A stretch of DNA of 64,000 bases from a virus. Below, piece by piece: positions 1 through 64,000 of the stretch; the stretch's first letter is position 1; each line of letters begins with the position of its first letter. Under the pieces are notes generated by a model, which ran no database searches, was not told the origin of the DNA, and saw only the letters and a program-made list of their open reading frames with translations. Position numbers and translations under genes: made by a program. Where the stretch lies: IMG/VR virus record IMGVR_UViG_3300026488_000022, positions 1 to 64,000 of that record, one strand, 5' to 3'.

Positions 1-1144
1 GCTCTAATTTTTCTTTTAGTTTATCTAAATTTTCTTCAAGTTGTTTTTTTAATTCTTTTTGTTTAACATATTCATCTCTTTTTACTTTTAACTTTTCAAT
101 TTGTAATAAAATACTTTTTTTCTTTTTCTCAAAATCATTTTTTAAATTTTCATATTCTACCTTTAATTTATCTACTTTATTTTTTTCTTGTTTATAATAA
201 TTTTTAAACTCTTTAAATGCTAAATCTGCTTTTTTAAACTGCTCTTCATAAATTTTATACTTATCTTTTACAGGACTACTACACACCGGACAAACTCCCT
301 CTTTTAATTCTTCTTTTAATTTATATAAATTTTCAGCTCTTAATTTCAACTCTATTACTTGTTCTTTTAAATCGTCTAATTTCTTTTTTTGTTCTAAATA
401 CTTTTCTTCTTTTTGTTTTATAATTGCTAATGTATTGCTTGTTTCTAATTCATATAAATATTCTTTTAATTTCTCTATCTCTTCTTTATAATTTACTTCT
501 TCAACTTCTTTAATCTTATCAAATAGAACTAAATTATCTTGAATTGAATTATACTGCACTAAAAACAATTCATACTCTTTTTTTAATTCTCTTATTTGTT
601 TTTGAATTGACTCTTGATAAGCCAAAACTTTTTCTACATTAAAAAACCTATAAACAATATTATTTTTCCCTGTAATTTCAATAATACTATCAAGAGAAGT
701 CTGATTAAGATAAGTGAGAGAAGTAATTACATCAAAATCATAATTAATAATTTCGGTTTTAATTAAATTTAATTGATTTGTAATTCCTTTAGGACTTATA
801 AATTCTCCATTTTTATAAATATCAATTGACATTTTATTTCTATCATTAATAATTACAAATTCATTTTCATTTTTTTTAAAATCAAGAGAAATAACATAAG
901 GTTTTTTTGTATAAACATTATTAACGGATTGAATATTTCCCTTTTGGTCTTTAAGATTTTTATTAAAAAGACACTGATAAATTGCATTAAAAATACTTGT
1001 TTTACCTGCACCATTACTCACTAATGTGTCACTTTTTACATCTTTATTAACACCTTTAACAAGATAAACACCTTTTTTGAACTCAAACTCTACTTGTCCT
1101 AACGAATAAAAATTTTCTATCTTGATTTTCTTAAATTCATACAT
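1..1144 (-). CDS. SbcC/Rad50-like ATPase, recombination nuclease subunit (T5 D13/T4 gp46-like); runs off the left edge
   Basis: Not in the ORF track. Hand translation from ATG 1144 gives MYEFKKIKIENFYSLG...SNGAGKTSIFNAI (Walker A), coiled coil and a CPVC zinc hook near 270-300. TAATG overlap with the SbcD-like gene. Confidence 0.9.
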   Translation of the reverse strand, partial: MYEFKKIKIENFYSLGQVEFEFKKGVYLVKGVNKDVKSDTLVSNGAGKTSIFNAIYQCLFNKNLKDQKGNIQSVNNVYTKKPYVISLDFKKNENEFVIINDRNKMSIDIYKNGEFISPKGITNQLNLIKTEIINYDFDVITSLTYLNQTSLDSIIEITGKNNIVYRFFNVEKVLAYQESIQKQIRELKKEYELFLVQYNSIQDNLVLFDKIKEVEEVNYKEEIEKLKEYLYELETSNTLAIIKQKEEKYLEQKKKLDDLKEQVIELKLRAENLYKLKEELKEGVCPVCSSPVKDKYKIYEEQFKKADLAFKEFKNYYKQEKNKVDKLKVEYENLKNDFEKKKKSILLQIEKLKVKRDEYVKQKELKKQLEENLDKLKEKLE

Positions 1145-2145
1145 TACAAATCCTTTTCAATTAACTCAAGCTCATTAATAATTTCTTTTTTAAGTTCTTC
1201 GTCTTCTACTCTTAAATGTTTTTTTACAATATCAGTTATAACTATTTGTTTATCATTATTCTTAATTTCTGAAATAACCTCTTTTTTTTCATTTTCAATT
1301 TCATTAATATTTATAAAAGAATATCTCACAATTTTATCTTTATTATTTTCAATAAAATCAATTAATTTATCTGTTTTAACAACTGAAACAACTTTAAAAA
1401 CATCTTTTTTATTCTGTTCTAAAACTAATTTTAATTTATCAATATCTTTTTCTTCTTTTATTACAAATTTTACTAAATTAGGTAAATTCAATTGTTTCCA
1501 TTTTACTTCATAGTTTTTATTTTCTACATTTAAAACTATATATCCAAAGTCTTCTCTATTATCAAAAACAATCGAATAAGGACTTGAAGTATATTCTATA
1601 TTAACAGCAGGTTTATAATGTTGATGAATATCAGAGAGAATAGTATAATCGAAAGTTTTACTTACATAAACATTATCAATTTCGTCGGTCATATAATTAT
1701 TAATAGCACTTCTATAATGTGAGAATAAAATATTAATATCAGTAAAAAACTCATTTTTAAGTTTATAAATTTCAAAAATTTTATGATGAGAAATAAACCA
1801 AAAAGTTATATCATCTGTAATTTTTAAAAATCCCTTATCAACATATTCAAAGTTAGTTTGGGGAATATAATCATACAAACACTCATTTTTCGATAAATCC
1901 TCATGATTACCGCTTATAAGAATAATTTTATTTTTCACAAAATTATTCGCTTTCTCTATCCACTCATAAAATTTTTTTAACTCATACCAACTCGGATTTG
2001 CTCTGTCTAAAACATCCCCATTTAAAATTAAAATGTCTGGCTCTTCTTTTTTTATTACCTGAATTAAATTAAAAAACCTACGTTCATTAAAATCATAAGG
2101 CTCTTTAATACGAATATGAATATCTCCAAAAACAACGATTTTCAT
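1144..2145 (-). CDS. SbcD/Mre11-like metallophosphoesterase nuclease (T5 D12/T4 gp47-like)
   Basis: Motifs GDIH, GDVLD, GNHE, SH, SDIH; adjacent to SbcC-like gene. Confidence 0.92.
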   Translation of the reverse strand: MKIVVFGDIHIRIKEPYDFNERRFFNLIQVIKKEEPDILILNGDVLDRANPSWYELKKFYEWIEKANNFVKNKIILISGNHEDLSKNECLYDYIPQTNFEYVDKGFLKITDDITFWFISHHKIFEIYKLKNEFFTDINILFSHYRSAINNYMTDEIDNVYVSKTFDYTILSDIHQHYKPAVNIEYTSSPYSIVFDNREDFGYIVLNVENKNYEVKWKQLNLPNLVKFVIKEEKDIDKLKLVLEQNKKDVFKVVSVVKTDKLIDFIENNKDKIVRYSFININEIENEKKEVISEIKNNDKQIVITDIVKKHLRVEDEELKKEIINELELIEKDL

Positions 2146-2210
2146 AAAAAACCTTTTTTACTTATTATACCAAAAAAACTAAAAAAACAAAAGGAGGAAA
2201 GGAGAGAAAA

Positions 2211-3011
2211 TTAATAAGAAGTTTCTAAGTCTTCGTCATCATCAACTTGTGTTTGTGAAGTATCTTCCACTTGATTTGGAGCTTTTGTTTTCACACCCGT
2301 TGAAGCAACCCACTCATCCCATTTTTTAATTAAAGGAATGGTCTCTTTGATTTTTAACTGAAGTTCTGCTGAACTCAATGGCTCAATTTTTTCAATATCA
2401 TAAATCCAAACAGCTCTACCATTTGTTACCTCTTTTTTCGTTTTTACATAAACATAATATTTTAAAGGTAAATGAGCGTCACCAATTAATTCTTTTACTT
2501 GCTCCCAAAATTTCATATAATTTACACCACGCAGATAAATTAAATAAGGATTTTCTTTTCCGTCCTCTTCGATTGTAACAAGTAAAATTTGATTGAATGT
2601 TAATTTAACACCTTTTTCTTTTAAATCACCTACTTTTTCACCTGTTTTAGTCTCAACAACCTCTTTACCCTCCATAATATTTGTAAATACAGGGGTTATA
2701 TGGCTATAACCATTTTTGCTAATATCATAAGCACTATATTGATAACCAACTGCAATAATTCTCATTTTTACAGGCTGTTTAAATACTTTTCCTTGCTTTT
2801 TAACTTCAAGTGTTTTTTTGTCTATTTCCCAGCCTGTTATGATTTCACCCTTTTTTACGCCTTCGTTGATAAGCACATCATCTTTGTCATAATTGATTTT
2901 CACAACATCAAAAGGTAATCCACCGCTTGTCTGTTCTCCGCCTGTATGTTTAGCAATCAATCTTGCTTCTTCTGGGCTAACCCCACTTGCTACTAATTCT
3001 TCATAAGTCAT
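2211..3011 (-). CDS. Probable single-stranded DNA-binding/annealing protein
   Basis: Acidic C-terminal tail (VDDDEDLETSY), size, and position next to SbcD/SbcC as for T5 D11. Confidence 0.55.
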   Translation of the reverse strand: MTYEELVASGVSPEEARLIAKHTGGEQTSGGLPFDVVKINYDKDDVLINEGVKKGEIITGWEIDKKTLEVKKQGKVFKQPVKMRIIAVGYQYSAYDISKNGYSHITPVFTNIMEGKEVVETKTGEKVGDLKEKGVKLTFNQILLVTIEEDGKENPYLIYLRGVNYMKFWEQVKELIGDAHLPLKYYVYVKTKKEVTNGRAVWIYDIEKIEPLSSAELQLKIKETIPLIKKWDEWVASTGVKTKAPNQVEDTSQTQVDDDEDLETSY

Positions 3012-3088
3012 ACTAATCTCCTTCTAATAAATTTACTAATTTTGTGGCTAATGATTTTTAACTAATATTTTTATCAATAGCCTTTAAT

Positions 3089-3117
3089 ATTATATAAAAA
3101 CCTCTTTAAATTGTCAA
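3089..3117 (-). promoter_or_regulatory. sigma70-type promoter upstream of the SSB-like gene
   Basis: TTGACA-17 bp-TATAAT on the minus strand. Confidence 0.8.
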
Positions 3118-3124
3118 GAAAAAT

Positions 3125-4210
3125 TTATTCAAAATTATCAAATTTATTTAAGTCATTTTTAAGTGTCCCTTTTTGATAATTTATATTATCAGCCTCTTGT
3201 AAAGCAACCTGTGTTTTATTTAAATTTCTATAATCATTATACCAATCAATAATATCAGATTTTCTTTCATTATAAATAGGATTTAACCCAATAGTTTTTA
3301 ATCTATAATCTGTCCAATATTTAATAAAATGCTCTCCTATTTCTTTAGTATAACCTAAAATACCCCCCTCTTTTTGTAGATAATCATTCCATTCAAACTC
3401 TAATTCTGTTGTTTCTTTTGCCATATCATACGCCATTTGTTCAATTTTACTTTTTAAATGTATAAAACCTTGCTTTTCGTCTTTCATTAAAATTTTAATC
3501 ACATTCTGTCCGGTTGTCGTATGAACAGTCATTTCATCCCAAGCAATTAATTTTAATGCTTGTGAAAATCCTTGAATACAATTCTTACAAGCTCTATTAA
3601 TAGTCCAAGTTACAAAAAAACTAAAAGGAAATTTTACACCTTCAAGAAAATATGTTCTTAACAACATCTCTATTAAAACCATCTTAGCCTCATCATCTTC
3701 TTTACCTTGTTTAACTAAAACATCAATAAAACGATTAGCTGTTTCTATTTCTTTTTCTGTTCTTTTCTGTAAAATTTTATCATTATAAACATAATCAAGC
3801 ATTTCTGTAACTTTTTCTCCAAACACTTGAAATAAACCATTTGAATAAGAAAGACTATGTATTTGCTCCTCTGTTGCAATTCTACTATATAAATAACTCA
3901 ACCAAGTATCTGTCGCCAATTCACTTAAAACGCCAAATGTATTTGGAACTAAGCTATCCATATTATTTTGATAAAGAATGTTTAAATGAAACATTCTAAA
4001 CATTTTATCGTCTAAATTTCCAATACTTTTTTTATCTTTTGTATAATCAATTTCATTCATAAACCAAGTATTTCCTTCTGAATTCTCGGCAAGCGTCCTA
4101 AATATAGGATAAGCTACTTTATCTATTCTTTGAAAATTACCATAATCACCAAAAAAAAGTTTATTATATTCTTTTGGTTTTTTTGCTAAGCATAATGTAC
4201 TGCACGCCAT
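3125..4210 (-). CDS. nrdB: Ribonucleotide reductase class I beta subunit
   Basis: Ferritin-like motifs EEQIHSLSY (radical Tyr), LEGVKF, DEMTVH; C-terminal ALQEADNINY; follows nrdA. Confidence 0.93.
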   Translation of the reverse strand: MACSTLCLAKKPKEYNKLFFGDYGNFQRIDKVAYPIFRTLAENSEGNTWFMNEIDYTKDKKSIGNLDDKMFRMFHLNILYQNNMDSLVPNTFGVLSELATDTWLSYLYSRIATEEQIHSLSYSNGLFQVFGEKVTEMLDYVYNDKILQKRTEKEIETANRFIDVLVKQGKEDDEAKMVLIEMLLRTYFLEGVKFPFSFFVTWTINRACKNCIQGFSQALKLIAWDEMTVHTTTGQNVIKILMKDEKQGFIHLKSKIEQMAYDMAKETTELEFEWNDYLQKEGGILGYTKEIGEHFIKYWTDYRLKTIGLNPIYNERKSDIIDWYNDYRNLNKTQVALQEADNINYQKGTLKNDLNKFDNFE

Positions 4211-4234
4211 TTTATTCTCCTTTAAATTAAAAAT

Positions 4235-6529
4235 TTATATAGCACAACCTTCACAAACTTCTTCAATTTCACCTTTTTTTAAACTATTAAAATAATACAA
4301 ACTTTTTAAACCAAGTTTCTCTGCATATAAAATATCACTAATTATCTCATAAGCACTATCAGGATTAACTTGATACAAATTTAAACTTTGACTTTGGTCA
4401 AGAAATTTCTGTCTAATAGCTGCCAATTCTAATATTTGTTTCGTCGGTATTTCCCAAGCCTTTTCATAATACATTCTATTTTTTTGTAAATTAGGTACAA
4501 TAAAAGGTAATGTATATGTACCTTCTTTCATTATTTTAAGTTCTCTAATAGGCTCTATTCCCTCAGTAAAATTAAGTACAAGACTTGAGGTAGCCCCAGG
4601 CGGTATGCTCATAAGCAATTCAAACCTTACACCATATTTAACCATTTCCTCTCTTAATTCCTCCCAATTATGTTTTATAGAGTAATTTAATTTTATTCCT
4701 AATTCTTTTTCAATTTCTTTAAAATGTTCTTCATATAATTCCCAACCAAATTTTCCTTTGCTCCACAAGCTACCTTCAAAATAATAATATTTACCTCTTT
4801 GTTTTGCCAACTCTATTGAATTTTTAACAAGATAATAATAAATATCTTCCATAATATAATGTGTAACTTCTTTTGCTTTTTCTTCACTAGATTTTATTTT
4901 TTGACTTGCTAACCAATTATGATAATTAGTAATACCGATACCAATAGCTCTATGTAATTTATTAAACCTTTCCCCTGCTTTTACGGGATAATCAGCATAC
5001 TCAATAGCGTTATCCATACCAAGTAGTAATGAATAAACAAATTTATCTTTTTCTTTTTCATTCATTTTATCCCAAGCTAACAAATTTATAGAAGTTAAAT
5101 TACAAATACCTATTTCACCATCATATTCTCTTACTTCTTTTACCTCTTTCGTTTCTTCGTCTCTTATAAACTTTATTTCTTTAAGTTTTAAAGGTTTTGT
5201 TGGTAAAAGAACTTCAGAACAACACAAATTACCTTGATTTATAAAATCTTTTGTAACTCTAAATTTATTAGCATTATCAACACTAAACCAATATAAATTA
5301 CCTGTTTCACTTCTTATTTTTGCCACTAAATAAGCTAAATCCCTTGCTTTAATTTTTTTCTTTTTAATCCCTTGCTTCTCACTATATAATTTATACCATT
5401 TTTCAAAATCTTCACCATAACTCTCTAACAACTCTGGTGTATCTTTTGGGTCAAATAAATAAATATCTTCATTCTTTTTTATTGCATTAGTAAAAATTTT
5501 ATTCCATTTTATTGCATATTTTAATTTTCTTGCTCTTTCATCTTCATTCCCTCCTGCGTCTTTTAACAAAGTAATTCTCTCACTATCTAAATGCCAAAAA
5601 GGGTAATATATAGCCGCACTTCCCGGACGTGAAGATTTTTGATTAAAAGCACTGACAACACTCTCAAATATCTTTATAAAAGGAATAGTTCCAGAACTCA
5701 CCCCATCTTTACCAATACTACTACCTAAAGCTCTAATTCTACTAATATCAACCCCAAGGCCAGAAGCATTTTTACTATAAATCCCCATACTCCTTGCAGT
5801 TTCCATTATACTTTCACTATCATCATCAACTTGTATAAGAACACAACTTGTGGCATTAAATACATCACTAAGAGAATTTAGCATAATAGGCGTAGCAGGA
5901 GCTATTTTATGCAAACTTAACATATCATATTTTTCTTTAATTCTTTTAATTCTATCTCTATCTTTATAATGTAACTGAATAGCCACTCTCATATAAGTAT
6001 GTTGGGGCAATTCTAATATCTTATTTTTTGTATATTTTTTCGCATATTTTGTCATAAACAATTCTAAACCACCAAAAGTAAATAAAAAATCCCTCTCTGG
6101 CTTAATATAATCGCCAAGTTCTTTTAATTCTTCTTTTGTAAAACTATCTATAATTTCTTTTTTATAAACACCATATTTTAAAGCTTTTTTAACAACTTCT
6201 TTATAATTTGGATACTCATTTCTTTTAATCCCCCAAACTTCTTTGTAATATTTTTGAATTAAAAGTTTTTTAGCTACTTCATCCCACATTGGATACAATA
6301 AAGAAATTTTATTAGCAACTGTATTTATAACTTCATCAAATAATTTACTTATATGTATTCTATCATAAATTTTTATTTGAACATCGTTTAAAACTTCCTT
6401 TACCATCCACTCTCTGTTATCACAAGCCCACTCTAAAACTTTTCTCATTTTTTCTTCATTATACTCCTCTTCTCTACCATCTCTTTTAATTACAATATGT
6501 TTTTTATTTTTTACAAGGGTAATTCCCAT
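4235..6529 (-). CDS. nrdA: Ribonucleotide reductase class I alpha subunit with N-terminal ATP cone
   Basis: VIKRDG ATP cone, PATPIM, SCVL, GNLC, ICNLTSINL, PPGATSS, DQSQSLNLY, KSLYY, terminal CEGC. Confidence 0.96.
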   Translation of the reverse strand: MGITLVKNKKHIVIKRDGREEEYNEEKMRKVLEWACDNREWMVKEVLNDVQIKIYDRIHISKLFDEVINTVANKISLLYPMWDEVAKKLLIQKYYKEVWGIKRNEYPNYKEVVKKALKYGVYKKEIIDSFTKEELKELGDYIKPERDFLFTFGGLELFMTKYAKKYTKNKILELPQHTYMRVAIQLHYKDRDRIKRIKEKYDMLSLHKIAPATPIMLNSLSDVFNATSCVLIQVDDDSESIMETARSMGIYSKNASGLGVDISRIRALGSSIGKDGVSSGTIPFIKIFESVVSAFNQKSSRPGSAAIYYPFWHLDSERITLLKDAGGNEDERARKLKYAIKWNKIFTNAIKKNEDIYLFDPKDTPELLESYGEDFEKWYKLYSEKQGIKKKKIKARDLAYLVAKIRSETGNLYWFSVDNANKFRVTKDFINQGNLCCSEVLLPTKPLKLKEIKFIRDEETKEVKEVREYDGEIGICNLTSINLLAWDKMNEKEKDKFVYSLLLGMDNAIEYADYPVKAGERFNKLHRAIGIGITNYHNWLASQKIKSSEEKAKEVTHYIMEDIYYYLVKNSIELAKQRGKYYYFEGSLWSKGKFGWELYEEHFKEIEKELGIKLNYSIKHNWEELREEMVKYGVRFELLMSIPPGATSSLVLNFTEGIEPIRELKIMKEGTYTLPFIVPNLQKNRMYYEKAWEIPTKQILELAAIRQKFLDQSQSLNLYQVNPDSAYEIISDILYAEKLGLKSLYYFNSLKKGEIEEVCEGCAI

Positions 6530-6538
6530 ACTAACTCC

Positions 6539-7459
6539 TTATTTTAATTTGTAAAACTTCTGTTCTTCATTTGTAGGATAATACAACTTATCAAAAATTT
6601 CAAGACTATCTTCAACTATTTTATTTACACTCTTTACAGGTTTAGACGAAATTTGTTTTTTAATTTCGTTCTGTTCATTTTCGTCTAAATCTTTAAAACC
6701 TAAAGGTTTAAACAACATCATATTATACTTAAACATTTCTTCTAAATCAACAAATTTTTCAGGTATTTTGTATCGTCCTTTTTCAACTAAATCAGCCAAC
6801 CTTCTCTTAATACAAGCTAATTCTCCTTTACATTCGTTATAAATTTTCATATAAGATTTATGCCCTAAACCTTTTAATCCTTTTATGTTCTCTTTTCCAA
6901 CACCACAAAAACAATCTTCTACAACCTTATCAAACCCCAGCTTATAACCAAATTCTTGCTCTAATTCACTTGAATGCAACAACTTACCTCTATTCAAATG
7001 ATAAAGCCACTGATTGCCCCAATTAGCGTTCATTTCATTAAAAAACTTAAGCCAATCACTATCGCTTGTAAAATAAATAAGATTATTCCCAATAAGATAA
7101 TCAGTTAAAACACTTGCTAAATCATCAGCTTCTAAACCATTAACTGCTACAACCCTACCAAAATTTCTCAAGTAACTTTCAAGTTTTGAATAAAATTCAT
7201 TCAGTTTTTTAACCTTTAATTCATAAGCCTCTCCTTGTTTTTTAATCAATTCTTTTCTTTGTGCTTTATATTCTGGAGCAATTTTAACCCTTTTACTTTG
7301 TCCTTTATCCATAACAAAAATAGGAATAACTTGATTACCAAATTCAGTATTTAACATTCTTTTGGCAATCAAATCAGTAAATTTCAATAGATTTGTTTCT
7401 TTTCTATGAAATAAATAATAAACTACTAACTTACTATCTATTATTAATATATTTCTCAT
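6539..7459 (-). CDS. 5'-3' exonuclease / flap endonuclease (T5 D15-like)
   Basis: LIID, D-KG, PEYKAQR, EADD, SDSDW and GVGKENIKGLKGLG helix-turn motif. Confidence 0.85.
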   Translation of the reverse strand: MRNILIIDSKLVVYYLFHRKETNLLKFTDLIAKRMLNTEFGNQVIPIFVMDKGQSKRVKIAPEYKAQRKELIKKQGEAYELKVKKLNEFYSKLESYLRNFGRVVAVNGLEADDLASVLTDYLIGNNLIYFTSDSDWLKFFNEMNANWGNQWLYHLNRGKLLHSSELEQEFGYKLGFDKVVEDCFCGVGKENIKGLKGLGHKSYMKIYNECKGELACIKRRLADLVEKGRYKIPEKFVDLEEMFKYNMMLFKPLGFKDLDENEQNEIKKQISSKPVKSVNKIVEDSLEIFDKLYYPTNEEQKFYKLK

Positions 7460-7489
7460 TTTAAGTCCTTTTTATTTTAGTGTATAAAA

Positions 7490-7518
7490 ATTATAAAATA
7501 TTTTTTATAATAAATCAA
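7490..7518 (-). promoter_or_regulatory. sigma70-type promoter for the exonuclease-nrdA-nrdB operon
   Basis: TTGATT-17 bp-TATAAT about 30 bp upstream of the ATG. Confidence 0.6.
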
Positions 7519-7523
7519 TAAAC

Positions 7524-7689
7524 AAAAGTAAAATTTATTTTAAAAGCTCTATTATAATATATAATAACTTTAAGGGTTTGGACACTTTGGACAGTAACAA
7601 AAAGCCCTAAAATTCGGACTTTTAATAACTTGCAAACATTTATAATCAGTAAAAAATGTCATTTCGGCGGTCAAGAACATTTTATAATT
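7524..7689. repeat. Dispersed intergenic element, copy A
   Basis: ACTTTAAGGGTTTGGACACTTTGGACAGTAACAAAAAGCCCTAAAATTCGGACTTT-38 bp-ATTTCGGCGGTCAAGA, near-identical to copies C-F. Confidence 0.97.
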
Positions 7690-8161
7690 AATTTAAAAGA
7701 CCATACAAAGCAAGAGCATAGGCATCAACTAAATCATCAATTTTTTTATATTTTTTACTAAATAAATCTATAATCTCTCCTGGTGTAGCCTCAATCATAT
7801 CCTCTTTTTTTGCTCTTCCATTTTTAGTATAAAATTTCTTAAGTGTTGTAGGAGGAACTAACATAACTTCGTAATGCTTTTTTAAATCATAAAAAACACT
7901 TCCTAATAACATTGCTAAATCTACTATTTTTCCTTTAGAATGTAAAGAAATGTCCTCTATAATAACTTTTGTAAAAACATCTCTATGTTGCCTAACATAT
8001 TTTTTTACAATATCATTGATTTTTAAAGCTCTTTCTTTAATATTTTTACCCTCTGGAGAAATTAATTTAAAATCTAATAAACCTCCTGAATTTGATAAAA
8101 CTACAATTCCCGTATTTGTAGTAGATAAATCAATACCAATATAAAAATACTTACTTGTCAT
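7688..8161 (-). CDS. RuvC-like Holliday junction resolvase
   Basis: YIGIDLS, IIED, PTTLKK, GRAKKEDM, DDLVDAYALA. Confidence 0.88.
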   Translation of the reverse strand: MTSKYFYIGIDLSTTNTGIVVLSNSGGLLDFKLISPEGKNIKERALKINDIVKKYVRQHRDVFTKVIIEDISLHSKGKIVDLAMLLGSVFYDLKKHYEVMLVPPTTLKKFYTKNGRAKKEDMIEATPGEIIDLFSKKYKKIDDLVDAYALALYGLLN

Positions 8162-8164
8162 TAA

Positions 8165-8404
8165 TTAGCCTCCATAACTATCATCATAAACAATTTTAGC
8201 TCTACCCCTTGCTTTTACATAAACATTTTGATTACCTGTATATTTAAAGAAATCTCCTATTATATAAGCACTAACACTATCTTCATTTGTAGGCTCGTTG
8301 TCTCCTATAAATACTAAAACTTCTCCTTGCTGAACTTGAAAAACACACATACCACTTTTTAATAAAATCCAATTTTGTTCATCTAAAAATTTTGAAACAG
8401 TCAT
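8165..8404 (-). CDS. Hypothetical protein
   Basis: ORF with AAGGAG RBS, tightly packed in the late operon. Confidence 0.6.
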   Translation of the reverse strand: MTVSKFLDEQNWILLKSGMCVFQVQQGEVLVFIGDNEPTNEDSVSAYIIGDFFKYTGNQNVYVKARGRAKIVYDDSYGG

Positions 8405-8413
8405 TTAAACTCC

Positions 8414-8782
8414 TTATACTAATTCAATTTTTATTTCACCATTATCAACATAAAGTCTGTATTTTTTACTTGTATCGCTTCTATCTACTAAAACTAAACC
8501 TTTTGTTTCATCAGTATAAACAATATCCTCGCTAACTTGTGTATTAGCCAAATTACTTAAATCTATATTAGCTTTATCGTCTAAATCTGATTGATAAGCT
8601 ACATTGATATTATCTGCTTTTGTTTTAAAGTCTATATCAGAAACATTCGATAAATCTTTATCTGCTTTATCATCAACATTATCTATTAAATCATTTAAAA
8701 TAGAAAAATTATTATTACAAATAATTCTCCAAACTTTACTACCTGCCTCTATTGTCTCAATTCCATTACTTAAAATAGCCAT
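8414..8782 (-). CDS. Short fibre-like virion protein
   Basis: NNNFSIL head motif, repeated DKADKDLSNV/DKANIDLSNL, C-terminal YRLYVDNG typical of trimeric fibres. Confidence 0.5.
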   Translation of the reverse strand: MAILSNGIETIEAGSKVWRIICNNNFSILNDLIDNVDDKADKDLSNVSDIDFKTKADNINVAYQSDLDDKANIDLSNLANTQVSEDIVYTDETKGLVLVDRSDTSKKYRLYVDNGEIKIELV

Positions 8783-8784
8783 TA

Positions 8785-9198
8785 TTAATCCTTTCTAATC
8801 GTTTTCTGAAAATGAGAAGTATCAGGTTTTTTCCAGAAACCACCCCATCTATTTAATGGACTCAAACGTTCCCAAAACTCCCCAAATTTTTTTAAATCAT
8901 TCTTATTATACGTTAAAACATACTTATTTTCAACAGGTTTAAAAAAATTCAAATCAATTGCTAATCTCTGTAAATGTTTTGAACTTTTTGTCCAACTTAA
9001 TTTTTTATCTTTAATTAAACAAATAGGCTTAGTTGTTTCTTCACACTCTCGCACTCTATAACCATAATAATAAAGTAATTGCATATCATAAGGACGATAC
9101 AATTCCCCTCCTGTAACCAACCATCCTTCTTTTTGAATATAATCAATTAATCTTGCTAAATCATTTAAAAATTCATTTTGTAAAAAAACAAGTTTCAT
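8785..9198 (-). CDS. Endolysin, M15-family (L-Ala-D-Glu) peptidase
   Basis: GELYR, SKHLQRLAIDL (SxHxxxxAxD), RWGGFW..D..HFQ. Confidence 0.85.
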   Translation of the reverse strand: MKLVFLQNEFLNDLARLIDYIQKEGWLVTGGELYRPYDMQLLYYYGYRVRECEETTKPICLIKDKKLSWTKSSKHLQRLAIDLNFFKPVENKYVLTYNKNDLKKFGEFWERLSPLNRWGGFWKKPDTSHFQKTIRKD

Positions 9199-9208
9199 TT
9201 TTAATCCT

Positions 9209-11422
9209 TTATATTAATATAGCCTTAATTTTTTCACTTTTATAATCATTTTTATAAACACTTTCAACATATATATCATTAATATTATAAGAGCTTACAT
9301 CAAAACTAACTATTGTATCATATCTATCAAATGCATAAGTTTTTAATAAATTATTTCCTTCATAAATATTTAATTGTAAATACTCCTCTGTTTGAGCTTC
9401 TGCGTCCCCTGCTACAACCATATCTGCGTCTTGCAAATCACCACTTAAACCGCCTCTAATAGCTGGTGATACATATAAAATATTGTTTTTAATATATGGA
9501 TTGACCGGATTTAAAGGTTTAAAAACAAAAACATCATTAATTTCTTTTTGCAAATTAGAACTTGGAGATATACTATACATATTTTTATAATAAAAATCAT
9601 AATCCAAAGAAAATTCATTACTACTAATTAAAGTGGCTTCACTGAAATAATTATAAAATACCCAAACTTTACTATCAGCAGTATGCTCTGATTTATTACC
9701 ATTTAAGTTTCTAATAATTCCCTCAATTGTCAATTTTTCAGTAGTACCATTATAACTGATATTTTTAACCGAAATTAACTCATTATTAACAAAAACAGTA
9801 ATTTTCAGTTTTTGCCACTCTTCATCACTTAAATTGTAATTATAAGCTTTACCTTTTACATTTTTTAAAACAAATGTAAAATCTCTATCTATATCTTTTG
9901 TAAAAGGTAAATCAGACTCTAACTCACCATATACAAACAAACCAGACAAATAAGTATTGCTATTATGGTTATTTTTTTCATATACACTGCTAACAATACC
10001 ATTTGTTGTTTTAGCACACACAGGTAATAAATTATACTTTCTTTCTTCTAAATTAGGATTTAAAAACAAATTATTTAAAGGTAATAAATCATAAAATTCT
10101 GGCGGGTCATTTAATTGATAAGTTTTAATAAGAGGGTCGATTGTAGTTTTGTATAATCCATCAGTTTTTGGGACTCTATAAATATCTTCAATCGCCTCAA
10201 TTTCGACATAAGACTGATATTCCTTGTCCCCTCCTATTTTTATAATCCTAAAATACATTTCAGGAATATTTAAACTTTCACTTTTTACTTTTACCAATTT
10301 TCCTATATGTAAATCAGGAAAGTCAAGAAAGTTTAGTTTGCACTTTAAAGTAGCCAATGGTTTTCCGTTTTTTTCAATAATTTTATTAGCAACTTTACTC
10401 ATAGTCTCCGCATTGCTAATTAGCTGAAAAGTATAAGTTTTTGGTTTTTCATACCCTAAAATATTGACTAAAGCCTCATTTTTAATTGTGAAACTATCAG
10501 TATTTCCTGTTGCTAAATTTGTATATTTAAAAGTAAAAGTAGTAAAAACATTAGACCAATCTCCTGTTTTTATTGTCAAATCACTTGCATTATATTCATT
10601 TATCTCATATGCAGGTGTATCTTCTTTTTTTATTAAATAAATTTTCCATTTACCATCTAAAATAGAATAATAAAGCGTTCCATCAATTACTCTTAAAACT
10701 TCTTTTATCCAATCAGTTATAGGCTTTTCAGTAGTCATAATAAAAGACACACCTAAGCCCTCATTTTTACAATAATCAAAAGCCTCTTGAAAACTAACTT
10801 CATCTATTTCATTCTCTGGAATACCAATAAAAGTTCTTAGCATATCATAAATAACAGCAACAGGATTAATATCATAACCTATAGCACTGCCTTTTTGATA
10901 AATATTATTTCCTTCAAAAAATGCATTTTCTAAAACCCATCTTGATAATCTAAATTTATAATTAGGAACTTGAGTTGTATTATCCCCTACAAAAGCGTCT
11001 TTAAAAATTGCACAACAAATATTATTTATTTTAACTTTATCTAATAAAGGATAATCAAAAGTGACAGTCCCGCTTTTTGAGGAAACAGGATAAGATAAAC
11101 CCCTAACTCTACTATCTTCACTATTAAGACTATTGGTATAAATCCTTATGATACTTTTTTCAGAATAATCAGAATGATAAACATCACCCTTTCTACCAGT
11201 AACAACATTTAATTCATAAATCCCTTGTGGAGCATTCTCACTATATAAAGCGGAAGGATTAATATCCCCTTCTCCGTCTAACGTTTTTAAATACTCAATA
11301 TTATCATTCCAACTATAACCTGATACCCAATCGCAATTTTCTACTAAAGCATAAACCATTGTTAAGGCATAGCCATAACCTACTAATTGGCAACCACCTC
11401 CTCTTTTACCACCTCCGCCCAT
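9209..11422 (-). CDS. Central tail tip / baseplate hub protein (lambda J / GTA megatron-like)
   Basis: MGGGGK start, INPVAVIYDML, EGLGVSF, follows DUF2163-like and small tip genes. Confidence 0.75.
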   Translation of the reverse strand: MGGGGKRGGGCQLVGYGYALTMVYALVENCDWVSGYSWNDNIEYLKTLDGEGDINPSALYSENAPQGIYELNVVTGRKGDVYHSDYSEKSIIRIYTNSLNSEDSRVRGLSYPVSSKSGTVTFDYPLLDKVKINNICCAIFKDAFVGDNTTQVPNYKFRLSRWVLENAFFEGNNIYQKGSAIGYDINPVAVIYDMLRTFIGIPENEIDEVSFQEAFDYCKNEGLGVSFIMTTEKPITDWIKEVLRVIDGTLYYSILDGKWKIYLIKKEDTPAYEINEYNASDLTIKTGDWSNVFTTFTFKYTNLATGNTDSFTIKNEALVNILGYEKPKTYTFQLISNAETMSKVANKIIEKNGKPLATLKCKLNFLDFPDLHIGKLVKVKSESLNIPEMYFRIIKIGGDKEYQSYVEIEAIEDIYRVPKTDGLYKTTIDPLIKTYQLNDPPEFYDLLPLNNLFLNPNLEERKYNLLPVCAKTTNGIVSSVYEKNNHNSNTYLSGLFVYGELESDLPFTKDIDRDFTFVLKNVKGKAYNYNLSDEEWQKLKITVFVNNELISVKNISYNGTTEKLTIEGIIRNLNGNKSEHTADSKVWVFYNYFSEATLISSNEFSLDYDFYYKNMYSISPSSNLQKEINDVFVFKPLNPVNPYIKNNILYVSPAIRGGLSGDLQDADMVVAGDAEAQTEEYLQLNIYEGNNLLKTYAFDRYDTIVSFDVSSYNINDIYVESVYKNDYKSEKIKAILI

Positions 11423-11430
11423 AAAAACTC

Positions 11431-11781
11431 CTAACTACAAGCTTTAATTTTTAAGCTTAATAAATTATTATAATAAATAATATTACCTGATACCCAAACT
11501 GTCCCATACAAAACAGGAATACTCCGTGAATTTGAATTAGTTGGAAAAGTAAAATCATTTAAACTTGCTTGTTCTGCATTACTACTCATACTCGGCACAG
11601 GTATTAATAAATAAACTAAAATTAACAAAGTGGCAATTCCACCAAATAAAAGTAAAGGCTCTATGACATCCTCCTTAAAAACCTGATGTTGAAAGATTTT
11701 TCTGTGGTATATAAGGAAACCCACCAAAATGACTAATATTATTATATTTTTCACAACTTTCGGTAGTTTTACTGCAACCAT
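11431..11781 (-). CDS. Small tail tip assembly protein (lambda I-like C-terminal region); true start uncertain
   Basis: DFTFPT...RSIPVLYGTVWVSGNIIYY motif after a hydrophobic segment. Confidence 0.65.
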   Translation of the reverse strand: MVAVKLPKVVKNIIILVILVGFLIYHRKIFQHQVFKEDVIEPLLLFGGIATLLILVYLLIPVPSMSSNAEQASLNDFTFPTNSNSRSIPVLYGTVWVSGNIIYYNNLLSLKIKACS

Positions 11782-12415
11782 AATAAACTTTTATATTAAT
11801 TATATCGGTAAATAAAAATGGTTTTAACAAAGTAATTTCCCCTGCACTTTCATCATATGCTGTTATATATTGTGTTTCCTGTTTATCAGTTACCACAAAA
11901 CCGCTAATTAAATCATAATATAAATTTTTTAATAAATCAGATTGAATAGTAAAACCATTAATATTAAATTCTCCTACCTGTAATTCAACTTTAAAATCAT
12001 CAATATTTAAACCGCAATTTTCATCACAAAAATTAAAACTACATAAAGAACTATAACTTCTCTTTGGTATGGTCACTTCTTTTAAATTATACTTTGACCC
12101 TATCATTAATTTTACTTGTCTTTTACTATAATCAAATTCACAACTATTAACAACACCTTCAAAAAAAGTAAAACCAAAAGGATATTTAATTATTTTTATC
12201 GTAGGTAATTGAACATTAGGATTTGTCACTAAATAAGCAAAAGGCTTAACATCAATAGGAGCTGTAACCACAGCACCGTTAGAGTCTATATCTAAATTTA
12301 TCTCTTCTCTTTCAATAGGAATAGGCTTATAAACTCTACCGTTAAATTCAATAGGCTCTGGTCCTGTATTATAATAATAAGTTTTCCCCATAAAACCAAC
12401 ATCGTAAAGCTCCAT
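11675..12415 (-). CDS. Tail tip / hub protein, DUF2163 + BR0599-like (Fe-S Cys motif)
   Basis: C-x7-C (CSFNFCDENCGL) and GCSKTTESC...FGGFPYIP. Confidence 0.82.
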   Translation of the reverse strand: MELYDVGFMGKTYYYNTGPEPIEFNGRVYKPIPIEREEINLDIDSNGAVVTAPIDVKPFAYLVTNPNVQLPTIKIIKYPFGFTFFEGVVNSCEFDYSKRQVKLMIGSKYNLKEVTIPKRSYSSLCSFNFCDENCGLNIDDFKVELQVGEFNINGFTIQSDLLKNLYYDLISGFVVTDKQETQYITAYDESAGEITLLKPFLFTDIINIKVYYGCSKTTESCEKYNNISHFGGFPYIPQKNLSTSGF

Positions 12416-12417
12416 AA

Positions 12418-13056
12418 CTAACTCCTAAACAAATTTAATAATTTATAATGTGCTACTGTAATTTCTTTAAAATTAAAATTAACACTTCCTCTAAACAAAT
12501 CAATAAAATTAAAAGATAAATCATCTTTACCTAATCTACCTAAGTGTGCAAAACAAAACCTTTTACATTTTTCTGATATTATGTCCTCAGGGACCGGGTC
12601 TTCTAACTCAATTTTTCCAATTTTTTTATTATCAATAAAGTCATTTGACTCTACATTAACAATTTTTGTAATAAAATTTAATTCAGGTATATAAATAAAT
12701 AAAGGACGTAATAAAAAAACTTTATCTAAAAAAGGTATTTCAACATCTAAAAAGATACTTCCTTGATTAACATCATTAATAATAGTGAGTTCATTTACAT
12801 AACTATAAAACCAAAACAACCCTTGCATTCCTTTATTATAAATAAAAAATTGTCTAATCTTGTCAAATTCATAATAATCATCAAATTTGATTTCAACATC
12901 AATATTATAATACTCACTTTCGTTCCATAAATAAAAATTATAATTATAAGGTTTTCCTAAAACAATACGATTATGGTTAATATTTTTTTGAATTTTATTT
13001 AAAGGCAAAAATTCAATAGGAAACAGTGGAAAACCTTTATACTCTAAATAACTCAT
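12418..13056 (-). CDS. Probable distal tail protein
   Basis: FF...KG....FWF motif and position upstream of the hub gene. Confidence 0.5.
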   Translation of the reverse strand: MSYLEYKGFPLFPIEFLPLNKIQKNINHNRIVLGKPYNYNFYLWNESEYYNIDVEIKFDDYYEFDKIRQFFIYNKGMQGLFWFYSYVNELTIINDVNQGSIFLDVEIPFLDKVFLLRPLFIYIPELNFITKIVNVESNDFIDNKKIGKIELEDPVPEDIISEKCKRFCFAHLGRLGKDDLSFNFIDLFRGSVNFNFKEITVAHYKLLNLFRS

Positions 13057-14300
13057 AATAAACCCTTTAAAGGTTTTATACTACTAACTTCTAAATTCAT
13101 TGTATTTTCATTATGTAATCTATCAATGCTACTATTATTTTTTTTCATAACATCAACAACAGGGACAATCCAATTATCTATTGAGTAATCTACAAACCCT
13201 TCTATAATAATATCATTATCAATAATATCAACAATAGTTAATAAATAAGCATTTAATTCATTCTCTATTAAAAATATTTTTGAACCTACCTCAAGAGTTT
13301 TAGGCAAACGTTCTGCTTTTATAATATTTGTTTTATTTCCTATTTCCCGTGGTTTAACCGCCTCAGACCATAAAGGAAAATAATTAAGGTTTCTTTCTAT
13401 CAAGATATTTATATTTTCTAAAAATTTATGTTTATATATTTCTAAATTAGAATAAGTAGCACTAAAATTAACTTTAGGGTTATTCATTGTTGAATAACCC
13501 GTTTCTACACCATTTATTGTTCTAAACATTAATGTATTAAAAAAATAAGTTTCAGTATAAGAATTTTTATCAGGGTAAAAGACAAAACCCCCAGCAAAAG
13601 AACTTCTTTTAAAACATAATTGATATTTTAAATAAAACTCTTTTTCACCATCATTAACCTTAATACTAATCCATTTGCCTTTAACATTCTCATACACATC
13701 TTGGTCTTCTATAACAAGTTGAAAACATAATTGGCTATTTGGATACAAAATATCCCCTACACTTAAACCTACAAATTTAACACCAAAAAGTTCAGATATA
13801 CCTACAATTTCTACATTTCTTTTATAACCAGAAACTAAACAGTAATTTACCTTAACTTTATTAAAAATAACATCGTTTGAATAATAAAAAGTAGTAGTTC
13901 TTTCAAAAAAATCACCTTCAGTATCATAAACTAACCACAACAAACCATCATTGATAATTCTTGTTTTTTCACAAAAATTTTCGTACTTTAAATTCTCTAT
14001 ATTATTATAAAGTTTATCTGTGAAAACATATGCATTATAACTTGTTATAACCTCTTGTTTCTTAGGTAAAACATAATTATCTACTCTTAAAGTTTTATCT
14101 AAAAAACAAAAGGAAAAAGAAAAAGAATTATTACAAAAAACATTATTTTGACCATACCCGGCTAAACGTTTAACAATTTGATAACTAACACTTTCTTGAA
14201 TTTGTATATTTTCACTATCATATATACGTAATTTTATGGGAACATAATTCTTATCTAAAATTGAAACTTGTTCTGTAACATATTTTATAATTGTTCCCAT
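13053..14300 (-). CDS. Tail/baseplate structural protein; paralog of 30940-31917
   Basis: N-terminus and central GLSVGD region align by eye with the 325-aa protein. Confidence 0.5.
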   Translation of the reverse strand: MGTIIKYVTEQVSILDKNYVPIKLRIYDSENIQIQESVSYQIVKRLAGYGQNNVFCNNSFSFSFCFLDKTLRVDNYVLPKKQEVITSYNAYVFTDKLYNNIENLKYENFCEKTRIINDGLLWLVYDTEGDFFERTTTFYYSNDVIFNKVKVNYCLVSGYKRNVEIVGISELFGVKFVGLSVGDILYPNSQLCFQLVIEDQDVYENVKGKWISIKVNDGEKEFYLKYQLCFKRSSFAGGFVFYPDKNSYTETYFFNTLMFRTINGVETGYSTMNNPKVNFSATYSNLEIYKHKFLENINILIERNLNYFPLWSEAVKPREIGNKTNIIKAERLPKTLEVGSKIFLIENELNAYLLTIVDIIDNDIIIEGFVDYSIDNWIVPVVDVMKKNNSSIDRLHNENTMNLEVSSIKPLKGLL

Positions 14301-14313
14301 TAAATTACCTTAT

Positions 14314-15300
14314 TTAGTATTTTTCCGAAACTATTTCAAATTCACTTTCCTCAACTAAAAGTGCTAAATTTAATTTTGAAGCAATGTCATAAACTTCAGG
14401 AAAACGATAACATAACTTTTGTTCTCCATTAATATCTTTAATATTTACAATATTTGGGTGATAGTAACTACTAATAGAATAATTCTCATAACTATAACCA
14501 ATAAATTTCCACTCTTCTACATCAGTATCAAAATTTGTATCTACAAAATAAGCAATAGGGCAAGCACTAACACTACTATTAGGTTGTGGGTAATGCCTAA
14601 AACCAACTGATTTATCTACATCAAGTTTGTGTTTTCTCGTAAGAATTCCACTTTCAGTATCTCCCCACCAATAACCATTATAAAAAATCAATGCTTTATC
14701 AGCAGTTTCGTGCCAATAATTAGTTATATACATTCCTCCGTTATCTTTATCTAAACAATTAAATACTTGAAATTTGAAAAATCCATTAAAATAAATTCTA
14801 TCTTCATAACGCCCAAGTAAAATTTGGGGTAAAGTAAAACTAATACTATAATCGGTTATCAACAAATTAACCAAAAAATTACTATAAATTTTAGGTTGTG
14901 GATTATAAGGCAAATAATCCATTAAAGTTTTAAACGTTTCACAATTTGTACCGTCACTTATAGCTCCTTCTTGTTCGCATAAATCCTTGCTACTATCATA
15001 ACTTTTACAAGGTATAAATTTTAAATACTGTTTATCATCATCACTATCATAATAATATTTAAAAATTAAATGTGGCTCATAATTTAACCCACTAACTTTA
15101 TTTTTAACAATCAATAAACCTATACCGTTTCTACCCCACTTATCTGTGGCAGTTTGGACTTCAACAATCTCCCAAGCATTAGTTCTATAATTTAAAGCCT
15201 TATATAATTCATTTAAAATAGACCAATTCTCTTCAGGTGTATCTACAACACTATCTAAACCTGTTGTCATATCTAAACTTTTAAACCAAGTTAATTTCAT
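14314..15300 (-). CDS. Probable virion structural protein (tail region)
   Basis: Long ORF in the tail operon; no recognised motif. Confidence 0.45.
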   Translation of the reverse strand: MKLTWFKSLDMTTGLDSVVDTPEENWSILNELYKALNYRTNAWEIVEVQTATDKWGRNGIGLLIVKNKVSGLNYEPHLIFKYYYDSDDDKQYLKFIPCKSYDSSKDLCEQEGAISDGTNCETFKTLMDYLPYNPQPKIYSNFLVNLLITDYSISFTLPQILLGRYEDRIYFNGFFKFQVFNCLDKDNGGMYITNYWHETADKALIFYNGYWWGDTESGILTRKHKLDVDKSVGFRHYPQPNSSVSACPIAYFVDTNFDTDVEEWKFIGYSYENYSISSYYHPNIVNIKDINGEQKLCYRFPEVYDIASKLNLALLVEESEFEIVSEKY

Positions 15301-15303
15301 TTT

Positions 15304-17196
15304 TTACTCCTCATTTAATTCTACAAGATAGTTATATGGTGCTTTTATATGATTATCAGGAATAACTATATGCTTAACACCATTTATATAAACTTCAGTT
15401 TCTGGTTGAATTTCAGTAAAATTAATCAAATATAACCATTTAGGACTACCAAAATTAATAATTTTCAAATCATCAGCAATATTTCTGTATTTATTAACTT
15501 TAATAACAGAAATACTTTGATTATCATTTATAATTTCTCGCCACTCTCCAGATAAAGCCCCATCTGAAACATAATTATTAACCCAAGATGTACCATTCCA
15601 AAAACTTGTATTATCATTATACATTAAACCAAACCTAAAACTATCATTATTCACATCATAAGCATTATTACCCCCCCAACCTAAAACAAAAGGTAAATCA
15701 TATGTCTTATCTCCTTCTCCCCAACCTAAATAAAAAATTTGATAAGTTGGATTTTCAGTTTGAGAAGGGTCATATTTTTTTAGAACAATTAAAATATCTT
15801 CTCCATCAGTTACGTACCAATACTTTTCAATCATTTCATTATGCAATCCCCAATGTAATTTAGGAATATAAAAATTAATGTTTTCATTAAAAGAAACATT
15901 AGTAGCTCTATTCATCTGGTAATTCCACTCATAATTAGGTACAACATAAATACTTGAATTTAAAGATTGTAAATAGTCCTCTGTTTCTCCAATAAAATTA
16001 ACTACGTTAAAAAATCTAATTTCATTATTTTTAATTTGTAAAAAACCACTTTTATTAGTTTGAAGTAAAACATTTTTATATAAGCCTGTATCATTAAACA
16101 AAGAAATATAAAAATCATTTAATTCTTTAGGAGGAAAGCCATTTTCATCAAAACTATTTATTTCCTCTTCTGTTAATAACCTATCCCAAACATAATAACT
16201 GCTTACATAAACAGGAGCATCAATTTGTTTTCCAAATAGTCCTTTAAAATTTTTCCATTTATCATTTTGTAAATTATCAACAACTTTTACACCATCAACA
16301 TACACACTTAATTTACCTTCTGTACTATTAATCAAAACAACCAAAGTAACAGGACCTTTTCCTTCTACAATATCCACAATATTACATAAAACTTCATCAT
16401 CAAAATATAAATTACCATCTCTTAAGTCAGTTTGAATATAAAAATTCTTTTCACTTGTGTAATAATCAGAAGTAAAATTAGAAATATACATTCTATTTAT
16501 ATAATAATTATTAGATAAATCAGCTTTTACTAACTCACCAAATTGGGCGTGTAGTACCAGCGTAACATCCCCGTCAATACTATGAGATGAAGAATTAATG
16601 TCAGAACAATAAACTCTCCCATTTCTAAAGGGAGCAATTTTCTCAAAAGAATAATGAGTAGCTCCTATATTCCCTCCTCTACTAAAATAAATTTTTTTGT
16701 TTTTATATTTATTAAAATTCTGTGTTCTTCCTACACTACCAATTATATGTGTATAAGTTACATCAAAACCATAAGTTCCAGCAATCCAAGCTTTATTAAC
16801 TTCTACGTCGTTTTCTTCAAAGTTGGCTAAAACTTTAAAGGGTTTTGAGCTTCCTTTAATAACATCAATAGTTACAATATCTCCATCTTGCCACTCATTC
16901 TCCCCCTGTCTAATTGTAAAACTAATAATACCATTATCATAGGCTTGGTCTATTTGTGCGTCATCTTTTGCACCACTAACGCTACCTGTTACCTTAAAAA
17001 CATCATTAGTTGCGTCATATTTTATTTCCCAAGTTTCTGTGACAACTGTATCTGGATTAAAAGTAATATTTTCAATATTCCCATCTCCTTGTGCTAAATC
17101 ATAGCTTGTTTCCATACTCACAGGGTTACTTAAAAACTCTACTAAATTATCAATAGCTTCTTTTACTGTTTTTTTACATTCAACTCTATATGCCAT
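15304..17196 (-). CDS. Tail structural protein with a TETW...YDNGII module and a LamG-like insert
   Basis: Module shared with both tail-tube paralogs; LSVYVDG...VWDRLLTEEEI resembles LamG/ConA. Confidence 0.55.
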   Translation of the reverse strand: MAYRVECKKTVKEAIDNLVEFLSNPVSMETSYDLAQGDGNIENITFNPDTVVTETWEIKYDATNDVFKVTGSVSGAKDDAQIDQAYDNGIISFTIRQGENEWQDGDIVTIDVIKGSSKPFKVLANFEENDVEVNKAWIAGTYGFDVTYTHIIGSVGRTQNFNKYKNKKIYFSRGGNIGATHYSFEKIAPFRNGRVYCSDINSSSHSIDGDVTLVLHAQFGELVKADLSNNYYINRMYISNFTSDYYTSEKNFYIQTDLRDGNLYFDDEVLCNIVDIVEGKGPVTLVVLINSTEGKLSVYVDGVKVVDNLQNDKWKNFKGLFGKQIDAPVYVSSYYVWDRLLTEEEINSFDENGFPPKELNDFYISLFNDTGLYKNVLLQTNKSGFLQIKNNEIRFFNVVNFIGETEDYLQSLNSSIYVVPNYEWNYQMNRATNVSFNENINFYIPKLHWGLHNEMIEKYWYVTDGEDILIVLKKYDPSQTENPTYQIFYLGWGEGDKTYDLPFVLGWGGNNAYDVNNDSFRFGLMYNDNTSFWNGTSWVNNYVSDGALSGEWREIINDNQSISVIKVNKYRNIADDLKIINFGSPKWLYLINFTEIQPETEVYINGVKHIVIPDNHIKAPYNYLVELNEE

Positions 17197-17226
17197 TTAT
17201 AGCCTTTTTATTGATTTACTAAAAGG

Positions 17227-17234
17227 TATATCGG
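17227..17234 (-). promoter_or_regulatory. Putative late promoter CCGATATA
   Basis: 31 bp upstream of start 17196; motif recurs before most late genes. Confidence 0.65.
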
Positions 17235-17267
17235 AAATAAAAAATTACAAAACGAAAACTTTAAAAC

Positions 17268-17287
17268 TTCCCCTAAATTTAGGGGAA
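17268..17287 (-). terminator. Probable intrinsic terminator after the tape measure gene
   Basis: Perfect palindrome TTCCCCTAAATTTAGGGGAA followed by GTTTT on the minus strand. Confidence 0.6.
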
Positions 17288-17317
17288 ACTAAAGATTTTT
17301 CTTTCTTATATTATAAC

Positions 17318-17340
17318 TAACTTTAAGGGTTTGGACACTT
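17318..17340. repeat. Dispersed element, truncated copy B
   Basis: TAACTTTAAGGGTTTGGACACTT, ending at the tape measure stop codon. Confidence 0.9.
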
Positions 17341-20300
17341 ATTTTCCAACAACATTTCTTATAATTGTTCTGCCACTTCTACTTGTTAAATAGTCTTCAA
17401 ATGCTTTTGTATCTACACTATTTAAAATAACTACCTCAGGTGTTGGGGCAGTAACATTCACTTGAGGTGAAGTATTACCACTTGCTTTAATTGCTTTAAC
17501 TTCCTCTTTGCTTAAAACATATTCTCCTTTTTGTAAAATTGCAGGAATTTCATCATCTTTTAACCCGCCCATTTTTTGATTAGCAGTTTGCCTATCTACA
17601 TAACCTCCTGTATGAAATCTTTGTGCTTTAATAATAGCAACTCTCATCATACCTGTTGCAACCGCTAAACCAGCCGCCACATAGTTAAATGGTATAGGTA
17701 ACTCTGTCATTGCTTTTTGAGCCGAAGCATAAGTATCAATTATTGCTTGTGCCACCCTCATTGCCTTATAAACTGCAAACCATTTTTTTTGTTTTATTAG
17801 TCCTGCTTGCATCATTTGGTCTAACATACCAGAAAATTGCCCTATATAACCGCTTAATGCTGACAAAGACGCATTAAAACTTGCTTTTTCAAGAGCTTTT
17901 CTTTTTTCTATTTCATTTTTTACTATCTCAGTTTTTAAAGCCTCTAATTTTTTATAAGCCTCAGCTTCAGTTATTCTTTTAGACTCTAATTCTTGTAAAA
18001 TTTCTTGTTCTTGAGCTTGTATTAAAGCTTTTTTTTGTGCATAAAAATTTTTAATAGCCTGAATTTGTTGTTGATATTGATTAAAAGCATTAACTGCACC
18101 AGCCGTACCACTATCAACATTCCCCGGCACTATACCTAATTTAATTTCTTTTTCTTTTTGTTTTAATTCTTGTGCTTTTGTTTTAATATAAGCATTTATA
18201 TTTCCAAAATAAGCGTTTAGTTTTTCTTTATCTTTTTCACTATCAAAACTAACAATACTTAACTTTCTTCTATTTTCATACATTTTATTTTGTATATCTA
18301 ACAAAAGAGCGTCAGCTGGATTTTGCATTGCTTTAGTTTCTCTATTCATTTCAGCGATTGTAGCTTTAATCCTTTGTCTTATTTCTAATTCTTTAATTTC
18401 TGCCTGTAAAGTTCTTTTTTTATACTCCTCTTCTTTTTGATATAAACCTTTAATTTCACTTTCTAATTCTCTTTTTTTAGTTAAAAGTTGGGTTTTTTGT
18501 TCTTCATCTTTATAACCTGTCCATTTTAAACGTTTAATTTTAGCTACTAAAGCATAATACTCTTTTTCTTTTGCAACTCTTTGGTCATAATAAGTTTTAT
18601 ACATACCGTCTAATCTTTGTATTTCTTTTTGAGCCTCTACTAAATCATTTACAATAGGCATACGACCTGTTGCTTTTACCTTTTCTAAATCAGAGAACGC
18701 TTGTCTTAGTTTATCAGCCAATCTTTGAATTTCAGCCTCTACTTCACCAAAATCTTTAAAATTAAAAATATCTTTAATTTGATAATCCTGCCATTTAACC
18801 TCTAATGATTTTTTAGTAGAGTTTGCTTTATTAGCTACTGAATTTAAAGCATTCAGTCTTGCTTTTAAAATACCTTCTAAATTTGCAAAATCTTTGTCAA
18901 GCCCTTCTAAATATGCTTTTAATGCTTGATATGTATTTTTATCTAAGCTGTTTTTAGTTTTATCTAACAATAATTTCAATCTTATAAATTCAGCCTCTAA
19001 TTTAACAACTTCTTTAGGGTCAGTAGCATTTGCAAGCATAGTTTTAAATTGTATAAATTCTTTAGCTAAACTTTCTGGTAAAACATTGACATCAATTTTA
19101 GCTTGTTTAAAGCTAACTTCCATTGTATCTACAAGACCTTTTACTGTTTCTCTAAAAGCATTATCAAGCTCTGTATTTAAGTTATTTACTAAGTCAGTTA
19201 CATCAAGCCCGTTTTTTAAGAAAAACTTAATCTTTTCTGATAATTGTTGAAATCTTTGAACTTCCTCTTTAGTTACTAAAGTAATTAAACCTTTTTTAGT
19301 CTCGTCTTTTATTTCTTGAACATCTCTTTTTACTTTATCTTTAAAAACACCAAAATTCACAGTTAGCATATCAAAAGGATTAGTATCTAATCGAATACTA
19401 TTTAATGTAGTATCTATCTGTTTTATTTTTTGATTTAAAATTTCACTTTGTTTTATAGGTGTTGTAAAATCTATTAAATTCTGTTCCCAAGTAGTATTAG
19501 AAACACCTTGTGCTACGTTTGGTGTTTGTTCTTTATAAGGAGTAAAAACACTTACAGTCTGTGCTACATTTGTTTTAGGTTTATAATTAGCAAACTCTTT
19601 TAATTTTTCTAATTGTTTTTCTATAACAATAATTTGATTTTCTAATTCTTTTGAATTTGTTTTTAAATACTGAGACCTCAATCTTTCTAACTTAGCACTT
19701 AATAGTTGGTATTCAACATATTTTTGAGCTTTATCAACTTCTTCTTGTTTTTGTTTAACTAAATTTTCTTGTTCATTAATAATCTTTTTATACATTTCTA
19801 ATTGTTGCTCAATTTTGTTTAACTCACTGCCTAATAATTTAATTCTTTGACTATCATTATTAACCAAGGCTTCTGCTAATTGTTTTTTAATTTGTTGTTT
19901 TTTAGCTATTAAGCTATCATATTGTGAGATTAAACTGTTTAATTTCTGTTGTTCAGCTAACAAACCATTACTTTTTGCTAATTCCTCATTTACATTTTTA
20001 ATTGTAAAAAACAACTTACCAAAAGCACCTAAAGCTAAAGTTGCCACTAAAACATAAGGATTTCTCATTGCAATTAAAGCAACACTTGTTAAAGCGCCCC
20101 CAATTGCTTTAACAATATCTAAAAGGTTTTTACCTGCTAAAGTAGCCATTCTAAATGACTCTACTAAAGACTTAACACCTTTAAAAATTAATACACCTCC
20201 AATAACTCCTGCAATACCTTTGATTATACTCCATATTTGACTTAAATCTCTTTGAATTTGTGGCATAGCATTATTAATAGTATTAACCCACTCAATAGTT

Positions 20301-23263
20301 TTATTAACTATACTTTCTAAAATAGGCAAGGCATTCTGCATTAAACCATTAAAAGCTAATCCTAAACTATTTTTTAACCTTTCCCATTTGCCTATATAAG
20401 TATCTAACATAACATTTGATTTTTCTAATTCACCATTAACACCATCATTTAACGTTTTTAAATGAGTTAAAAGAGCGTCTGCATTATTTCTAATAGCTGA
20501 AAGGGTTTGTTTTGCTAATGTTTCCATATTCCCAACAGCTTCTTGAAACTCACTGTCACTCATATTTTTAAGCTTTTTAACAAGCCACACCATCATTCTT
20601 TCACTGTCTTCTGCACTTTTTCCTACTTGTTGTGCGAATAATTTTTGATTTACCCCAAGACTTTTAAAAAATTGCCTAACAGCCTCTGAATTATCTTGTA
20701 ATAAATCTCCTAATCTCCTGATACTTGTACCTATTGTACTTGCCTCAAATCCTGCATTTGAAAAAGCAATCGCTAAAGCCTCAATAAAATGCCTTGTAAT
20801 ATTAGCACTTTTAGCAGTTGCCAAAGCATAGTTAGAAAATACATTTATATCTTCAGTTGATAATTTACTTGCGTTTGCCATATAAGTTAATTCATCAGCT
20901 AATTGCTTAATACTAACTCCTGCTTTTTGATAATTGTGAATATAAGTAATCAAAGCATTAGCAGTTGTTTCAAACTGGTCACCTGTTAATTTAGACATTT
21001 TTATAACATATTCAGTAACTTTAATTAATTTATCACTTTCAATTCCTGCCCTACCAAGAGCCATAGCAATTTCATTAATTGACTCAATATCACCTCCATA
21101 AGCCATACCAAGCCTAACTAATCTTTCTTCTAATTGTTTTGCTTTACTTGCACTAATATCAAAAACAGCACTCATTTTACCGACAGCTTCATTCATTTGA
21201 ACAATAAATCCAAAACCTCTTTGAATAACATTTATAACCTCATAAATGCTCATATATAAAGCACTATACCCAAGTGCCATTTTAGTAATATGAGATATAA
21301 ATTTACTAAATGAAGTCTCTTGTAATGTTGCTTTTACTTTTGCTAATGTAATATCTAATTTATTTAATTGTTTAACTGCCTCATCTGCATTTTGTTTAAT
21401 ATTTGCAAAAATAGAAGTATTAAATGTTCCTGTTCTCAAACTTAATTTCAACTTATTTTGAACATCAGTTAATGTTTCTATTTTTGATGTATATTCTTCA
21501 ATTAAACGTTCTGCTTCTTTAATTGCTTTACTGTCTGCAAATTCTTTTCTACTACTTTTTTGAATTTCTAAGTTTTGAACTACTTTCATATATTTATTTT
21601 TAATTCTATCTAACTCTTTAATAAACTTATCTGCGTCTTTATATAAACCTTCAAAGAGTTTTATTTCTTTTACATTAGCACCTTTTATACTTGCCATAAA
21701 CTTTTCAAAAGCGGCTCTGTCATTAAACAACAATTCTCTTAAATTTTTAGAACTTATTTGAATTGAATTAATTTTCTGTTCAAACTCTTTTAAAGGTGTA
21801 ATATCTGCTGTCTTCTTAACTTCTTCATTAAGTTTTTTAAACTCTTCTTTTAAAGCTCTGATAGTATCGCTTGGTACTCCATAAGAACGTAAAACCTTTA
21901 AAGTTTCATTAATAGATTTTATTTTTCTTTCAACAACACTTAAATCTTTAACTTCTTTTTTTAATTCTCTCATATCTTTTAATAACAAACCTAAATAAGT
22001 TGTCTTTCCTAAACTCTTACTTTCTTCTGCTAATTTTTTAAATTCTTTCTCAAAATTAGCTAAAACAGTATCACTGACTCCTAATTTTTTTAACTCTTTT
22101 TCTAATCTTTCAAAAGTATCACTCGCTTTTACTAAACCTAAACTGTTATTTACTATCTGTTTTATTTCTTTATTTAATAAAGCTAAAGGTTTAGCGTCTC
22201 CTGTTTTAACAGCTACATCGTATAATTTTTGAATTTCATTTTGAAATTGAGCTATTTTAGTACTATCAATAAAGGGCAATCTACTTGCTTTATGTATGTT
22301 TTCTAAAGCTTTTAAATATAAGTCACTATATTTTTTAGAATTCTCAAAAGTTTTTTTAGCCTGTACCTCAAACTCTACTAAATCTTTTTCTAATTTTTCA
22401 AATCCATCTATTTTTCCTGTTTTAAACCACTCTCTTATAATACCATCAATTTGTTTTTTTAATCTTTCTATATCTTTTTCTGTTTTACCATACACTCTTA
22501 AACTTAAAGTTTTATTTAATAAATCTTCTCTTTTCTTTAAAAGCTTTTCAAAAGATTTATATTTATTTTCTAACTCTCCCATTTTCTGTTTTAATTCTTC
22601 AGTAGTTAAAACCCCTTTTTTCATTTTCTTATAAAAAGTTTCTAATGGTGCAGTTAATTGTTTTTTAAATTTAGAACTAATATCTAAATTGTTAATTTTC
22701 TCTAATTGTGTTTTATAAAAATTTAAAAGGTTAATCTTATCTTCTAATTCTTTATTAAAAGAAATAAGATTTTGTTTTCTTTCTGTTCTATCTTTAGCTT
22801 TTAATAATCTTTTATAAGCTCTTTCTAATGCTAAAACTTCACTTTTTGTAGTAGCTAATTGTTTATAATTTTGCAAATTTGCTTCAATTAAAGCTTTAAT
22901 AGCTTTTTCACTTTGTTGAATTGCTTGTTTAAAAACTTCAAATTCTTTATCTAATTTTCCAACATCTTTAACTATTCCTAACAATTCATTTTTTAAAGTA
23001 GAAACAATATTATTTTTTAATTTTACATCTTTTAAAGACTCTAACTTACTTTTAAATTTATTAATTTTATCATATACACTCTCTACTTCTTTATTTAAAG
23101 TGTTAATTTGTTTTTTAAATTTATCTTTTACTTCTAATTTATTTAAAGTATCGTTTAAATGATATAAACTTTTATCTATATTCTCTACAATCTCTTCAAA
23201 AGCTTTAACACCTTTTTGTTTAAATTCAATAACTATTTCAGCTTTGTTATTTCTATAAGCCAT
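17339..23263 (-). CDS. Tail tape measure protein
   Basis: 1974 aa, coiled coil, TP901-like core (ELTYMANASKLS, GFEASTIGTSIR), C-terminal FHTGG...DEIPAILQKGEYVL. Confidence 0.93.
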   Translation of the reverse strand: MAYRNNKAEIVIEFKQKGVKAFEEIVENIDKSLYHLNDTLNKLEVKDKFKKQINTLNKEVESVYDKINKFKSKLESLKDVKLKNNIVSTLKNELLGIVKDVGKLDKEFEVFKQAIQQSEKAIKALIEANLQNYKQLATTKSEVLALERAYKRLLKAKDRTERKQNLISFNKELEDKINLLNFYKTQLEKINNLDISSKFKKQLTAPLETFYKKMKKGVLTTEELKQKMGELENKYKSFEKLLKKREDLLNKTLSLRVYGKTEKDIERLKKQIDGIIREWFKTGKIDGFEKLEKDLVEFEVQAKKTFENSKKYSDLYLKALENIHKASRLPFIDSTKIAQFQNEIQKLYDVAVKTGDAKPLALLNKEIKQIVNNSLGLVKASDTFERLEKELKKLGVSDTVLANFEKEFKKLAEESKSLGKTTYLGLLLKDMRELKKEVKDLSVVERKIKSINETLKVLRSYGVPSDTIRALKEEFKKLNEEVKKTADITPLKEFEQKINSIQISSKNLRELLFNDRAAFEKFMASIKGANVKEIKLFEGLYKDADKFIKELDRIKNKYMKVVQNLEIQKSSRKEFADSKAIKEAERLIEEYTSKIETLTDVQNKLKLSLRTGTFNTSIFANIKQNADEAVKQLNKLDITLAKVKATLQETSFSKFISHITKMALGYSALYMSIYEVINVIQRGFGFIVQMNEAVGKMSAVFDISASKAKQLEERLVRLGMAYGGDIESINEIAMALGRAGIESDKLIKVTEYVIKMSKLTGDQFETTANALITYIHNYQKAGVSIKQLADELTYMANASKLSTEDINVFSNYALATAKSANITRHFIEALAIAFSNAGFEASTIGTSIRRLGDLLQDNSEAVRQFFKSLGVNQKLFAQQVGKSAEDSERMMVWLVKKLKNMSDSEFQEAVGNMETLAKQTLSAIRNNADALLTHLKTLNDGVNGELEKSNVMLDTYIGKWERLKNSLGLAFNGLMQNALPILESIVNKTIEWVNTINNAMPQIQRDLSQIWSIIKGIAGVIGGVLIFKGVKSLVESFRMATLAGKNLLDIVKAIGGALTSVALIAMRNPYVLVATLALGAFGKLFFTIKNVNEELAKSNGLLAEQQKLNSLISQYDSLIAKKQQIKKQLAEALVNNDSQRIKLLGSELNKIEQQLEMYKKIINEQENLVKQKQEEVDKAQKYVEYQLLSAKLERLRSQYLKTNSKELENQIIVIEKQLEKLKEFANYKPKTNVAQTVSVFTPYKEQTPNVAQGVSNTTWEQNLIDFTTPIKQSEILNQKIKQIDTTLNSIRLDTNPFDMLTVNFGVFKDKVKRDVQEIKDETKKGLITLVTKEEVQRFQQLSEKIKFFLKNGLDVTDLVNNLNTELDNAFRETVKGLVDTMEVSFKQAKIDVNVLPESLAKEFIQFKTMLANATDPKEVVKLEAEFIRLKLLLDKTKNSLDKNTYQALKAYLEGLDKDFANLEGILKARLNALNSVANKANSTKKSLEVKWQDYQIKDIFNFKDFGEVEAEIQRLADKLRQAFSDLEKVKATGRMPIVNDLVEAQKEIQRLDGMYKTYYDQRVAKEKEYYALVAKIKRLKWTGYKDEEQKTQLLTKKRELESEIKGLYQKEEEYKKRTLQAEIKELEIRQRIKATIAEMNRETKAMQNPADALLLDIQNKMYENRRKLSIVSFDSEKDKEKLNAYFGNINAYIKTKAQELKQKEKEIKLGIVPGNVDSGTAGAVNAFNQYQQQIQAIKNFYAQKKALIQAQEQEILQELESKRITEAEAYKKLEALKTEIVKNEIEKRKALEKASFNASLSALSGYIGQFSGMLDQMMQAGLIKQKKWFAVYKAMRVAQAIIDTYASAQKAMTELPIPFNYVAAGLAVATGMMRVAIIKAQRFHTGGYVDRQTANQKMGGLKDDEIPAILQKGEYVLSKEEVKAIKASGNTSPQVNVTAPTPEVVILNSVDTKAFEDYLTSRSGRTIIRNVVGK

Positions 23264-23295
23264 CAGACTATCCTTTTGTAATAATTGCTACTAAA

Positions 23296-23303
23296 TATAT
23301 CAG
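23296..23303 (-). promoter_or_regulatory. Putative late promoter CTGATATA
   Basis: 33 bp upstream of the tape measure start. Confidence 0.65.
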
Positions 23304-23492
23304 TATAAAATAAAAGTAAAATTTAATTTAAAAGCTCTATTATAATATATAATAACTTTAAGGGTTTGGACAGTGTTGGACAGTAACAAAAAGCCCTAAA
23401 ATTCGGACTTTTAACAACTTGCAAACATTTATAATCAGTAAAAAATATCATTTGGGCGGTCAAGAACATTTTATAATTTTTGTAAAAAACTC

Positions 23493-23521
23493 TTGACATA
23501 AAGTTAAAAGTGTTTTATAAT
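23493..23521 (+). promoter_or_regulatory. Consensus sigma70 early promoter (cassette type)
   Basis: TTGACA-17 bp-TATAAT followed by AAAGGAG RBS. Confidence 0.88.
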
Positions 23522-23558
23522 TCTTAGCATAAAACAAAAAACAAAAGGAGAATTGAAA

Positions 23559-23945
23559 ATGAAAACTACATTTATAAACACAAGAGCAGATTTAGAAAAA
23601 ATGCTAAAAGAAACAAACAAAGAACTTGCTCTTAAATACTTAGAAATATTTAAAAATAGAATAATTTGGGGACAAGCTGAAAAATTTGACAATAATTATT
23701 ATATAGACATTACATTATTTGAAGACACTGATAGCATAAAAAGAGTTAAAGTATCAAAACCAATATTAGAAAATTCAGAGGATGTTCAAAGGTTTATTAT
23801 GTTTTGTCTTGATGAAAAAGATTATATTCATTATTCGAATATAATCACTGATAAAAAACTAATAGGTTTTATAAATGAATTTTATTTAGACTTAATCTCT
23901 TATCACCATTTAAAAGATGAATTAACAAAGGAAAACAATGAATAA
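23559..23945 (+). CDS. Hypothetical cargo protein, antisense to the late operon
   Basis: ATG 8 nt after AGGAG preferred over TTG 23553. Confidence 0.7.
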   Translation: MKTTFINTRADLEKMLKETNKELALKYLEIFKNRIIWGQAEKFDNNYYIDITLFEDTDSIKRVKVSKPILENSEDVQRFIMFCLDEKDYIHYSNIITDKKLIGFINEFYLDLISYHHLKDELTKENNE

Positions 23946-24198
23946 TTATCCTATTCTTTCATTTAGAGTTTATAGTGTTATTTATAGGGCTTTAGAAAAC
24001 AAAAAAGCTAAGATAACATTAAAACACAAGAAAAAAGGCAATTTTAATGTAGAACATTACATAGTAGAAATTAACAACCCCACTTTAAAAGGAAGTGCTA
24101 TTAGAACATACAAACAATATTTTAAAGATAAAAATTTAGAAAAATTTAAAGAAATAATAAATAAAAATGAAAAGATAATTTTTGAAAAGTTTGAGTAA
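23938..24198 (+). CDS. Hypothetical basic cargo protein
   Basis: Overlaps previous ORF with AAGGA RBS; followed by a hairpin. Confidence 0.65.
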   Translation: MNNYPILSFRVYSVIYRALENKKAKITLKHKKKGNFNVEHYIVEINNPTLKGSAIRTYKQYFKDKNLEKFKEIINKNEKIIFEKFE

Positions 24199-24199
24199 A

Positions 24200-24217
24200 G
24201 GGCAGATTTTTCTGCCC
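24200..24217. terminator. Hairpin between convergent cargo and capsid genes, probably a terminator
   Basis: GGGCAGA-TTTT-TCTGCCC. Confidence 0.7.
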
Positions 24218-24228
24218 CCTCAAACGTT

Positions 24229-25443
24229 TTAGTTAGAAGCTACATTAACAATTACAGAAACAGGTGTAGAAGTTACAGAAAGTTTCTTAAAGTCAATATC
24301 TCTATATCCAACATATAGAGTTGTTGAACTAACTGCTTTTCTTTCAGTTTCAATTCCAATGTTTCCTCTATCAGCAACACCAAAATATGCTTTATTAACA
24401 AGTAAAACTGCTGTTTTGTCTCCATTTGTTTCATCAACATCACCATTAGCGTCAAGATTATCAGGGATATACTCAGTTACTACAATAGGCATACCAAATA
24501 ATTTCCCAATCTCACCTGTGATAATTGTAGCTTTAGCACCATATTTATCAATTGTTAGAACTTCTGGAAGTTCAAGCATTTGATATGCTACATTAACAGG
24601 CGCTACAATAGCAAGGTCACTTAAATTAATACCATAAACTCCAAGTAACCTTCTTGCTTGCGCTATAAGACTTGCAGTTACTGTATTTCCACCTGCATCA
24701 ACTTTATTTCCAGCACTTTTAGCGTATTTTAAAAGACCATCAAATGCTTTTTTAACATCATTAACATCAGAAATACCTGTATCACCCATTACAAGTGCGT
24801 CTTCTGTGGCTCTTGCAAGTGATTTTACAAGTTCTTGTCTAACAAGTTGTGTAATAGCTGTTACCATTTCTTTGTCTGCTTGGTCAGTTACTGCTAAAAG
24901 AGTTTTAAATCTTGAAGTTGCAAAACTCACTTTTGCACCATTAATTGCACTTTCAATTGCGTTATCACCAGGAGCAATCAAATAAGCTTTTGCTTTGTCT
25001 GTTTTTGCAGGAATAGAGAACGTACTTCTATTATCAGGCATTCTAAATCTTTGAAATAATCCTTCAACTTTAAGGTCAAGTTCAAGTTCTTCAAGCACTC
25101 TATTTGAAAATTCCTCAGCAAGCCAACTTGCAATGTCTGCTGGTTTAATTGCTTTTTCAACAATAGGAGCAATCTCTTTAAACTCCTCAAAAGTCTCAAC
25201 AGGTCTGCCTAATAGCTTTGATTTAATATGCAAATCAACTGCTTTTTCTCTTGCTTTTTCTACTTCTTTATCGTCATAAGCTTTTGTTTCAAATTGAGTT
25301 TTTCTGTTAGACCATTTATCTTCAAATTCTTTTTTAAGTTCTTCTACTTTTTTTTCTGCTTCAGTTTTAGTAGAGTCAAGTTGTTTTTTAAGTTCTTCTA
25401 CTTCTTTTTGTAGTGTAGAAATTGCTTCAATACCCATAACCAT
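24229..25443 (-). CDS. Major capsid protein, HK97 fold, with N-terminal scaffolding domain
   Basis: Coiled-coil N-terminus, EDALVMGD, FDGLLK, GEIGKLFGMPIVVTEY; T5 pb8-like layout. Confidence 0.9.
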   Translation of the reverse strand: MVMGIEAISTLQKEVEELKKQLDSTKTEAEKKVEELKKEFEDKWSNRKTQFETKAYDDKEVEKAREKAVDLHIKSKLLGRPVETFEEFKEIAPIVEKAIKPADIASWLAEEFSNRVLEELELDLKVEGLFQRFRMPDNRSTFSIPAKTDKAKAYLIAPGDNAIESAINGAKVSFATSRFKTLLAVTDQADKEMVTAITQLVRQELVKSLARATEDALVMGDTGISDVNDVKKAFDGLLKYAKSAGNKVDAGGNTVTASLIAQARRLLGVYGINLSDLAIVAPVNVAYQMLELPEVLTIDKYGAKATIITGEIGKLFGMPIVVTEYIPDNLDANGDVDETNGDKTAVLLVNKAYFGVADRGNIGIETERKAVSSTTLYVGYRDIDFKKLSVTSTPVSVIVNVASN

Positions 25444-25469
25444 ATCCTTTAATGTTATTTTACAAAAGT

Positions 25470-25477
25470 TATATCGG
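25470..25477 (-). promoter_or_regulatory. Putative late promoter CCGATATA
   Basis: 27 bp upstream of the capsid start. Confidence 0.7.
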
Positions 25478-25482
25478 AAAGT

Positions 25483-25647
25483 TTAATTAGATTTATTTTT
25501 AACAAATTTTTCATTATATTCTTTTATTTGTTGATTTAAAAAATCATTAATCTTTTTCAAATCATTACGCTCTTTAACACAGATTTTATAACGATTAAAA
25601 AGTTCTTCAAATTCATTTAGAGGAATTTCTATCATTTTCTTTTTCAT
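25483..25647 (-). CDS. 54-aa ORF absent from the track; possible separated C-terminal part of the o-spanin
   Basis: MKKKMIEIPLNEFEELFNRYKICVKERNDLKKINDFLNQQIKEYNEKFVKNKSN; AAAGG RBS; fills the gap before the capsid promoter. Confidence 0.55.
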   Translation of the reverse strand: MKKKMIEIPLNEFEELFNRYKICVKERNDLKKINDFLNQQIKEYNEKFVKNKSN

Positions 25648-25825
25648 CTTTTACCTTTATATGTAAAGTAATAGGTTTTGTTTTTGTTATATTATATTCA
25701 TAAGTTTGTAAAGCGGGACATTTAGACTTTACAAAAACATATTTAATTTTTTCGGTTTCTTTACAAGCACACCCACTAAGGAATAGTAATATTAACATCA
25801 CGCTCAAAAGTAATATTTTTTTCAC
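25613..25825 (-). CDS. Lipoprotein, probable o-spanin (Rz1-like)
   Basis: Signal peptide II with lipobox LSGC; overlaps the i-spanin 3' end. Confidence 0.7.
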   Translation of the reverse strand: MKKILLLSVMLILLFLSGCACKETEKIKYVFVKSKCPALQTYEYNITKTKPITLHIKVKDEKENDRNSSK

Positions 25826-26096
25826 TATTTTTTCCTTCTTTTTTTATTATTTCTTCTTTAATGTTTTGATATTTATCTTCAAATAAAATAACTTTTAAAT
25901 CATTTTTAATTTTCTGTAATTTAACTTCTAAATTCTCTTTTTCTCTTTTTAGTTTTTTAATTTCTTTTTGTTTTACTAAAATTTGTTGTTCTAATTTTTT
26001 TACTTCTAAACGATAATTAACAACTCCTGCTAATAAAACCAATACAATTCCACTTATAAAATAAGAAAACAATTTAGTTTTTAAAAAATCAAACAT
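25776..26096 (-). CDS. Probable i-spanin (Rz-like)
   Basis: N-terminal transmembrane segment followed by coiled coil. Confidence 0.68.
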   Translation of the reverse strand: MFDFLKTKLFSYFISGIVLVLLAGVVNYRLEVKKLEQQILVKQKEIKKLKREKENLEVKLQKIKNDLKVILFEDKYQNIKEEIIKKEGKNSEKNITFERDVNITIP

Positions 26097-26310
26097 TTGA
26101 ATTTTCCTTTAATTTTGATTTTTCATAACTTCTTCCAGCAATCCAAGCTATCGGAATACCCACAGCAATTGTAGTCCATAAACTTATCAAACTTTCTTTT
26201 AAATTTAAAACCCCAAAACCTTCAAGCAAAGTAATTAACGCACTAAAACACAGAACAAACCAAGACATTAAAGGTCTTGATGTGTTTCTAATTAATTCGA
26301 CTTTATTCAT
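26089..26310 (-). CDS. Probable holin
   Basis: 73 aa, two hydrophobic helices, SRPLMSW and GRSYEK motifs, basic tail, upstream of spanins. Confidence 0.65.
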   Translation of the reverse strand: MNKVELIRNTSRPLMSWFVLCFSALITLLEGFGVLNLKESLISLWTTIAVGIPIAWIAGRSYEKSKLKENSNV

Positions 26311-27721
26311 CTAACTTAAGTTTCTCGTTAATAGTTTTTTCTATTTCCGTATAAACCTCAAACAATAAATTCACATCTTCTTTTTCTTTTAAAAATTTTA
26401 AAATTTCATCTTTTGTTAGTGCTTTTTCACTATTAACAGATTTTTTATTTCCTTGGTCATCTCTATCTGCAAAATACTTTTTCATAAAAGCTAATAGTTT
26501 TGCAACCTCACTTCTACCTATAATAAAATCATAAACATTTCCATCATCTTTAACATATCTTCTAATTCTATAACCTAAAGGTGGGTTAGGATAAGCTGTT
26601 AAAACACTGTTTTCAGTTACATTAACAATCAACTCACCTTGTTCTCCTCCTTGTAACTGACTTCCCTCCTCTGCACCTTGTGCATCACTAATAATTTGAT
26701 TTACTTTATCTTTTCCTAAATTTGTAGTTCCTCCACGTTTAGCTTTTGTTTGCATATTTTCAACCTCCTTAATTTCAGAATAAACTTTTTCTACTTGTGA
26801 CTCAAATTCTTTTACCATATCTTGTAATTCTTGTGGTATTTCTCCTATCAGTTCCTGTTTTAACATTTCTTTATAATGTTTTAAAAGATGCCTTGCGGCA
26901 TCTCTTTTTTCAACAGCACTAATATTAGGATTGTTTCTTGCACCTCTTAGTGCTTGATAAGCCGCAATCACACCATTTTTATTAACTATTAAATCTTCAC
27001 CTTGTAATTCGTGATGAGGAAACTTCCAAGTACTTCTAAGTTCTGGGTCTCCTACAACTAAATACGCTTCTTTAATATAGTTTAATTTACCCATTTCAGC
27101 TAATTTTTGTCCTAAAGCAGTCTTATCTACTTCTGACCAAGGTTTAGTACTAATTACGTTATTTTTTATTGCTTTTTCTTTCATTTTTTTATTTCCTTTC
27201 TTATTGTAATTTTGTCTTGTTGAAAGCAAACAAACTCCACTTTCACAAGGACTGCTTTCTAAAACATTAAACAAGCTATCTTGATTATCTGGTATTGAAA
27301 CGATACTAACTTCATAAAGCTCAATTTTAGTCCAATACCAGATACCATTCACCTCTTTGTATTCAAGCCCTCTAAATCCAATTGAAAAAGCCTTTAAAAT
27401 ACCCTCTTTTACAGCTAAATAAACTTTTGGGTTTAAATCTTTATAAACAACAGCCTCAATTTCAAGCCCTTGAGCATTTAAATTAATATTAGTAACTTTA
27501 CCAACAACATCACTTGGATTATGCTGATAAAGCAAAATAGGATTTTTCATATAGTTTTTTAAATCGTAACTTTCAGGCAAAACACTTTCGTCACTTCTAT
27601 CAATAACCAAATTACCGTTATCGTCGATATAACGATTAGCATATCCTTTTATTGTTATTTTTTCATCAGTAACTTCTGTTGAAAATTCTTTTATAATCAA
27701 ATTTAAGTTTTTATCCATCAA
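26303..27721 (-). CDS. Prohead maturation protease (HK97/S78 family) with long C-terminal extension
   Basis: NPILLYQH, AFSIGF, ELYEVSIVSIPDNQ; extra domain with KFPHHE...HLLKHY. Confidence 0.88.
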   Translation of the reverse strand: MMDKNLNLIIKEFSTEVTDEKITIKGYANRYIDDNGNLVIDRSDESVLPESYDLKNYMKNPILLYQHNPSDVVGKVTNINLNAQGLEIEAVVYKDLNPKVYLAVKEGILKAFSIGFRGLEYKEVNGIWYWTKIELYEVSIVSIPDNQDSLFNVLESSPCESGVCLLSTRQNYNKKGNKKMKEKAIKNNVISTKPWSEVDKTALGQKLAEMGKLNYIKEAYLVVGDPELRSTWKFPHHELQGEDLIVNKNGVIAAYQALRGARNNPNISAVEKRDAARHLLKHYKEMLKQELIGEIPQELQDMVKEFESQVEKVYSEIKEVENMQTKAKRGGTTNLGKDKVNQIISDAQGAEEGSQLQGGEQGELIVNVTENSVLTAYPNPPLGYRIRRYVKDDGNVYDFIIGRSEVAKLLAFMKKYFADRDDQGNKKSVNSEKALTKDEILKFLKEKEDVNLLFEVYTEIEKTINEKLKLDE

Positions 27722-27742
27722 AACTCCTTAAAACTTTTATAT

Positions 27743-27750
27743 TATATCGT
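27743..27750 (-). promoter_or_regulatory. Putative late promoter variant ACGATATA
   Basis: 22-25 bp upstream of the protease start, abutting copy D. Confidence 0.45.
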
Positions 27751-27752
27751 CT

Positions 27753-27900
27753 TAAAAAATTCTATTATAATATATAAATAACTTTAAGGGTTTGGACACT
27801 TTGGACAGTAACAAAAAGCCCTAAAATTCGGACTTTTAACAACTTGCAAACATTTATAATTAGTAAAAAATATCATTTCGGCGGTCAAGAGGTTTTTATA
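27753..27900. repeat. Dispersed element, copy D (no promoter extension)
   Basis: Same core boxes and 38-bp spacer as copy A. Confidence 0.97.
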
Positions 27901-27921
27901 AAAAGAGAGAAAAGAAAAGAT

Positions 27922-28419
27922 TTATACTCCAACAAAAGCGTGGTTAATAAACACAATCAATTGGTCTTGGTCAGTAACATCAAAAGCCTCATCAAATAAA
28001 AAATGGTTTAAAGCTTCAGTAGGATTATCTGGGTCATCTACTAAAGCACCTTCTATAACTCCATTTGCGACTACTTCACCTACGTCATATGTTATTTTAT
28101 ATGTTATAACATTTTCCCCTCCATTAGTATTTCCTTCATCTGTATAGTTTCTTTGGGGGAAACCACTATCGACAATTCTTGAACTTGGGTCTATATAAGC
28201 ATTAACATCAGTATCGTCTTTTGTAGGGTTTGAACTATCCGTTCCTAACCTTAAATATAAAGTATCTAATGAACTTGTTTCACCTATAATTTTTTTAGCA
28301 TAATGAATATCCCCAGCATTTGTTACTATATTATGCCCTTTAATTATTTTTTCTTTTCCTGTTTTTTTATTAATTATTTTTACTAAAATATTATCTTTTA
28401 CAATTCCTTTTACTAACAC
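27922..28419 (-). CDS. Virion structural protein, tail collar/fibre-attachment-like
   Basis: HNIVTNAG...LRLGTD..P...DT pattern; GTG start with AAGGAG RBS. Confidence 0.55.
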   Translation of the reverse strand: MLVKGIVKDNILVKIINKKTGKEKIIKGHNIVTNAGDIHYAKKIIGETSSLDTLYLRLGTDSSNPTKDDTDVNAYIDPSSRIVDSGFPQRNYTDEGNTNGGENVITYKITYDVGEVVANGVIEGALVDDPDNPTEALNHFLFDEAFDVTDQDQLIVFINHAFVGV

Positions 28420-28445
28420 TTTAAAACTCCTTTAATCTTTACATT

Positions 28446-28453
28446 TATATCAG
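28446..28453 (-). promoter_or_regulatory. Putative late promoter CTGATATA
   Basis: 27 bp upstream of start 28419. Confidence 0.6.
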
Positions 28454-29133
28454 AAACTGCTTTCTTTGTTGTTTTTTTGTAATTCTTTCATTTCCTCTTG
28501 TTGTATCTTATCATAAAGTTTTAAACTTGCTAAATAAAAAAATTTAGTCTGGTCGTATAAACCGCCCTCATCTGGTAGAAAACCTTTTTCAAAAGCGTTA
28601 TAACATTCAATAGCTTCTGCAATTAACTTTTTATCTACATCATAAATAGGACAATATGTATAGACTTTATCTCCAACATAAACTTTAAAATCTTTTTTCT
28701 TGTTTTTTTCTCCTCTAAAACCACAATTTCTAACTCTATCAAGTCTTTTTGCTTTACAAACTTCACATTTCCAAGTTTCAGCTTTAAATTTACTATCAAA
28801 ATAAATATCAATACTATCATAAAGTTTATTTAGCACCTCTAAAGTAACATCGCTCACTTCAAAAATAAACTTACCTACTTCTTTAATAGTATCTGAAGAT
28901 AAAAAAGAGAAAGGCAATTCAACTCCCTTTTTATCTTCTATTTTTACAACTGAAAATTTAAGAGCGTAATAATATAATTTTAAAACCTCACCGTTTAACA
29001 TATAAGGCTCAAGTGAGTTAATTTCCCTATAAGATAACGTTCTTAGCATTAATTCTAAATTAGGTTGAGAATTTGGAGTAATAAAGTGAATTACCTTATG
29101 ACTTTTAACATTATTTATCATCCTCTTCTTCAC
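28450..29133 (-). CDS. Tail assembly chaperone-like protein with Cys cluster
   Basis: CEVC...CG...CP and LPDEGGLYDQ; follows the first chaperone. Confidence 0.55.
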   Translation of the reverse strand: MKKRMINNVKSHKVIHFITPNSQPNLELMLRTLSYREINSLEPYMLNGEVLKLYYYALKFSVVKIEDKKGVELPFSFLSSDTIKEVGKFIFEVSDVTLEVLNKLYDSIDIYFDSKFKAETWKCEVCKAKRLDRVRNCGFRGEKNKKKDFKVYVGDKVYTYCPIYDVDKKLIAEAIECYNAFEKGFLPDEGGLYDQTKFFYLASLKLYDKIQQEEMKELQKNNKESSF

Positions 29134-29521
29134 CTAAGTAAAGTTTTGCATTTTCTGGGTCTTTAGAAATTCCTACAATTACATTTGCAATTTCAGTTAT
29201 AAATGAAATAGGAAGATAATTTAAAGTTTCATCAGAAATACCGATAGTATCCCTATTAATAGGAATTTCTCTATTTCTCTCATCAAGTAAATTCCTCCAA
29301 TCTACTATTCCTCTTTTGCAAACTTCCCAATTATAAGAACCGGTAGAAACACTAATACTTTCATCTTTATTTAACCTAACCATTTTATCTTCAATCTCAA
29401 TGAGTTCTTTTGGAGTTAAAGGTCTAATTTCAACTGTAAAAGGGTCTTTTTCTCCTCTTTCTAAGATAGGAACATATCTATAAGTTATATCCTTTTTAGC
29501 TCTATCAATTCTAATTGCCAT
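29111..29521 (-). CDS. Tail assembly chaperone
   Basis: Directly after major tail gene; IRPLT and GIVDWRNL motifs. Confidence 0.7.
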   Translation of the reverse strand: MAIRIDRAKKDITYRYVPILERGEKDPFTVEIRPLTPKELIEIEDKMVRLNKDESISVSTGSYNWEVCKRGIVDWRNLLDERNREIPINRDTIGISDETLNYLPISFITEIANVIVGISKDPENAKLYLGEEEDDK

Positions 29522-29555
29522 TTATTATCCTTTATTAATTAAATTTAGTTAATAA

Positions 29556-29580
29556 AGCACACAAAAATTATTTGTGTGCT
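29556..29580 (-). terminator. Probable terminator after the major tail gene
   Basis: AGCACACAAA-5 nt-TTTGTGTGCT hairpin followed by TTATT. Confidence 0.6.
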
Positions 29581-30893
29581 AAATAGAATGCCTCACCTAA
29601 AACTGGATGTTCATATGCCTCAAACTCAAGTTTATTTGCAAGAACACCATCATCATCTTCTACACTTACACTTGTGTATTTGATATATGGTAACCAAATT
29701 GCAAATTTATGTTTTTGTGTTTCATCGTCAGTTTCAGTTTTCATTTCAAGGAAAAACTCTGCTGTTTGATTATTTTTGAATTTGTTAAGCTCATCCCAAT
29801 TTTCAAAAGTAACAGTCATACTACCTTTAACTGTTTTTTTAGTGATAATTTTCCTCATAATACCAGAACTTGTAATAGCCTCTCTATCAGAAACTTGATT
29901 TTCGATTGTTATTTCAACATCTTTACCTTCATAAGTTTTACCATCAACTGTAAGAACTGCATTTTTACCAACATATGGTATTGTTGTTAAATATTGATTT
30001 GAAAGCAAAGGTTCATTTTCTGCTGTTTCAAAAGAACTTGCTCCTAAATCAATTGACAATGTTGCAATATCTGCAACAGGAAAACTAAATTTAACTGAAT
30101 TTGGAACTGCACCTTTTAGTGTTAAACTTCTACTATCAGTCTCATCACACCCATACATCAATTTAACAGCTAAAGATTGTTCCTGACCACAAGGCTTAGC
30201 GAGTTTATATAAAACAGCATCCCCTGTTTCGCCTTCTTGAACTTCGTAGATTTGATAAGCAACATTACTAACAACATCAATTGTGAATTTATCTCCTACT
30301 GCAAAGTCAGTAGAGCCACTAACAATTTTAAATTTAATAATACCGTTGTCATAATCAACACCTGTTGTTGCCTCAGCTTGTGTGCCACTTTCAGTTCCTT
30401 CAACACTCCAAACCTCAGCACCTGCTGTATCTGCATTTATACACTCAATAGTCCAAGTTTCAGTTTTAATAGTGTCTTCATAATACCCAAAATTAGTTAA
30501 GTTACCGTCCCCTGTGTTTCCACTATCAGCTGTGATAGTACTTTCAACTTGAGGGGCTTTGTTTGCTCTAATTACAGCCCCTGTACCAGACCCTGCCTCT
30601 TCTCTAATACCTAATGCTACTTCTAAAACTACATTACCTGCTAAATCATTACTTCCATCTCCTAATGGAATTAGCTCAAATGCTAATGTCCCACTACCAA
30701 ATTCTTTACCCGGTAATGCAGGAGCAGTAATATAAGAGTTTCTTACAACTTTTCTTTCAATAACGTCAATTTCTGGTTTTAATGCACTATCAGATGTAAC
30801 TTCAACAACATCACTGTCTGTAAATGTACCACCTTTATTAAATTCTGCTTCTTTAATAACCGCATAAAGAGTAGATAAAGTTTTATATGCCAT
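29568..30893 (-). CDS. Major tail tube protein with inserted beta-domain
   Basis: Tube-like N- and C-terminal halves (GSGTLAFEL, ITIEN, VKGSMTVTF), own late promoter and terminator, upstream of chaperones. Confidence 0.8.
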   Translation of the reverse strand: MAYKTLSTLYAVIKEAEFNKGGTFTDSDVVEVTSDSALKPEIDVIERKVVRNSYITAPALPGKEFGSGTLAFELIPLGDGSNDLAGNVVLEVALGIREEAGSGTGAVIRANKAPQVESTITADSGNTGDGNLTNFGYYEDTIKTETWTIECINADTAGAEVWSVEGTESGTQAEATTGVDYDNGIIKFKIVSGSTDFAVGDKFTIDVVSNVAYQIYEVQEGETGDAVLYKLAKPCGQEQSLAVKLMYGCDETDSRSLTLKGAVPNSVKFSFPVADIATLSIDLGASSFETAENEPLLSNQYLTTIPYVGKNAVLTVDGKTYEGKDVEITIENQVSDREAITSSGIMRKIITKKTVKGSMTVTFENWDELNKFKNNQTAEFFLEMKTETDDETQKHKFAIWLPYIKYTSVSVEDDDGVLANKLEFEAYEHPVLGEAFYLAHK

Positions 30894-30924
30894 TTTACCT
30901 TCCTTTTATTTATTCTACAAAAAT

Positions 30925-30932
30925 TATATCGG
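30925..30932 (-). promoter_or_regulatory. Putative late promoter CCGATATA
   Basis: 32 bp upstream of the major tail start. Confidence 0.7.
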
Positions 30933-30939
30933 ATAGGTA

Positions 30940-31917
30940 TTATTCACCTTCGATAATACCTTCACCTGCTAATTTTATCGGACTTTTCACCACAGGATTT
31001 AACACCCTGTATTTTACATTCAATTTATCAAAACCTTCTTCTGTTATTATTTTAGTTTCTATTATTTCAATTTCTGGTAATTCTATACCATAAGAAAATT
31101 GAACATTTTTATTATTAATTTCAAAAAATGACACTTCTTTACTTAGATAATCAATTTCAGCTAAATTTAAAGTTCTGTTAAAAAATCTTGTCTGGTCAAA
31201 TAAAGCCTTAGTATAAGATTTATTACTCATAGGAGGCAAGAAAGCATAATTTCTTTTTGCACATAAAATATAAGATACTTTTACTCCGTTTTCAAATTCA
31301 ATTGTTAGTTTATTTTGATAAAGCTCTTTTAAACCTACAAAATATAAAAATTCAATATTAAATACTTTTTCGGTATTAGGATTTATTACATCTCCTATAT
31401 TAATACCTTTAATTTGAATACCATAAACATTTAACAAATTAATACTTTTAACTTTTAAATCTTCCTTATAACCATTAACAAACTTAACTTCAACAACTTT
31501 ACTAATATCATCAGTTAAATCCACTTCAACCCAAAAATTGCCTTTAAAAACACCTTTACTCCAGATTAAATTTTCTTTTAAAGTATCCTTAATAAGATAA
31601 AAATTGTCTTTTATTTCTGTCTGAATAATTTTGTTTTCTAATTTATAACCATAAACTGTTAATTTTTTAAGTTTTTGTTGAGGTTTAACAAAATAAGTAG
31701 AATATAAAACACTATAATAATTACAATTTTTTAAATTAATTTTATAATTGCAACTTTTAACAGAAGTTACATTTCCTTCTAAGGCTTTTAATAACTTATA
31801 AGAAACACTTTCATTAATACTTTCGTTTTCTAAATTATAAACTCTTAATTTTGCATTAACAAAATTTTTATCACCTATATTTGTGTTTTCATTTATATAC
31901 TTATTTATAGTAGCCAT
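30940..31917 (-). CDS. Structural protein; paralog of 13053-14300
   Basis: MATINKYINE...KLRVYNLENESINESVSYKLLK vs MGTIIKYVTE...KLRIYDSENIQIQESVSYQIVK. Confidence 0.55.
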   Translation of the reverse strand: MATINKYINENTNIGDKNFVNAKLRVYNLENESINESVSYKLLKALEGNVTSVKSCNYKINLKNCNYYSVLYSTYFVKPQQKLKKLTVYGYKLENKIIQTEIKDNFYLIKDTLKENLIWSKGVFKGNFWVEVDLTDDISKVVEVKFVNGYKEDLKVKSINLLNVYGIQIKGINIGDVINPNTEKVFNIEFLYFVGLKELYQNKLTIEFENGVKVSYILCAKRNYAFLPPMSNKSYTKALFDQTRFFNRTLNLAEIDYLSKEVSFFEINNKNVQFSYGIELPEIEIIETKIITEEGFDKLNVKYRVLNPVVKSPIKLAGEGIIEGE

Positions 31918-33638
31918 TACAATTTCCTTGCTAAATTACCTATTTTAAATATCTTATCAGTTAAATCAATATCAGGTAGATATCCCCACAAAACTTTTTC
32001 ACTATTAACATAAACTTCTACATATTTTTCTTCTTTATAAAAGATAAGTGTATAAAAAAGCCACTCTTGTAAATTATATTTTTTATCACTTATAGTTTGC
32101 CCATCTAAATAAATATAATTTCCATTTTTAACAATATAAACATAGATTTTTCCGTTTGGGTGCATTCCTAAGCCAAGTCCGTTTTGCTCTTCATAATTAC
32201 TTAAAATTAAACGTTCATAACCATTCAAATAAAACCAGCCACTAACGGAAAAATCGCTATTAGGAATAGGAACATTTGTTTTTACCCCCGAATAACCTTC
32301 TAAAACCACTGCTTTATGTAGATAACCTTTTTCATAATAACCGGGATATTCCTCATTAATCCATTCCCCTAAATAAACTTCTTCTTCATCGTTTAAATTT
32401 TCTTCAAACCTAAACAATCCTACACAACTACCATCACCAAAAATATCTTTTATTTTTTCAGTTCCTTCTTGTTTATAATGCCCTACTAAAACTTCTGAAC
32501 TTATACTATAATATAAAGAGGCTTTAAAATCATTACTTAAAGCTTCTTTAATTAAATCAAAACATTTAATATCAGTTACAAATTCACCGTATCCGATTTT
32601 ATCAACTACTTCAAAATCTTTTATTCCGTTTTTACTATTTATAGTATTAATCTCTTTTAATTTATTTTCTAAAACAAATTGAAACCTCTCAACATTATAA
32701 TTTTCACCAGAAATATTAAAACAACCATATTGTTGATAAATTTCAGTCAAAAATACCTCTCTAAAAGGCTCTCTTAAAAATTCATTCTTATGAAATATAT
32801 ATTCAGGAGATTTTAATTCAAATATGAGTTCAGGAGTATTATTAACATCAAACAACATAGTAAATTTAGAAACAACAGCTTTTTTTAATTCAATCGCACA
32901 AGTGTCGTCTCCACAATAATATCCCATTAATAAATCAACCTTCGGTAACTCACTACATTTCATTGAAGGTTTATATAAAAAAGCACTTCCTAATTCTCCT
33001 GCTTGTACTTCATAAATCTGACAAGCTACATTTGAAGTTATATTTATTGTAAAATAATCACCAACATTGTATTCAAATTCGTCTGAAATTAAAACTTTAA
33101 TAATTTCATTAAAATAATCTTTTCCTGTTATGGCATTGTGTTTCCAACCACTTTCACTACCATAAACAGACCACTTTTTATCTCCTAAATATTCAAATGT
33201 CCAAACTTCAGTTTTTACATTAAAAGCAACATAATCTAATAATTGAACTTTTTTATTAATGCTTTCTATTGTATCACTCTCTATTTCATATTCAATTCTC
33301 GGATATTTATTAGCATTTAAAATCCCTCCACTACTAATACCGGGTATCTGCCTTTCTCCAAAGACACTATAAAAAAGCTCATTATTCACATTATCAAAAA
33401 CTTTATTATAAACAAAAGGTAAAAGAGATGTTTTAACGATAGCTGACCCGTTGCTTTTTCCTAAAACTTTCTTTTTATCAAAAAAATAAGTTTTACTTTT
33501 ATTTCTGTCAATTTTAGTAAAATCAATATTTACTAAACTTCCGCTTTTAAATTCAATCAAGTCATTAGCAACAAAAAAATCATTACGTTCATTATCACTT
33601 CTTTTAACTGCTATTATTTTAACTGACTCTTTTTTCAA
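31917..33638 (-). CDS. Second tail-tube paralog fused to a C-terminal LamG-like domain
   Basis: Colinear similarity to 29568-30893 (e.g. SNVACQIYEVQAGELG vs SNVAYQIYEVQEGETG), plus DIFGDG...FSVSGWF LamG-like tail. Confidence 0.7.
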   Translation of the reverse strand: MKKESVKIIAVKRSDNERNDFFVANDLIEFKSGSLVNIDFTKIDRNKSKTYFFDKKKVLGKSNGSAIVKTSLLPFVYNKVFDNVNNELFYSVFGERQIPGISSGGILNANKYPRIEYEIESDTIESINKKVQLLDYVAFNVKTEVWTFEYLGDKKWSVYGSESGWKHNAITGKDYFNEIIKVLISDEFEYNVGDYFTINITSNVACQIYEVQAGELGSAFLYKPSMKCSELPKVDLLMGYYCGDDTCAIELKKAVVSKFTMLFDVNNTPELIFELKSPEYIFHKNEFLREPFREVFLTEIYQQYGCFNISGENYNVERFQFVLENKLKEINTINSKNGIKDFEVVDKIGYGEFVTDIKCFDLIKEALSNDFKASLYYSISSEVLVGHYKQEGTEKIKDIFGDGSCVGLFRFEENLNDEEEVYLGEWINEEYPGYYEKGYLHKAVVLEGYSGVKTNVPIPNSDFSVSGWFYLNGYERLILSNYEEQNGLGLGMHPNGKIYVYIVKNGNYIYLDGQTISDKKYNLQEWLFYTLIFYKEEKYVEVYVNSEKVLWGYLPDIDLTDKIFKIGNLARKL

Positions 33639-33639
33639 A

Positions 33640-34047
33640 TCAAATCCTTTTAATATACCTAACTTCTATATCTATCTTTGCAATAGCATAAGGATGAACT
33701 ATCCCACCTTCTCTTTTCATACTACTCACTGTCATATCAACAACACCCATAGGTTGCCATCTAATATCCTCTACAACCTCATAAACAACATCAATTAAAT
33801 CACTTAATATATCCTCATATTTATTTCTATGTTGTTTATTAAACACATAAACACTAATGTTACCAATATAATAAGCTTTTCTATTTGTTAAATTGTCTCT
33901 TTCTTTTTCCTCACTTTCATAAATCACACTAACAGCCGGAAATCTGTCTATTTGAGACCATAAAGGAACTATATTTTTATAAAACTTAACAAACAAATTC
34001 TTATCTTTTAAGCCTTGGACTATTTTCTCTACAATTTCTTTTCTCAT
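33640..34047 (-). CDS. Tail terminator protein
   Basis: R.EI...I...L start, FPAVSVIYESE, position in the neck module. Confidence 0.65.
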   Translation of the reverse strand: MRKEIVEKIVQGLKDKNLFVKFYKNIVPLWSQIDRFPAVSVIYESEEKERDNLTNRKAYYIGNISVYVFNKQHRNKYEDILSDLIDVVYEVVEDIRWQPMGVVDMTVSSMKREGGIVHPYAIAKIDIEVRYIKRI

Positions 34048-34126
34048 AATGAAAACCCTTTTAAAAATTCAATACATAACATCAATAAAATTACAAAATA
34101 AAATAAATTAGTACTTTTTTTAATTA

Positions 34127-34612
34127 TCATATCAGCTCCTTAGACTCTTTTAAAATCAATTCAAATAAATCTCCTACTGAAGTGATATTACCTCTACCTT
34201 TATCAAACAAAACATCATACATCCAATCTTTCCAATAAGGCACTTTTCCATCTTTTCTTTGGGGTTTTGCCATATCAGTAAATTTAGCATAAGGCACTCC
34301 TATTTCTGCCCAACTATGAATTATAAAACTTTCTCCTTTTTTATAACTCTCAACCTTTGTTTTAATACTATTAACTTGATTTCCACTAATTTTATAAGTA
34401 AATCTTCTTTTTAACGGTCTTCTTTTATGGAGGTATTCAACAGGAATAGGAGTACCTAATGCTCTTTTAAGTGCTTTTTTCCAAGCTTTTAAATCTAAAT
34501 CAAGATTTTTTGCTAAAAGTTCTAATTTATGAAAAGATAAATCGGGTAATTCTTTTTTAAGCCCTACCCAAGCCTCCCCGACTGATTTTTTTATCCTCAC
34601 ATTAGCTATCAT
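34127..34612 (-). CDS. Neck / tail completion protein (HK97 gp10-like)
   Basis: SGNQVNSIK, VPYAKFTD; basic; position. Confidence 0.55.
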   Translation of the reverse strand: MIANVRIKKSVGEAWVGLKKELPDLSFHKLELLAKNLDLDLKAWKKALKRALGTPIPVEYLHKRRPLKRRFTYKISGNQVNSIKTKVESYKKGESFIIHSWAEIGVPYAKFTDMAKPQRKDGKVPYWKDWMYDVLFDKGRGNITSVGDLFELILKESKELI

Positions 34613-35166
34613 AATCTAAATACCCTAAAAGAATTTAACATTTTATCTACAACAGCAGGAACTTCATCATTAACTTTCATACTTTCTCTAATGCCTGTGG
34701 ATAAAGAAGCTATGTTATCTGTATCTTTTGTTACGTCATTATAAAGTTTTTTTCCTAATAACAATAAACCTGATACCAACCCCTCAGGTATTAAATCAAT
34801 ATCATTATAACCTACCTTATATTCAATTCGCATAATCTGATAGTTCTCTATTGAAAATAAAACAGGCAGATAAATTCTATTTAATTCTCCTATTTCAAAA
34901 CTTAATAACACATCATTTTCAAGCTCCTCGCCATCAATCGTTATTTTTATAATTTCACTTATTAGACCTTTTTTTGTATAAATAGAGTTACCATAAATTT
35001 TATTAATGCGCTCAACTAAATCTCTTTCAAAAATTCCCACATTATAATAGTCATAAATATAACTCTCACTTATAATTAATATTTCTTTTAACAATTCATC
35101 TATTTCATCATCTTGAATATCTAAAACTTTTTTAAACTCTATTAACAAATCATCTATAAGAGCCAT
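34609..35166 (-). CDS. Head-tail adaptor (head completion) protein
   Basis: K..L.I.D...D..L, IEYKVGY...IPEGL, ends LNSFRVFRL. Confidence 0.75.
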   Translation of the reverse strand: MALIDDLLIEFKKVLDIQDDEIDELLKEILIISESYIYDYYNVGIFERDLVERINKIYGNSIYTKKGLISEIIKITIDGEELENDVLLSFEIGELNRIYLPVLFSIENYQIMRIEYKVGYNDIDLIPEGLVSGLLLLGKKLYNDVTKDTDNIASLSTGIRESMKVNDEVPAVVDKMLNSFRVFRL

Positions 35167-35206
35167 AACTTATCCTTTTATAAAACTTACAATTTTAGAC
35201 CAAAAA

Positions 35207-35485
35207 TCAACTATTTTCTTTTTTAGACTTTGCTTTTCTTTTCCTCGTTTGACTTTTGGTATGTAATTCGCTTGTGGTTTCCCTCTCTTTACGAAGTAAC
35301 TCCTTTTTAGAATTTTTAGTCGTATCTTTAATCTTTTCTATTAAAACAAATTCTTTTGGAAAAGTAGAAAGCAGATATTTACCAAGCTCTTCATCTACAA
35401 CATACAAACCATCATATCTATTAGGACTAAATAAAATCCCTCTAACCATAATACCTTTACCGATAACTTTAATTTTATATTTCAT
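35207..35485 (-). CDS. Small protein of the head-completion region
   Basis: 92 aa with basic tail; type usually found directly after major capsid genes. Confidence 0.5.
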   Translation of the reverse strand: MKYKIKVIGKGIMVRGILFSPNRYDGLYVVDEELGKYLLSTFPKEFVLIEKIKDTTKNSKKELLRKERETTSELHTKSQTRKRKAKSKKENS

Positions 35486-35516
35486 TATAAATCCTTTTAA
35501 TAAATGTATTTACTTA

Positions 35517-35524
35517 TATATCAG
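35517..35524 (-). promoter_or_regulatory. Putative late promoter CTGATATA
   Basis: 32 bp upstream of start 35485. Confidence 0.65.
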
Positions 35525-35714
35525 TATAAAATAAAAGTAAAATTTAATTTAAGAATTCTATTATAATATAATAATAACTTTAAGGGTTTGGACACTTTTG
35601 GACAGTAGCAGAAAGCCCTAAAATTCGGACTTTTAACAACTTGCAAACATTTATAATCAGTAAAAAATGTCATTTCGGCGGTCAAGAGTTTTTTATAATT
35701 TTTGTAAAAAACTC

Positions 35715-35743
35715 TTGACATAAAGTTAAAAGTGTTTTATAAT
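35715..35743 (+). promoter_or_regulatory. Consensus sigma70 early promoter (cassette type)
   Basis: TTGACA-17 bp-TATAAT. Confidence 0.88.
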
Positions 35744-35780
35744 TCTAAGCATAAAACAAAAAACAAAAGGAGAATTGAAA

Positions 35781-35906
35781 ATGAAAAGAGATTTTAATAT
35801 TTTAAAAATATATCAAAGAGAAATAAATTGCAGACCAAAAGTTGTTAAAAACAAAAAGAAATATACAAGGAAAGTAAAGCATAAAAAAGCTTTACTAAAC
35901 TTTTAA
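35781..35906 (+). CDS. 41-aa basic peptide, ArfA-like (alternative ribosome rescue factor resemblance)
   Basis: Not in the track. MKRDFNILKIYQREINCRPKVVKNKKKYTRKVKHKKALLNF, with promoter and AAGGAG RBS; RxxVxKNKK..YxRKxKH pattern. Confidence 0.55.
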   Translation: MKRDFNILKIYQREINCRPKVVKNKKKYTRKVKHKKALLNF

Positions 35907-37229
35907 ATCAGGCTCACCACCAAGTGGGTCTGTGCTTCCTACATTTGTAGGTTTGTTTTGCCCTTCTGAACTATTTTGACTCATTTTTACTAAATCTTGA
36001 AAGAATTGTGCTTCACTTCCTGTTAAAAATGCAGGAACAACATTTTTGTCAGCTCCTTCAAAATCCATTTCTGGTAAATCAACTAAATCTCTTGCCTCAT
36101 TTAATGTAGCAAGTCCTGTTGCAAACAATGTTCTTGCACTATCAGCTTTTACATCAAGTGCAGTATCAAGTTCTGTTATTCTTCCAAAATCAAACTCAAA
36201 ATAATATTTTCCATAACCAAATTGTTTCCCTAAAAAGAGATTAATTTGGTCTTGTATTCTATAAAGATAAGGTCTGACTGCAGTATTAAAAACAACTTTC
36301 ATTAATTCTTGAGGTTTTCCTGCACTTTTATCTTCTCCTCCTAAAACAAGAGAATTTAATTTAAAAACTCTTAAAACTCTTTTTTCACTTATATCAAGGC
36401 TATCTAATAACATTGCGTCTCTTGGACTTGCTTGTACTGTTTTATAATCCATTTTAGCGGGTAAAACAGCAATTCCTCTTCTCTCACTTCCTCCTTTACC
36501 ATATAAAGCATTGAATTGGTCTCTTAATTCATCTATTTGTTGAGGTGTTAGAGCATATTCTGCTTTTAAAATACCAGCTAAAATTACACTACCCTCATAA
36601 AACTCTTTTAAACTATCAATAGCGTCCTTTTCTAAAGTTAAAGTGTCAAGTAAAGGTGCTACACTCGGCAAACCGTAATATGCATTATTTAATGTTGGGT
36701 TAATAATCCAAATAAGTTCGTTTTCTTTATAAGCAATTTGGTCATTATAAATATACCCTTTAATAAATTTAGAGGCGTCAGGTACAACTTGCACTAAATG
36801 TGGTTGGGTTAAAAACCAAGTTTCATAACTTCCTTTAACGTTTTCAAAAGTTAAAGGCGCTACCCCTGAAAGTAATAAACCTTGAATTGCAAGTTCAATT
36901 ATAACTCCCCAGGACCAAAAAGGATTTGGTCTATATTCCCATTCTGCTAATTTTTTATCTTTAACAGGCAGTTTTTTACCCGATTTATCTAACCTATAAA
37001 GTCTTGGGATTGCTTGTCCTCCAGCTTTTGCGATATAATCAACTGCACTAAAAACAAGCTCACTTGTATGAAAAGTGTTTTCCATTCCACTTGTAGCAAG
37101 TTGATTGTTACCTAATTTATAATCCTCAGCTATTTTTTTATTTGCTTTTGTTGCCTTTGTGTCCATATAAACTATTGTTTGTTTTTCTGTTTTTATATCC
37201 TTAGGTTTTAAAAAATCAAATAATCCCAT
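35895..37229 (-). CDS. Portal protein (HK97 family)
   Basis: VFSAVDYIA, RPNPF, YYGLPSVAPL, AGILK, TLNEARDL. Confidence 0.92.
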   Translation of the reverse strand: MGLFDFLKPKDIKTEKQTIVYMDTKATKANKKIAEDYKLGNNQLATSGMENTFHTSELVFSAVDYIAKAGGQAIPRLYRLDKSGKKLPVKDKKLAEWEYRPNPFWSWGVIIELAIQGLLLSGVAPLTFENVKGSYETWFLTQPHLVQVVPDASKFIKGYIYNDQIAYKENELIWIINPTLNNAYYGLPSVAPLLDTLTLEKDAIDSLKEFYEGSVILAGILKAEYALTPQQIDELRDQFNALYGKGGSERRGIAVLPAKMDYKTVQASPRDAMLLDSLDISEKRVLRVFKLNSLVLGGEDKSAGKPQELMKVVFNTAVRPYLYRIQDQINLFLGKQFGYGKYYFEFDFGRITELDTALDVKADSARTLFATGLATLNEARDLVDLPEMDFEGADKNVVPAFLTGSEAQFFQDLVKMSQNSSEGQNKPTNVGSTDPLGGEPDLKV

Positions 37230-37260
37230 TTATATTCCTTTTTGTTATTTTACTATTAAA

Positions 37261-37268
37261 TATATCAG
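37261..37268 (-). promoter_or_regulatory. Putative late promoter CTGATATA
   Basis: 32 bp upstream of the portal start. Confidence 0.65.
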
Positions 37269-37289
37269 TATAAAAAACAAAAGGAGAAA

Positions 37290-37424
37290 AAATGAAAAAG
37301 AAGAAAGAGCGGAAGCTCAATTGAAGCTTGTTTTACAAACCTCAATTGAACGCCCATTTCAGGCGTTCTAAATCAAACACCCATTTCAGGTGTTTTAAAT
37401 TGAACACCCACCCCAGGTGTTCTA
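37290..37424 (-). ncRNA. Candidate late small RNA of three tandem 27-nt hairpins plus a terminal hairpin
   Basis: Units 37344-37370, 37371-37397, 37398-37424 with compensatory stem changes; upstream CCGATATA; U-rich end. Confidence 0.5.
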
Positions 37425-37428
37425 CTAT

Positions 37429-37436
37429 TATATCGG
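37429..37436 (-). promoter_or_regulatory. Putative late promoter CCGATATA not followed by a CDS
   Basis: Sits 5 bp from the hairpin array. Confidence 0.55.
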
Positions 37437-37439
37437 AAA

Positions 37440-38492
37440 TTAAACTAATCTTAATGACACATAATTTCCAACATAAGTTTTTTCACTTAAAGTAGCATCT
37501 GTGGTAAATAAAGGAAAATGTTTAATGCTTAAAGTTTCTTTAAAAAATTCACTAAAATAAACTTTTCCGTCTATTTCCTGTCTTAACCTAAATCTTAATT
37601 GGTTTGTTCTCCCCCATTGTCTTGTAGCTCCAATAAAATCAAAAAGAACTTCATTTTTAGTAAAAGCATATAAAGGATAATAACTGCCCCTTCTGTTTTG
37701 AGAAACACTACCTCTGTTTCCTGAATTATTAAAGTTTGTGTTTTTATCAAATCCCCATACTTCTAATTTTATTCCATCAGGAAAATCTTTCCCTAATTCA
37801 AAACCACCCGCAAACACAACATTAAAAAACCTTTTTTGTATTGTATATGTGTCACCTGAATTAAAACTTTGATAAGTAACATCCCAACTTGTTAAATCAC
37901 TATCATTCATAATTGCACTTTTTAAAAAACCATTCCCGTTAAATGCGTCTATATAAGATGTTTGAGGGATAAGGGCATTTCTTGCTTTAACATAGGAATT
38001 TCCTTCCTTTCTTGCCAATCTTAAATTGTATTGTCCGCCATATTTTAAAGGCTCTTCATAGACTATTTTAACAACCCCAGAAGGCGCACCATCTGGAAAT
38101 TCTAAATGTTCTACATAACCGGCAGGATTAATCACTTGTCCGTGAAAATCCCAATCTTCAAACAATTCGTCATTAATATAAACTTTTACTAAATCTTTTT
38201 TTGGAAAAATAACTTGTCTTAAAAACAAACGATTTTTGCTGGATAAATTATCCGTATGATTATAAAATACCATCACATTCTTTTTGCTGTTTTCAGCTCC
38301 AAAAGGTATTAAATGTTCATTATTTATTGCGTCATTTACGCTTTCATAAGAAATTGTATTATCTCGTACAACATAATATTTTAATTCAGTTCCATTATCC
38401 ACTATAACAAGCTGGTTTAATTGATAATTTTTTAAACTTATATAATCATTGCTTTTTAAAACCGGTAATTTATAATGAGTATAAGTTGCCAT
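37440..38492 (-). CDS. Modular fibre/decoration-like virion protein
   Basis: N-terminus resembles 47185-48747; remainder resembles the C-terminal part of 38502-40367. Confidence 0.5.
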   Translation of the reverse strand: MATYTHYKLPVLKSNDYISLKNYQLNQLVIVDNGTELKYYVVRDNTISYESVNDAINNEHLIPFGAENSKKNVMVFYNHTDNLSSKNRLFLRQVIFPKKDLVKVYINDELFEDWDFHGQVINPAGYVEHLEFPDGAPSGVVKIVYEEPLKYGGQYNLRLARKEGNSYVKARNALIPQTSYIDAFNGNGFLKSAIMNDSDLTSWDVTYQSFNSGDTYTIQKRFFNVVFAGGFELGKDFPDGIKLEVWGFDKNTNFNNSGNRGSVSQNRRGSYYPLYAFTKNEVLFDFIGATRQWGRTNQLRFRLRQEIDGKVYFSEFFKETLSIKHFPLFTTDATLSEKTYVGNYVSLRLV

Positions 38493-38501
38493 TTTTTCTC
38501 C

Positions 38502-40367
38502 TTATATTATTTTCATTAATTTGTAATGTCCTACAAAAGTATTGACATTATCTTCAGGGTCTGTTGTAAAAACAGGAAAATTACGCACACTAACTACACT
38601 TGATAACCATTGACTAAACAAAACATCTCCAGAATTATCAACTTTAATCATTCTAAAATGATATACACCGTTTTTGTCTAAATTATAAATTTTATTTCTT
38701 GTAAATTTTCCTACTGGAACTAACCTACCTTGTGCCTCCTTGTTATCAGGAATATGTTTTTTAGCTGGTGATTTACTGTCTCTTGCCCAAACTTCTATAA
38801 CAAAACCATCTGGCAAATCAGTTTCTTTTGGAAACTCAGCTATATAGGCTAAATTTGGACTTGCTTTTTCTACATCAATTGTATAATCACGATTATTGAC
38901 GCCTTTATAATGACAGATGTAACGCTCAAAACCATAACTTGTATTAACTAAATCTACACTATCTAAATAATATCTAATACCTCCTTGGTCAGTAATAAAT
39001 TTAGTTATCATTTTTGGTCTTGAAATTATAAAATTTGCACCTTCTTTTCTATATAAAACAAGCTTATAATCTCCAAGACCGATTGGCTCAACATATTCAA
39101 TTTTTATTTTATCATCATCGTTTAAAGCAGAATTAAACTTTAAATGAGTTGTATAATCTGGATTTAAACTTTCAACTTGGTCGCCAAAATCCCAATCTTC
39201 AAACACCTCATCATTAACATAAACTTTAATTAAATTTCTACTTTTATAAATATATCTTTTTAAAAACAACAAATTTTTACCTGAAATATCTTCCCCTTTT
39301 CTGTAAATAAAAACTTTATTAGTCGGGTCAGCACTTAGATTAAAACTAAAAAGCTCTCCTGTTGAGGTATCCACTCCAATTACATAAGGGTTATTAGGTT
39401 TTGCTTTAGGATTTTTACCATATGCATAAAAAATAGGATTATCTTCTTTTGTAAATTGATAATTGGTTTTTTTAACAATAAAATAAGGACTTAAACTTCC
39501 AAAATCATCACCTAAAACCACATCATATTGAGCATTATCACCATAAGCACCTACTACAAGTTGTGTGTCAGTTAAATTTCCGCCTTTCCCAGCAAGATAA
39601 GTTTGGTAAAAATTATCACCATACATTGTTAAGAATACTTGTTTGGCATACGGGTCAGCTGATGTAGAGGCAGTAAAACTTGCTCCTGTATAATTATCAT
39701 CATTATTTGTATTTGTAGCATTAAATTCTACAATACCATAAGCATTTCTTTCAATATAAACTCTTTGGACGTTTTCGGTGTTTTCATTAGGTACTAATTG
39801 TTCCCCTATGCCTGTATCTGCGTCTTCTTTTTTCCAATAAGTTTTAGTATCAATAATATCACAAATATCTTTAGGTGTGTATCTCCTCACTTCATTAACT
39901 TCACAAGGATTTTGTTTTTCGGCGTCTGATATTTTATGTATCTGAACTCCAAGATAAAACCAATTTGGATTACCTTCATCATCTGTTCTTGCCTCATATA
40001 AACCAGCTTTTTTCCTATTGAAAAAAACCCAAGTTCCTGTTGCTTTTTGTACTAACCATTGCTCACCGAGATGGTCTGCTGGGTCTGGCAAATCAGCATA
40101 AGTTTCAACTTCGCCTTCCCAACCATCAAAATTTGCATTACCTCCTAAGCTAACTTCAACCCAACTAAGCAAATCGTCTTGTAATTGCCAAAATTTTTGG
40201 TCTTCTTGATTATAAACAACCATTCCTACTTTTTTTCTTAAGTCAGGAATGTTATCACGTTCTTCAGTTGTTGCTACAACACGAAAACCACCTTCTAAAT
40301 GAATATCCTCAATTAACGGATATTCACCACCGCCTGTATCAAATTTACCTGTTATTTTAATTGCCAT
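38502..40367 (-). CDS. Fibre-like virion protein
   Basis: GGFRVVATTEERDNIP...GMVVY and GEVETYADLP motifs typical of phage fibres. Confidence 0.6.
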   Translation of the reverse strand: MAIKITGKFDTGGGEYPLIEDIHLEGGFRVVATTEERDNIPDLRKKVGMVVYNQEDQKFWQLQDDLLSWVEVSLGGNANFDGWEGEVETYADLPDPADHLGEQWLVQKATGTWVFFNRKKAGLYEARTDDEGNPNWFYLGVQIHKISDAEKQNPCEVNEVRRYTPKDICDIIDTKTYWKKEDADTGIGEQLVPNENTENVQRVYIERNAYGIVEFNATNTNNDDNYTGASFTASTSADPYAKQVFLTMYGDNFYQTYLAGKGGNLTDTQLVVGAYGDNAQYDVVLGDDFGSLSPYFIVKKTNYQFTKEDNPIFYAYGKNPKAKPNNPYVIGVDTSTGELFSFNLSADPTNKVFIYRKGEDISGKNLLFLKRYIYKSRNLIKVYVNDEVFEDWDFGDQVESLNPDYTTHLKFNSALNDDDKIKIEYVEPIGLGDYKLVLYRKEGANFIISRPKMITKFITDQGGIRYYLDSVDLVNTSYGFERYICHYKGVNNRDYTIDVEKASPNLAYIAEFPKETDLPDGFVIEVWARDSKSPAKKHIPDNKEAQGRLVPVGKFTRNKIYNLDKNGVYHFRMIKVDNSGDVLFSQWLSSVVSVRNFPVFTTDPEDNVNTFVGHYKLMKII

Positions 40368-40378
40368 TTAAAAACTCC

Positions 40379-41191
40379 TTAACTGATAGTACTATCTAAT
40401 GAACTACCTTGTTGATAAGCAGTTCGCAATACTTTATATTCAATTGTAATACCATAATCATTTGTTATATTTATATTATCCAAATAAGTAAAATCAACAG
40501 CAAAACCAGACTCATTGTCACGCCAATCATTGATATTTCCCCATTCAGCTGGATAAATAACATAACAATATTTATTTGTGCTTCCTATTGAAAAACTATA
40601 ATGTCCAGCATACCCACTTTTCAAGGCACTGTTTTCAAGATTTTTAACCTCATCTTCAGTTAATGTATCATTCACTGAAGTTCCCCAATAAACTCTTGCC
40701 CTCCAATAAACACGAAAATCACGGCTAAAGATTTGCCCTTTTGTATTAATTCCACTAATTCTCCAAGTATAAGAACTGTTAATTCCGCTTGAAGTTTTAT
40801 CGTCCCCAATATCTAAATCTTCCTGTCCATCGTTTGCTAAATTATCACCTAAAATCGCATTAGCATTTACATCTTTAATTCTAATTGAGTTTTCTTGAAT
40901 GTTTTCTGAATGACTTGTAGTCCATTTAAAAGTTCTAACTCCTCCGTTTATAACTTGGCCCACTTCTAACTGCGTAACTTGTCCATCAATATAAAAACTT
41001 GTAAAAGCAGGGTATTGATAAGGAAATAAAATCATTTTTAAAACTTCACAAGGTTGTAGCCCGTTTATATCCGTTCCTGCTTCTAAACCTCCGTGTGTTT
41101 CAGGCACTGTATCCTCAGTTTGCATAACACAACCAGCTTGGTCTCCTACCCCTATATCTGGATAAATTATAGAAAATTTATTATTTGCCAT
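40379..41191 (-). CDS. Virion structural protein with Ig-like domain
   Basis: GG...GT...ILFPYQYPAF, LEVGQ, YVIYPAEWG; own late promoter. Confidence 0.55.
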   Translation of the reverse strand: MANNKFSIIYPDIGVGDQAGCVMQTEDTVPETHGGLEAGTDINGLQPCEVLKMILFPYQYPAFTSFYIDGQVTQLEVGQVINGGVRTFKWTTSHSENIQENSIRIKDVNANAILGDNLANDGQEDLDIGDDKTSSGINSSYTWRISGINTKGQIFSRDFRVYWRARVYWGTSVNDTLTEDEVKNLENSALKSGYAGHYSFSIGSTNKYCYVIYPAEWGNINDWRDNESGFAVDFTYLDNINITNDYGITIEYKVLRTAYQQGSSLDSTIS

Positions 41192-41217
41192 ACTCAGCCT
41201 TTATTAGCATTTATACA

Positions 41218-41225
41218 TATATCAG
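41218..41225 (-). promoter_or_regulatory. Putative late promoter CTGATATA
   Basis: 27 bp upstream of start 41191. Confidence 0.65.
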
Positions 41226-41270
41226 TTATATTACTCTTATAAAAAATTTTAAAATTTTTGTAAAAAACTC

Positions 41271-41299
41271 TTGACATAAAGTAAAAAATATTTTATAAT
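41271..41299 (+). promoter_or_regulatory. Consensus sigma70 early promoter (cassette type, without core element)
   Basis: TTGACA-17 bp-TATAAT with the same flanks as copies C, E, F. Confidence 0.88.
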
Positions 41300-41332
41300 T
41301 CTAAATGTAAAACAAAAAACAAAGGAGAAAAT

Positions 41333-41902
41333 ATGGCAACAATTAAACAACTTGGAGAAATTAAAGTAGTAGAAATTAGAGGGGTTGGAGAAAACATCTC
41401 CGACGAAACTAAAAGAATTTTTTTAAGTAAAAGTGGGTTAAAAATAATTGAAGAATATGAAAGAACAAAAGAAAGCAATCCTGAGGAAGCACCAAGCTGG
41501 GAAGATGTTATTAACAAGCTTGAACTTTATTTTAACAAAAACAACAAACCTATTTTAACTGCTAAAAAAGATAAAACAAAAATAACAATTAACAAATATA
41601 TTGAAAGCAGTTATAGGGGAACTTCTTATATTGAAGAAACAAGTGAAGGAGTTACAATAGTTAGCGCAACAGGTGCTGGAAGACTTGGTGAGCATACTGA
41701 ATTTATTGCTACTATACCAGAAGGATGTTATGTTATTGTTTATAGTGGTGGGAGATATCACAAAGGTTGGACTTGTTTTAAAAATGTAGAAGGAGAACTT
41801 AAAACTTATGAATTTTACAATAGAGGCAAATATGTAGAAAAACCTGATTATGAAGACGCTAAAATAGCTTTTGGATTAATGGATTGTGCTTGTGAAGATT
41901 AA
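41333..41902 (+). CDS. Hypothetical cargo protein, antisense to the late operon
   Basis: Promoter, AAGGAG RBS and 189-aa ORF converging on terL. Confidence 0.75.
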   Translation: MATIKQLGEIKVVEIRGVGENISDETKRIFLSKSGLKIIEEYERTKESNPEEAPSWEDVINKLELYFNKNNKPILTAKKDKTKITINKYIESSYRGTSYIEETSEGVTIVSATGAGRLGEHTEFIATIPEGCYVIVYSGGRYHKGWTCFKNVEGELKTYEFYNRGKYVEKPDYEDAKIAFGLMDCACED

Positions 41903-41905
41903 TTT

Positions 41906-43264
41906 TTACACGACCTGAATTTGTAAATTTTGCAATTTCCACCACCCACTTGTTAAATACCTTAAAGCACCTACGGACAAATCAAAATGTCCGTCCTTGT
42001 TTCTTTCTATTGTTTTTCCATTGCTATTTTCTTTCCAATGAGCTAATTTTAATTCTTCAATCAATTGCATACAATTTTCTGATATGAATAATTTTCCTTT
42101 TTGAAATGCCGTGTTAATGTCCCTAATGCTTTCTACTAATTGAATTGGTGCGGGTTGTGTATAGTAACTATAACTATACGCCATATCTGCCATTGTCAAA
42201 CTTGCACTTGGGTCACAAAATCTTACAATCTGCATATCAGGATTTTCACAATATCTTTGTTCTATTTCTCTAAAATGTTTAATGTGCCATTCAATAGGCA
42301 TTTGCCCCGCCATATATTCATCTAAAACATAAATATTACCAGTCATTGGCTCTATCCAAGCCATAACAAAACTTGTATTGTCCCTAAAACCAATATCAAT
42401 TCCTACTGCAAACGTATCTTTTGTTGTCATTTTATTTTTTAAATCACTAACTCTAAATACATTTTTTTCTAAATCAAAAGCATAAAATACCTGCAAATCC
42501 TCACTAAACCCACTTTGAAACTCACATAAATATTCTTGTTCAAAACTTCTTTTATCAAGTTTTGCTTTTATTGACTCAATCATTTCTTTTGTTATCATAG
42601 GATTATCATAAACTGTAACTTTTTTACAAAAATAATCGTTTCTTTGCCCACATCTTTTCCATAACTTATAAAAATCATTATCAAAAGTTCTTGGTGTTCC
42701 TATAAAATAAGTTTTAGAAAACATAAAGCCGTTTTCATCAGTACCATAATCGTTTTGTGCTGGTGAAATGTAGGTTTCCCAAATTTCAAGAACATTATTT
42801 ATACTCGCAGTTTCATCAAAAATAACTAAACTGAATTTATCTCCAAGTGCATTTTCATAATTTTTTTCTGTAACTACACGAAATTTAGCACCATTTTCTA
42901 ATGTAAATGTTAAACCTTTCATATCCTTTGATTTAAAAGGTAATTGTAGTTTATTTACATCTTTTTCAACATTACTAAAAATAGCTTGTGCATTTGCAAA
43001 TGTAGGTGTTACTAATAATATACTTGCATTAGGAATTAAAAGTTCTGACAATGCAATTTTTGACATAATTGTAGATTTACCTGCCCTTCTTGACATTAAA
43101 AAAACACCAACATTAAAATCAGCTTTTTGTATCCTATCAATTATCTCTTGTTGATATTTTGTAGGTGTAAATTCTAACAATTTTAATACTTTATTATAAT
43201 CAATTTTTCTTTTTACTTTTTTATAAAGTTCTATTTCTTGATTTACAGGTTTAAATTCTGACAT
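41906..43264 (-). CDS. terL: Terminase large subunit
   Basis: Walker A SRRAGKS, Walker B LVIFDE, GTP coupling motif, FEQEYLCEF, nuclease GIDIG. Confidence 0.95.
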   Translation of the reverse strand: MSEFKPVNQEIELYKKVKRKIDYNKVLKLLEFTPTKYQQEIIDRIQKADFNVGVFLMSRRAGKSTIMSKIALSELLIPNASILLVTPTFANAQAIFSNVEKDVNKLQLPFKSKDMKGLTFTLENGAKFRVVTEKNYENALGDKFSLVIFDETASINNVLEIWETYISPAQNDYGTDENGFMFSKTYFIGTPRTFDNDFYKLWKRCGQRNDYFCKKVTVYDNPMITKEMIESIKAKLDKRSFEQEYLCEFQSGFSEDLQVFYAFDLEKNVFRVSDLKNKMTTKDTFAVGIDIGFRDNTSFVMAWIEPMTGNIYVLDEYMAGQMPIEWHIKHFREIEQRYCENPDMQIVRFCDPSASLTMADMAYSYSYYTQPAPIQLVESIRDINTAFQKGKLFISENCMQLIEELKLAHWKENSNGKTIERNKDGHFDLSVGALRYLTSGWWKLQNLQIQVV

Positions 43265-43299
43265 TAAATCTTCCTTTTTAATAGATTGTAATTTTAAGT

Positions 43300-43307
43300 T
43301 ATATCAG
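43300..43307 (-). promoter_or_regulatory. Putative late promoter CTGATATA
   Basis: 36 bp upstream of the terL start. Confidence 0.65.
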
Positions 43308-43497
43308 TATAAAATAAAAGTAAAATTTAATTTAAGAATTCTATTATAATATAATAATAACTTTAAGGGTTTGGACACTTTTGGACAGTAGCAGAAAGCC
43401 CTAAAATTCGGACTTTTAATAACTTGCAAACATTTATAATCAGTAAAAAATGTCATTTCGGCGGTCAAGAACATTTTATAATTTTTGTAAAAAACTC

Positions 43498-43526
43498 TTG
43501 ACATAAAGTAAAAAATGTTTTATAAT
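43498..43526 (+). promoter_or_regulatory. Consensus sigma70 early promoter (cassette type)
   Basis: TTGACA-17 bp-TATAAT. Confidence 0.88.
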
Positions 43527-43557
43527 TCCAATACAAATAAAAACAAAGGAGAATAAA

Positions 43558-44022
43558 ATGGAATATAGCGTAATAATAAATCTAACTCAACATAAAGCAA
43601 CTGAAGAACAAAAACAGGCAGGTGTGATAGACCTGCCAGAAAAATATCAAACAAAATTAAGAACACTTTTAACGTTTAATGAATTACCAAATTGTAAAGA
43701 AATCACTAATAGAGCTGAAAAAATAGGAGATTTAGTTTTAGAATTTTTATCAGATAATTTAAGTCCTGTTAAAAACGAAGTTGAACAAATTTTAAAATTA
43801 GATGAAATTAAACAAATTGAAGAATTTGAAAAACTAAATTTAGGTTTTATGATAGGTGGAGCGCCTTATCTTATGGGCGCTTTAGAAGAAGAACTAAGTT
43901 ATTTTGGGACACCTTTATATGCCTTTACAAAAAGAATTGTAGAAGAAATAAAAAAATCAGACGGAACAGTAGAAAAGAAAGCAATATTCAAACACGAAGG
44001 CTTTGTTCCTGCTTGTATTTAA
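43558..44022 (+). CDS. Csx20/Csx15-like CARF-related protein; candidate cyclic-oligoadenylate ring nuclease
   Basis: NLTQH..TEEQ, MIGGAPYLM, PLYAFTKR..EE....DG...K..IFKH..F match my recollection of the Csx20 pattern. Confidence 0.55.
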   Translation: MEYSVIINLTQHKATEEQKQAGVIDLPEKYQTKLRTLLTFNELPNCKEITNRAEKIGDLVLEFLSDNLSPVKNEVEQILKLDEIKQIEEFEKLNLGFMIGGAPYLMGALEEELSYFGTPLYAFTKRIVEEIKKSDGTVEKKAIFKHEGFVPACI

Positions 44023-44546
44023 TCTTTTATAACTTGATTTAAAATATTGACAAAAACATTTCCTGTTGTTCCTAATTTTTTTCTTTCTTCTTCTTTCATA
44101 ATATCATCAAGCATTTTAGCTACATCTAAAATATCTTTGTCAGTAGCATTAGCAAAATCACCTCCTTGTTTTTCAATTTGTTCTATTTTATCTTCTAATG
44201 TTCTCATAACAACAGAAACTACAACATTTTTAGCATTTTCTTTTATTTCTTTCATAATTGCATTATAAAAATCTTTAACATAAGGTTTTGATAAAGTTCT
44301 ACTAATATATTGATATGGCAAACCAAGTTCAATTGCTATTCTTTTATTGCTATAACCTTTTGCTTTCATTTCTACAATATATCTTTCAACTGTTGATAAA
44401 GGTTTATCGAAATTAACATTTGTAAATTCTAAAACTTCAGTAGAAACTTTATTGTTTTTAACATTAGCGTCTGGTAAATTTTCTAATTCTTCTTTTTCTA
44501 CAACTGCCACAGGAGTTATTTCTTTAGTTTCTTTATTCTTCATCAA
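44019..44546 (-). CDS. Probable terminase small subunit
   Basis: HTH (GYSNKRIAIELGLP..YIS), helical body with TDKDILD, nearest same-strand gene upstream of terL; T5-like. Confidence 0.7.
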   Translation of the reverse strand: MMKNKETKEITPVAVVEKEELENLPDANVKNNKVSTEVLEFTNVNFDKPLSTVERYIVEMKAKGYSNKRIAIELGLPYQYISRTLSKPYVKDFYNAIMKEIKENAKNVVVSVVMRTLEDKIEQIEKQGGDFANATDKDILDVAKMLDDIMKEEERKKLGTTGNVFVNILNQVIKD

Positions 44547-44778
44547 AATGCCTTTTATTTACAGTATTACTAAATTTAATTACTAAATCTTTAATTACTT
44601 CATCTTCTATTTTTATTTTCTTGTTTTTTTCTTGACAAACATTACAACGTGTTTTTAATTCTAATTCTTTTAGACTTTCAACAAAAAATACATTAGAACA
44701 AGAGCAAACAACTTCATATTTTTTTAATTCTTCATTATAAACATAATCTAATAAAGGACTAATTTTATCTTTTTTCAT
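44533..44778 (-). CDS. Small zinc-ribbon protein
   Basis: CSC and CNVC. Confidence 0.5.
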   Translation of the reverse strand: MKKDKISPLLDYVYNEELKKYEVVCSCSNVFFVESLKELELKTRCNVCQEKNKKIKIEDEVIKDLVIKFSNTVNKRHFDEE

Positions 44779-44809
44779 TTTAAACCTTTTTATTAATTAT
44801 AGCTTAATT

Positions 44810-45121
44810 TCATTTTATTTTCAATTTTTTTATAATTTCTGTTTCTATTAAATATAAAAAATTAGCTCCTTTGTGAGCCATAACACCGCCTATTGCACTT
44901 GCTCCATAAACGCTTATATCCATTAAATCATAAGCAAGAATAAAACCTATTAAACCTAAAAAACTTGCATAAAATAAATCTAAAAAATATAAAAAAATTT
45001 TAGATTTTAATGATTTATTTTGTAAATCTCTTTGTGTAAAATTAATAGACGTAGCCCAAATAATAAAACCCATTAATAAAATATATGCTTTTATAGAAAT
45101 TTCATCCCACTTATTTTTCAT
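44810..45121 (-). CDS. Small membrane protein, possible second holin
   Basis: Three hydrophobic segments, A.GG..AH.G motif, own late promoter. Confidence 0.5.
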   Translation of the reverse strand: MKNKWDEISIKAYILLMGFIIWATSINFTQRDLQNKSLKSKIFLYFLDLFYASFLGLIGFILAYDLMDISVYGASAIGGVMAHKGANFLYLIETEIIKKLKIK

Positions 45122-45154
45122 CTTTTAAAACCTTTATATTTTAATGTTATTAAA

Positions 45155-45162
45155 TATATCAG
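45155..45162 (-). promoter_or_regulatory. Putative late promoter CTGATATA
   Basis: 34 bp upstream of start 45121. Confidence 0.65.
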
Positions 45163-45320
45163 TATAAAAATAAAAGTAAAATTTAATTTAAAAAACTCTA
45201 TTATAATATATAAAAACTTTAAGGGTTTGGACACTTTGGACAGTAACAAAAAGCCCTAAAATTCGGACTTTGTTGATAACGTAAATTAAATTTTAGTTGT
45301 TTTTTGTTAATTTCGGCGGT
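45155..45320. repeat. Dispersed element, copy G (unrelated 38-bp spacer)
   Basis: Left box to 45271, spacer 45272-45309, ATTTCGGCGGT at 45310-45320 inside the DUF1353 3' end. Confidence 0.93.
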
Positions 45321-45688
45321 ATAGAAGTTTTTATTATTTGAGGCAATTTATATTTAAAAAAATGATAAAATTTAACTGCATAATAAAAAAGATAACTTGT
45401 AAATTTTCCTACTTTTAAATCTAATAAGCAATTTAAGAAACATTTATCAGCCTTATCGTAGAGTTCTAAATTACAAAGATAATCGTGTAAAATAGCACAA
45501 GGTAAATAATCAGGTCTATATTTTGTATAGTTAAAAAGATATGCTATAAAAGGCACACTTGCTCCATCACTTTTAAAACCTTTTGGAATTTTTATGCTCT
45601 TATAATAAAAAGGTTTGACAACCTTAAATTTGTTATTTTTTAAAGGTTGTAACCAAACATCGCTATATTTTAACATTTTTAATTCCAA
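45293..45688 (-). CDS. DUF1353-family protein
   Basis: IPKGFKSDGASVP...AILHDYLC...AD..F. Confidence 0.85.
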   Translation of the reverse strand: MELKMLKYSDVWLQPLKNNKFKVVKPFYYKSIKIPKGFKSDGASVPFIAYLFNYTKYRPDYLPCAILHDYLCNLELYDKADKCFLNCLLDLKVGKFTSYLFYYAVKFYHFFKYKLPQIIKTSIPPKLTKNN

Positions 45689-46194
45689 GAAATATTTATT
45701 ACTTCTTTAATAGAAGTAGCATTATAAATTGCTTTTCTTAAGCTGACTTTTTTACTCCATAAAGTTGAATAATTTATACCAAGTTCTGTTAGCATTTTTT
45801 TGACTTCAGCAAGTTCAAGTTCGTGGTCCTGATTATAATAATCACCAACCAACATTGTACTCATACCTAATGTTTCAGCAAGTTCAATTCCCGCTTTTAA
45901 TTTTTGTATATCTAAAAAGTCGCAATCCATAGTTATACCATTAGAGCATTTATAACCATTTTTAATATGAAAATTAAAAGCTTTTTTAATTTCTTCAATT
46001 TTTAAATCTTTAGCTTTTTCTAATATTAATTCTTCATCAGGAATAATATTTCCGTTTTCATCTAATTTATAAAACGGATATAATGCTTGTGGTAAATTAT
46101 CAGTGACTAAAAAATTTTCTTTATTAATATAATCTTCTTCGTTTGATACTTCAACAGGAATTAACCTTTTTTCATCATTTATAAAAAATACCAT
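45679..46194 (-). CDS. Tail fibre assembly-like protein (DUF4376-like)
   Basis: K..KI.EIK, DYYNQ, K..LRKAI..A.S..EV..ISW. Confidence 0.7.
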   Translation of the reverse strand: MVFFINDEKRLIPVEVSNEEDYINKENFLVTDNLPQALYPFYKLDENGNIIPDEELILEKAKDLKIEEIKKAFNFHIKNGYKCSNGITMDCDFLDIQKLKAGIELAETLGMSTMLVGDYYNQDHELELAEVKKMLTELGINYSTLWSKKVSLRKAIYNATSIKEVINISWN

Positions 46195-46195
46195 T

Positions 46196-47170
46196 TTACT
46201 CTCCTTGAATTAAATATAAAATTTTAACTTCATCATCATTTAAATTTCTTGTGAATATCCTAACATCATCAATTGTTCCGCTTTGTCTATAACCCGCATT
46301 TCTGCCCCAACCAAACAAATATAAAGTATCGTTAAAAACCATACTATATCTGTTAATTGTGCCACAGTTTTGAGCTAAGTTTTGCTTTTCACCGTTAAGG
46401 TAAATATCGCCATATTCTCCCTTTCTAAAATTAACTGATAAATGCACCCACTGATTTTTATATTTTAAAAAATTAAAACCAAAATTATCGCTATTAGCAG
46501 TATTAAAACCAAGTTTTCCATTTCTGCAAATATAAATATCACATTCTTTAAAACCAAATGGCATAGTATAATCCCTGCCATTCCATTTAAACCACATTGA
46601 AATATTTAACTCTTCTGTATTTACATTAAAAGGTAAATTTTTTATTTGAATTTGTCCCCAATCAGAATAAACAGCTAAATTTTCTTTACCTTCAACGTAT
46701 CTTATGCCTCCTACTATTGTTCCTCTATATTTTCCGCTAACATCAAGGACATTTCTATTAAATTTAAACAAAGCAATACCACTACCATCGCCAAAAACAT
46801 CAACTTTTTCAAAAGGCGGAACATTCATAATTGTTGTTCCTTTATTTCCTACCCAAATGTTATCATTATTATCATTTTTAACACATTCAAACATTTCTGA
46901 AGTTTGAATATTATACCATTTAAAACCTTTAAAAGCCGGGTTAAAATTAACAGTAGGATTTTCTAAACTTATAATGTTAGCTATATTTTTAGTAATTTTA
47001 TCTACTACTTTTAGTTTGCCGTTATTTATTAAATCTCTTGCTTTTTGGTTTTTTACATCTTCTTTTAAATAACATTTATAAACAACATTTTGACGTTCGA
47101 TATTTAAAATTACAATTAAATCATCTTTTTTTCCGGTTATTAAACTATCTAAATTTTCTATATAAAACAT
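46196..47170 (-). CDS. Fibre/receptor-binding protein with LamG-like domain
   Basis: ISMWFKW, QWVHL, IYLNG, GTIDDVRIFTRNLNDDEVKILY. Confidence 0.75.
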   Translation of the reverse strand: MFYIENLDSLITGKKDDLIVILNIERQNVVYKCYLKEDVKNQKARDLINNGKLKVVDKITKNIANIISLENPTVNFNPAFKGFKWYNIQTSEMFECVKNDNNDNIWVGNKGTTIMNVPPFEKVDVFGDGSGIALFKFNRNVLDVSGKYRGTIVGGIRYVEGKENLAVYSDWGQIQIKNLPFNVNTEELNISMWFKWNGRDYTMPFGFKECDIYICRNGKLGFNTANSDNFGFNFLKYKNQWVHLSVNFRKGEYGDIYLNGEKQNLAQNCGTINRYSMVFNDTLYLFGWGRNAGYRQSGTIDDVRIFTRNLNDDEVKILYLIQGE

Positions 47171-47184
47171 AAAAACTCCTTATT

Positions 47185-48747
47185 TTAATTAATTTGATAT
47201 CCCCAAAGTTCGTCTTTATAAACATTACCATTACCATCTGCCCAATAAACAACGAAGCTTGAATTGTCATTTTCTTTAATCCCCCCTAAAACAAAAGTAG
47301 GTTTGTCTAACGGCTCTAATAATGCCACTGCATTATCATCATTTGCAATAAAATTAATAAACATCATCGCACGTCTTGTATCGTTGGCTTCTCCGTCATT
47401 ATTAATTAATTTTAGTCCGTTAGGTAAGTTATAAAATTTAATACTATCTTCATCACAATCAACTTCCATTCTTGTTGCATTATCTATGCTTGTGTATTTT
47501 GAGCTTGTAGCTCTAATATGCAAATGTTTTTTGTTATTTGAATTGTTATACCAATCAATCCTTGCTTGTGCCGGATAAGCAGTACCTAAACCAAAATTAT
47601 AACCTACCCAATTATCAGCACTTGTTGTGTCTTTATAAGCAAGATAAGTGCCACTATCTCCAGCTACAACATCATAAACGTTAATATTTGAACTTGTAAC
47701 ATCTACACCTAAACCAAGTGTTCCTGTTGTCCAATTATATTTTAAACTTTTTCCTAAAGTTGAACTTGCATTGTAATTGTCGTTTTGACTTATAACAACA
47801 TCGTAATTTACATAATCATTAGTTTTAACAGCTAATGCCTTCCATTCGTTTGAGTTACCTTTTCTTCTAACTATAATTTCTTCAGCGGAATTATCGTAAA
47901 TTAACTGCCCACCTTTTGGGTATTCGTTAATATCATTTTTCCAATCTTCAATTTTTTGATAAACAACATCGTGTGAATTTGCAGGTAAATAAACCCAGCT
48001 ATCACTCCATAAAACAAAACCTGAATATTTAATTTCTTTATTACCAACTAACGAAGTTTTACCTTTAAACCAACCAAAATGTCCATTTGAATTATAAATA
48101 GCAAGGTTTTGATTTTCATAATCAATCCAATAATAACCATCTTCGGGTGTTCCTTGTCCTGTGGCTGGGTATCCTGTGACATAATTAAAGCGATTATCCA
48201 TAGAACGATTAAAATCCCAACCAAAACCATCACGTGCTTTAATTGCATTTGAACGACCACAATATAGATTGTAATTATTTGTATTTCCATCAATAGAAAT
48301 ACCAGCACCAATGACACCATATTGATTAACAGCAAATTGAACTTGTGAGGTATAAGCTTGTATAATTTTTTCGCTATGTGTAAAAATTCTCAATGGTGTA
48401 ACACCATTATTATCAACAGTTGTATCAATATTTAGTGCTGAATTTGTACCTTGTGGGTTATGTTGTAAATATGGACTTGTTACAGCTTTGTCTCCGTTAA
48501 TTTTATATAAAAACTTTCCATTTTCACCTTCAATTGTTGTTCCGTATTTTATTTTTAAAAGTTGTCCATTATCAATTGCGTCTGTTACACTTACTCCAAC
48601 AACATCATTTGGATTAGCTACTAAAACATAATATTCAAAAATATCTTGGTCTGTTTGGATTTTTAAAATTTCACCTTTTCTAAACTTATTAAGCCCTGTA
48701 AATTGAATATCAACTACTGCAAAATTACTATGGGTGCTTATAGACAT
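47185..48747 (-). CDS. Fibre/receptor-binding-like virion protein
   Basis: Beta-rich, Gly/Asn-rich; N-terminal domain shared with 37440-38492; first gene of the late region. Confidence 0.55.
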   Translation of the reverse strand: MSISTHSNFAVVDIQFTGLNKFRKGEILKIQTDQDIFEYYVLVANPNDVVGVSVTDAIDNGQLLKIKYGTTIEGENGKFLYKINGDKAVTSPYLQHNPQGTNSALNIDTTVDNNGVTPLRIFTHSEKIIQAYTSQVQFAVNQYGVIGAGISIDGNTNNYNLYCGRSNAIKARDGFGWDFNRSMDNRFNYVTGYPATGQGTPEDGYYWIDYENQNLAIYNSNGHFGWFKGKTSLVGNKEIKYSGFVLWSDSWVYLPANSHDVVYQKIEDWKNDINEYPKGGQLIYDNSAEEIIVRRKGNSNEWKALAVKTNDYVNYDVVISQNDNYNASSTLGKSLKYNWTTGTLGLGVDVTSSNINVYDVVAGDSGTYLAYKDTTSADNWVGYNFGLGTAYPAQARIDWYNNSNNKKHLHIRATSSKYTSIDNATRMEVDCDEDSIKFYNLPNGLKLINNDGEANDTRRAMMFINFIANDDNAVALLEPLDKPTFVLGGIKENDNSSFVVYWADGNGNVYKDELWGYQIN

Positions 48748-48776
48748 TTTGTCTCCTTATATTGCTACTTTAAACA

Positions 48777-48784
48777 TATATCAG
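48777..48784 (-). promoter_or_regulatory. Putative late promoter CTGATATA
   Basis: 30 bp upstream of start 48747. Confidence 0.65.
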
Positions 48785-48805
48785 TTTAATATATAAGCTA
48801 TAATA

Positions 48806-48965
48806 ATTATAAAATGTTCTTGACCGCCGAAATGCTATTTTTCATTGTTTGTAGATAATTATAGTTTGTTAAAAGTCCGAATTTTAGGGCTTTCTGCTAC
48901 TGTCCAAAGTGTCCAAACCCTTAAAGTTATAATATATTATAATAGAGCTTTTAAAACAAAATTTT
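48806..48965. repeat. Dispersed element, copy H (inverted, divergent 38-bp spacer)
   Basis: ACCGCCGAAAT 48823-48833, spacer 48834-48871, AAAGTCCGAATTTTAGGGC...TGTCCAAAGTGTCCAAACCCTTAAAGT. Confidence 0.95.
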
Positions 48966-48974
48966 ATTTCTATC

Positions 48975-49003
48975 TTTACTTTTATTTTGCTTTTTGTTAT
49001 AAT
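48975..49003 (+). promoter_or_regulatory. Probable promoter of the Rep-like gene
   Basis: TTTACT-17 bp-TATAAT with extended -10 TG. Confidence 0.55.
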
Positions 49004-49041
49004 CTTTTAAAGATTTATAATTTATAAAAAGGAGTTGTAGA

Positions 49042-50928
49042 ATGATGAATGTAAGAAAAGAGAAAAGTAGAATTTTAACAGGAAATGATGTGATGAAAGA
49101 AAAAAAAGAAAAAATTTTTAAAGAAAAAACTTTAGAAATTTTATTTGTTAGAAAAACAAAAAAAGGAGAAATTTTAGCAACCCGACCGGATAAATTTGAA
49201 GATTTAATTGGGTTGCTAAAGAATTATACTATATTTATATATACTTTGTCAATACAAAAAGGACAATTTTTATCTATTTTTAATAATATTTTATTTTTAT
49301 TAGATAGAGCTGATAAAAATGATGTTTTTATCAAAAATTTTAAACATTTAATTTATGATTGGGCAACTAATAAAATTACAACAGACGAAATTGCAGATAA
49401 TTTTATTTCTTTTTATGAAGCCTTAACAGCTAATCATTTTGAAAGTAAAGGTTTTAGTTTTGTTGCTAATCCTTATAAAGTAACACAATATGATAAAGCA
49501 AGACCTAATACTAAAAATGGAAAGTTTTATAATATTTATAGAAAAGGTTATGAAGAAAATTTAGGTCTTGCTTTTGATAATGAAGTTTCTCTTGTTACTG
49601 CTTATTTCAAAATGCTTATAAATCCTCATTGTGCGTTTTATATTCCTAATAATAAATATTCTAAAAATTCTTTAAGATTTGATATTGATGATAAAAGTTT
49701 AAGTTTAGAAGAAATAACTTTATTAAGCAAGGCAACTATGAATGCTTTAAGTTTTAACGGACAAGTAGTAGTTTTAGAAACTACAAAAGGTTATCAAATT
49801 AGTATTTATATTCCTGTATTTTTTGTTAAAACATTTTTTGATAAAGATGATTATGTAGTTAGTGAAATTTTTGGTAAAAAAAGAAAAGTTACAAAAGCAT
49901 TTTACGCTTATCAATTTGTAGTTAAAAAATTTATTGAAAAATTTGAATTTTTAGCAAATGAATTATATGAAGTTAAATTAAAAATTGATAAATTTGCAGT
50001 CGAACAAGAAAAAGCAAGAATTTGGAGGAATTTTCAAGCTCATAATTATAATACATTTTCAATAACTGAAAATGATAGGACTACTATTTTTGATTTAGCT
50101 GGGGAATTTGAAAAAGAAGAAGAAAAAAAAGAAATAGTTAATTTATTTGAAGCTAAAACAATGAGTTATGCGGGTTTTAAACAAAAATTTTATAATGTTT
50201 ATAAATTTTCTAAAAAATATAAAGTAAATTTACCAGCTGTTAATTTAGAAATGGTAGGTAAATTTAGTGAAAATGCTGAAATGTTTTGGCTAACTAAAGC
50301 TTTAACTCATAAATTTATTATAAATTATAATCATTTATCAAATTTTAATATGCTTTTATTAGAGCTTTTCACTGCTATTGAAAATGATTTAATGTTTGTT
50401 TATGGTAATGAAAATGTTAAAGATGTTGTTTGGGATGTTTATGATTTTTATTTAGAAAATATGACAAAATACTTAAATGGACAAAAAATAGCAAGAAGTA
50501 AAACATTTAAAAAAATTACTGAAAGTTTAAAAGTAATTAAAAATGCTCCAGAAAATAAAAAAGAAAAGTTACAACAAGTTAAAATTGAAGTAGAAAAATT
50601 TGTAAATAATAAAGAAGATAAATTATCAGTTAGAAAATTAGCTGATTTAGTAAAAAATGTAGGGCTTGATTTTTCAAAATCTACAATCCATAATTACATT
50701 AAAAATGAAAATATGGATATTTTAGTAGAAATAATCGATATTTTATTAGAATATGTTATTATTTTAATGAACGGCAATAAACAAGAACAAGAAAAAGCAA
50801 TTTTATTATTAAAAATTGCTGATGAATTTCAAAGTGCTGTTAAGTTAATGGTAGTTATGATAAATCAAGGTTTGTTTTTACATAATGAAAAATTAAAAAA
50901 TTATTTTTACTACAATAAAAAGGAATGA
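49042..50928 (+). CDS. Putative AEP-superfamily replication initiator/primase with C-terminal HTH
   Basis: LRFDIDD (motif I), ETTKGYQI (motif II), KID...RIWR (motif III), LSVRKLAD...FSKSTIHNYIK HTH. Confidence 0.55.
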   Translation: MMNVRKEKSRILTGNDVMKEKKEKIFKEKTLEILFVRKTKKGEILATRPDKFEDLIGLLKNYTIFIYTLSIQKGQFLSIFNNILFLLDRADKNDVFIKNFKHLIYDWATNKITTDEIADNFISFYEALTANHFESKGFSFVANPYKVTQYDKARPNTKNGKFYNIYRKGYEENLGLAFDNEVSLVTAYFKMLINPHCAFYIPNNKYSKNSLRFDIDDKSLSLEEITLLSKATMNALSFNGQVVVLETTKGYQISIYIPVFFVKTFFDKDDYVVSEIFGKKRKVTKAFYAYQFVVKKFIEKFEFLANELYEVKLKIDKFAVEQEKARIWRNFQAHNYNTFSITENDRTTIFDLAGEFEKEEEKKEIVNLFEAKTMSYAGFKQKFYNVYKFSKKYKVNLPAVNLEMVGKFSENAEMFWLTKALTHKFIINYNHLSNFNMLLLELFTAIENDLMFVYGNENVKDVVWDVYDFYLENMTKYLNGQKIARSKTFKKITESLKVIKNAPENKKEKLQQVKIEVEKFVNNKEDKLSVRKLADLVKNVGLDFSKSTIHNYIKNENMDILVEIIDILLEYVIILMNGNKQEQEKAILLLKIADEFQSAVKLMVVMINQGLFLHNEKLKNYFYYNKKE

Positions 50929-51176
50929 AAATGCAAATAACTAAAACAAATCTTTTAAATCTTATTACAAATGACCCGATAATTTCAAAACTCTGGGAGG
51001 AAGGGTTAGCGTGGTTTGATTATTATAAAGAAAGAAAAGAAGAAAATGGTATGAGTTATGAAAAATATATGGTATATATGGATTTACGTCAAAAATGTAT
51101 AGAGTTAAAAAAAGAAAATTTAGATAAAAGAGAAGAGAAAATTATAAAAGATTTTGTTGATTTTTATTTTAATTAA
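50925..51176 (+). CDS. Hypothetical protein
   Basis: Coupled ORF in the plus-strand operon. Confidence 0.6.
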   Translation: MKMQITKTNLLNLITNDPIISKLWEEGLAWFDYYKERKEENGMSYEKYMVYMDLRQKCIELKKENLDKREEKIIKDFVDFYFN

Positions 51177-51188
51177 AAAGGAAAAATT

Positions 51189-51662
51189 ATGGAATTAATA
51201 AAAGCAGATTGGTCATTTGGTTTAAAAAATTTAAAATCACAAAATATCTCACTTACTAAAAAGCAATACGATGTTATTACACCTATTGTATTGCCTTCAA
51301 GAAATTATGATGAAATTAGAAGTGCATATGTTAAATCAGTGCAGAAATTAAGAAGGTATTATAACGCACCTGTTTTTTCTACAATGAAAATTGTGTATTT
51401 TAATAATATGAGTTGGTTTATTTATTCTAAAGCTTATTTAGAACAATGGTTAGAGTTTATGTTAAGAGAAGCAAATATCAAATTAAATGATTATATTTTT
51501 GAGCCACATAAACTATCTGAAAAAGTAATTAAAAAGGAAATTAAGTTTTTTATAAAACCAAAAGAAAAAGCACAATTTGATTTAGTTAAAATTTTTTATA
51601 AAGATAAAGCTATCGGATATAAAGTTGAAAACGAAGTTTTAAAATATAAGGAGATAAAATAA
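51189..51662 (+). CDS. Hypothetical protein
   Basis: AAGGA RBS, operon packing. Confidence 0.65.
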   Translation: MELIKADWSFGLKNLKSQNISLTKKQYDVITPIVLPSRNYDEIRSAYVKSVQKLRRYYNAPVFSTMKIVYFNNMSWFIYSKAYLEQWLEFMLREANIKLNDYIFEPHKLSEKVIKKEIKFFIKPKEKAQFDLVKIFYKDKAIGYKVENEVLKYKEIK

Positions 51663-51898
51663 TGTTATACAGAAAGGTTACTTTTGAAAGGTTAAAATTT
51701 TTATTAGAAAATTTAAATAAAAATGTTGAGGTTGTTGCTTATGTTTATGAGGATAATTGTAAAGTTGTTTTAAAAATAGGTAGTATTTTTTATGAAATAA
51801 AAGAAAAAAATCCAATTTTTGTCAATAAATCGAATAAATTTTATAAAATAATAAGGTTTTTAACCGAAAAAAACATAAAAAAGATAAAAAAATGTTAA
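51662..51898 (+). CDS. Hypothetical protein
   Basis: AAGGAG RBS, stop/start overlap. Confidence 0.6.
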   Translation: MLYRKVTFERLKFLLENLNKNVEVVAYVYEDNCKVVLKIGSIFYEIKEKNPIFVNKSNKFYKIIRFLTEKNIKKIKKC

Positions 51899-52410
51899 AA
51901 ATTTCTCCGATTTTTGCATTTTTTAAAGAAAAAAAGATAGAAAATTGGTTAAATCAACAAAAATTTAAAGAAATTGCTTTACTTTTTTATAAAATAAAGC
52001 AAAAAGAGCTTGAAAATTTAATAGCTGATTATAATGAAATAGAAATTTTAATGAGTTTTTTTAGTTATTTAAAAACTTATAACAAGTTAGATTATTTTTA
52101 TGTTTTACATAAAGAAGACAAAATGTTTGGCGTTTTAAGTTTTGATATTAATGAAGGCGACTTATATTTTAAAAAAGGTAAATATATGATATTTACTCAA
52201 ACCGGTGTTATTGGTGGATTAAACGAATTTTGGTTTTTGTTAAAACAATTCAAAATAAAAACCAAAGAAATTATTGAAATTGAAAAACCAGATTTTTATA
52301 TTTCTTATTTAAAAAATGTAAAACATAATGATAGATTATTTAGTTGGTTTATTAAAGCATATAATTTAAAAACAAAATTACATTATAATTTAAAATTTGT
52401 AGGAGAATAA
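51892..52410 (+). CDS. Hypothetical protein
   Basis: Operon packing. Confidence 0.6.
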   Translation: MLKISPIFAFFKEKKIENWLNQQKFKEIALLFYKIKQKELENLIADYNEIEILMSFFSYLKTYNKLDYFYVLHKEDKMFGVLSFDINEGDLYFKKGKYMIFTQTGVIGGLNEFWFLLKQFKIKTKEIIEIEKPDFYISYLKNVKHNDRLFSWFIKAYNLKTKLHYNLKFVGE

Positions 52411-52411
52411 A

Positions 52412-52690
52412 ATGAAAACAAATTTGATTTTATCTGATAAAAAACTTGGAAAAGAAAATAATCAAAAAATTGTGGATTTAATAAGAGAACTTTATCCTTA
52501 TTTATCAATAGACGCAGTAGCGAATTTAACAGGTTTATCAAGAACTAAAGTTAAAGAAATTTTAAAAGCTAATAATATTACAAAAGAAGAAGACCCGAGT
52601 TGGTATATAAATATTCCGATTGTAATTTGGTTACCAAAAAAATTATATGATAAGATTGATATAGAAAATTTAAAATTTATTGAAAAATAG
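52412..52690 (+). CDS. HTH DNA-binding protein
   Basis: LSIDAVANLTGLSRTKVKEIL. Confidence 0.7.
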   Translation: MKTNLILSDKKLGKENNQKIVDLIRELYPYLSIDAVANLTGLSRTKVKEILKANNITKEEDPSWYINIPIVIWLPKKLYDKIDIENLKFIEK

Positions 52691-52691
52691 C

Positions 52692-52720
52692 TTGACATAT
52701 ACATAGACAAAAGTTATAAT
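52692..52720 (+). promoter_or_regulatory. sigma70-type promoter
   Basis: TTGACA-17 bp-TATAAT before start 52750. Confidence 0.82.
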
Positions 52721-52749
52721 ATTTATACAAAAAATTTTAAGGAGAAAAA

Positions 52750-53193
52750 ATGGAAATGACAACTTCAGTTTATCTAAAACAACTGCTAACACCAGAAATT
52801 GTTTTAGCGATTTGTAATAATAAACCAACAAAAGTTAAAAATGAAATTCCGCTGTTAGCGGTTTTGACAAGAAAACTTGTTAAAGAAAAAAATTTAAAAA
52901 AAGATATAGAAAATTTTTGTGCTGTTGTAGGTTATGTAGCATATGTTGAATTTATGTTTGTTGAGGAAGATGATTATTTTGATGTAGATATGCTTGATAA
53001 TGCTTTTTATCTTTTAGTTGGTAAAATAGAAAAAGCAGGTATAGCTAAAGGTTTTATTAAACAATTTATCATAGATTGTTTTAAATCTTATTTTGGTATA
53101 AGTGATAAAACGATTGATACACTAATATGGAAATACCAAGATAAAAAAGAAAAATTACCTCAACAAATAGGAGGAGCAAATGTTAGAGCGTAA
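52750..53193 (+). CDS. Hypothetical protein
   Basis: Promoter and AAGGAG RBS. Confidence 0.7.
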   Translation: MEMTTSVYLKQLLTPEIVLAICNNKPTKVKNEIPLLAVLTRKLVKEKNLKKDIENFCAVVGYVAYVEFMFVEEDDYFDVDMLDNAFYLLVGKIEKAGIAKGFIKQFIIDCFKSYFGISDKTIDTLIWKYQDKKEKLPQQIGGANVRA

Positions 53194-53485
53194 ATTTAGT
53201 TGCTATCAAATCCAAAAAATAATGGATTTGTTTTATTTTAGAAAAGCTACAATTACAAAAATAGCAAAATATTTTAACGCAAGTTATAAAACAATTCAAT
53301 ATATAATCCAAGGCAAAACTTATAGGAATTGTTGGCGTTATGATAGATATGGTTGGGAGAATGAAGAAGATTTTAAAAGAGCGTATGAACATAGAAAAAA
53401 AGAAAATGTTAGGTTATATGGTAACGGGCGTAAAAGCCAAAGCATTGAAATGATGTTAAAACAATTAGAAAAGGGAAAAGTTTGA
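53180..53485 (+). CDS. HTH DNA-binding protein
   Basis: TITKIAKYFNASYKTIQYIIQGKTY. Confidence 0.7.
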   Translation: MLERKFSCYQIQKIMDLFYFRKATITKIAKYFNASYKTIQYIIQGKTYRNCWRYDRYGWENEEDFKRAYEHRKKENVRLYGNGRKSQSIEMMLKQLEKGKV

Positions 53486-53730
53486 AAATCATTTGGGTAG
53501 TAAAGTGCAAAAAGTGCAATGATGAAATTGAACGTGGTTTTTGTAAATGTGGAAATGTTGGGGTAAGGAAAAAAGGAAACCAAATTTTAGCTTTGTTTTG
53601 TGATGATTTAACAACTTGTAATTTAAAACAAATTGTTAAAAATAAAAACTTAATAATAAAAGAAAAAAGTTGGTTTCCTTTTAGTTTTGCTAAAGTTGAA
53701 AAAATAAATATGGAGTTAGATTATGAATGA
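53482..53730 (+). CDS. Small zinc-finger protein
   Basis: CKKC...CKCG. Confidence 0.6.
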   Translation: MKIIWVVKCKKCNDEIERGFCKCGNVGVRKKGNQILALFCDDLTTCNLKQIVKNKNLIIKEKSWFPFSFAKVEKINMELDYE

Positions 53731-53809
53731 TTTAGTTTTAGGTTTAACTTTATTAAGTTTTTATGTTGGTTTATTTTATATAATTCAAGAAATTTTAAAG
53801 GAGCATTAA
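53723..53809 (+). CDS. 28-aa hydrophobic peptide, not in the track
   Basis: MNDLVLGLTLLSFYVGLFYIIQEILKEH, GGAG RBS, fills the gap between neighbours. Confidence 0.5.
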   Translation: MNDLVLGLTLLSFYVGLFYIIQEILKEH

Positions 53810-54064
53810 ATGAGTAAATTAAGAGAAATTTTAACACCGTTTTTAATAATTTTATTTTTAGTGATTTTTGGTTTAGCGGGGTTATTATTATATGGTGTTT
53901 TAGGGTATCTTTTATTTTTATTTATAAATACAATATTTTATAGTGGAGAAATACTTGCAAATGCAAATTGGGAGGTAGTAGTTTTAGATTTAAAAATGGT
54001 TGTATTTTTGGGTTTAGCTGGTTTTTTGGTTTTTTTAATTGCTTATTTTGTAAATGAAAATTAA
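53810..54064 (+). CDS. Small membrane protein
   Basis: Two long hydrophobic segments, AAGGAG RBS. Confidence 0.65.
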   Translation: MSKLREILTPFLIILFLVIFGLAGLLLYGVLGYLLFLFINTIFYSGEILANANWEVVVLDLKMVVFLGLAGFLVFLIAYFVNEN

Positions 54065-54074
54065 AGGAGAATAA

Positions 54075-54248
54075 ATGAAAATTAGAGAAAGTTTCAATCT
54101 AAACGAAATAAAAAATCTTGTTTTTGACGAAAAAACGAAAGCGGTTTCTTTCGTTTATAATAATAAAAAAGTAACAGGTAAATTGATTTTCTTTTATAAA
54201 GGCGAAAACATATTAGTAATTGAAAAGGAAATAAAATGGTGTGGTTAA
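54075..54248 (+). CDS. 57-aa hypothetical protein, not in the track
   Basis: MKIRESFNLNEIKNLVFDE..., AAGGAG RBS. Confidence 0.6.
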   Translation: MKIRESFNLNEIKNLVFDEKTKAVSFVYNNKKVTGKLIFFYKGENILVIEKEIKWCG

Positions 54249-54478
54249 ATATTGAGAATATCGGTTTTTTAAAAGTTAGTGATATTAGTTATATTGGTGA
54301 AGTTAGTTTAATTGATTTTGATGAATATACTAATAAAAATTTGTATGGTTTTGAATTAGTAGTTGGTGGTGAGCTTTTACCTTTAATTTATGAAAACAAA
54401 GAAAAAGCGCTAAAAATTCATAGTGAAATTAAAAAACAACTTTTGATGAGCGCTAAAATAATTAAGTTGGAGGTTTAG
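54236..54478 (+). CDS. Hypothetical protein, possible paralog of the next gene
   Basis: Similar beta-strand/helix pattern to 54479-54724. Confidence 0.6.
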   Translation: MVWLNIENIGFLKVSDISYIGEVSLIDFDEYTNKNLYGFELVVGGELLPLIYENKEKALKIHSEIKKQLLMSAKIIKLEV

Positions 54479-54724
54479 ATGAAAATTTATAAATTAGGTG
54501 GGGATGTTTTTGATTTATCTAAGATTGAAGTTGTAAGTGAAATTGAACAGGTTGGGCTTGATTATAAATTTAAAGTAATAGTAAATGGAATTACACTTGC
54601 TTTTATTGATGATAATTTAGAAAAAGTTAAAAAAGAAAGAGAAAAATTAATAAAGGAGTGGAAAAATGAAAACCGCAACAAGCTTGAGTTTTTTAGAAAA
54701 TCTAAAAAGTACAGAAATAAGTGA
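54479..54724 (+). CDS. Hypothetical protein
   Basis: GGAGG RBS. Confidence 0.6.
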   Translation: MKIYKLGGDVFDLSKIEVVSEIEQVGLDYKFKVIVNGITLAFIDDNLEKVKKEREKLIKEWKNENRNKLEFFRKSKKYRNK

Positions 54725-54959
54725 GGAACAAGAAAAACAACTCATAAAATTTTATGAGTTGTTGTTTGAATATGAGAAAGAAATAGATAAATTAAGAGGT
54801 GAAAACAACATCTTGTTTATACAAGAAGAAGATAATGAATTTTTAGCTTATTTTAGCGGTGTCTATTTTTTACCAATAGATAAAGAGAAATTTTTTAGTT
54901 TTAGTTCAGATGATTTAATTATAATTGGTGAGTTTTTAGAGGAGGCTTTAAATGATTAA
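54666..54959 (+). CDS. Acidic hypothetical protein
   Basis: AAGGAG RBS. Confidence 0.6.
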   Translation: MKTATSLSFLENLKSTEISEEQEKQLIKFYELLFEYEKEIDKLRGENNILFIQEEDNEFLAYFSGVYFLPIDKEKFFSFSSDDLIIIGEFLEEALND

Positions 54960-55311
54960 ATTCATAAAACGCTATGTTTGTGATGGGGATTTTAAAGATG
55001 ATTTTGAAAATAAAGTGGTTTTTTATCAAGTTTTAGTTAAAAAACAAAAAGGTGGTTTTGCTTGGAATGATATTATAGTTAAAGGTTTTCTTGTATTTTT
55101 AAAAGGTGGTAGGTATGATAGGCATATAAAAGGAATGTACGAATTGAGCGAGGAAAAATGGCAAGAACTTGAAAACTTATTGTATGATACGGTCGAAAAA
55201 ATTGATTGTAAAGAAGAAAGTGAATTTGAAAGTTATGAAAAAGGTTTGGTTGGAATAACTTTACCAGAGCTTCACCAATTTTTAGAAAAAAACGGAAGGA
55301 AAGTAAAATGA
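54952..55311 (+). CDS. Hypothetical protein
   Basis: GGAGG RBS. Confidence 0.6.
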   Translation: MIKFIKRYVCDGDFKDDFENKVVFYQVLVKKQKGGFAWNDIIVKGFLVFLKGGRYDRHIKGMYELSEEKWQELENLLYDTVEKIDCKEESEFESYEKGLVGITLPELHQFLEKNGRKVK

Positions 55312-55607
55312 GAATTGTTGCCCTTCTTTTCGCTCTTTTTTCGCTATCTTTTAGTTGGGATTTGTTATGTATTGTAGGTAAAAAAGGTAATAAGTGGTAT
55401 AACGTTGAAGTGCAAGAAACTTTTCATTGTAGTTATGATGTTTTAGAGAAAAATGCGGTAGAAAAAAGCAAAAAAGGCGATTTGTTTATTTTTAAAATGC
55501 CTGATGGTAGGGTTATGTATTGTGAAAGCGATTGGGTTTGGAGTTTTAGAAATTTTGTTATTTTTGGGCGTGATAATTTTAACGAAAAGTTTTGCGAGGA
55601 AAAATAA
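55308..55607 (+). CDS. Predicted exported protein
   Basis: Signal peptide MRIVALLFALFSLSFS; four Cys. Confidence 0.6.
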   Translation: MRIVALLFALFSLSFSWDLLCIVGKKGNKWYNVEVQETFHCSYDVLEKNAVEKSKKGDLFIFKMPDGRVMYCESDWVWSFRNFVIFGRDNFNEKFCEEK

Positions 55608-56061
55608 CAAGAATTTTTTTGAAATGTTATATTAACATAATGTTTTTACTCTGTATATACTAAGCTAAAAAATAGTAATTGTTAGGTAATAGAAAGTCCG
55701 CCGGTTTGTTGAGCGGTCGGCAATCAAGGACCTCCCCCTTTTTTTGTTTGCTCCAGGTTCTTTCCATTTTGTTTTTATTTGGTGACAAACACTGATTTTT
55801 TACTTAACATAATGCATATTCTCTTGGAGAAAAAGCATTGTTTTCTTAAAGAAAATTTAAGTAGAAATAACGATTTTAAGTTTTGTTTAAGCTATTTATA
55901 AAAAGTTTTTTATTACTTGGAGGTGATTTTTGCTAAAAACACAAAATAAGTAGGTAGTTTATATAATAAGCGACAGGCACGATTTTTCGGTCAGTTTGTG
56001 TTCAAAAGGGTAGCGTTCTACAATAAAGGTGCAAAAAATGGTGCGTTTAGTAGGTCACATT

Positions 56062-56119
56062 GTAGCTTATATTTTCATTGCAAGTAGCTTATATTTTCAT
56101 TGCAAGTAGCTTATATTTT
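56062..56119. repeat. 22-bp tandem repeat, 2.6 copies
   Basis: GTAGCTTATATTTTCATTGCAA x2 plus GTAGCTTATATTTT. Confidence 0.95.
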
Positions 56120-56194
56120 TTGTTTTAAAAAAATTATATCTTATAGTCTCTGGCACTAACTTGATTAAAAATAGAGAGAGAAAGGGGAGGAGAT

Positions 56195-56521
56195 TTAATA
56201 TTCGTTTTTTATTTTTAATTTTTTTATAAAATTAAGCCATCTTTTTTCTTTTATTTCTTTAAATTCACCTTTATCATACCAATACCATTTTTTAAGCTTC
56301 CTGTTATAGAAAGCTTTTTCATTTAAAATTAAAAATTTTTCAATATCTTTCCACAAATATTTTGGGAGATGGTCGTCAGCTGCCCATCTCCCATTGTTAT
56401 ACAAAAAAATGTTTCCTCCTTTACTAAAAGAAGGTCCTTCAAATACATACCATACTCTTCCCATTTTATCGTTGTCTATTTTCCACTTATACTTTCTCAG
56501 CTCAATTTGTATGTTTAACAT
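56195..56521 (-). CDS. Hypothetical early protein (Trp/Lys rich)
   Basis: AAGGAG RBS, last gene of an early operon. Confidence 0.65.
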   Translation of the reverse strand: MLNIQIELRKYKWKIDNDKMGRVWYVFEGPSFSKGGNIFLYNNGRWAADDHLPKYLWKDIEKFLILNEKAFYNRKLKKWYWYDKGEFKEIKEKRWLNFIKKLKIKNEY

Positions 56522-56537
56522 TTTTTCTCCTTTTTAG

Positions 56538-56945
56538 TTAATTAATTCTGTAAATAAAAAATATTTTATCATCTACTATAAATTCTCTTTCTTCGCTGTC
56601 ATAAGGAGCAAGGATACTCCCTGCTCCGTCTGACAGCAAAACATCCTCAATCCAGGCCTCTACATCTATGTAATATTGTAGAGGCTCTGGGACTTCTGGA
56701 GCATAACACTCTTCATAAATTTCAGATAGTTTGTCTTTCGCAAACTCTTTAACAGCATCATAATTATCAAAAATTAGAAATTGACGACAACTGCAATCAG
56801 TGAAGAGATAATTACTTTTTTCATAAAATCTACAATTTTTTATTTCTTTTGTAGGTATTTCAAAAACTTTTGCTAAATTTTTTAAATCTTCTCTACTTTT
56901 AATGTTAAAAAACTCTATAATTTCTTTAAAAGTTAATTCTTTCAT
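56538..56945 (-). CDS. Acidic early protein with ArdA-like C-terminal motif
   Basis: EVPEPLQYYIDVEAWIEDVLLSDG. Confidence 0.45.
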   Translation of the reverse strand: MKELTFKEIIEFFNIKSREDLKNLAKVFEIPTKEIKNCRFYEKSNYLFTDCSCRQFLIFDNYDAVKEFAKDKLSEIYEECYAPEVPEPLQYYIDVEAWIEDVLLSDGAGSILAPYDSEEREFIVDDKIFFIYRIN

Positions 56946-57241
56946 TTTATTCCTCCTCTTTTTGTTTTTAATTTTTCATCAATTTTTTCTATTTTTTCTT
57001 TAGTATTCTCTACATATTCGACAATTTTAGCTAAAATTTTTTCAAGCTCTTCAATCTCCTCAATTTTAACAAATAATTTTCCTGAATTCACGTCATAATA
57101 AACGTGAGGAAAATCATTATAATCAATTTTTGCAATAACCTCGTCAGCACCTGCTCTTCTTATAATGAATTCATCAGTAAATTCATTGTAAGTTACATTT
57201 AGAGATTTTAAAAATTTATTTAATTTTACTTCAAATTTCAT
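56942..57241 (-). CDS. Hypothetical early protein
   Basis: AAGGAG RBS identical in context to that of 57594. Confidence 0.65.
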   Translation of the reverse strand: MKFEVKLNKFLKSLNVTYNEFTDEFIIRRAGADEVIAKIDYNDFPHVYYDVNSGKLFVKIEEIEELEKILAKIVEYVENTKEKIEKIDEKLKTKRGGIK

Positions 57242-57271
57242 TTTCGCTCCTTTTGTTTTTTAATTTTTAGC

Positions 57272-57320
57272 CTCTCAGCTTATATAAACAGACACTCCAT
57301 CTGTTTATATAAGCTGAGAG
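57272..57320. other. Perfect 21-bp inverted repeat with 7-nt loop
   Basis: CTCTCAGCTTATATAAACAGA-CACTCCA-TCTGTTTATATAAGCTGAGAG. Confidence 0.95.
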
Positions 57321-57330
57321 AAGAAGAGTG

Positions 57331-57594
57331 TTATTTAAAACACTCTTCTTCTTCCCTTAATCTTTCTTTATACCACGAAACCCATTTTTGTGGGTTTCTT
57401 GGAGCTATTACCCAGCTCCAATTATATTCTACTACTACATCCCCATCTCTTTCAAAAGGGGTAGCAAATTCAACTGCCACCCAGTCATTAATTATCTCAA
57501 TAGAGCGGAAAATTTCCGCTCCTTCTATTTTATTTTTTACTTTTCTCATTTCTTTTAATATTTTTTTAGCTTCTTTTAGTGTTATTTCTTTCAT
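57331..57594 (-). CDS. Hypothetical early protein
   Basis: First gene after the cassette-type promoter. Confidence 0.7.
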   Translation of the reverse strand: MKEITLKEAKKILKEMRKVKNKIEGAEIFRSIEIINDWVAVEFATPFERDGDVVVEYNWSWVIAPRNPQKWVSWYKERLREEEECFK

Positions 57595-57633
57595 TTTCGC
57601 TCCTTTTGTTTTTGTTTTTGTTTTACACTTAGA

Positions 57634-57662
57634 ATTATAAAATATTTTTTACTTTATGTCAA
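57634..57662 (-). promoter_or_regulatory. Consensus sigma70 early promoter (cassette type)
   Basis: TTGACA-17 bp-TATAAT with same flanks as 41271. Confidence 0.88.
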
Positions 57663-57823
57663 GAGTTTTTTACCTTTTTTCAAAAATTTTTAAAAAATTT
57701 GTTTGCTTATAAATTGTATATACATTATATATAAAAAATAGCTCCAAAAAATTTAAGTGCTAAACACCAAAAATTTTGTATTACTAATTTTTGTAAAATA
57801 ATCAAATTTTATTCAATAATATA

Positions 57824-57915
57824 CTATTACCGGTTTTTCAGCAGATTTTGAAAAGTTTATTTCTAATTTCTATTACTGGTTTTTCAGCAGATTTTGAAAA
57901 GTTTATTTCTAATTC
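57824..57915. repeat. 46-bp tandem duplication
   Basis: CTATTACYGGTTTTTCAGCAGATTTTGAAAAGTTTATTTCTAATTY twice. Confidence 0.95.
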
Positions 57916-58341
57916 CCTAAATTTCGGGAAGTTTAAATTTTCAATCTCTTGTAAATTGTGCCAAATTTGTTTTTATAAAGCTTTTATTTGTCTTTTAATT
58001 TTTATCAAAAATTGTTAATAAGTTAGAGAAAATTTTAATTTTAGAGCTTTTTGTTCTAAGATAAAAAAGATATTTACAATATGCCCTACTAAACGTATTT
58101 TTTTATATTTCTTATTAATTATTTTATAACTAAATTTTTGTTTCATAGAGATTTCTTTTTAAAAATATAAAATTTAATCTTAAAAAGAAATATTAATTTA
58201 AAAGATAAATTTATAACATAAATCAATCTTATGTTTTATTTTTCTATATTTTAAAATTTTATTTTATTTTAAAATAAAATAATAAAAGATAATGAAGTAA
58301 CAAGAGGGAAAGAAAAAGAAATTTAATTTTTATATTTTATT

Positions 58342-59712
58342 TTAAGAAGAACTTTTTAAGGGATTTTTAGTAATTACTAAATCCTCAAAATTATCTGCTT
58401 TATCTTTATCAACTCTAAACTCTTTAAATCTTGGAAAGTCCATAACTAATTGCTTTTCTTTATCTGCATTTATTATACAATATAAATCTGTATAATAAAT
58501 TTCTACAAGTTTTCCAATTAATTTGTTTCCGTCAAGTTCTCTAATTTCATCAGTTAATCCGCTTCCTACTTTGATTTCAAATTTTTTATCTTCTGTTTGG
58601 CAAATAAATCCACCTATTTTACCTTTATATTTTCCTTCACCTTCAAACCAATCTACAATTTTTAAAGTGCAACTTTCAAGTCCTTTATATTTAATCCATT
58701 TTTTACTTCTTTTTTTCTCATAAACTCCACTTAAATCTTTAAGCATAATCCCTTCACCATTTTTATTTCTAATTTCATCAAAAAAATCTTTAACTTGTTT
58801 AAAGTTGTCACACACAAATTGCTCAACTAATTTAATAAAATTTTTATCGTTTGAATTTTTGACCCCCCTTAAATTTTGACCCCCCTTAAATTTTGACCCC
58901 CCTAAAATACGCTCAAGTCTAACCCGCCTATCTTTCAAGGGCGGACAGTAGGATTTAAGATTATTCCACTCTCTAATTGTGAGATAATCAAAACAATAAA
59001 AACTAAGCTCTTGTTTTTCTTGTTCTGTTGCAGTTTCTTTTAACACTTTATTAACTAAACCGCTTGTTTCTTGTCTTGTGTTTGCAAGTAACTCACCGTC
59101 ATAATAGCCGTCAGGTTTATTTTTTAATTCATCAAAAATGTGTGGTAAATTCAAAACACTACCGTTATAAGTAACTGCATTTATTTCATTTTTGTTTTTA
59201 TAAATAAGACATCTTACACCGTCTAATTTTTCTTCTACTGCAACAGGAAATTTAATCTCATTAATATCAATTTTATTTAAATCATATGCTTTCATAATTG
59301 TTGTATCAGGGATAAATTCATAACCTAATGCCTCATTTATTAATTTAACTTTAACTCCAATTTTTAATTTTTTAGTTAAAATATCTTGATAATATTTACC
59401 TTCTATCCCACAATTAGACAAAAAACTAATTACTTTAGTTTCAATTTCTTTGCTTTTACCTTTTACTTTACTGATATTATCTATTACATTTAAAAAAACT
59501 TTTGGAGGCATAATGAAGCCTCCGTGTTTATAAGAAATTTCTGGTAGTTTTTTTATATGTGTATTTATAAAAGGATTAATAAGAATGTTTAACAAATCAA
59601 GAAAATAAGGATACTCCTTATTTTCTCTAATAATTTCTATTTTTTTATTTTTAGATTGTGTCATTAAGAGTTTGTTAAAACCTTCTATCCATTTAAAATT
59701 TTCTTTTTTCAT
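58342..59712 (-). CDS. ATP-dependent DNA ligase
   Basis: EEKLDGVR (KxDGxR), YDGEL, FDYL, EGIMLK, KWIKYK, VGSG, FPRF..FR.DK. Confidence 0.95.
   Translation of the reverse strand: MKKENFKWIEGFNKLLMTQSKNKKIEIIRENKEYPYFLDLLNILINPFINTHIKKLPEISYKHGGFIMPPKVFLNVIDNISKVKGKSKEIETKVISFLSNCGIEGKYYQDILTKKLKIGVKVKLINEALGYEFIPDTTIMKAYDLNKIDINEIKFPVAVEEKLDGVRCLIYKNKNEINAVTYNGSVLNLPHIFDELKNKPDGYYDGELLANTRQETSGLVNKVLKETATEQEKQELSFYCFDYLTIREWNNLKSYCPPLKDRRVRLERILGGSKFKGGQNLRGVKNSNDKNFIKLVEQFVCDNFKQVKDFFDEIRNKNGEGIMLKDLSGVYEKKRSKKWIKYKGLESCTLKIVDWFEGEGKYKGKIGGFICQTEDKKFEIKVGSGLTDEIRELDGNKLIGKLVEIYYTDLYCIINADKEKQLVMDFPRFKEFRVDKDKADNFEDLVITKNPLKSSS
58857..58906. repeat. 17-bp tandem repeat x3 inside the ligase gene
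   Basis: TTTTGACCCCCCTTAAA x2 plus TTTTGACCCCCCTAAA. Confidence 0.95.
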
Positions 59713-59715
59713 TTT

Positions 59716-59979
59716 TTACTTCTCCTTACAGATTTCTCTTAAAAAGCCTAACAACTCATAGCTACCAAGCTCTTCTACAAAATCACTCCAATATAGTTTA
59801 AACTCACCTAAAAACATTACGTCTTCTTCTAAATGATTATTATTCATATATGTTATTGGGTAACCGTAACTAATTGTAATATACATTTTTTCACCATTTA
59901 AAAATTCCTCTATAACTTCTCTGGCATTTTCATAAATTTTATCATAAGCTTCATCAAAGTCTTTGGCATTAATCCACAT
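59716..59979 (-). CDS. Acidic hypothetical protein
   Basis: GAGGAG RBS. Confidence 0.6.
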   Translation of the reverse strand: MWINAKDFDEAYDKIYENAREVIEEFLNGEKMYITISYGYPITYMNNNHLEEDVMFLGEFKLYWSDFVEELGSYELLGFLREICKEK

Positions 59980-59981
59980 TT

Positions 59982-60284
59982 TTAAACTCCTCTTTTTATA
60001 GTCTCCTTTAATTCATTTAAAATTTTTTTTAATTTACTTACTTCATTTTCACAAAACTCTTTAAAATTTTTAATTTTTTCTTTAATTTCTCCTTCATCTG
60101 CACCATAAAATACAACTATGTTTTTATTGTTCCAATAATCTGCATTATCAAACCCAAAACTGTCAGGGACATCAATTTCTTTTTTAATTGAATGTCTTTC
60201 TTCGCTAAGATAAAATTCTATTTTATGCCCCCTCATATTTAAAATATGAGGGTTAATATCTTTTGTTAAAAATGTTACTTTCAT
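59982..60284 (-). CDS. Hypothetical protein
   Basis: AAGGA RBS. Confidence 0.6.
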   Translation of the reverse strand: MKVTFLTKDINPHILNMRGHKIEFYLSEERHSIKKEIDVPDSFGFDNADYWNNKNIVVFYGADEGEIKEKIKNFKEFCENEVSKLKKILNELKETIKRGV

Positions 60285-60294
60285 TATACTTCCT

Positions 60295-60888
60295 TTAATT
60301 TACTTCAAATAAATATAGCAAAATCGGATTAGACCAAGAGCCTTCTTCTTCTGATAAAAAGAAAAATTTATTCCCTTTTTTTATTAATGTAATATCTTTT
60401 CTTGCAAAATATTTGTTTAGCAATCTGTGCAAGATTACAGTTTCTTTTTCTTTTAGATTGCAGTGATACTCCACGAGAGTATCATCCCACTGATATGCTC
60501 TTTTGTATTTTTTCACTTTTTTAAGTCTAAAAGATGTAATATTTCTTTTTAACAATTCATTTAATAGTTCTATCTCGTTAATTGTATGATTAATATCTTC
60601 TACAATTAGCCCACGTTGATTATCATTGTAATCAACATTTCTTTTACATCTTTCACATTCCTCTGTGTATGCACCAAATGCCTCTTCACACTCTTCATAA
60701 GTGTAAAGAGGGTCATACGCTTCATACTCCTCTTCAAGATATTTAAGAGCTTCTTGGAGGTCTTTAATTTTTCTTCTAATTAAATTTTTATTTATAACTA
60801 CCTCTTCTTTTTCTTCTTTTTTTAAAGGGATTTCTAATCTATAATTATCATAAAGTTCTTTAAAGTTGATTTTAGTTAAAATATCCAT
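60295..60888 (-). CDS. Hypothetical early protein; start revised to MDILTK
   Basis: Track start 60939 lies inside the promoter; AAGGAG precedes ATG 60888. Confidence 0.7.
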   Translation of the reverse strand: MDILTKINFKELYDNYRLEIPLKKEEKEEVVINKNLIRRKIKDLQEALKYLEEEYEAYDPLYTYEECEEAFGAYTEECERCKRNVDYNDNQRGLIVEDINHTINEIELLNELLKRNITSFRLKKVKKYKRAYQWDDTLVEYHCNLKEKETVILHRLLNKYFARKDITLIKKGNKFFFLSEEEGSWSNPILLYLFEVN

Positions 60889-60927
60889 ATTTTCTCCTTT
60901 GTTTTTTGTTTTTGTTTTACACTTAGA

Positions 60928-60956
60928 ATTATAAAACATTTTTTACTTTATGTCAA
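60928..60956 (-). promoter_or_regulatory. Consensus sigma70 early promoter (cassette type)
   Basis: TTGACA-17 bp-TATAAT with same flanks as 43498. Confidence 0.88.
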
Positions 60957-61047
60957 GAGTTTTTTACAAAAAATAAAAAATTCTTTGAAATTACAAAAGA
61001 AAAGAGGTTTTTGTAGATTTGTTTTTAACTAATTTTAATATTAAAAG

Positions 61048-61935
61048 CTAAGAATAAAGAAGTTGTAAGAAATCGTTGAAGTCTTTTTGTCTGCTATTAT
61101 AATACTCTTTTATAAGAGGTTTTTTAGAGCTAATTGCAAGTTTTAAATCAAACCAATTTTTTAAATCTGATTTAAAAAATTTTCTAATCGCCTCTTGTCC
61201 TCTTTTATCATTATCAAGCATAATATAAATTGTATCTATACCTTTTTTTAAAAGATAACTGATTTTATAAGAATTAAAATTAACTGCCAAACCAAAATTT
61301 GCAATAGCTTGAATATTTAATTGATAAAGACTTAAAGCGTCCATAATGCCCTCAACAAGATAAATTTCATTTTGATTTAAGTCAATTCTAGGGTAAATTA
61401 AACTTTTTAAATCCAAGCCTTTTGCATATAAATATTTTGGCTCTAAATTTTTATCATAAGCTCTTGTATTATAGCCTATACAAATATTTTCATCATTATA
61501 AAAAGGAAAAATAACCCTGTCTTTATATAAACCTCTTCTGCAAACATAAAGGTCATATTTTTTAATTGTCTGAAAATTTAACCCCCGCCATTTTTTAGGT
61601 AACTCTTCATTTCTTGGAGGTAAAACAAAAGACTTTGTTTTTATTTGTTCTTGGTTTGTTAATTGTTGTAAAAGATTGTTGTATTTAGTTTGTTGTTGAA
61701 TTTCATAGAGTTCTTCGTCGGAGAAATTAACATTATCTAACCAAAAGTTTTTATTAACTTTGTAACCGCAACCAAAACACTCACCAAAACCCGTTTCAAA
61801 ATTAATCCACATACTTTCGTGTTTATCATCGTGTTCTGGGTTTAAGCAATTAACAAGGAAAAAATTATCCCCTGTTTGTTTATAATTAACTTTTAATTGT
61901 TTGAGTTTATTAATTATTAATAATTTTAAATTCAT
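61048..61935 (-). CDS. DnaG-type DNA primase (zinc finger + TOPRIM), T5-like
   Basis: CLNPEHDDKHES...CFGCG, RVIFP, PKY, LVEGIMDA, LDNDKRG, KDFND. Confidence 0.92.
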   Translation of the reverse strand: MNLKLLIINKLKQLKVNYKQTGDNFFLVNCLNPEHDDKHESMWINFETGFGECFGCGYKVNKNFWLDNVNFSDEELYEIQQQTKYNNLLQQLTNQEQIKTKSFVLPPRNEELPKKWRGLNFQTIKKYDLYVCRRGLYKDRVIFPFYNDENICIGYNTRAYDKNLEPKYLYAKGLDLKSLIYPRIDLNQNEIYLVEGIMDALSLYQLNIQAIANFGLAVNFNSYKISYLLKKGIDTIYIMLDNDKRGQEAIRKFFKSDLKNWFDLKLAISSKKPLIKEYYNSRQKDFNDFLQLLYS

Positions 61936-62413
61936 TGTTAAATCTTTCGATTATTTCTGGCGTATTTTCTTTTCTTAATTGAATATCAAATATTTCCAAA
62001 TTAATTGTTTGAGTATCCAAAAAGACCTTATAATAATTAAATTTTTTTTGAATGTCTTTATCTTTTAAGAGGAAATGTATTTTTTTATAGGTATCTTTTA
62101 GCATAGGCTTGACATTATATATAGTATCAAACCAAAAATAATAAAGAGCATATTTAATAATATGCTGTCCTATTTTTTTAAGTTTTGATTGATTATTGCT
62201 TGTAGCCTCATAAATAAAAACCAAATTCCCCTTTGCTAAATGTAATAGCATATCATCTGGTACATTTAATAAAAATTTTTTGTATGCTTTTTGTTCAAAT
62301 AAAGAAGATTGTAATCTACAAAAAGAAATATTGGAAATTGGATTTATAAAAATATGTCTATGCTGAAAAGCCTCTAACCCTGCTGTTAAATTAACATATT
62401 CTTTTACTATCAT
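61910..62413 (-). CDS. Hypothetical protein with enzyme-like motifs
   Basis: VNLTAGLE, RLQSSLFEQK, LLHLAKG. Confidence 0.6.
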   Translation of the reverse strand: MIVKEYVNLTAGLEAFQHRHIFINPISNISFCRLQSSLFEQKAYKKFLLNVPDDMLLHLAKGNLVFIYEATSNNQSKLKKIGQHIIKYALYYFWFDTIYNVKPMLKDTYKKIHFLLKDKDIQKKFNYYKVFLDTQTINLEIFDIQLRKENTPEIIERFNNEFKIINN

Positions 62414-62622
62414 TTTTTATCCTTTTATTTTATATTTTGAATTTATTTAATTATTGTTTAGTAATTTACTTCATCATTGCCACATTGCTAATAAAATTTG
62501 TTTAATTGCTATTTTTAATTATTATATTATAAAATACTTATTAACATAAAATCAAAAACTTTTATTCTTCTCTAAATTAAAATAATTAAAAAGCTTTAAA
62601 AACTTAAATATTATAATTTATT

Positions 62623-62919
62623 TTAATTTTCTATTAATTGAATATGCAGATTGTTTTTCGCCAAAAGTCCTTTTCTTTTTGCCTTAAAAGTAAAAAATCC
62701 TTCAATTTTATTAAATAAGAGATTGTATAAATCATTAATATTTGAGTTTATCTCAGCTGTTTCAATATATTTATCAATTATACAAAAAATACCTTCTGCT
62801 TTATTTTCAATTTCTTCTTCAGTATTTCCTTTTACTTTGACATATACTTCAAATTTTGAAGTATCTTTATTGATAAAAGAAACAGGAATTTTAAATTCCC
62901 TGTAAATTGTTTTAATCAT
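62623..62919 (-). CDS. Hypothetical protein
   Basis: AAGGAG RBS. Confidence 0.6.
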   Translation of the reverse strand: MIKTIYREFKIPVSFINKDTSKFEVYVKVKGNTEEEIENKAEGIFCIIDKYIETAEINSNINDLYNLLFNKIEGFFTFKAKRKGLLAKNNLHIQLIEN

Positions 62920-62932
62920 TTTTATCTCCTTG

Positions 62933-63361
62933 TTAATGTGAATTTACTTCTATCGTAGGTAATGGTACTTGTGTTGTAACTTTTGTTTCTACTATAGGTA
63001 TAATAGTTTGAGGTCTAAAATTAACTTTGTAATAATAAGCAGGAACATTTATCTCTTTTAATTGTTCAACAAAATAAGCTGTGTTATCTGATAATCCAAA
63101 ATATTCTTTAATGTAAGAGTTGTCTCCAACTTTACAAGTTACTTCTAATTGATTATCATATTTATCGTACTCTATACTACAAAACCCTTTTATCTCAAGT
63201 AAATATTTATCAGTTATACCATTAAAAAACACAATCCGTCTTAACACCTTAAAATTATCTGCCTCATAGCTAATATTATATGAGGCAGTTGTTGCCTCTC
63301 TTGAACAACCTATAAATAAGGTAGCTATTATTAATCCAAAAATTAAAGTTTTAATTTTCAT
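62933..63361 (-). CDS. Phage lipoprotein of unknown function
   Basis: Lipobox FIGC; ASYNIS.EADNF.V.RRIVFFNGITD motif familiar from many phages. Confidence 0.75.
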   Translation of the reverse strand: MKIKTLIFGLIIATLFIGCSREATTASYNISYEADNFKVLRRIVFFNGITDKYLLEIKGFCSIEYDKYDNQLEVTCKVGDNSYIKEYFGLSDNTAYFVEQLKEINVPAYYYKVNFRPQTIIPIVETKVTTQVPLPTIEVNSH

Positions 63362-63962
63362 TTTTATATCCTTTATTCAAATTTATTTTGCAGTTTTTAT
63401 AGTCAGCTTTTACCCATTTAGCTCTTGCTTCAGGTGAAGTATCTTTTTGAAATTTACCATCTACTATTTTACCTTTTCTACTGTTAATTTCTTTCCAAGT
63501 TTCATATAGAGTGCATTTAGGGTCATAACCAAGTTTCATTAACATTCCTATACAAAATACCATAATATCGTTAATACCATCTACAATTTCTTCTTCGCTA
63601 ATTCCTACATAATCATCAAATTTTTTCTTTTCTTCTTCTGATAAATTTAACATAAAGAAATCTTCAACCCATTTTTTTAAAGCAGGACGTCTCTCTTTTG
63701 TGATTTTAAACCCAGCAATTTCAAACATTTCTTCAATTATATTTGTAAATTCGTTTGTCATATTAAATTCTTGCTGGTCTAACAATCTTTCTTTCTGCCA
63801 CTTTTCGATTTTATTTATTACCTTGTTCGGAATATCATCAATGTAAAATAATGTTTGATAACAAATATAAACATAGTGTTTTGTAATTCCAGCAAAATTA
63901 AAATCTTCTATATACCCTATATTGTTAAATTCTACACTAAAAATTTCGTATTCTTTTTTCAC
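63351..63962 (-). CDS. MazG-like nucleotide pyrophosphohydrolase domain protein
   Basis: EIVDGINDIMV...EINSRKGKIVDGKFQKD in the C-terminal half. Confidence 0.7.
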   Translation of the reverse strand: MKKEYEIFSVEFNNIGYIEDFNFAGITKHYVYICYQTLFYIDDIPNKVINKIEKWQKERLLDQQEFNMTNEFTNIIEEMFEIAGFKITKERRPALKKWVEDFFMLNLSEEEKKKFDDYVGISEEEIVDGINDIMVFCIGMLMKLGYDPKCTLYETWKEINSRKGKIVDGKFQKDTSPEARAKWVKADYKNCKINLNKGYKNEN

Positions 63963-64000
63963 ATCAACGACAATTCCATAACCATATCTACAATCCCAAA

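Follow-up and report, generated by a model that had tools for sequence, protein, structure and literature searches.

A candidate AEP-type replication initiator and a transcription-oriented repeat element in a hydrothermal-vent phage

An uncultured hydrothermal-vent phage (whole genome 80.6 kb, 73.5% AT) encodes a 628-aa protein whose gene starts beside one copy, H, of an eight-copy intergenic element; seven copies lie on one strand and H lies on the other. The same phage carries a DnaG-type primase. The locus raises the question of whether the protein is a replication initiator of the kind known from plasmids and, if so, whether it acts at the element. To this end we analysed positions 1 to 64,000 of the virus record IMGVR_UViG_3300026488_000022, in the following called the window. 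A preliminary description of this window had taken the protein for a plasmid-type archaeo-eukaryotic primase (AEP) Rep and the elements for its dispersed priming sites. The reading we favour, which has in our view about an even chance of being right, is that the 628-aa protein is an AEP initiator acting at one phage origin and that the eight-copy element is a separate, transcription-linked cassette.

The gene carries the sequence AAGGAG 8 nt 5' of its ATG, and the ORF that follows overlaps it by 4 nt. It stands at a true divergence (48747/49042), with leftward virion genes beginning at 48747 on one side and a rightward block of 17 ORFs, 6.5 kb long, beginning at 49042 on the other. The ORF with its quoted motifs and its place where late and early transcription diverge were therefore given correctly before. 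The distance between copy H and the ATG had been put at 77 bp, which is close to the gap of 54–73 bp that we measured and that varies with where the end of the copy is set. In 3/3 phages, i.e. the present phage and two sister phages, the interval from element to gene holds a sigma-70-type promoter; at the same place in the two sisters the promoters read TTGACA-17-TAGAAT and TTGACA-17-TAAAAT. Because the gene is the first of a rightward operon with its own host-type (sigma-70-like) promoter, the protein is probably made early. The operon it leads contains many small unknown genes and a 92-aa HTH_Mga-like protein; other early cassettes hold anti-defence candidates. The phage also encodes its own sigma factor.

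Table 1. Features of the window discussed in the text, with positions in window coordinates.
Feature	Position	Strand	Remarks
AEP-like initiator/primase candidate gene	49042..50928	+	628 aa; orphan family, two relatives at 50% identity
Sigma-70-type promoter of the AEP operon	48975..49003	+	TTTACT, 17 nt, TATAAT; TG before the -10
Late-type single-box promoter motif CYGATATA	48777..48784	-	30 nt 5' of the start of the leftward 520-aa virion gene
AEP motif I candidate LRFDIDD (residues 212-217)	49675..49692	+	modelled beta strand, pLDDT about 75
AEP motif II candidate ETTKGYQ (residues 246-252)	49777..49797	+	beta-hairpin turn; Gln for the usual His
Motif III candidate A FFDKDDYVV (residues 265-273)	49834..49860	+	paired by hhalign with 'hD..GYhhhPPS' of Prim-Pol-type AEPs
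Motif III/IV candidate B IDKFAVEQEKARIWRN (residues 316-330)	49987..50031	+	'D...R' of the preliminary description
Putative helix-turn-helix (residues 524-558)	50611..50715	+	sub-threshold Pfam matches; modelled helices
Non-coding convergence gap, 587 bp	55608..56194		end of the AEP-led block; best origin candidate
DnaG-type primase, CHC2 zinc ribbon and TOPRIM	61048..61935	-	Toprim_2 E 3e-11, DNAG_N
Element copy H	48799..48988	+	box CTTGACCGCCGAAATG, 38-nt spacer, hairpin, core, AT-rich -10-like box
Seven other element copies	7506..45271	-	each intergenic, facing the downstream minus-strand operon
Element core	7568	-	precedes FEN-RNR operon
Element core	17321	-	precedes 630-aa gene
Element core	23356	-	precedes tape measure
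Element core	27782	-	precedes head protease/capsid
Element core	35578	-	precedes neck/tail
Element core	43361	-	precedes terminase
Element core	45217	-	precedes 103-aa gene

The family of the 628-aa protein has three members, all in sister phages: only the two sister proteins came back when 1.8 billion representatives were searched exhaustively with HMMER and when 5.8 billion proteins were searched. By tblastn no relative was found in 72,556 plasmids or in 50,697 phage records, and due to the latter result the protein is not close to any deposited phage protein. A profile search of genome contigs with the family alignment gave no match, and a terminase search led only to the same two sister phages. 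Bacilli MAGs with methylase relatives were considered as related phages and rejected, as they showed no terminase, element or AEP match. Among the three phages the protein is an outlier in divergence, with 50% identity to its relatives compared to 70–97% for most syntenic proteins and 93–97% for the terminase; the two sister homologues are 85% identical to each other. Several small proteins are also fast-evolving.

Several segments of the protein recall catalytic motifs of AEPs. The motif I candidate LRFDIDD is invariant in 3/3 proteins, coincides with a modelled strand (residues 210–215) and is paired by hhalign with the motif I column (hhhDhD) of 45 AEPs. The motif II candidate ETTKG[YW]Q is likewise invariant, forms the turn of a modelled hairpin (241–256) and falls into the hhalign column T..G.H. 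In some AEP families the His of this motif may be Gln, Tyr, Arg or Lys, and the change from His to Gln is known (PrimPol-PV1 families; PolpTN2-like, RepB', PrimQH, PrimHYQ; PMC5862659). For motif III there are two invariant candidates in a poorly modelled region: candidate A, in which D267 and D270 are candidate third metal ligands, and candidate B, IDKF..EQEKxRIWRN (residues 315–330), with D316. An Arg-containing motif IV has been described for AEPs (PMC5862659).

The C-terminal part was matched by helix-turn-helix (HTH) models of Pfam, in all cases below the cut-off (HTH_Tnp_Tc3_2, E 0.019; HTH_19, E 0.048, in 2/3 members; HTH_psq), and contains modelled helices at residues 530–538, 546–554 and 558–577 (pLDDT 74–81). 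DxD, TxKGYQ and D...R, the motifs originally quoted, are thus present and invariant, while the C-terminal HTH amounts to sub-threshold Pfam matches and modelled helices. For PriCT-1 hhalign gave three rival placements (281–335, 343–395 and 402–424), none of them above the shuffle null, and feature matches in the ESM Atlas to PriCT_1+HTH_23 clusters reached only 0.85–0.86. Profile searches yielded no helicase or P-loop family in the protein, and no Walker A motif was seen in its translation. Judged from the sequence, the layout is probably plasmid-Rep-like, with an N-terminal helical extension, an AEP core at about residues 195–340 and an all-helical C-terminus with HTH, and no helicase.

The main support for AEP membership comes from remote comparisons. 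Aligning the three sequences with 45 AEP+PriCT-1 proteins drawn from Bacillota genomes gave an hhalign score of 34.2 (P 6.8e-4) at a probability of only 27%. This score was reached by 0/115 column-shuffled queries (mean 14.1, sd 2.4, maximum 21.9), such that it lies 8 sd above the null; for the AEP part alone the score was 28.0 (P 8.8e-4) and was reached by 0/50 shuffles. The alignment places motifs I, II and III candidate A in the right order and at the right spacing. In the ESM Atlas, residues 130–345 gave feature matches of 0.92–0.93 to 'DNA primase small subunit' and AEP-TOTE clusters, on a scale where scores of at least 0.9 arise for 4–10% of shuffled proteins. Structure matches based on the Atlas's own model (TM 0.49–0.58) were to LigD Prim-Pol, AEP-TOTE and PriCT_1 clusters; feature and structure searches count as a single line of evidence. 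Confidence in the AlphaFold model was limited to beta(210–215)-alpha-beta-beta(241–256), and beta-alpha-beta-beta is the order of elements around motifs I and II in AEP cores. The motif residues are invariant despite an overall identity of 50%.

Alternatively the protein may not be an AEP, its motifs having arisen by chance in an orphan of unknown fold that is AT-rich and rich in Lys and Asp. In agreement with this, searches of Pfam, PHROGs, NCBIfam and PDB with the 628-aa protein, by sequence and by profile, returned no match, nor did a domain-only profile search with the protein or the Pfam AEP-TOTE, Replicase (PF03090) and Prim-Pol models run against the phage genome alone. The hhalign probability and the Atlas values seen for shuffled proteins point the same way. 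Structure prediction, which had been proposed as a check, produced strands around motifs I and II that fit an AEP, in models of poor quality (pLDDT 44 and 55 in two runs) from which four fold searches (Foldseek PDB, Foldseek BFVD and two VIA) retrieved no AEP and only generic alpha/beta sandwiches or ferredoxin-like folds with Z ≤7.3. Because of the poor model quality these fold-search blanks do not count against an AEP fold with its RRM-like catalytic module. Given the distance of the hhalign score from its null, the order and spacing of three motifs, the Atlas feature and structure matches to several AEP families and a modelled secondary structure around the motifs that fits the AEP core, we regard a chance resemblance as unlikely. 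Most likely the 628-aa protein belongs to the AEP superfamily and is plasmid-Rep-like, its primase core preceding a C-terminus that is alpha-helical and carries an HTH, an assignment for which the evidence is weak or remote. Of the proposed plasmid-type AEP Rep, the remote AEP match (hhalign, Atlas) stands, while a specific match to a named Rep family (RepR, IEBH Rep, PF03090) was not obtained. The blank curated-profile and PDB searches, the poor models with their fold searches, the non-significant PriCT-1 placements, the sub-threshold HTH and the missing specific similarity to RepR/RepE or IEBH Rep also weigh against an AEP initiator.

The separate TOPRIM primase reported at 61048 was confirmed by its Toprim_2, DNAG_N and CHC2 matches and is 90–92% identical in the sister phages. 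The replisome genes lie elsewhere in the genome and comprise DnaG, a ligase, PolA, whose gene was read as two ORFs, an SNF2 helicase and DnaB; DnaB, DnaG, PolA and ligase are 82–94% identical to their sister-phage counterparts. The occurrence of an AEP together with DnaG in one phage is unusual. By analogy to ColE2 Rep and RepE/RepS, we propose an origin-specific initiation: the C-terminal region would bind one phage origin and help to open it, the AEP core would make or position the first primer, and the phage family-A polymerase would extend it. The phage DnaB helicase and DnaG primase would then run the fork and the lagging strand.

The origin would most likely be the conserved tandem-repeat gap at the end of the AEP operon. 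This gap contains sequence blocks that are conserved in all three phages, occupies the same position in each of the three genomes and carries 2.6 perfect 22-bp repeats at 56062–56119. It is a better candidate than the elements. Nothing ties the protein to the 22-bp repeats, which counts against the proposed mechanism; the two sister phages differ completely in these repeats though their AEP-like proteins are 85% identical. GC skew only mirrors the coding strand in this genome and was left unused for origin mapping.

Rather than initiating lytic phage replication, a protein of AEP fold may act as a Rep for maintenance in a plasmid state, as in the plasmid prophage IEBH, or as a conflict or anti-defence protein. 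The low identity of the protein (50%) also fits a conflict or specificity role: with DnaB, DnaG, PolA and ligase present at 82–94% identity, it behaves like arms-race or specificity genes. Atlas feature matches include AEP-TOTE conflict-system clusters, and the abundance of small unknown genes in the operon as well as the anti-defence candidates of other early cassettes would be in agreement with such a function. In IEBH the 'potential replication protein', assumed to be a PrimHYQ-family AEP, adjoins an MreB-multidomain gene in a plasmid-like region; a PrimHYQ-family AEP has been reported for this Bacillus phage (PMC5862659). Against this, the scanned ORFs yielded no integrase, partition gene or repressor, all three phages retain the gene at the head of a conserved operon next to the candidate origin, and its catalytic motifs are invariant. 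Such a role is thus not a likely one.

We then turned to the element. Copy H matches the other copies at 82–90% as an inverted repeat and contains a weak hairpin, AAAGTCC..GGGCTTT, with a T run, followed by the core GTGTCCAAACCCTTAAAG at 48909–48926. The core comprises 18 nt with two or three direct GTCC(A/G)AA repeats. Hairpin and T run upstream of the core are terminator-like, and the -10-like box is promoter-like. Two conserved boxes are spaced by exactly 38 nt in three different spacer versions; the spacer contains about 79% AT (by count) compared to 73.5% for the genome, with no AT excess over other intergenic DNA. In the sister phages box-spacer-box is without conservation and the core alone is conserved. 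The core reads CCAAACCC in the present phage (G000) and CCGGAGCC and CCGAAGCC in the sisters, and is found upstream of the 628-aa gene in 3/3 phages. Three element copies adjoin outward-facing early-promoter cassettes.

All cores found in the three phages (17/17, i.e. 8/8, 4/4 and 5/5) are intergenic, co-oriented with the downstream gene and located at syntenic operon boundaries; the 25-kb block of replication genes at 56–80 kb is free of copies. Copy H had been described as the sole inverted element. This holds relative to the strand and not relative to transcription: the copy appears inverted only because its operon is inverted. Since orientation follows transcription in 17/17 copies, the inversion needs no replication logic, and further work on the elements should start from transcription. 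It is more probable that the element serves as a signal in gene expression than that its copies are additional origins of replication. Under the favoured reading it would be an intergenic cassette whose orientation is tied to that of the downstream operon, working as an operator, as an antitermination-type site or as a promoter belonging to a distinct class, and copy H would serve the AEP operon. Two other readings of the element were dropped: the core as late promoter, because CYGATATA occurs both with and without the element, and a structured RNA, as the element folds no more stably than shuffles (z -0.3 to -1.0). Searches for Rfam families and tRNAs in the element gave no match. In contigs of four DNA runs, where the assembly breaks at repeats and joints are noisy, nothing pointed to copies having been gained or lost.

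Both the protein and the element are known from these three sister phages alone, for which reason the co-occurrence of Rep and element, proposed earlier as a check, was non-discriminating and without power. In viral contigs the 14-base core pattern was found in the two sister phages and in about 116 single, apparently chance matches, and the scan brought up no additional relative.

The 628-aa protein may still touch the element as a regulator, i.e. bind the GTCC cores via its HTH, autoregulate its own operon at copy H and influence the operons that carry the element, with a possible coupling of their expression to replication. Rep proteins commonly autoregulate, and with the core preceding the gene in 3/3 phages autoregulatory binding is possible, which also counts against a complete separation of protein and element. 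The recognition-helix region reads KSTIHNYIK in G000 compared to KSTLYEYIK and KSTLYDYIR in the sisters, and the core changes alongside. The element is moreover separate from the late promoter motif and therefore needs some other factor. Candidates for this factor include the 92-aa HTH_Mga-like protein, the phage sigma factor and the fast-evolving small proteins, and the co-variation comes from three genomes that are nested phylogenetically, such that we consider a regulator role quite unlikely. There is a slim chance that the AEP-HTH protein is the trans partner of the GTCC cores at the eight operon boundaries, either priming there or coupling replication to virion-operon expression. If true, the partnership would constitute a dispersed, orientation-locked network of Rep sites beside a conventional DnaB-DnaG replisome.

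The preliminary description went further, proposing that the protein is the cognate Rep of all eight elements, which would be bound via the HTH, melted over the 38-bp spacer and primed at each copy, or else be mobilised as non-autonomous elements by the Rep. Some features are in line with a Rep site: the core upstream of the 628-aa gene in all three phages, the exact distance between the boxes, the direct repeats that resemble a protein site and the divergence of protein and elements between G000 and the sisters, which exceeds that of the virion genes. RepB' of RSF1010 primes at oppositely oriented ssi sites, and the opposite orientation of copies G and H had been read as expected for priming on both strands. 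The RepB' family is among those named in PMC5862659. Between copies G and H there are 3.6 kb and four virion genes, which is unlike paired ssi sites, and H simply follows its operon. The terminator-like and -10-like parts of the elements, whose orientation follows the genes, speak against this model and its measured melt region, as do the ordinary AT content of the spacer and the missing conservation of box-spacer-box in the sisters. Copies at the same syntenic sites in phages with 93–97% terminase identity argue against recent mobility, and the co-variation of protein and element is confounded by phylogeny with three genomes only. A dispersed Rep-primed multi-origin system would be remarkable, but with 17/17 copies oriented along the genes, at syntenic boundaries and outside the 25-kb replication-gene block, the evidence does not favour it, and we rate the cognate Rep as highly improbable.

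Should the 628-aa protein be an active AEP initiator, the vent phages would be among the very few viruses with both types of primase. The helicase-less AEP initiators of plasmids and plasmid prophages would gain a sequence-orphan family, hosted in this case by a large phage of virulent appearance that brings its own full replisome. Such a phage would offer a clean system for the origin-specific handover from an AEP to a DnaB-DnaG fork.

Among known systems the element resembles the PeSL promoter/stem-loop cassettes of T4-type phages, being repeated, intergenic, located at module boundaries and oriented with transcription. Mycobacteriophage stoperators, which it also resembles, are orientation-locked regulatory repeats. 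Compared to both, the element is longer (110–250 nt), and its conserved 18-nt core resembles none of the families searched, with no Rfam match.

For the protein the closest layout is that of ColE2-type Reps, in which an HTH-bearing helical region comes after a helicase-less AEP core; in the 628-aa protein the HTH is putative. ColE2 depends on host Pol I, and the partner polymerase of the vent phage would likewise be of family A (Pol I-type). The ColE2-type layout and unwinding by PriCT-1+HTH have been described (PMC5862659). Unlike ColE2 Rep, the 628-aa protein is twice as long, with an N-terminal extension of roughly 190 aa; its PriCT-1 placements are not significant and the phage genome has no Replicase (PF03090) match. 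Directly after the gene there is no ColE2-like origin but an overlapping ORF, and the replicon is an 80-kb virulent-looking phage with its own DnaB and DnaG.

RepE/RepS and PrimHYQ of the PrimPol-PV1 supergroup uniformly combine primase, PriCT-1 and HTH without a helicase, with a relaxed motif II, and the elements carrying these families usually have no replicative helicase (PMC5862659). The probable layout of the 628-aa protein, a primase core and then a putative HTH without a helicase, resembles that of Inc18 RepE/RepS/RepR and PrimHYQ, though PriCT-1 could not be placed in it, and the vent phage differs from their carriers in having DnaB. Specific comparisons were negative, with hhalign giving E 0.12 in the wrong region for a 14-sequence RepR alignment and E 0.43 for IEBH Rep. 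Around motif II RepR reads SDKGYQAYF and the 628-aa protein TTKGYQISIY. In a 2016 survey viruses had either an AEP or DnaG, with Rhodothermus phage RM378 as the sole exception (PMC4889955). Like RM378, the vent phage combines an AEP-type primase, here a candidate, and a DnaG-type primase in one genome.

The virus record containing the window is 80,614 bp long, has a G+C content of 26.5% and ends in direct terminal repeats; the phage genome derives from hydrothermal-vent metagenomes. Leftward from 48747 it encodes the virion genes (terminase, portal, capsid, tape measure and tail). To the right follows a rightward-running 6.5-kb block of 17 ORFs (49042-55607) led by the ORF of a 628-aa candidate archaeo-eukaryotic primase (AEP), and from 56195 to the genome end leftward replication and nucleotide-metabolism genes are found (see table). 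The 628-aa ORF is real, including its ribosome-binding site and the motifs quoted in the preliminary description, and the separate DnaG-type primase is present. The DNA ligase genes of this phage and of both sister phages (G001 and G002) carry internal repeats of a 17-bp unit that includes a C6 run.

Coordinates of the features (window positions unless a locus or genome is named; L003, stretch of the same genome beyond the window, genome position = L003 position + 64,000; L013 and L016, loci on sister genomes; L069, Bacillota locus)
Feature	Location	Strand	Remarks
628-aa ORF	49042-50928	+	
Element copy H	48799-48988	+	
Convergence gap	55608-56194; L013:1135-1839; L016:18014-18929		non-coding
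Replication and nucleotide-metabolism genes	56195 to genome end		ArdA-like protein, ATP-dependent ligase, DnaG, family-A polymerase, SNF2 helicase, ThyX, DnaB, dCMP deaminase, methylase, sigma-70-region-2 protein
DnaG-type primase	61048-61935		
Family-A DNA polymerase	L003:859-1776 with L003:1993-3834	-	two ORFs (613 + 305 aa), ~200 nt apart
ThyX	L003:6571-8358	-	split by intein with HNH endonuclease
200-aa phage protein	L003:14647-15249 (genome 78647-79249)	-	sigma-70 region 2
CYGATATA copies	17227, 23296, 25470, 28446, 30925, 35517, 37261, 37429, 41218, 43300, 45155, 48777	-	
27-bp hairpin-containing repeats	37349-37424; G001 40576-40653; G002 19417-19497		x2.8 in the window
17-bp unit in ligase gene	58857-58908		x3.1
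Ribonucleotide reductase genes	3125-6529		
FEN-like gene	6539-7459		
Diverged small proteins	51892-52410, 52750-53193, 55308-55607		
Truncated RepR/Inc18-type Rep gene (L069)	G355:C1:2175460-2178609		Bacillota genome

The 628-aa protein had no match in any of the curated libraries (Pfam, PHROGs, NCBIfam, PDB), nor did tblastn return one from plasmids and phages. Searches of 5.8 billion clustered proteins and of 1.8 billion representatives yielded only two relatives, both at 50% identity and on IMG/VR contigs (83.9 and 78.9 kb). The protein is a divergence outlier: it shares 50% identity with its sister orthologues, compared to 70-97% for most syntenic proteins (terminase 97/93%, DnaG 92/90%; DnaG, DnaB and PolA 90-94%). 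Between the two sisters its orthologue lies at the genome median (85%). Equally diverged small proteins are encoded in the same operon, forming a gene-by-gene mosaic.

For a profile comparison, the N-terminal AEP+PriCT regions of 45 Pfam PriCT_1 proteins from ~800 Bacillota-type genomes were compared by hhalign with a three-sequence alignment of the 628-aa family. This yielded a score of 34.2 (P 6.8e-4), with LRFDIDD paired to motif I, ETTKGYQ to the motif II turn and FFDKDDYVV to a Prim-Pol-type motif III. None of 115 column-shuffled queries reached this score (mean 14.1, sd 2.4, max 21.9); reversing the query gave 10.6. The AEP part alone gave 28.0, a score reached by 0 of 50 shuffles. In the ESM Atlas, residues 130-345 matched ‘DNA primase small subunit’ and AEP-TOTE clusters by features (0.92-0.93) as well as LigD Prim-Pol, AEP-TOTE and PriCT_1 clusters by structure (TM 0.49-0.58). 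AlphaFold models from the three sequences were poor (pLDDT 44 over the full length and 55 over residues 115-345); four fold searches on these models listed generic alpha/beta and ferredoxin-like folds (Z <=7.3) and no AEP. Their sole confident stretch comprises a strand (210-215), a helix (222-236) and a hairpin (241-256), the same succession of elements that surrounds motifs I and II in AEPs. For motif III there are two candidates, D267/D270 and D316, the latter being the earlier choice. The replacement of the motif II His by Gln is known from several mobile-element AEP families (PMC5862659). PriCT-1 had three rival placements, none of them significant and with Atlas matches of just 0.85-0.86, while a candidate HTH at residues 524-558 gave sub-threshold matches only. 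We consider it quite probable that the 628-aa protein is an AEP. Its proposed Rep-like identity has support at the level of remote homology (hhalign, ESM Atlas), though not as membership in a named Rep family.

Copy H, the only copy of the eight-copy intergenic element on the + strand, adjoins this ORF and matches the other seven at 82-90%. Comparing the element across the three whole genomes revealed an 18-nt core, GTGTCC-rrAs-CCTTAAAG, with 8, 4 and 5 copies, every one intergenic and co-oriented with the downstream gene. The sites are syntenic (before tape-measure, terminase, AEP genes and others). In this genome it stands in front of virion operons as well as the FEN-RNR and AEP operons, and the 25 kb of replication genes hold no element copies. 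This distribution speaks against the element as an origin, and the idea of a dispersed multi-origin system or of Rep-mobilised units is not supported; the inverted appearance of copy H follows from the direction of its operon. The core is flanked by a weak terminator-like hairpin with a T run on its upstream side and by a genome-specific -10-like box downstream, and three sites abut a perfect, outward-facing sigma-70 promoter cassette. The element RNA was not unusually stable and matched no Rfam family. The element is an orientation-locked, transcription-linked cassette that may act as an operator, an antitermination site or a promoter of a different class. Downstream of element copy A, the ribonucleotide reductase genes had no match in one sister and were only 44-55% identical in the other, with 90% identity of the adjoining FEN-like gene in both; this resembles the exchange of a module next to an element copy.

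A role as late promoter was also considered for the element. The late-type motif CYGATATA, a single box, is present in 12 intergenic copies in the virion region, all on the minus strand. In eleven cases a virion gene starts 27-36 nt further on, and the copy at 37429 lies before the 27-bp hairpin repeats; both sister phages show the same arrangement. Since CYGATATA occurs both with and without the element, and since the phage encodes its own sigma-type protein, the element is not the late promoter. The 27-bp hairpin repeats lie just upstream of the portal gene, and similar repeats are found in both sisters.

As regards a possible action of the AEP-like protein on the element, the core precedes the AEP gene in all three phages, as does a separate sigma-70-type promoter of the AEP operon, located between element and gene. 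The two boxes keep their distance of 38 nt in three spacer versions; the sisters lack conservation of this box-spacer-box part. Co-occurrence of protein and element is without power, because both were found in these three genomes only. Given 50% identity to the sisters and a median value between them, any co-variation of protein and core is confounded by phylogeny.

The convergence gap that closes the AEP-led block is a better origin candidate than the elements. About 450 nt of it hold blocks identical in all three phages, e.g. TTTACTTAACATAATGCATATTCTC and GGTCACATTGTAG, and directly after them come tandem repeats (22 bp x 2.6 in this genome, and in the sisters 33 bp x 3.6 and arrays of 35-72 bp). 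The repeat units are entirely different, even between the sisters, and are therefore not obviously iterons of the AEP-like protein. All three phages have a TTGCAA-like word recurring in their arrays. The binding region would more likely be the conserved block that immediately precedes the repeats than the repeats themselves. No Rfam match was obtained for the gap, which could be an origin or a non-coding RNA.

Like ColE2 Rep, RepE/RepS and PrimHYQ (the latter including that of Bacillus phage IEBH), which consist of an AEP core and a helical HTH-bearing tail without helicase (PMC5862659), the 628-aa protein has a probable AEP core followed by a helical tail with a putative HTH and lacks a helicase. 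Comparison of the family with the RepR profile (E 0.12, wrong region) and with IEBH Rep (E 0.43) gave no match. We would describe it as a new, tiny family with an architecture of the ColE2/RepE/PrimHYQ type and ~190 additional aa at the N-terminus. A Bacillota RepR/Inc18-type Rep gene is truncated within the PriCT-1 region; motif II of its product, SDKGYQAYF, resembles TTKGYQISIY of the phage protein, without profile-level similarity between the two families. According to a 2016 survey viruses carry either AEP or DnaG, with RM378 as the only exception having both (PMC4889955). AEP and DnaG in one phage are an unusual combination. The 628-aa protein represents a small new family of an established kind, uncommonly paired with DnaG. 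The 628-aa protein may act as an early-expressed, origin-specific AEP initiator that would hand the phage's family-A polymerase its first primer, after which DnaB and DnaG would take over. Such a scheme would follow the logic of ColE2 and RepE, but in a phage with its own fork proteins.
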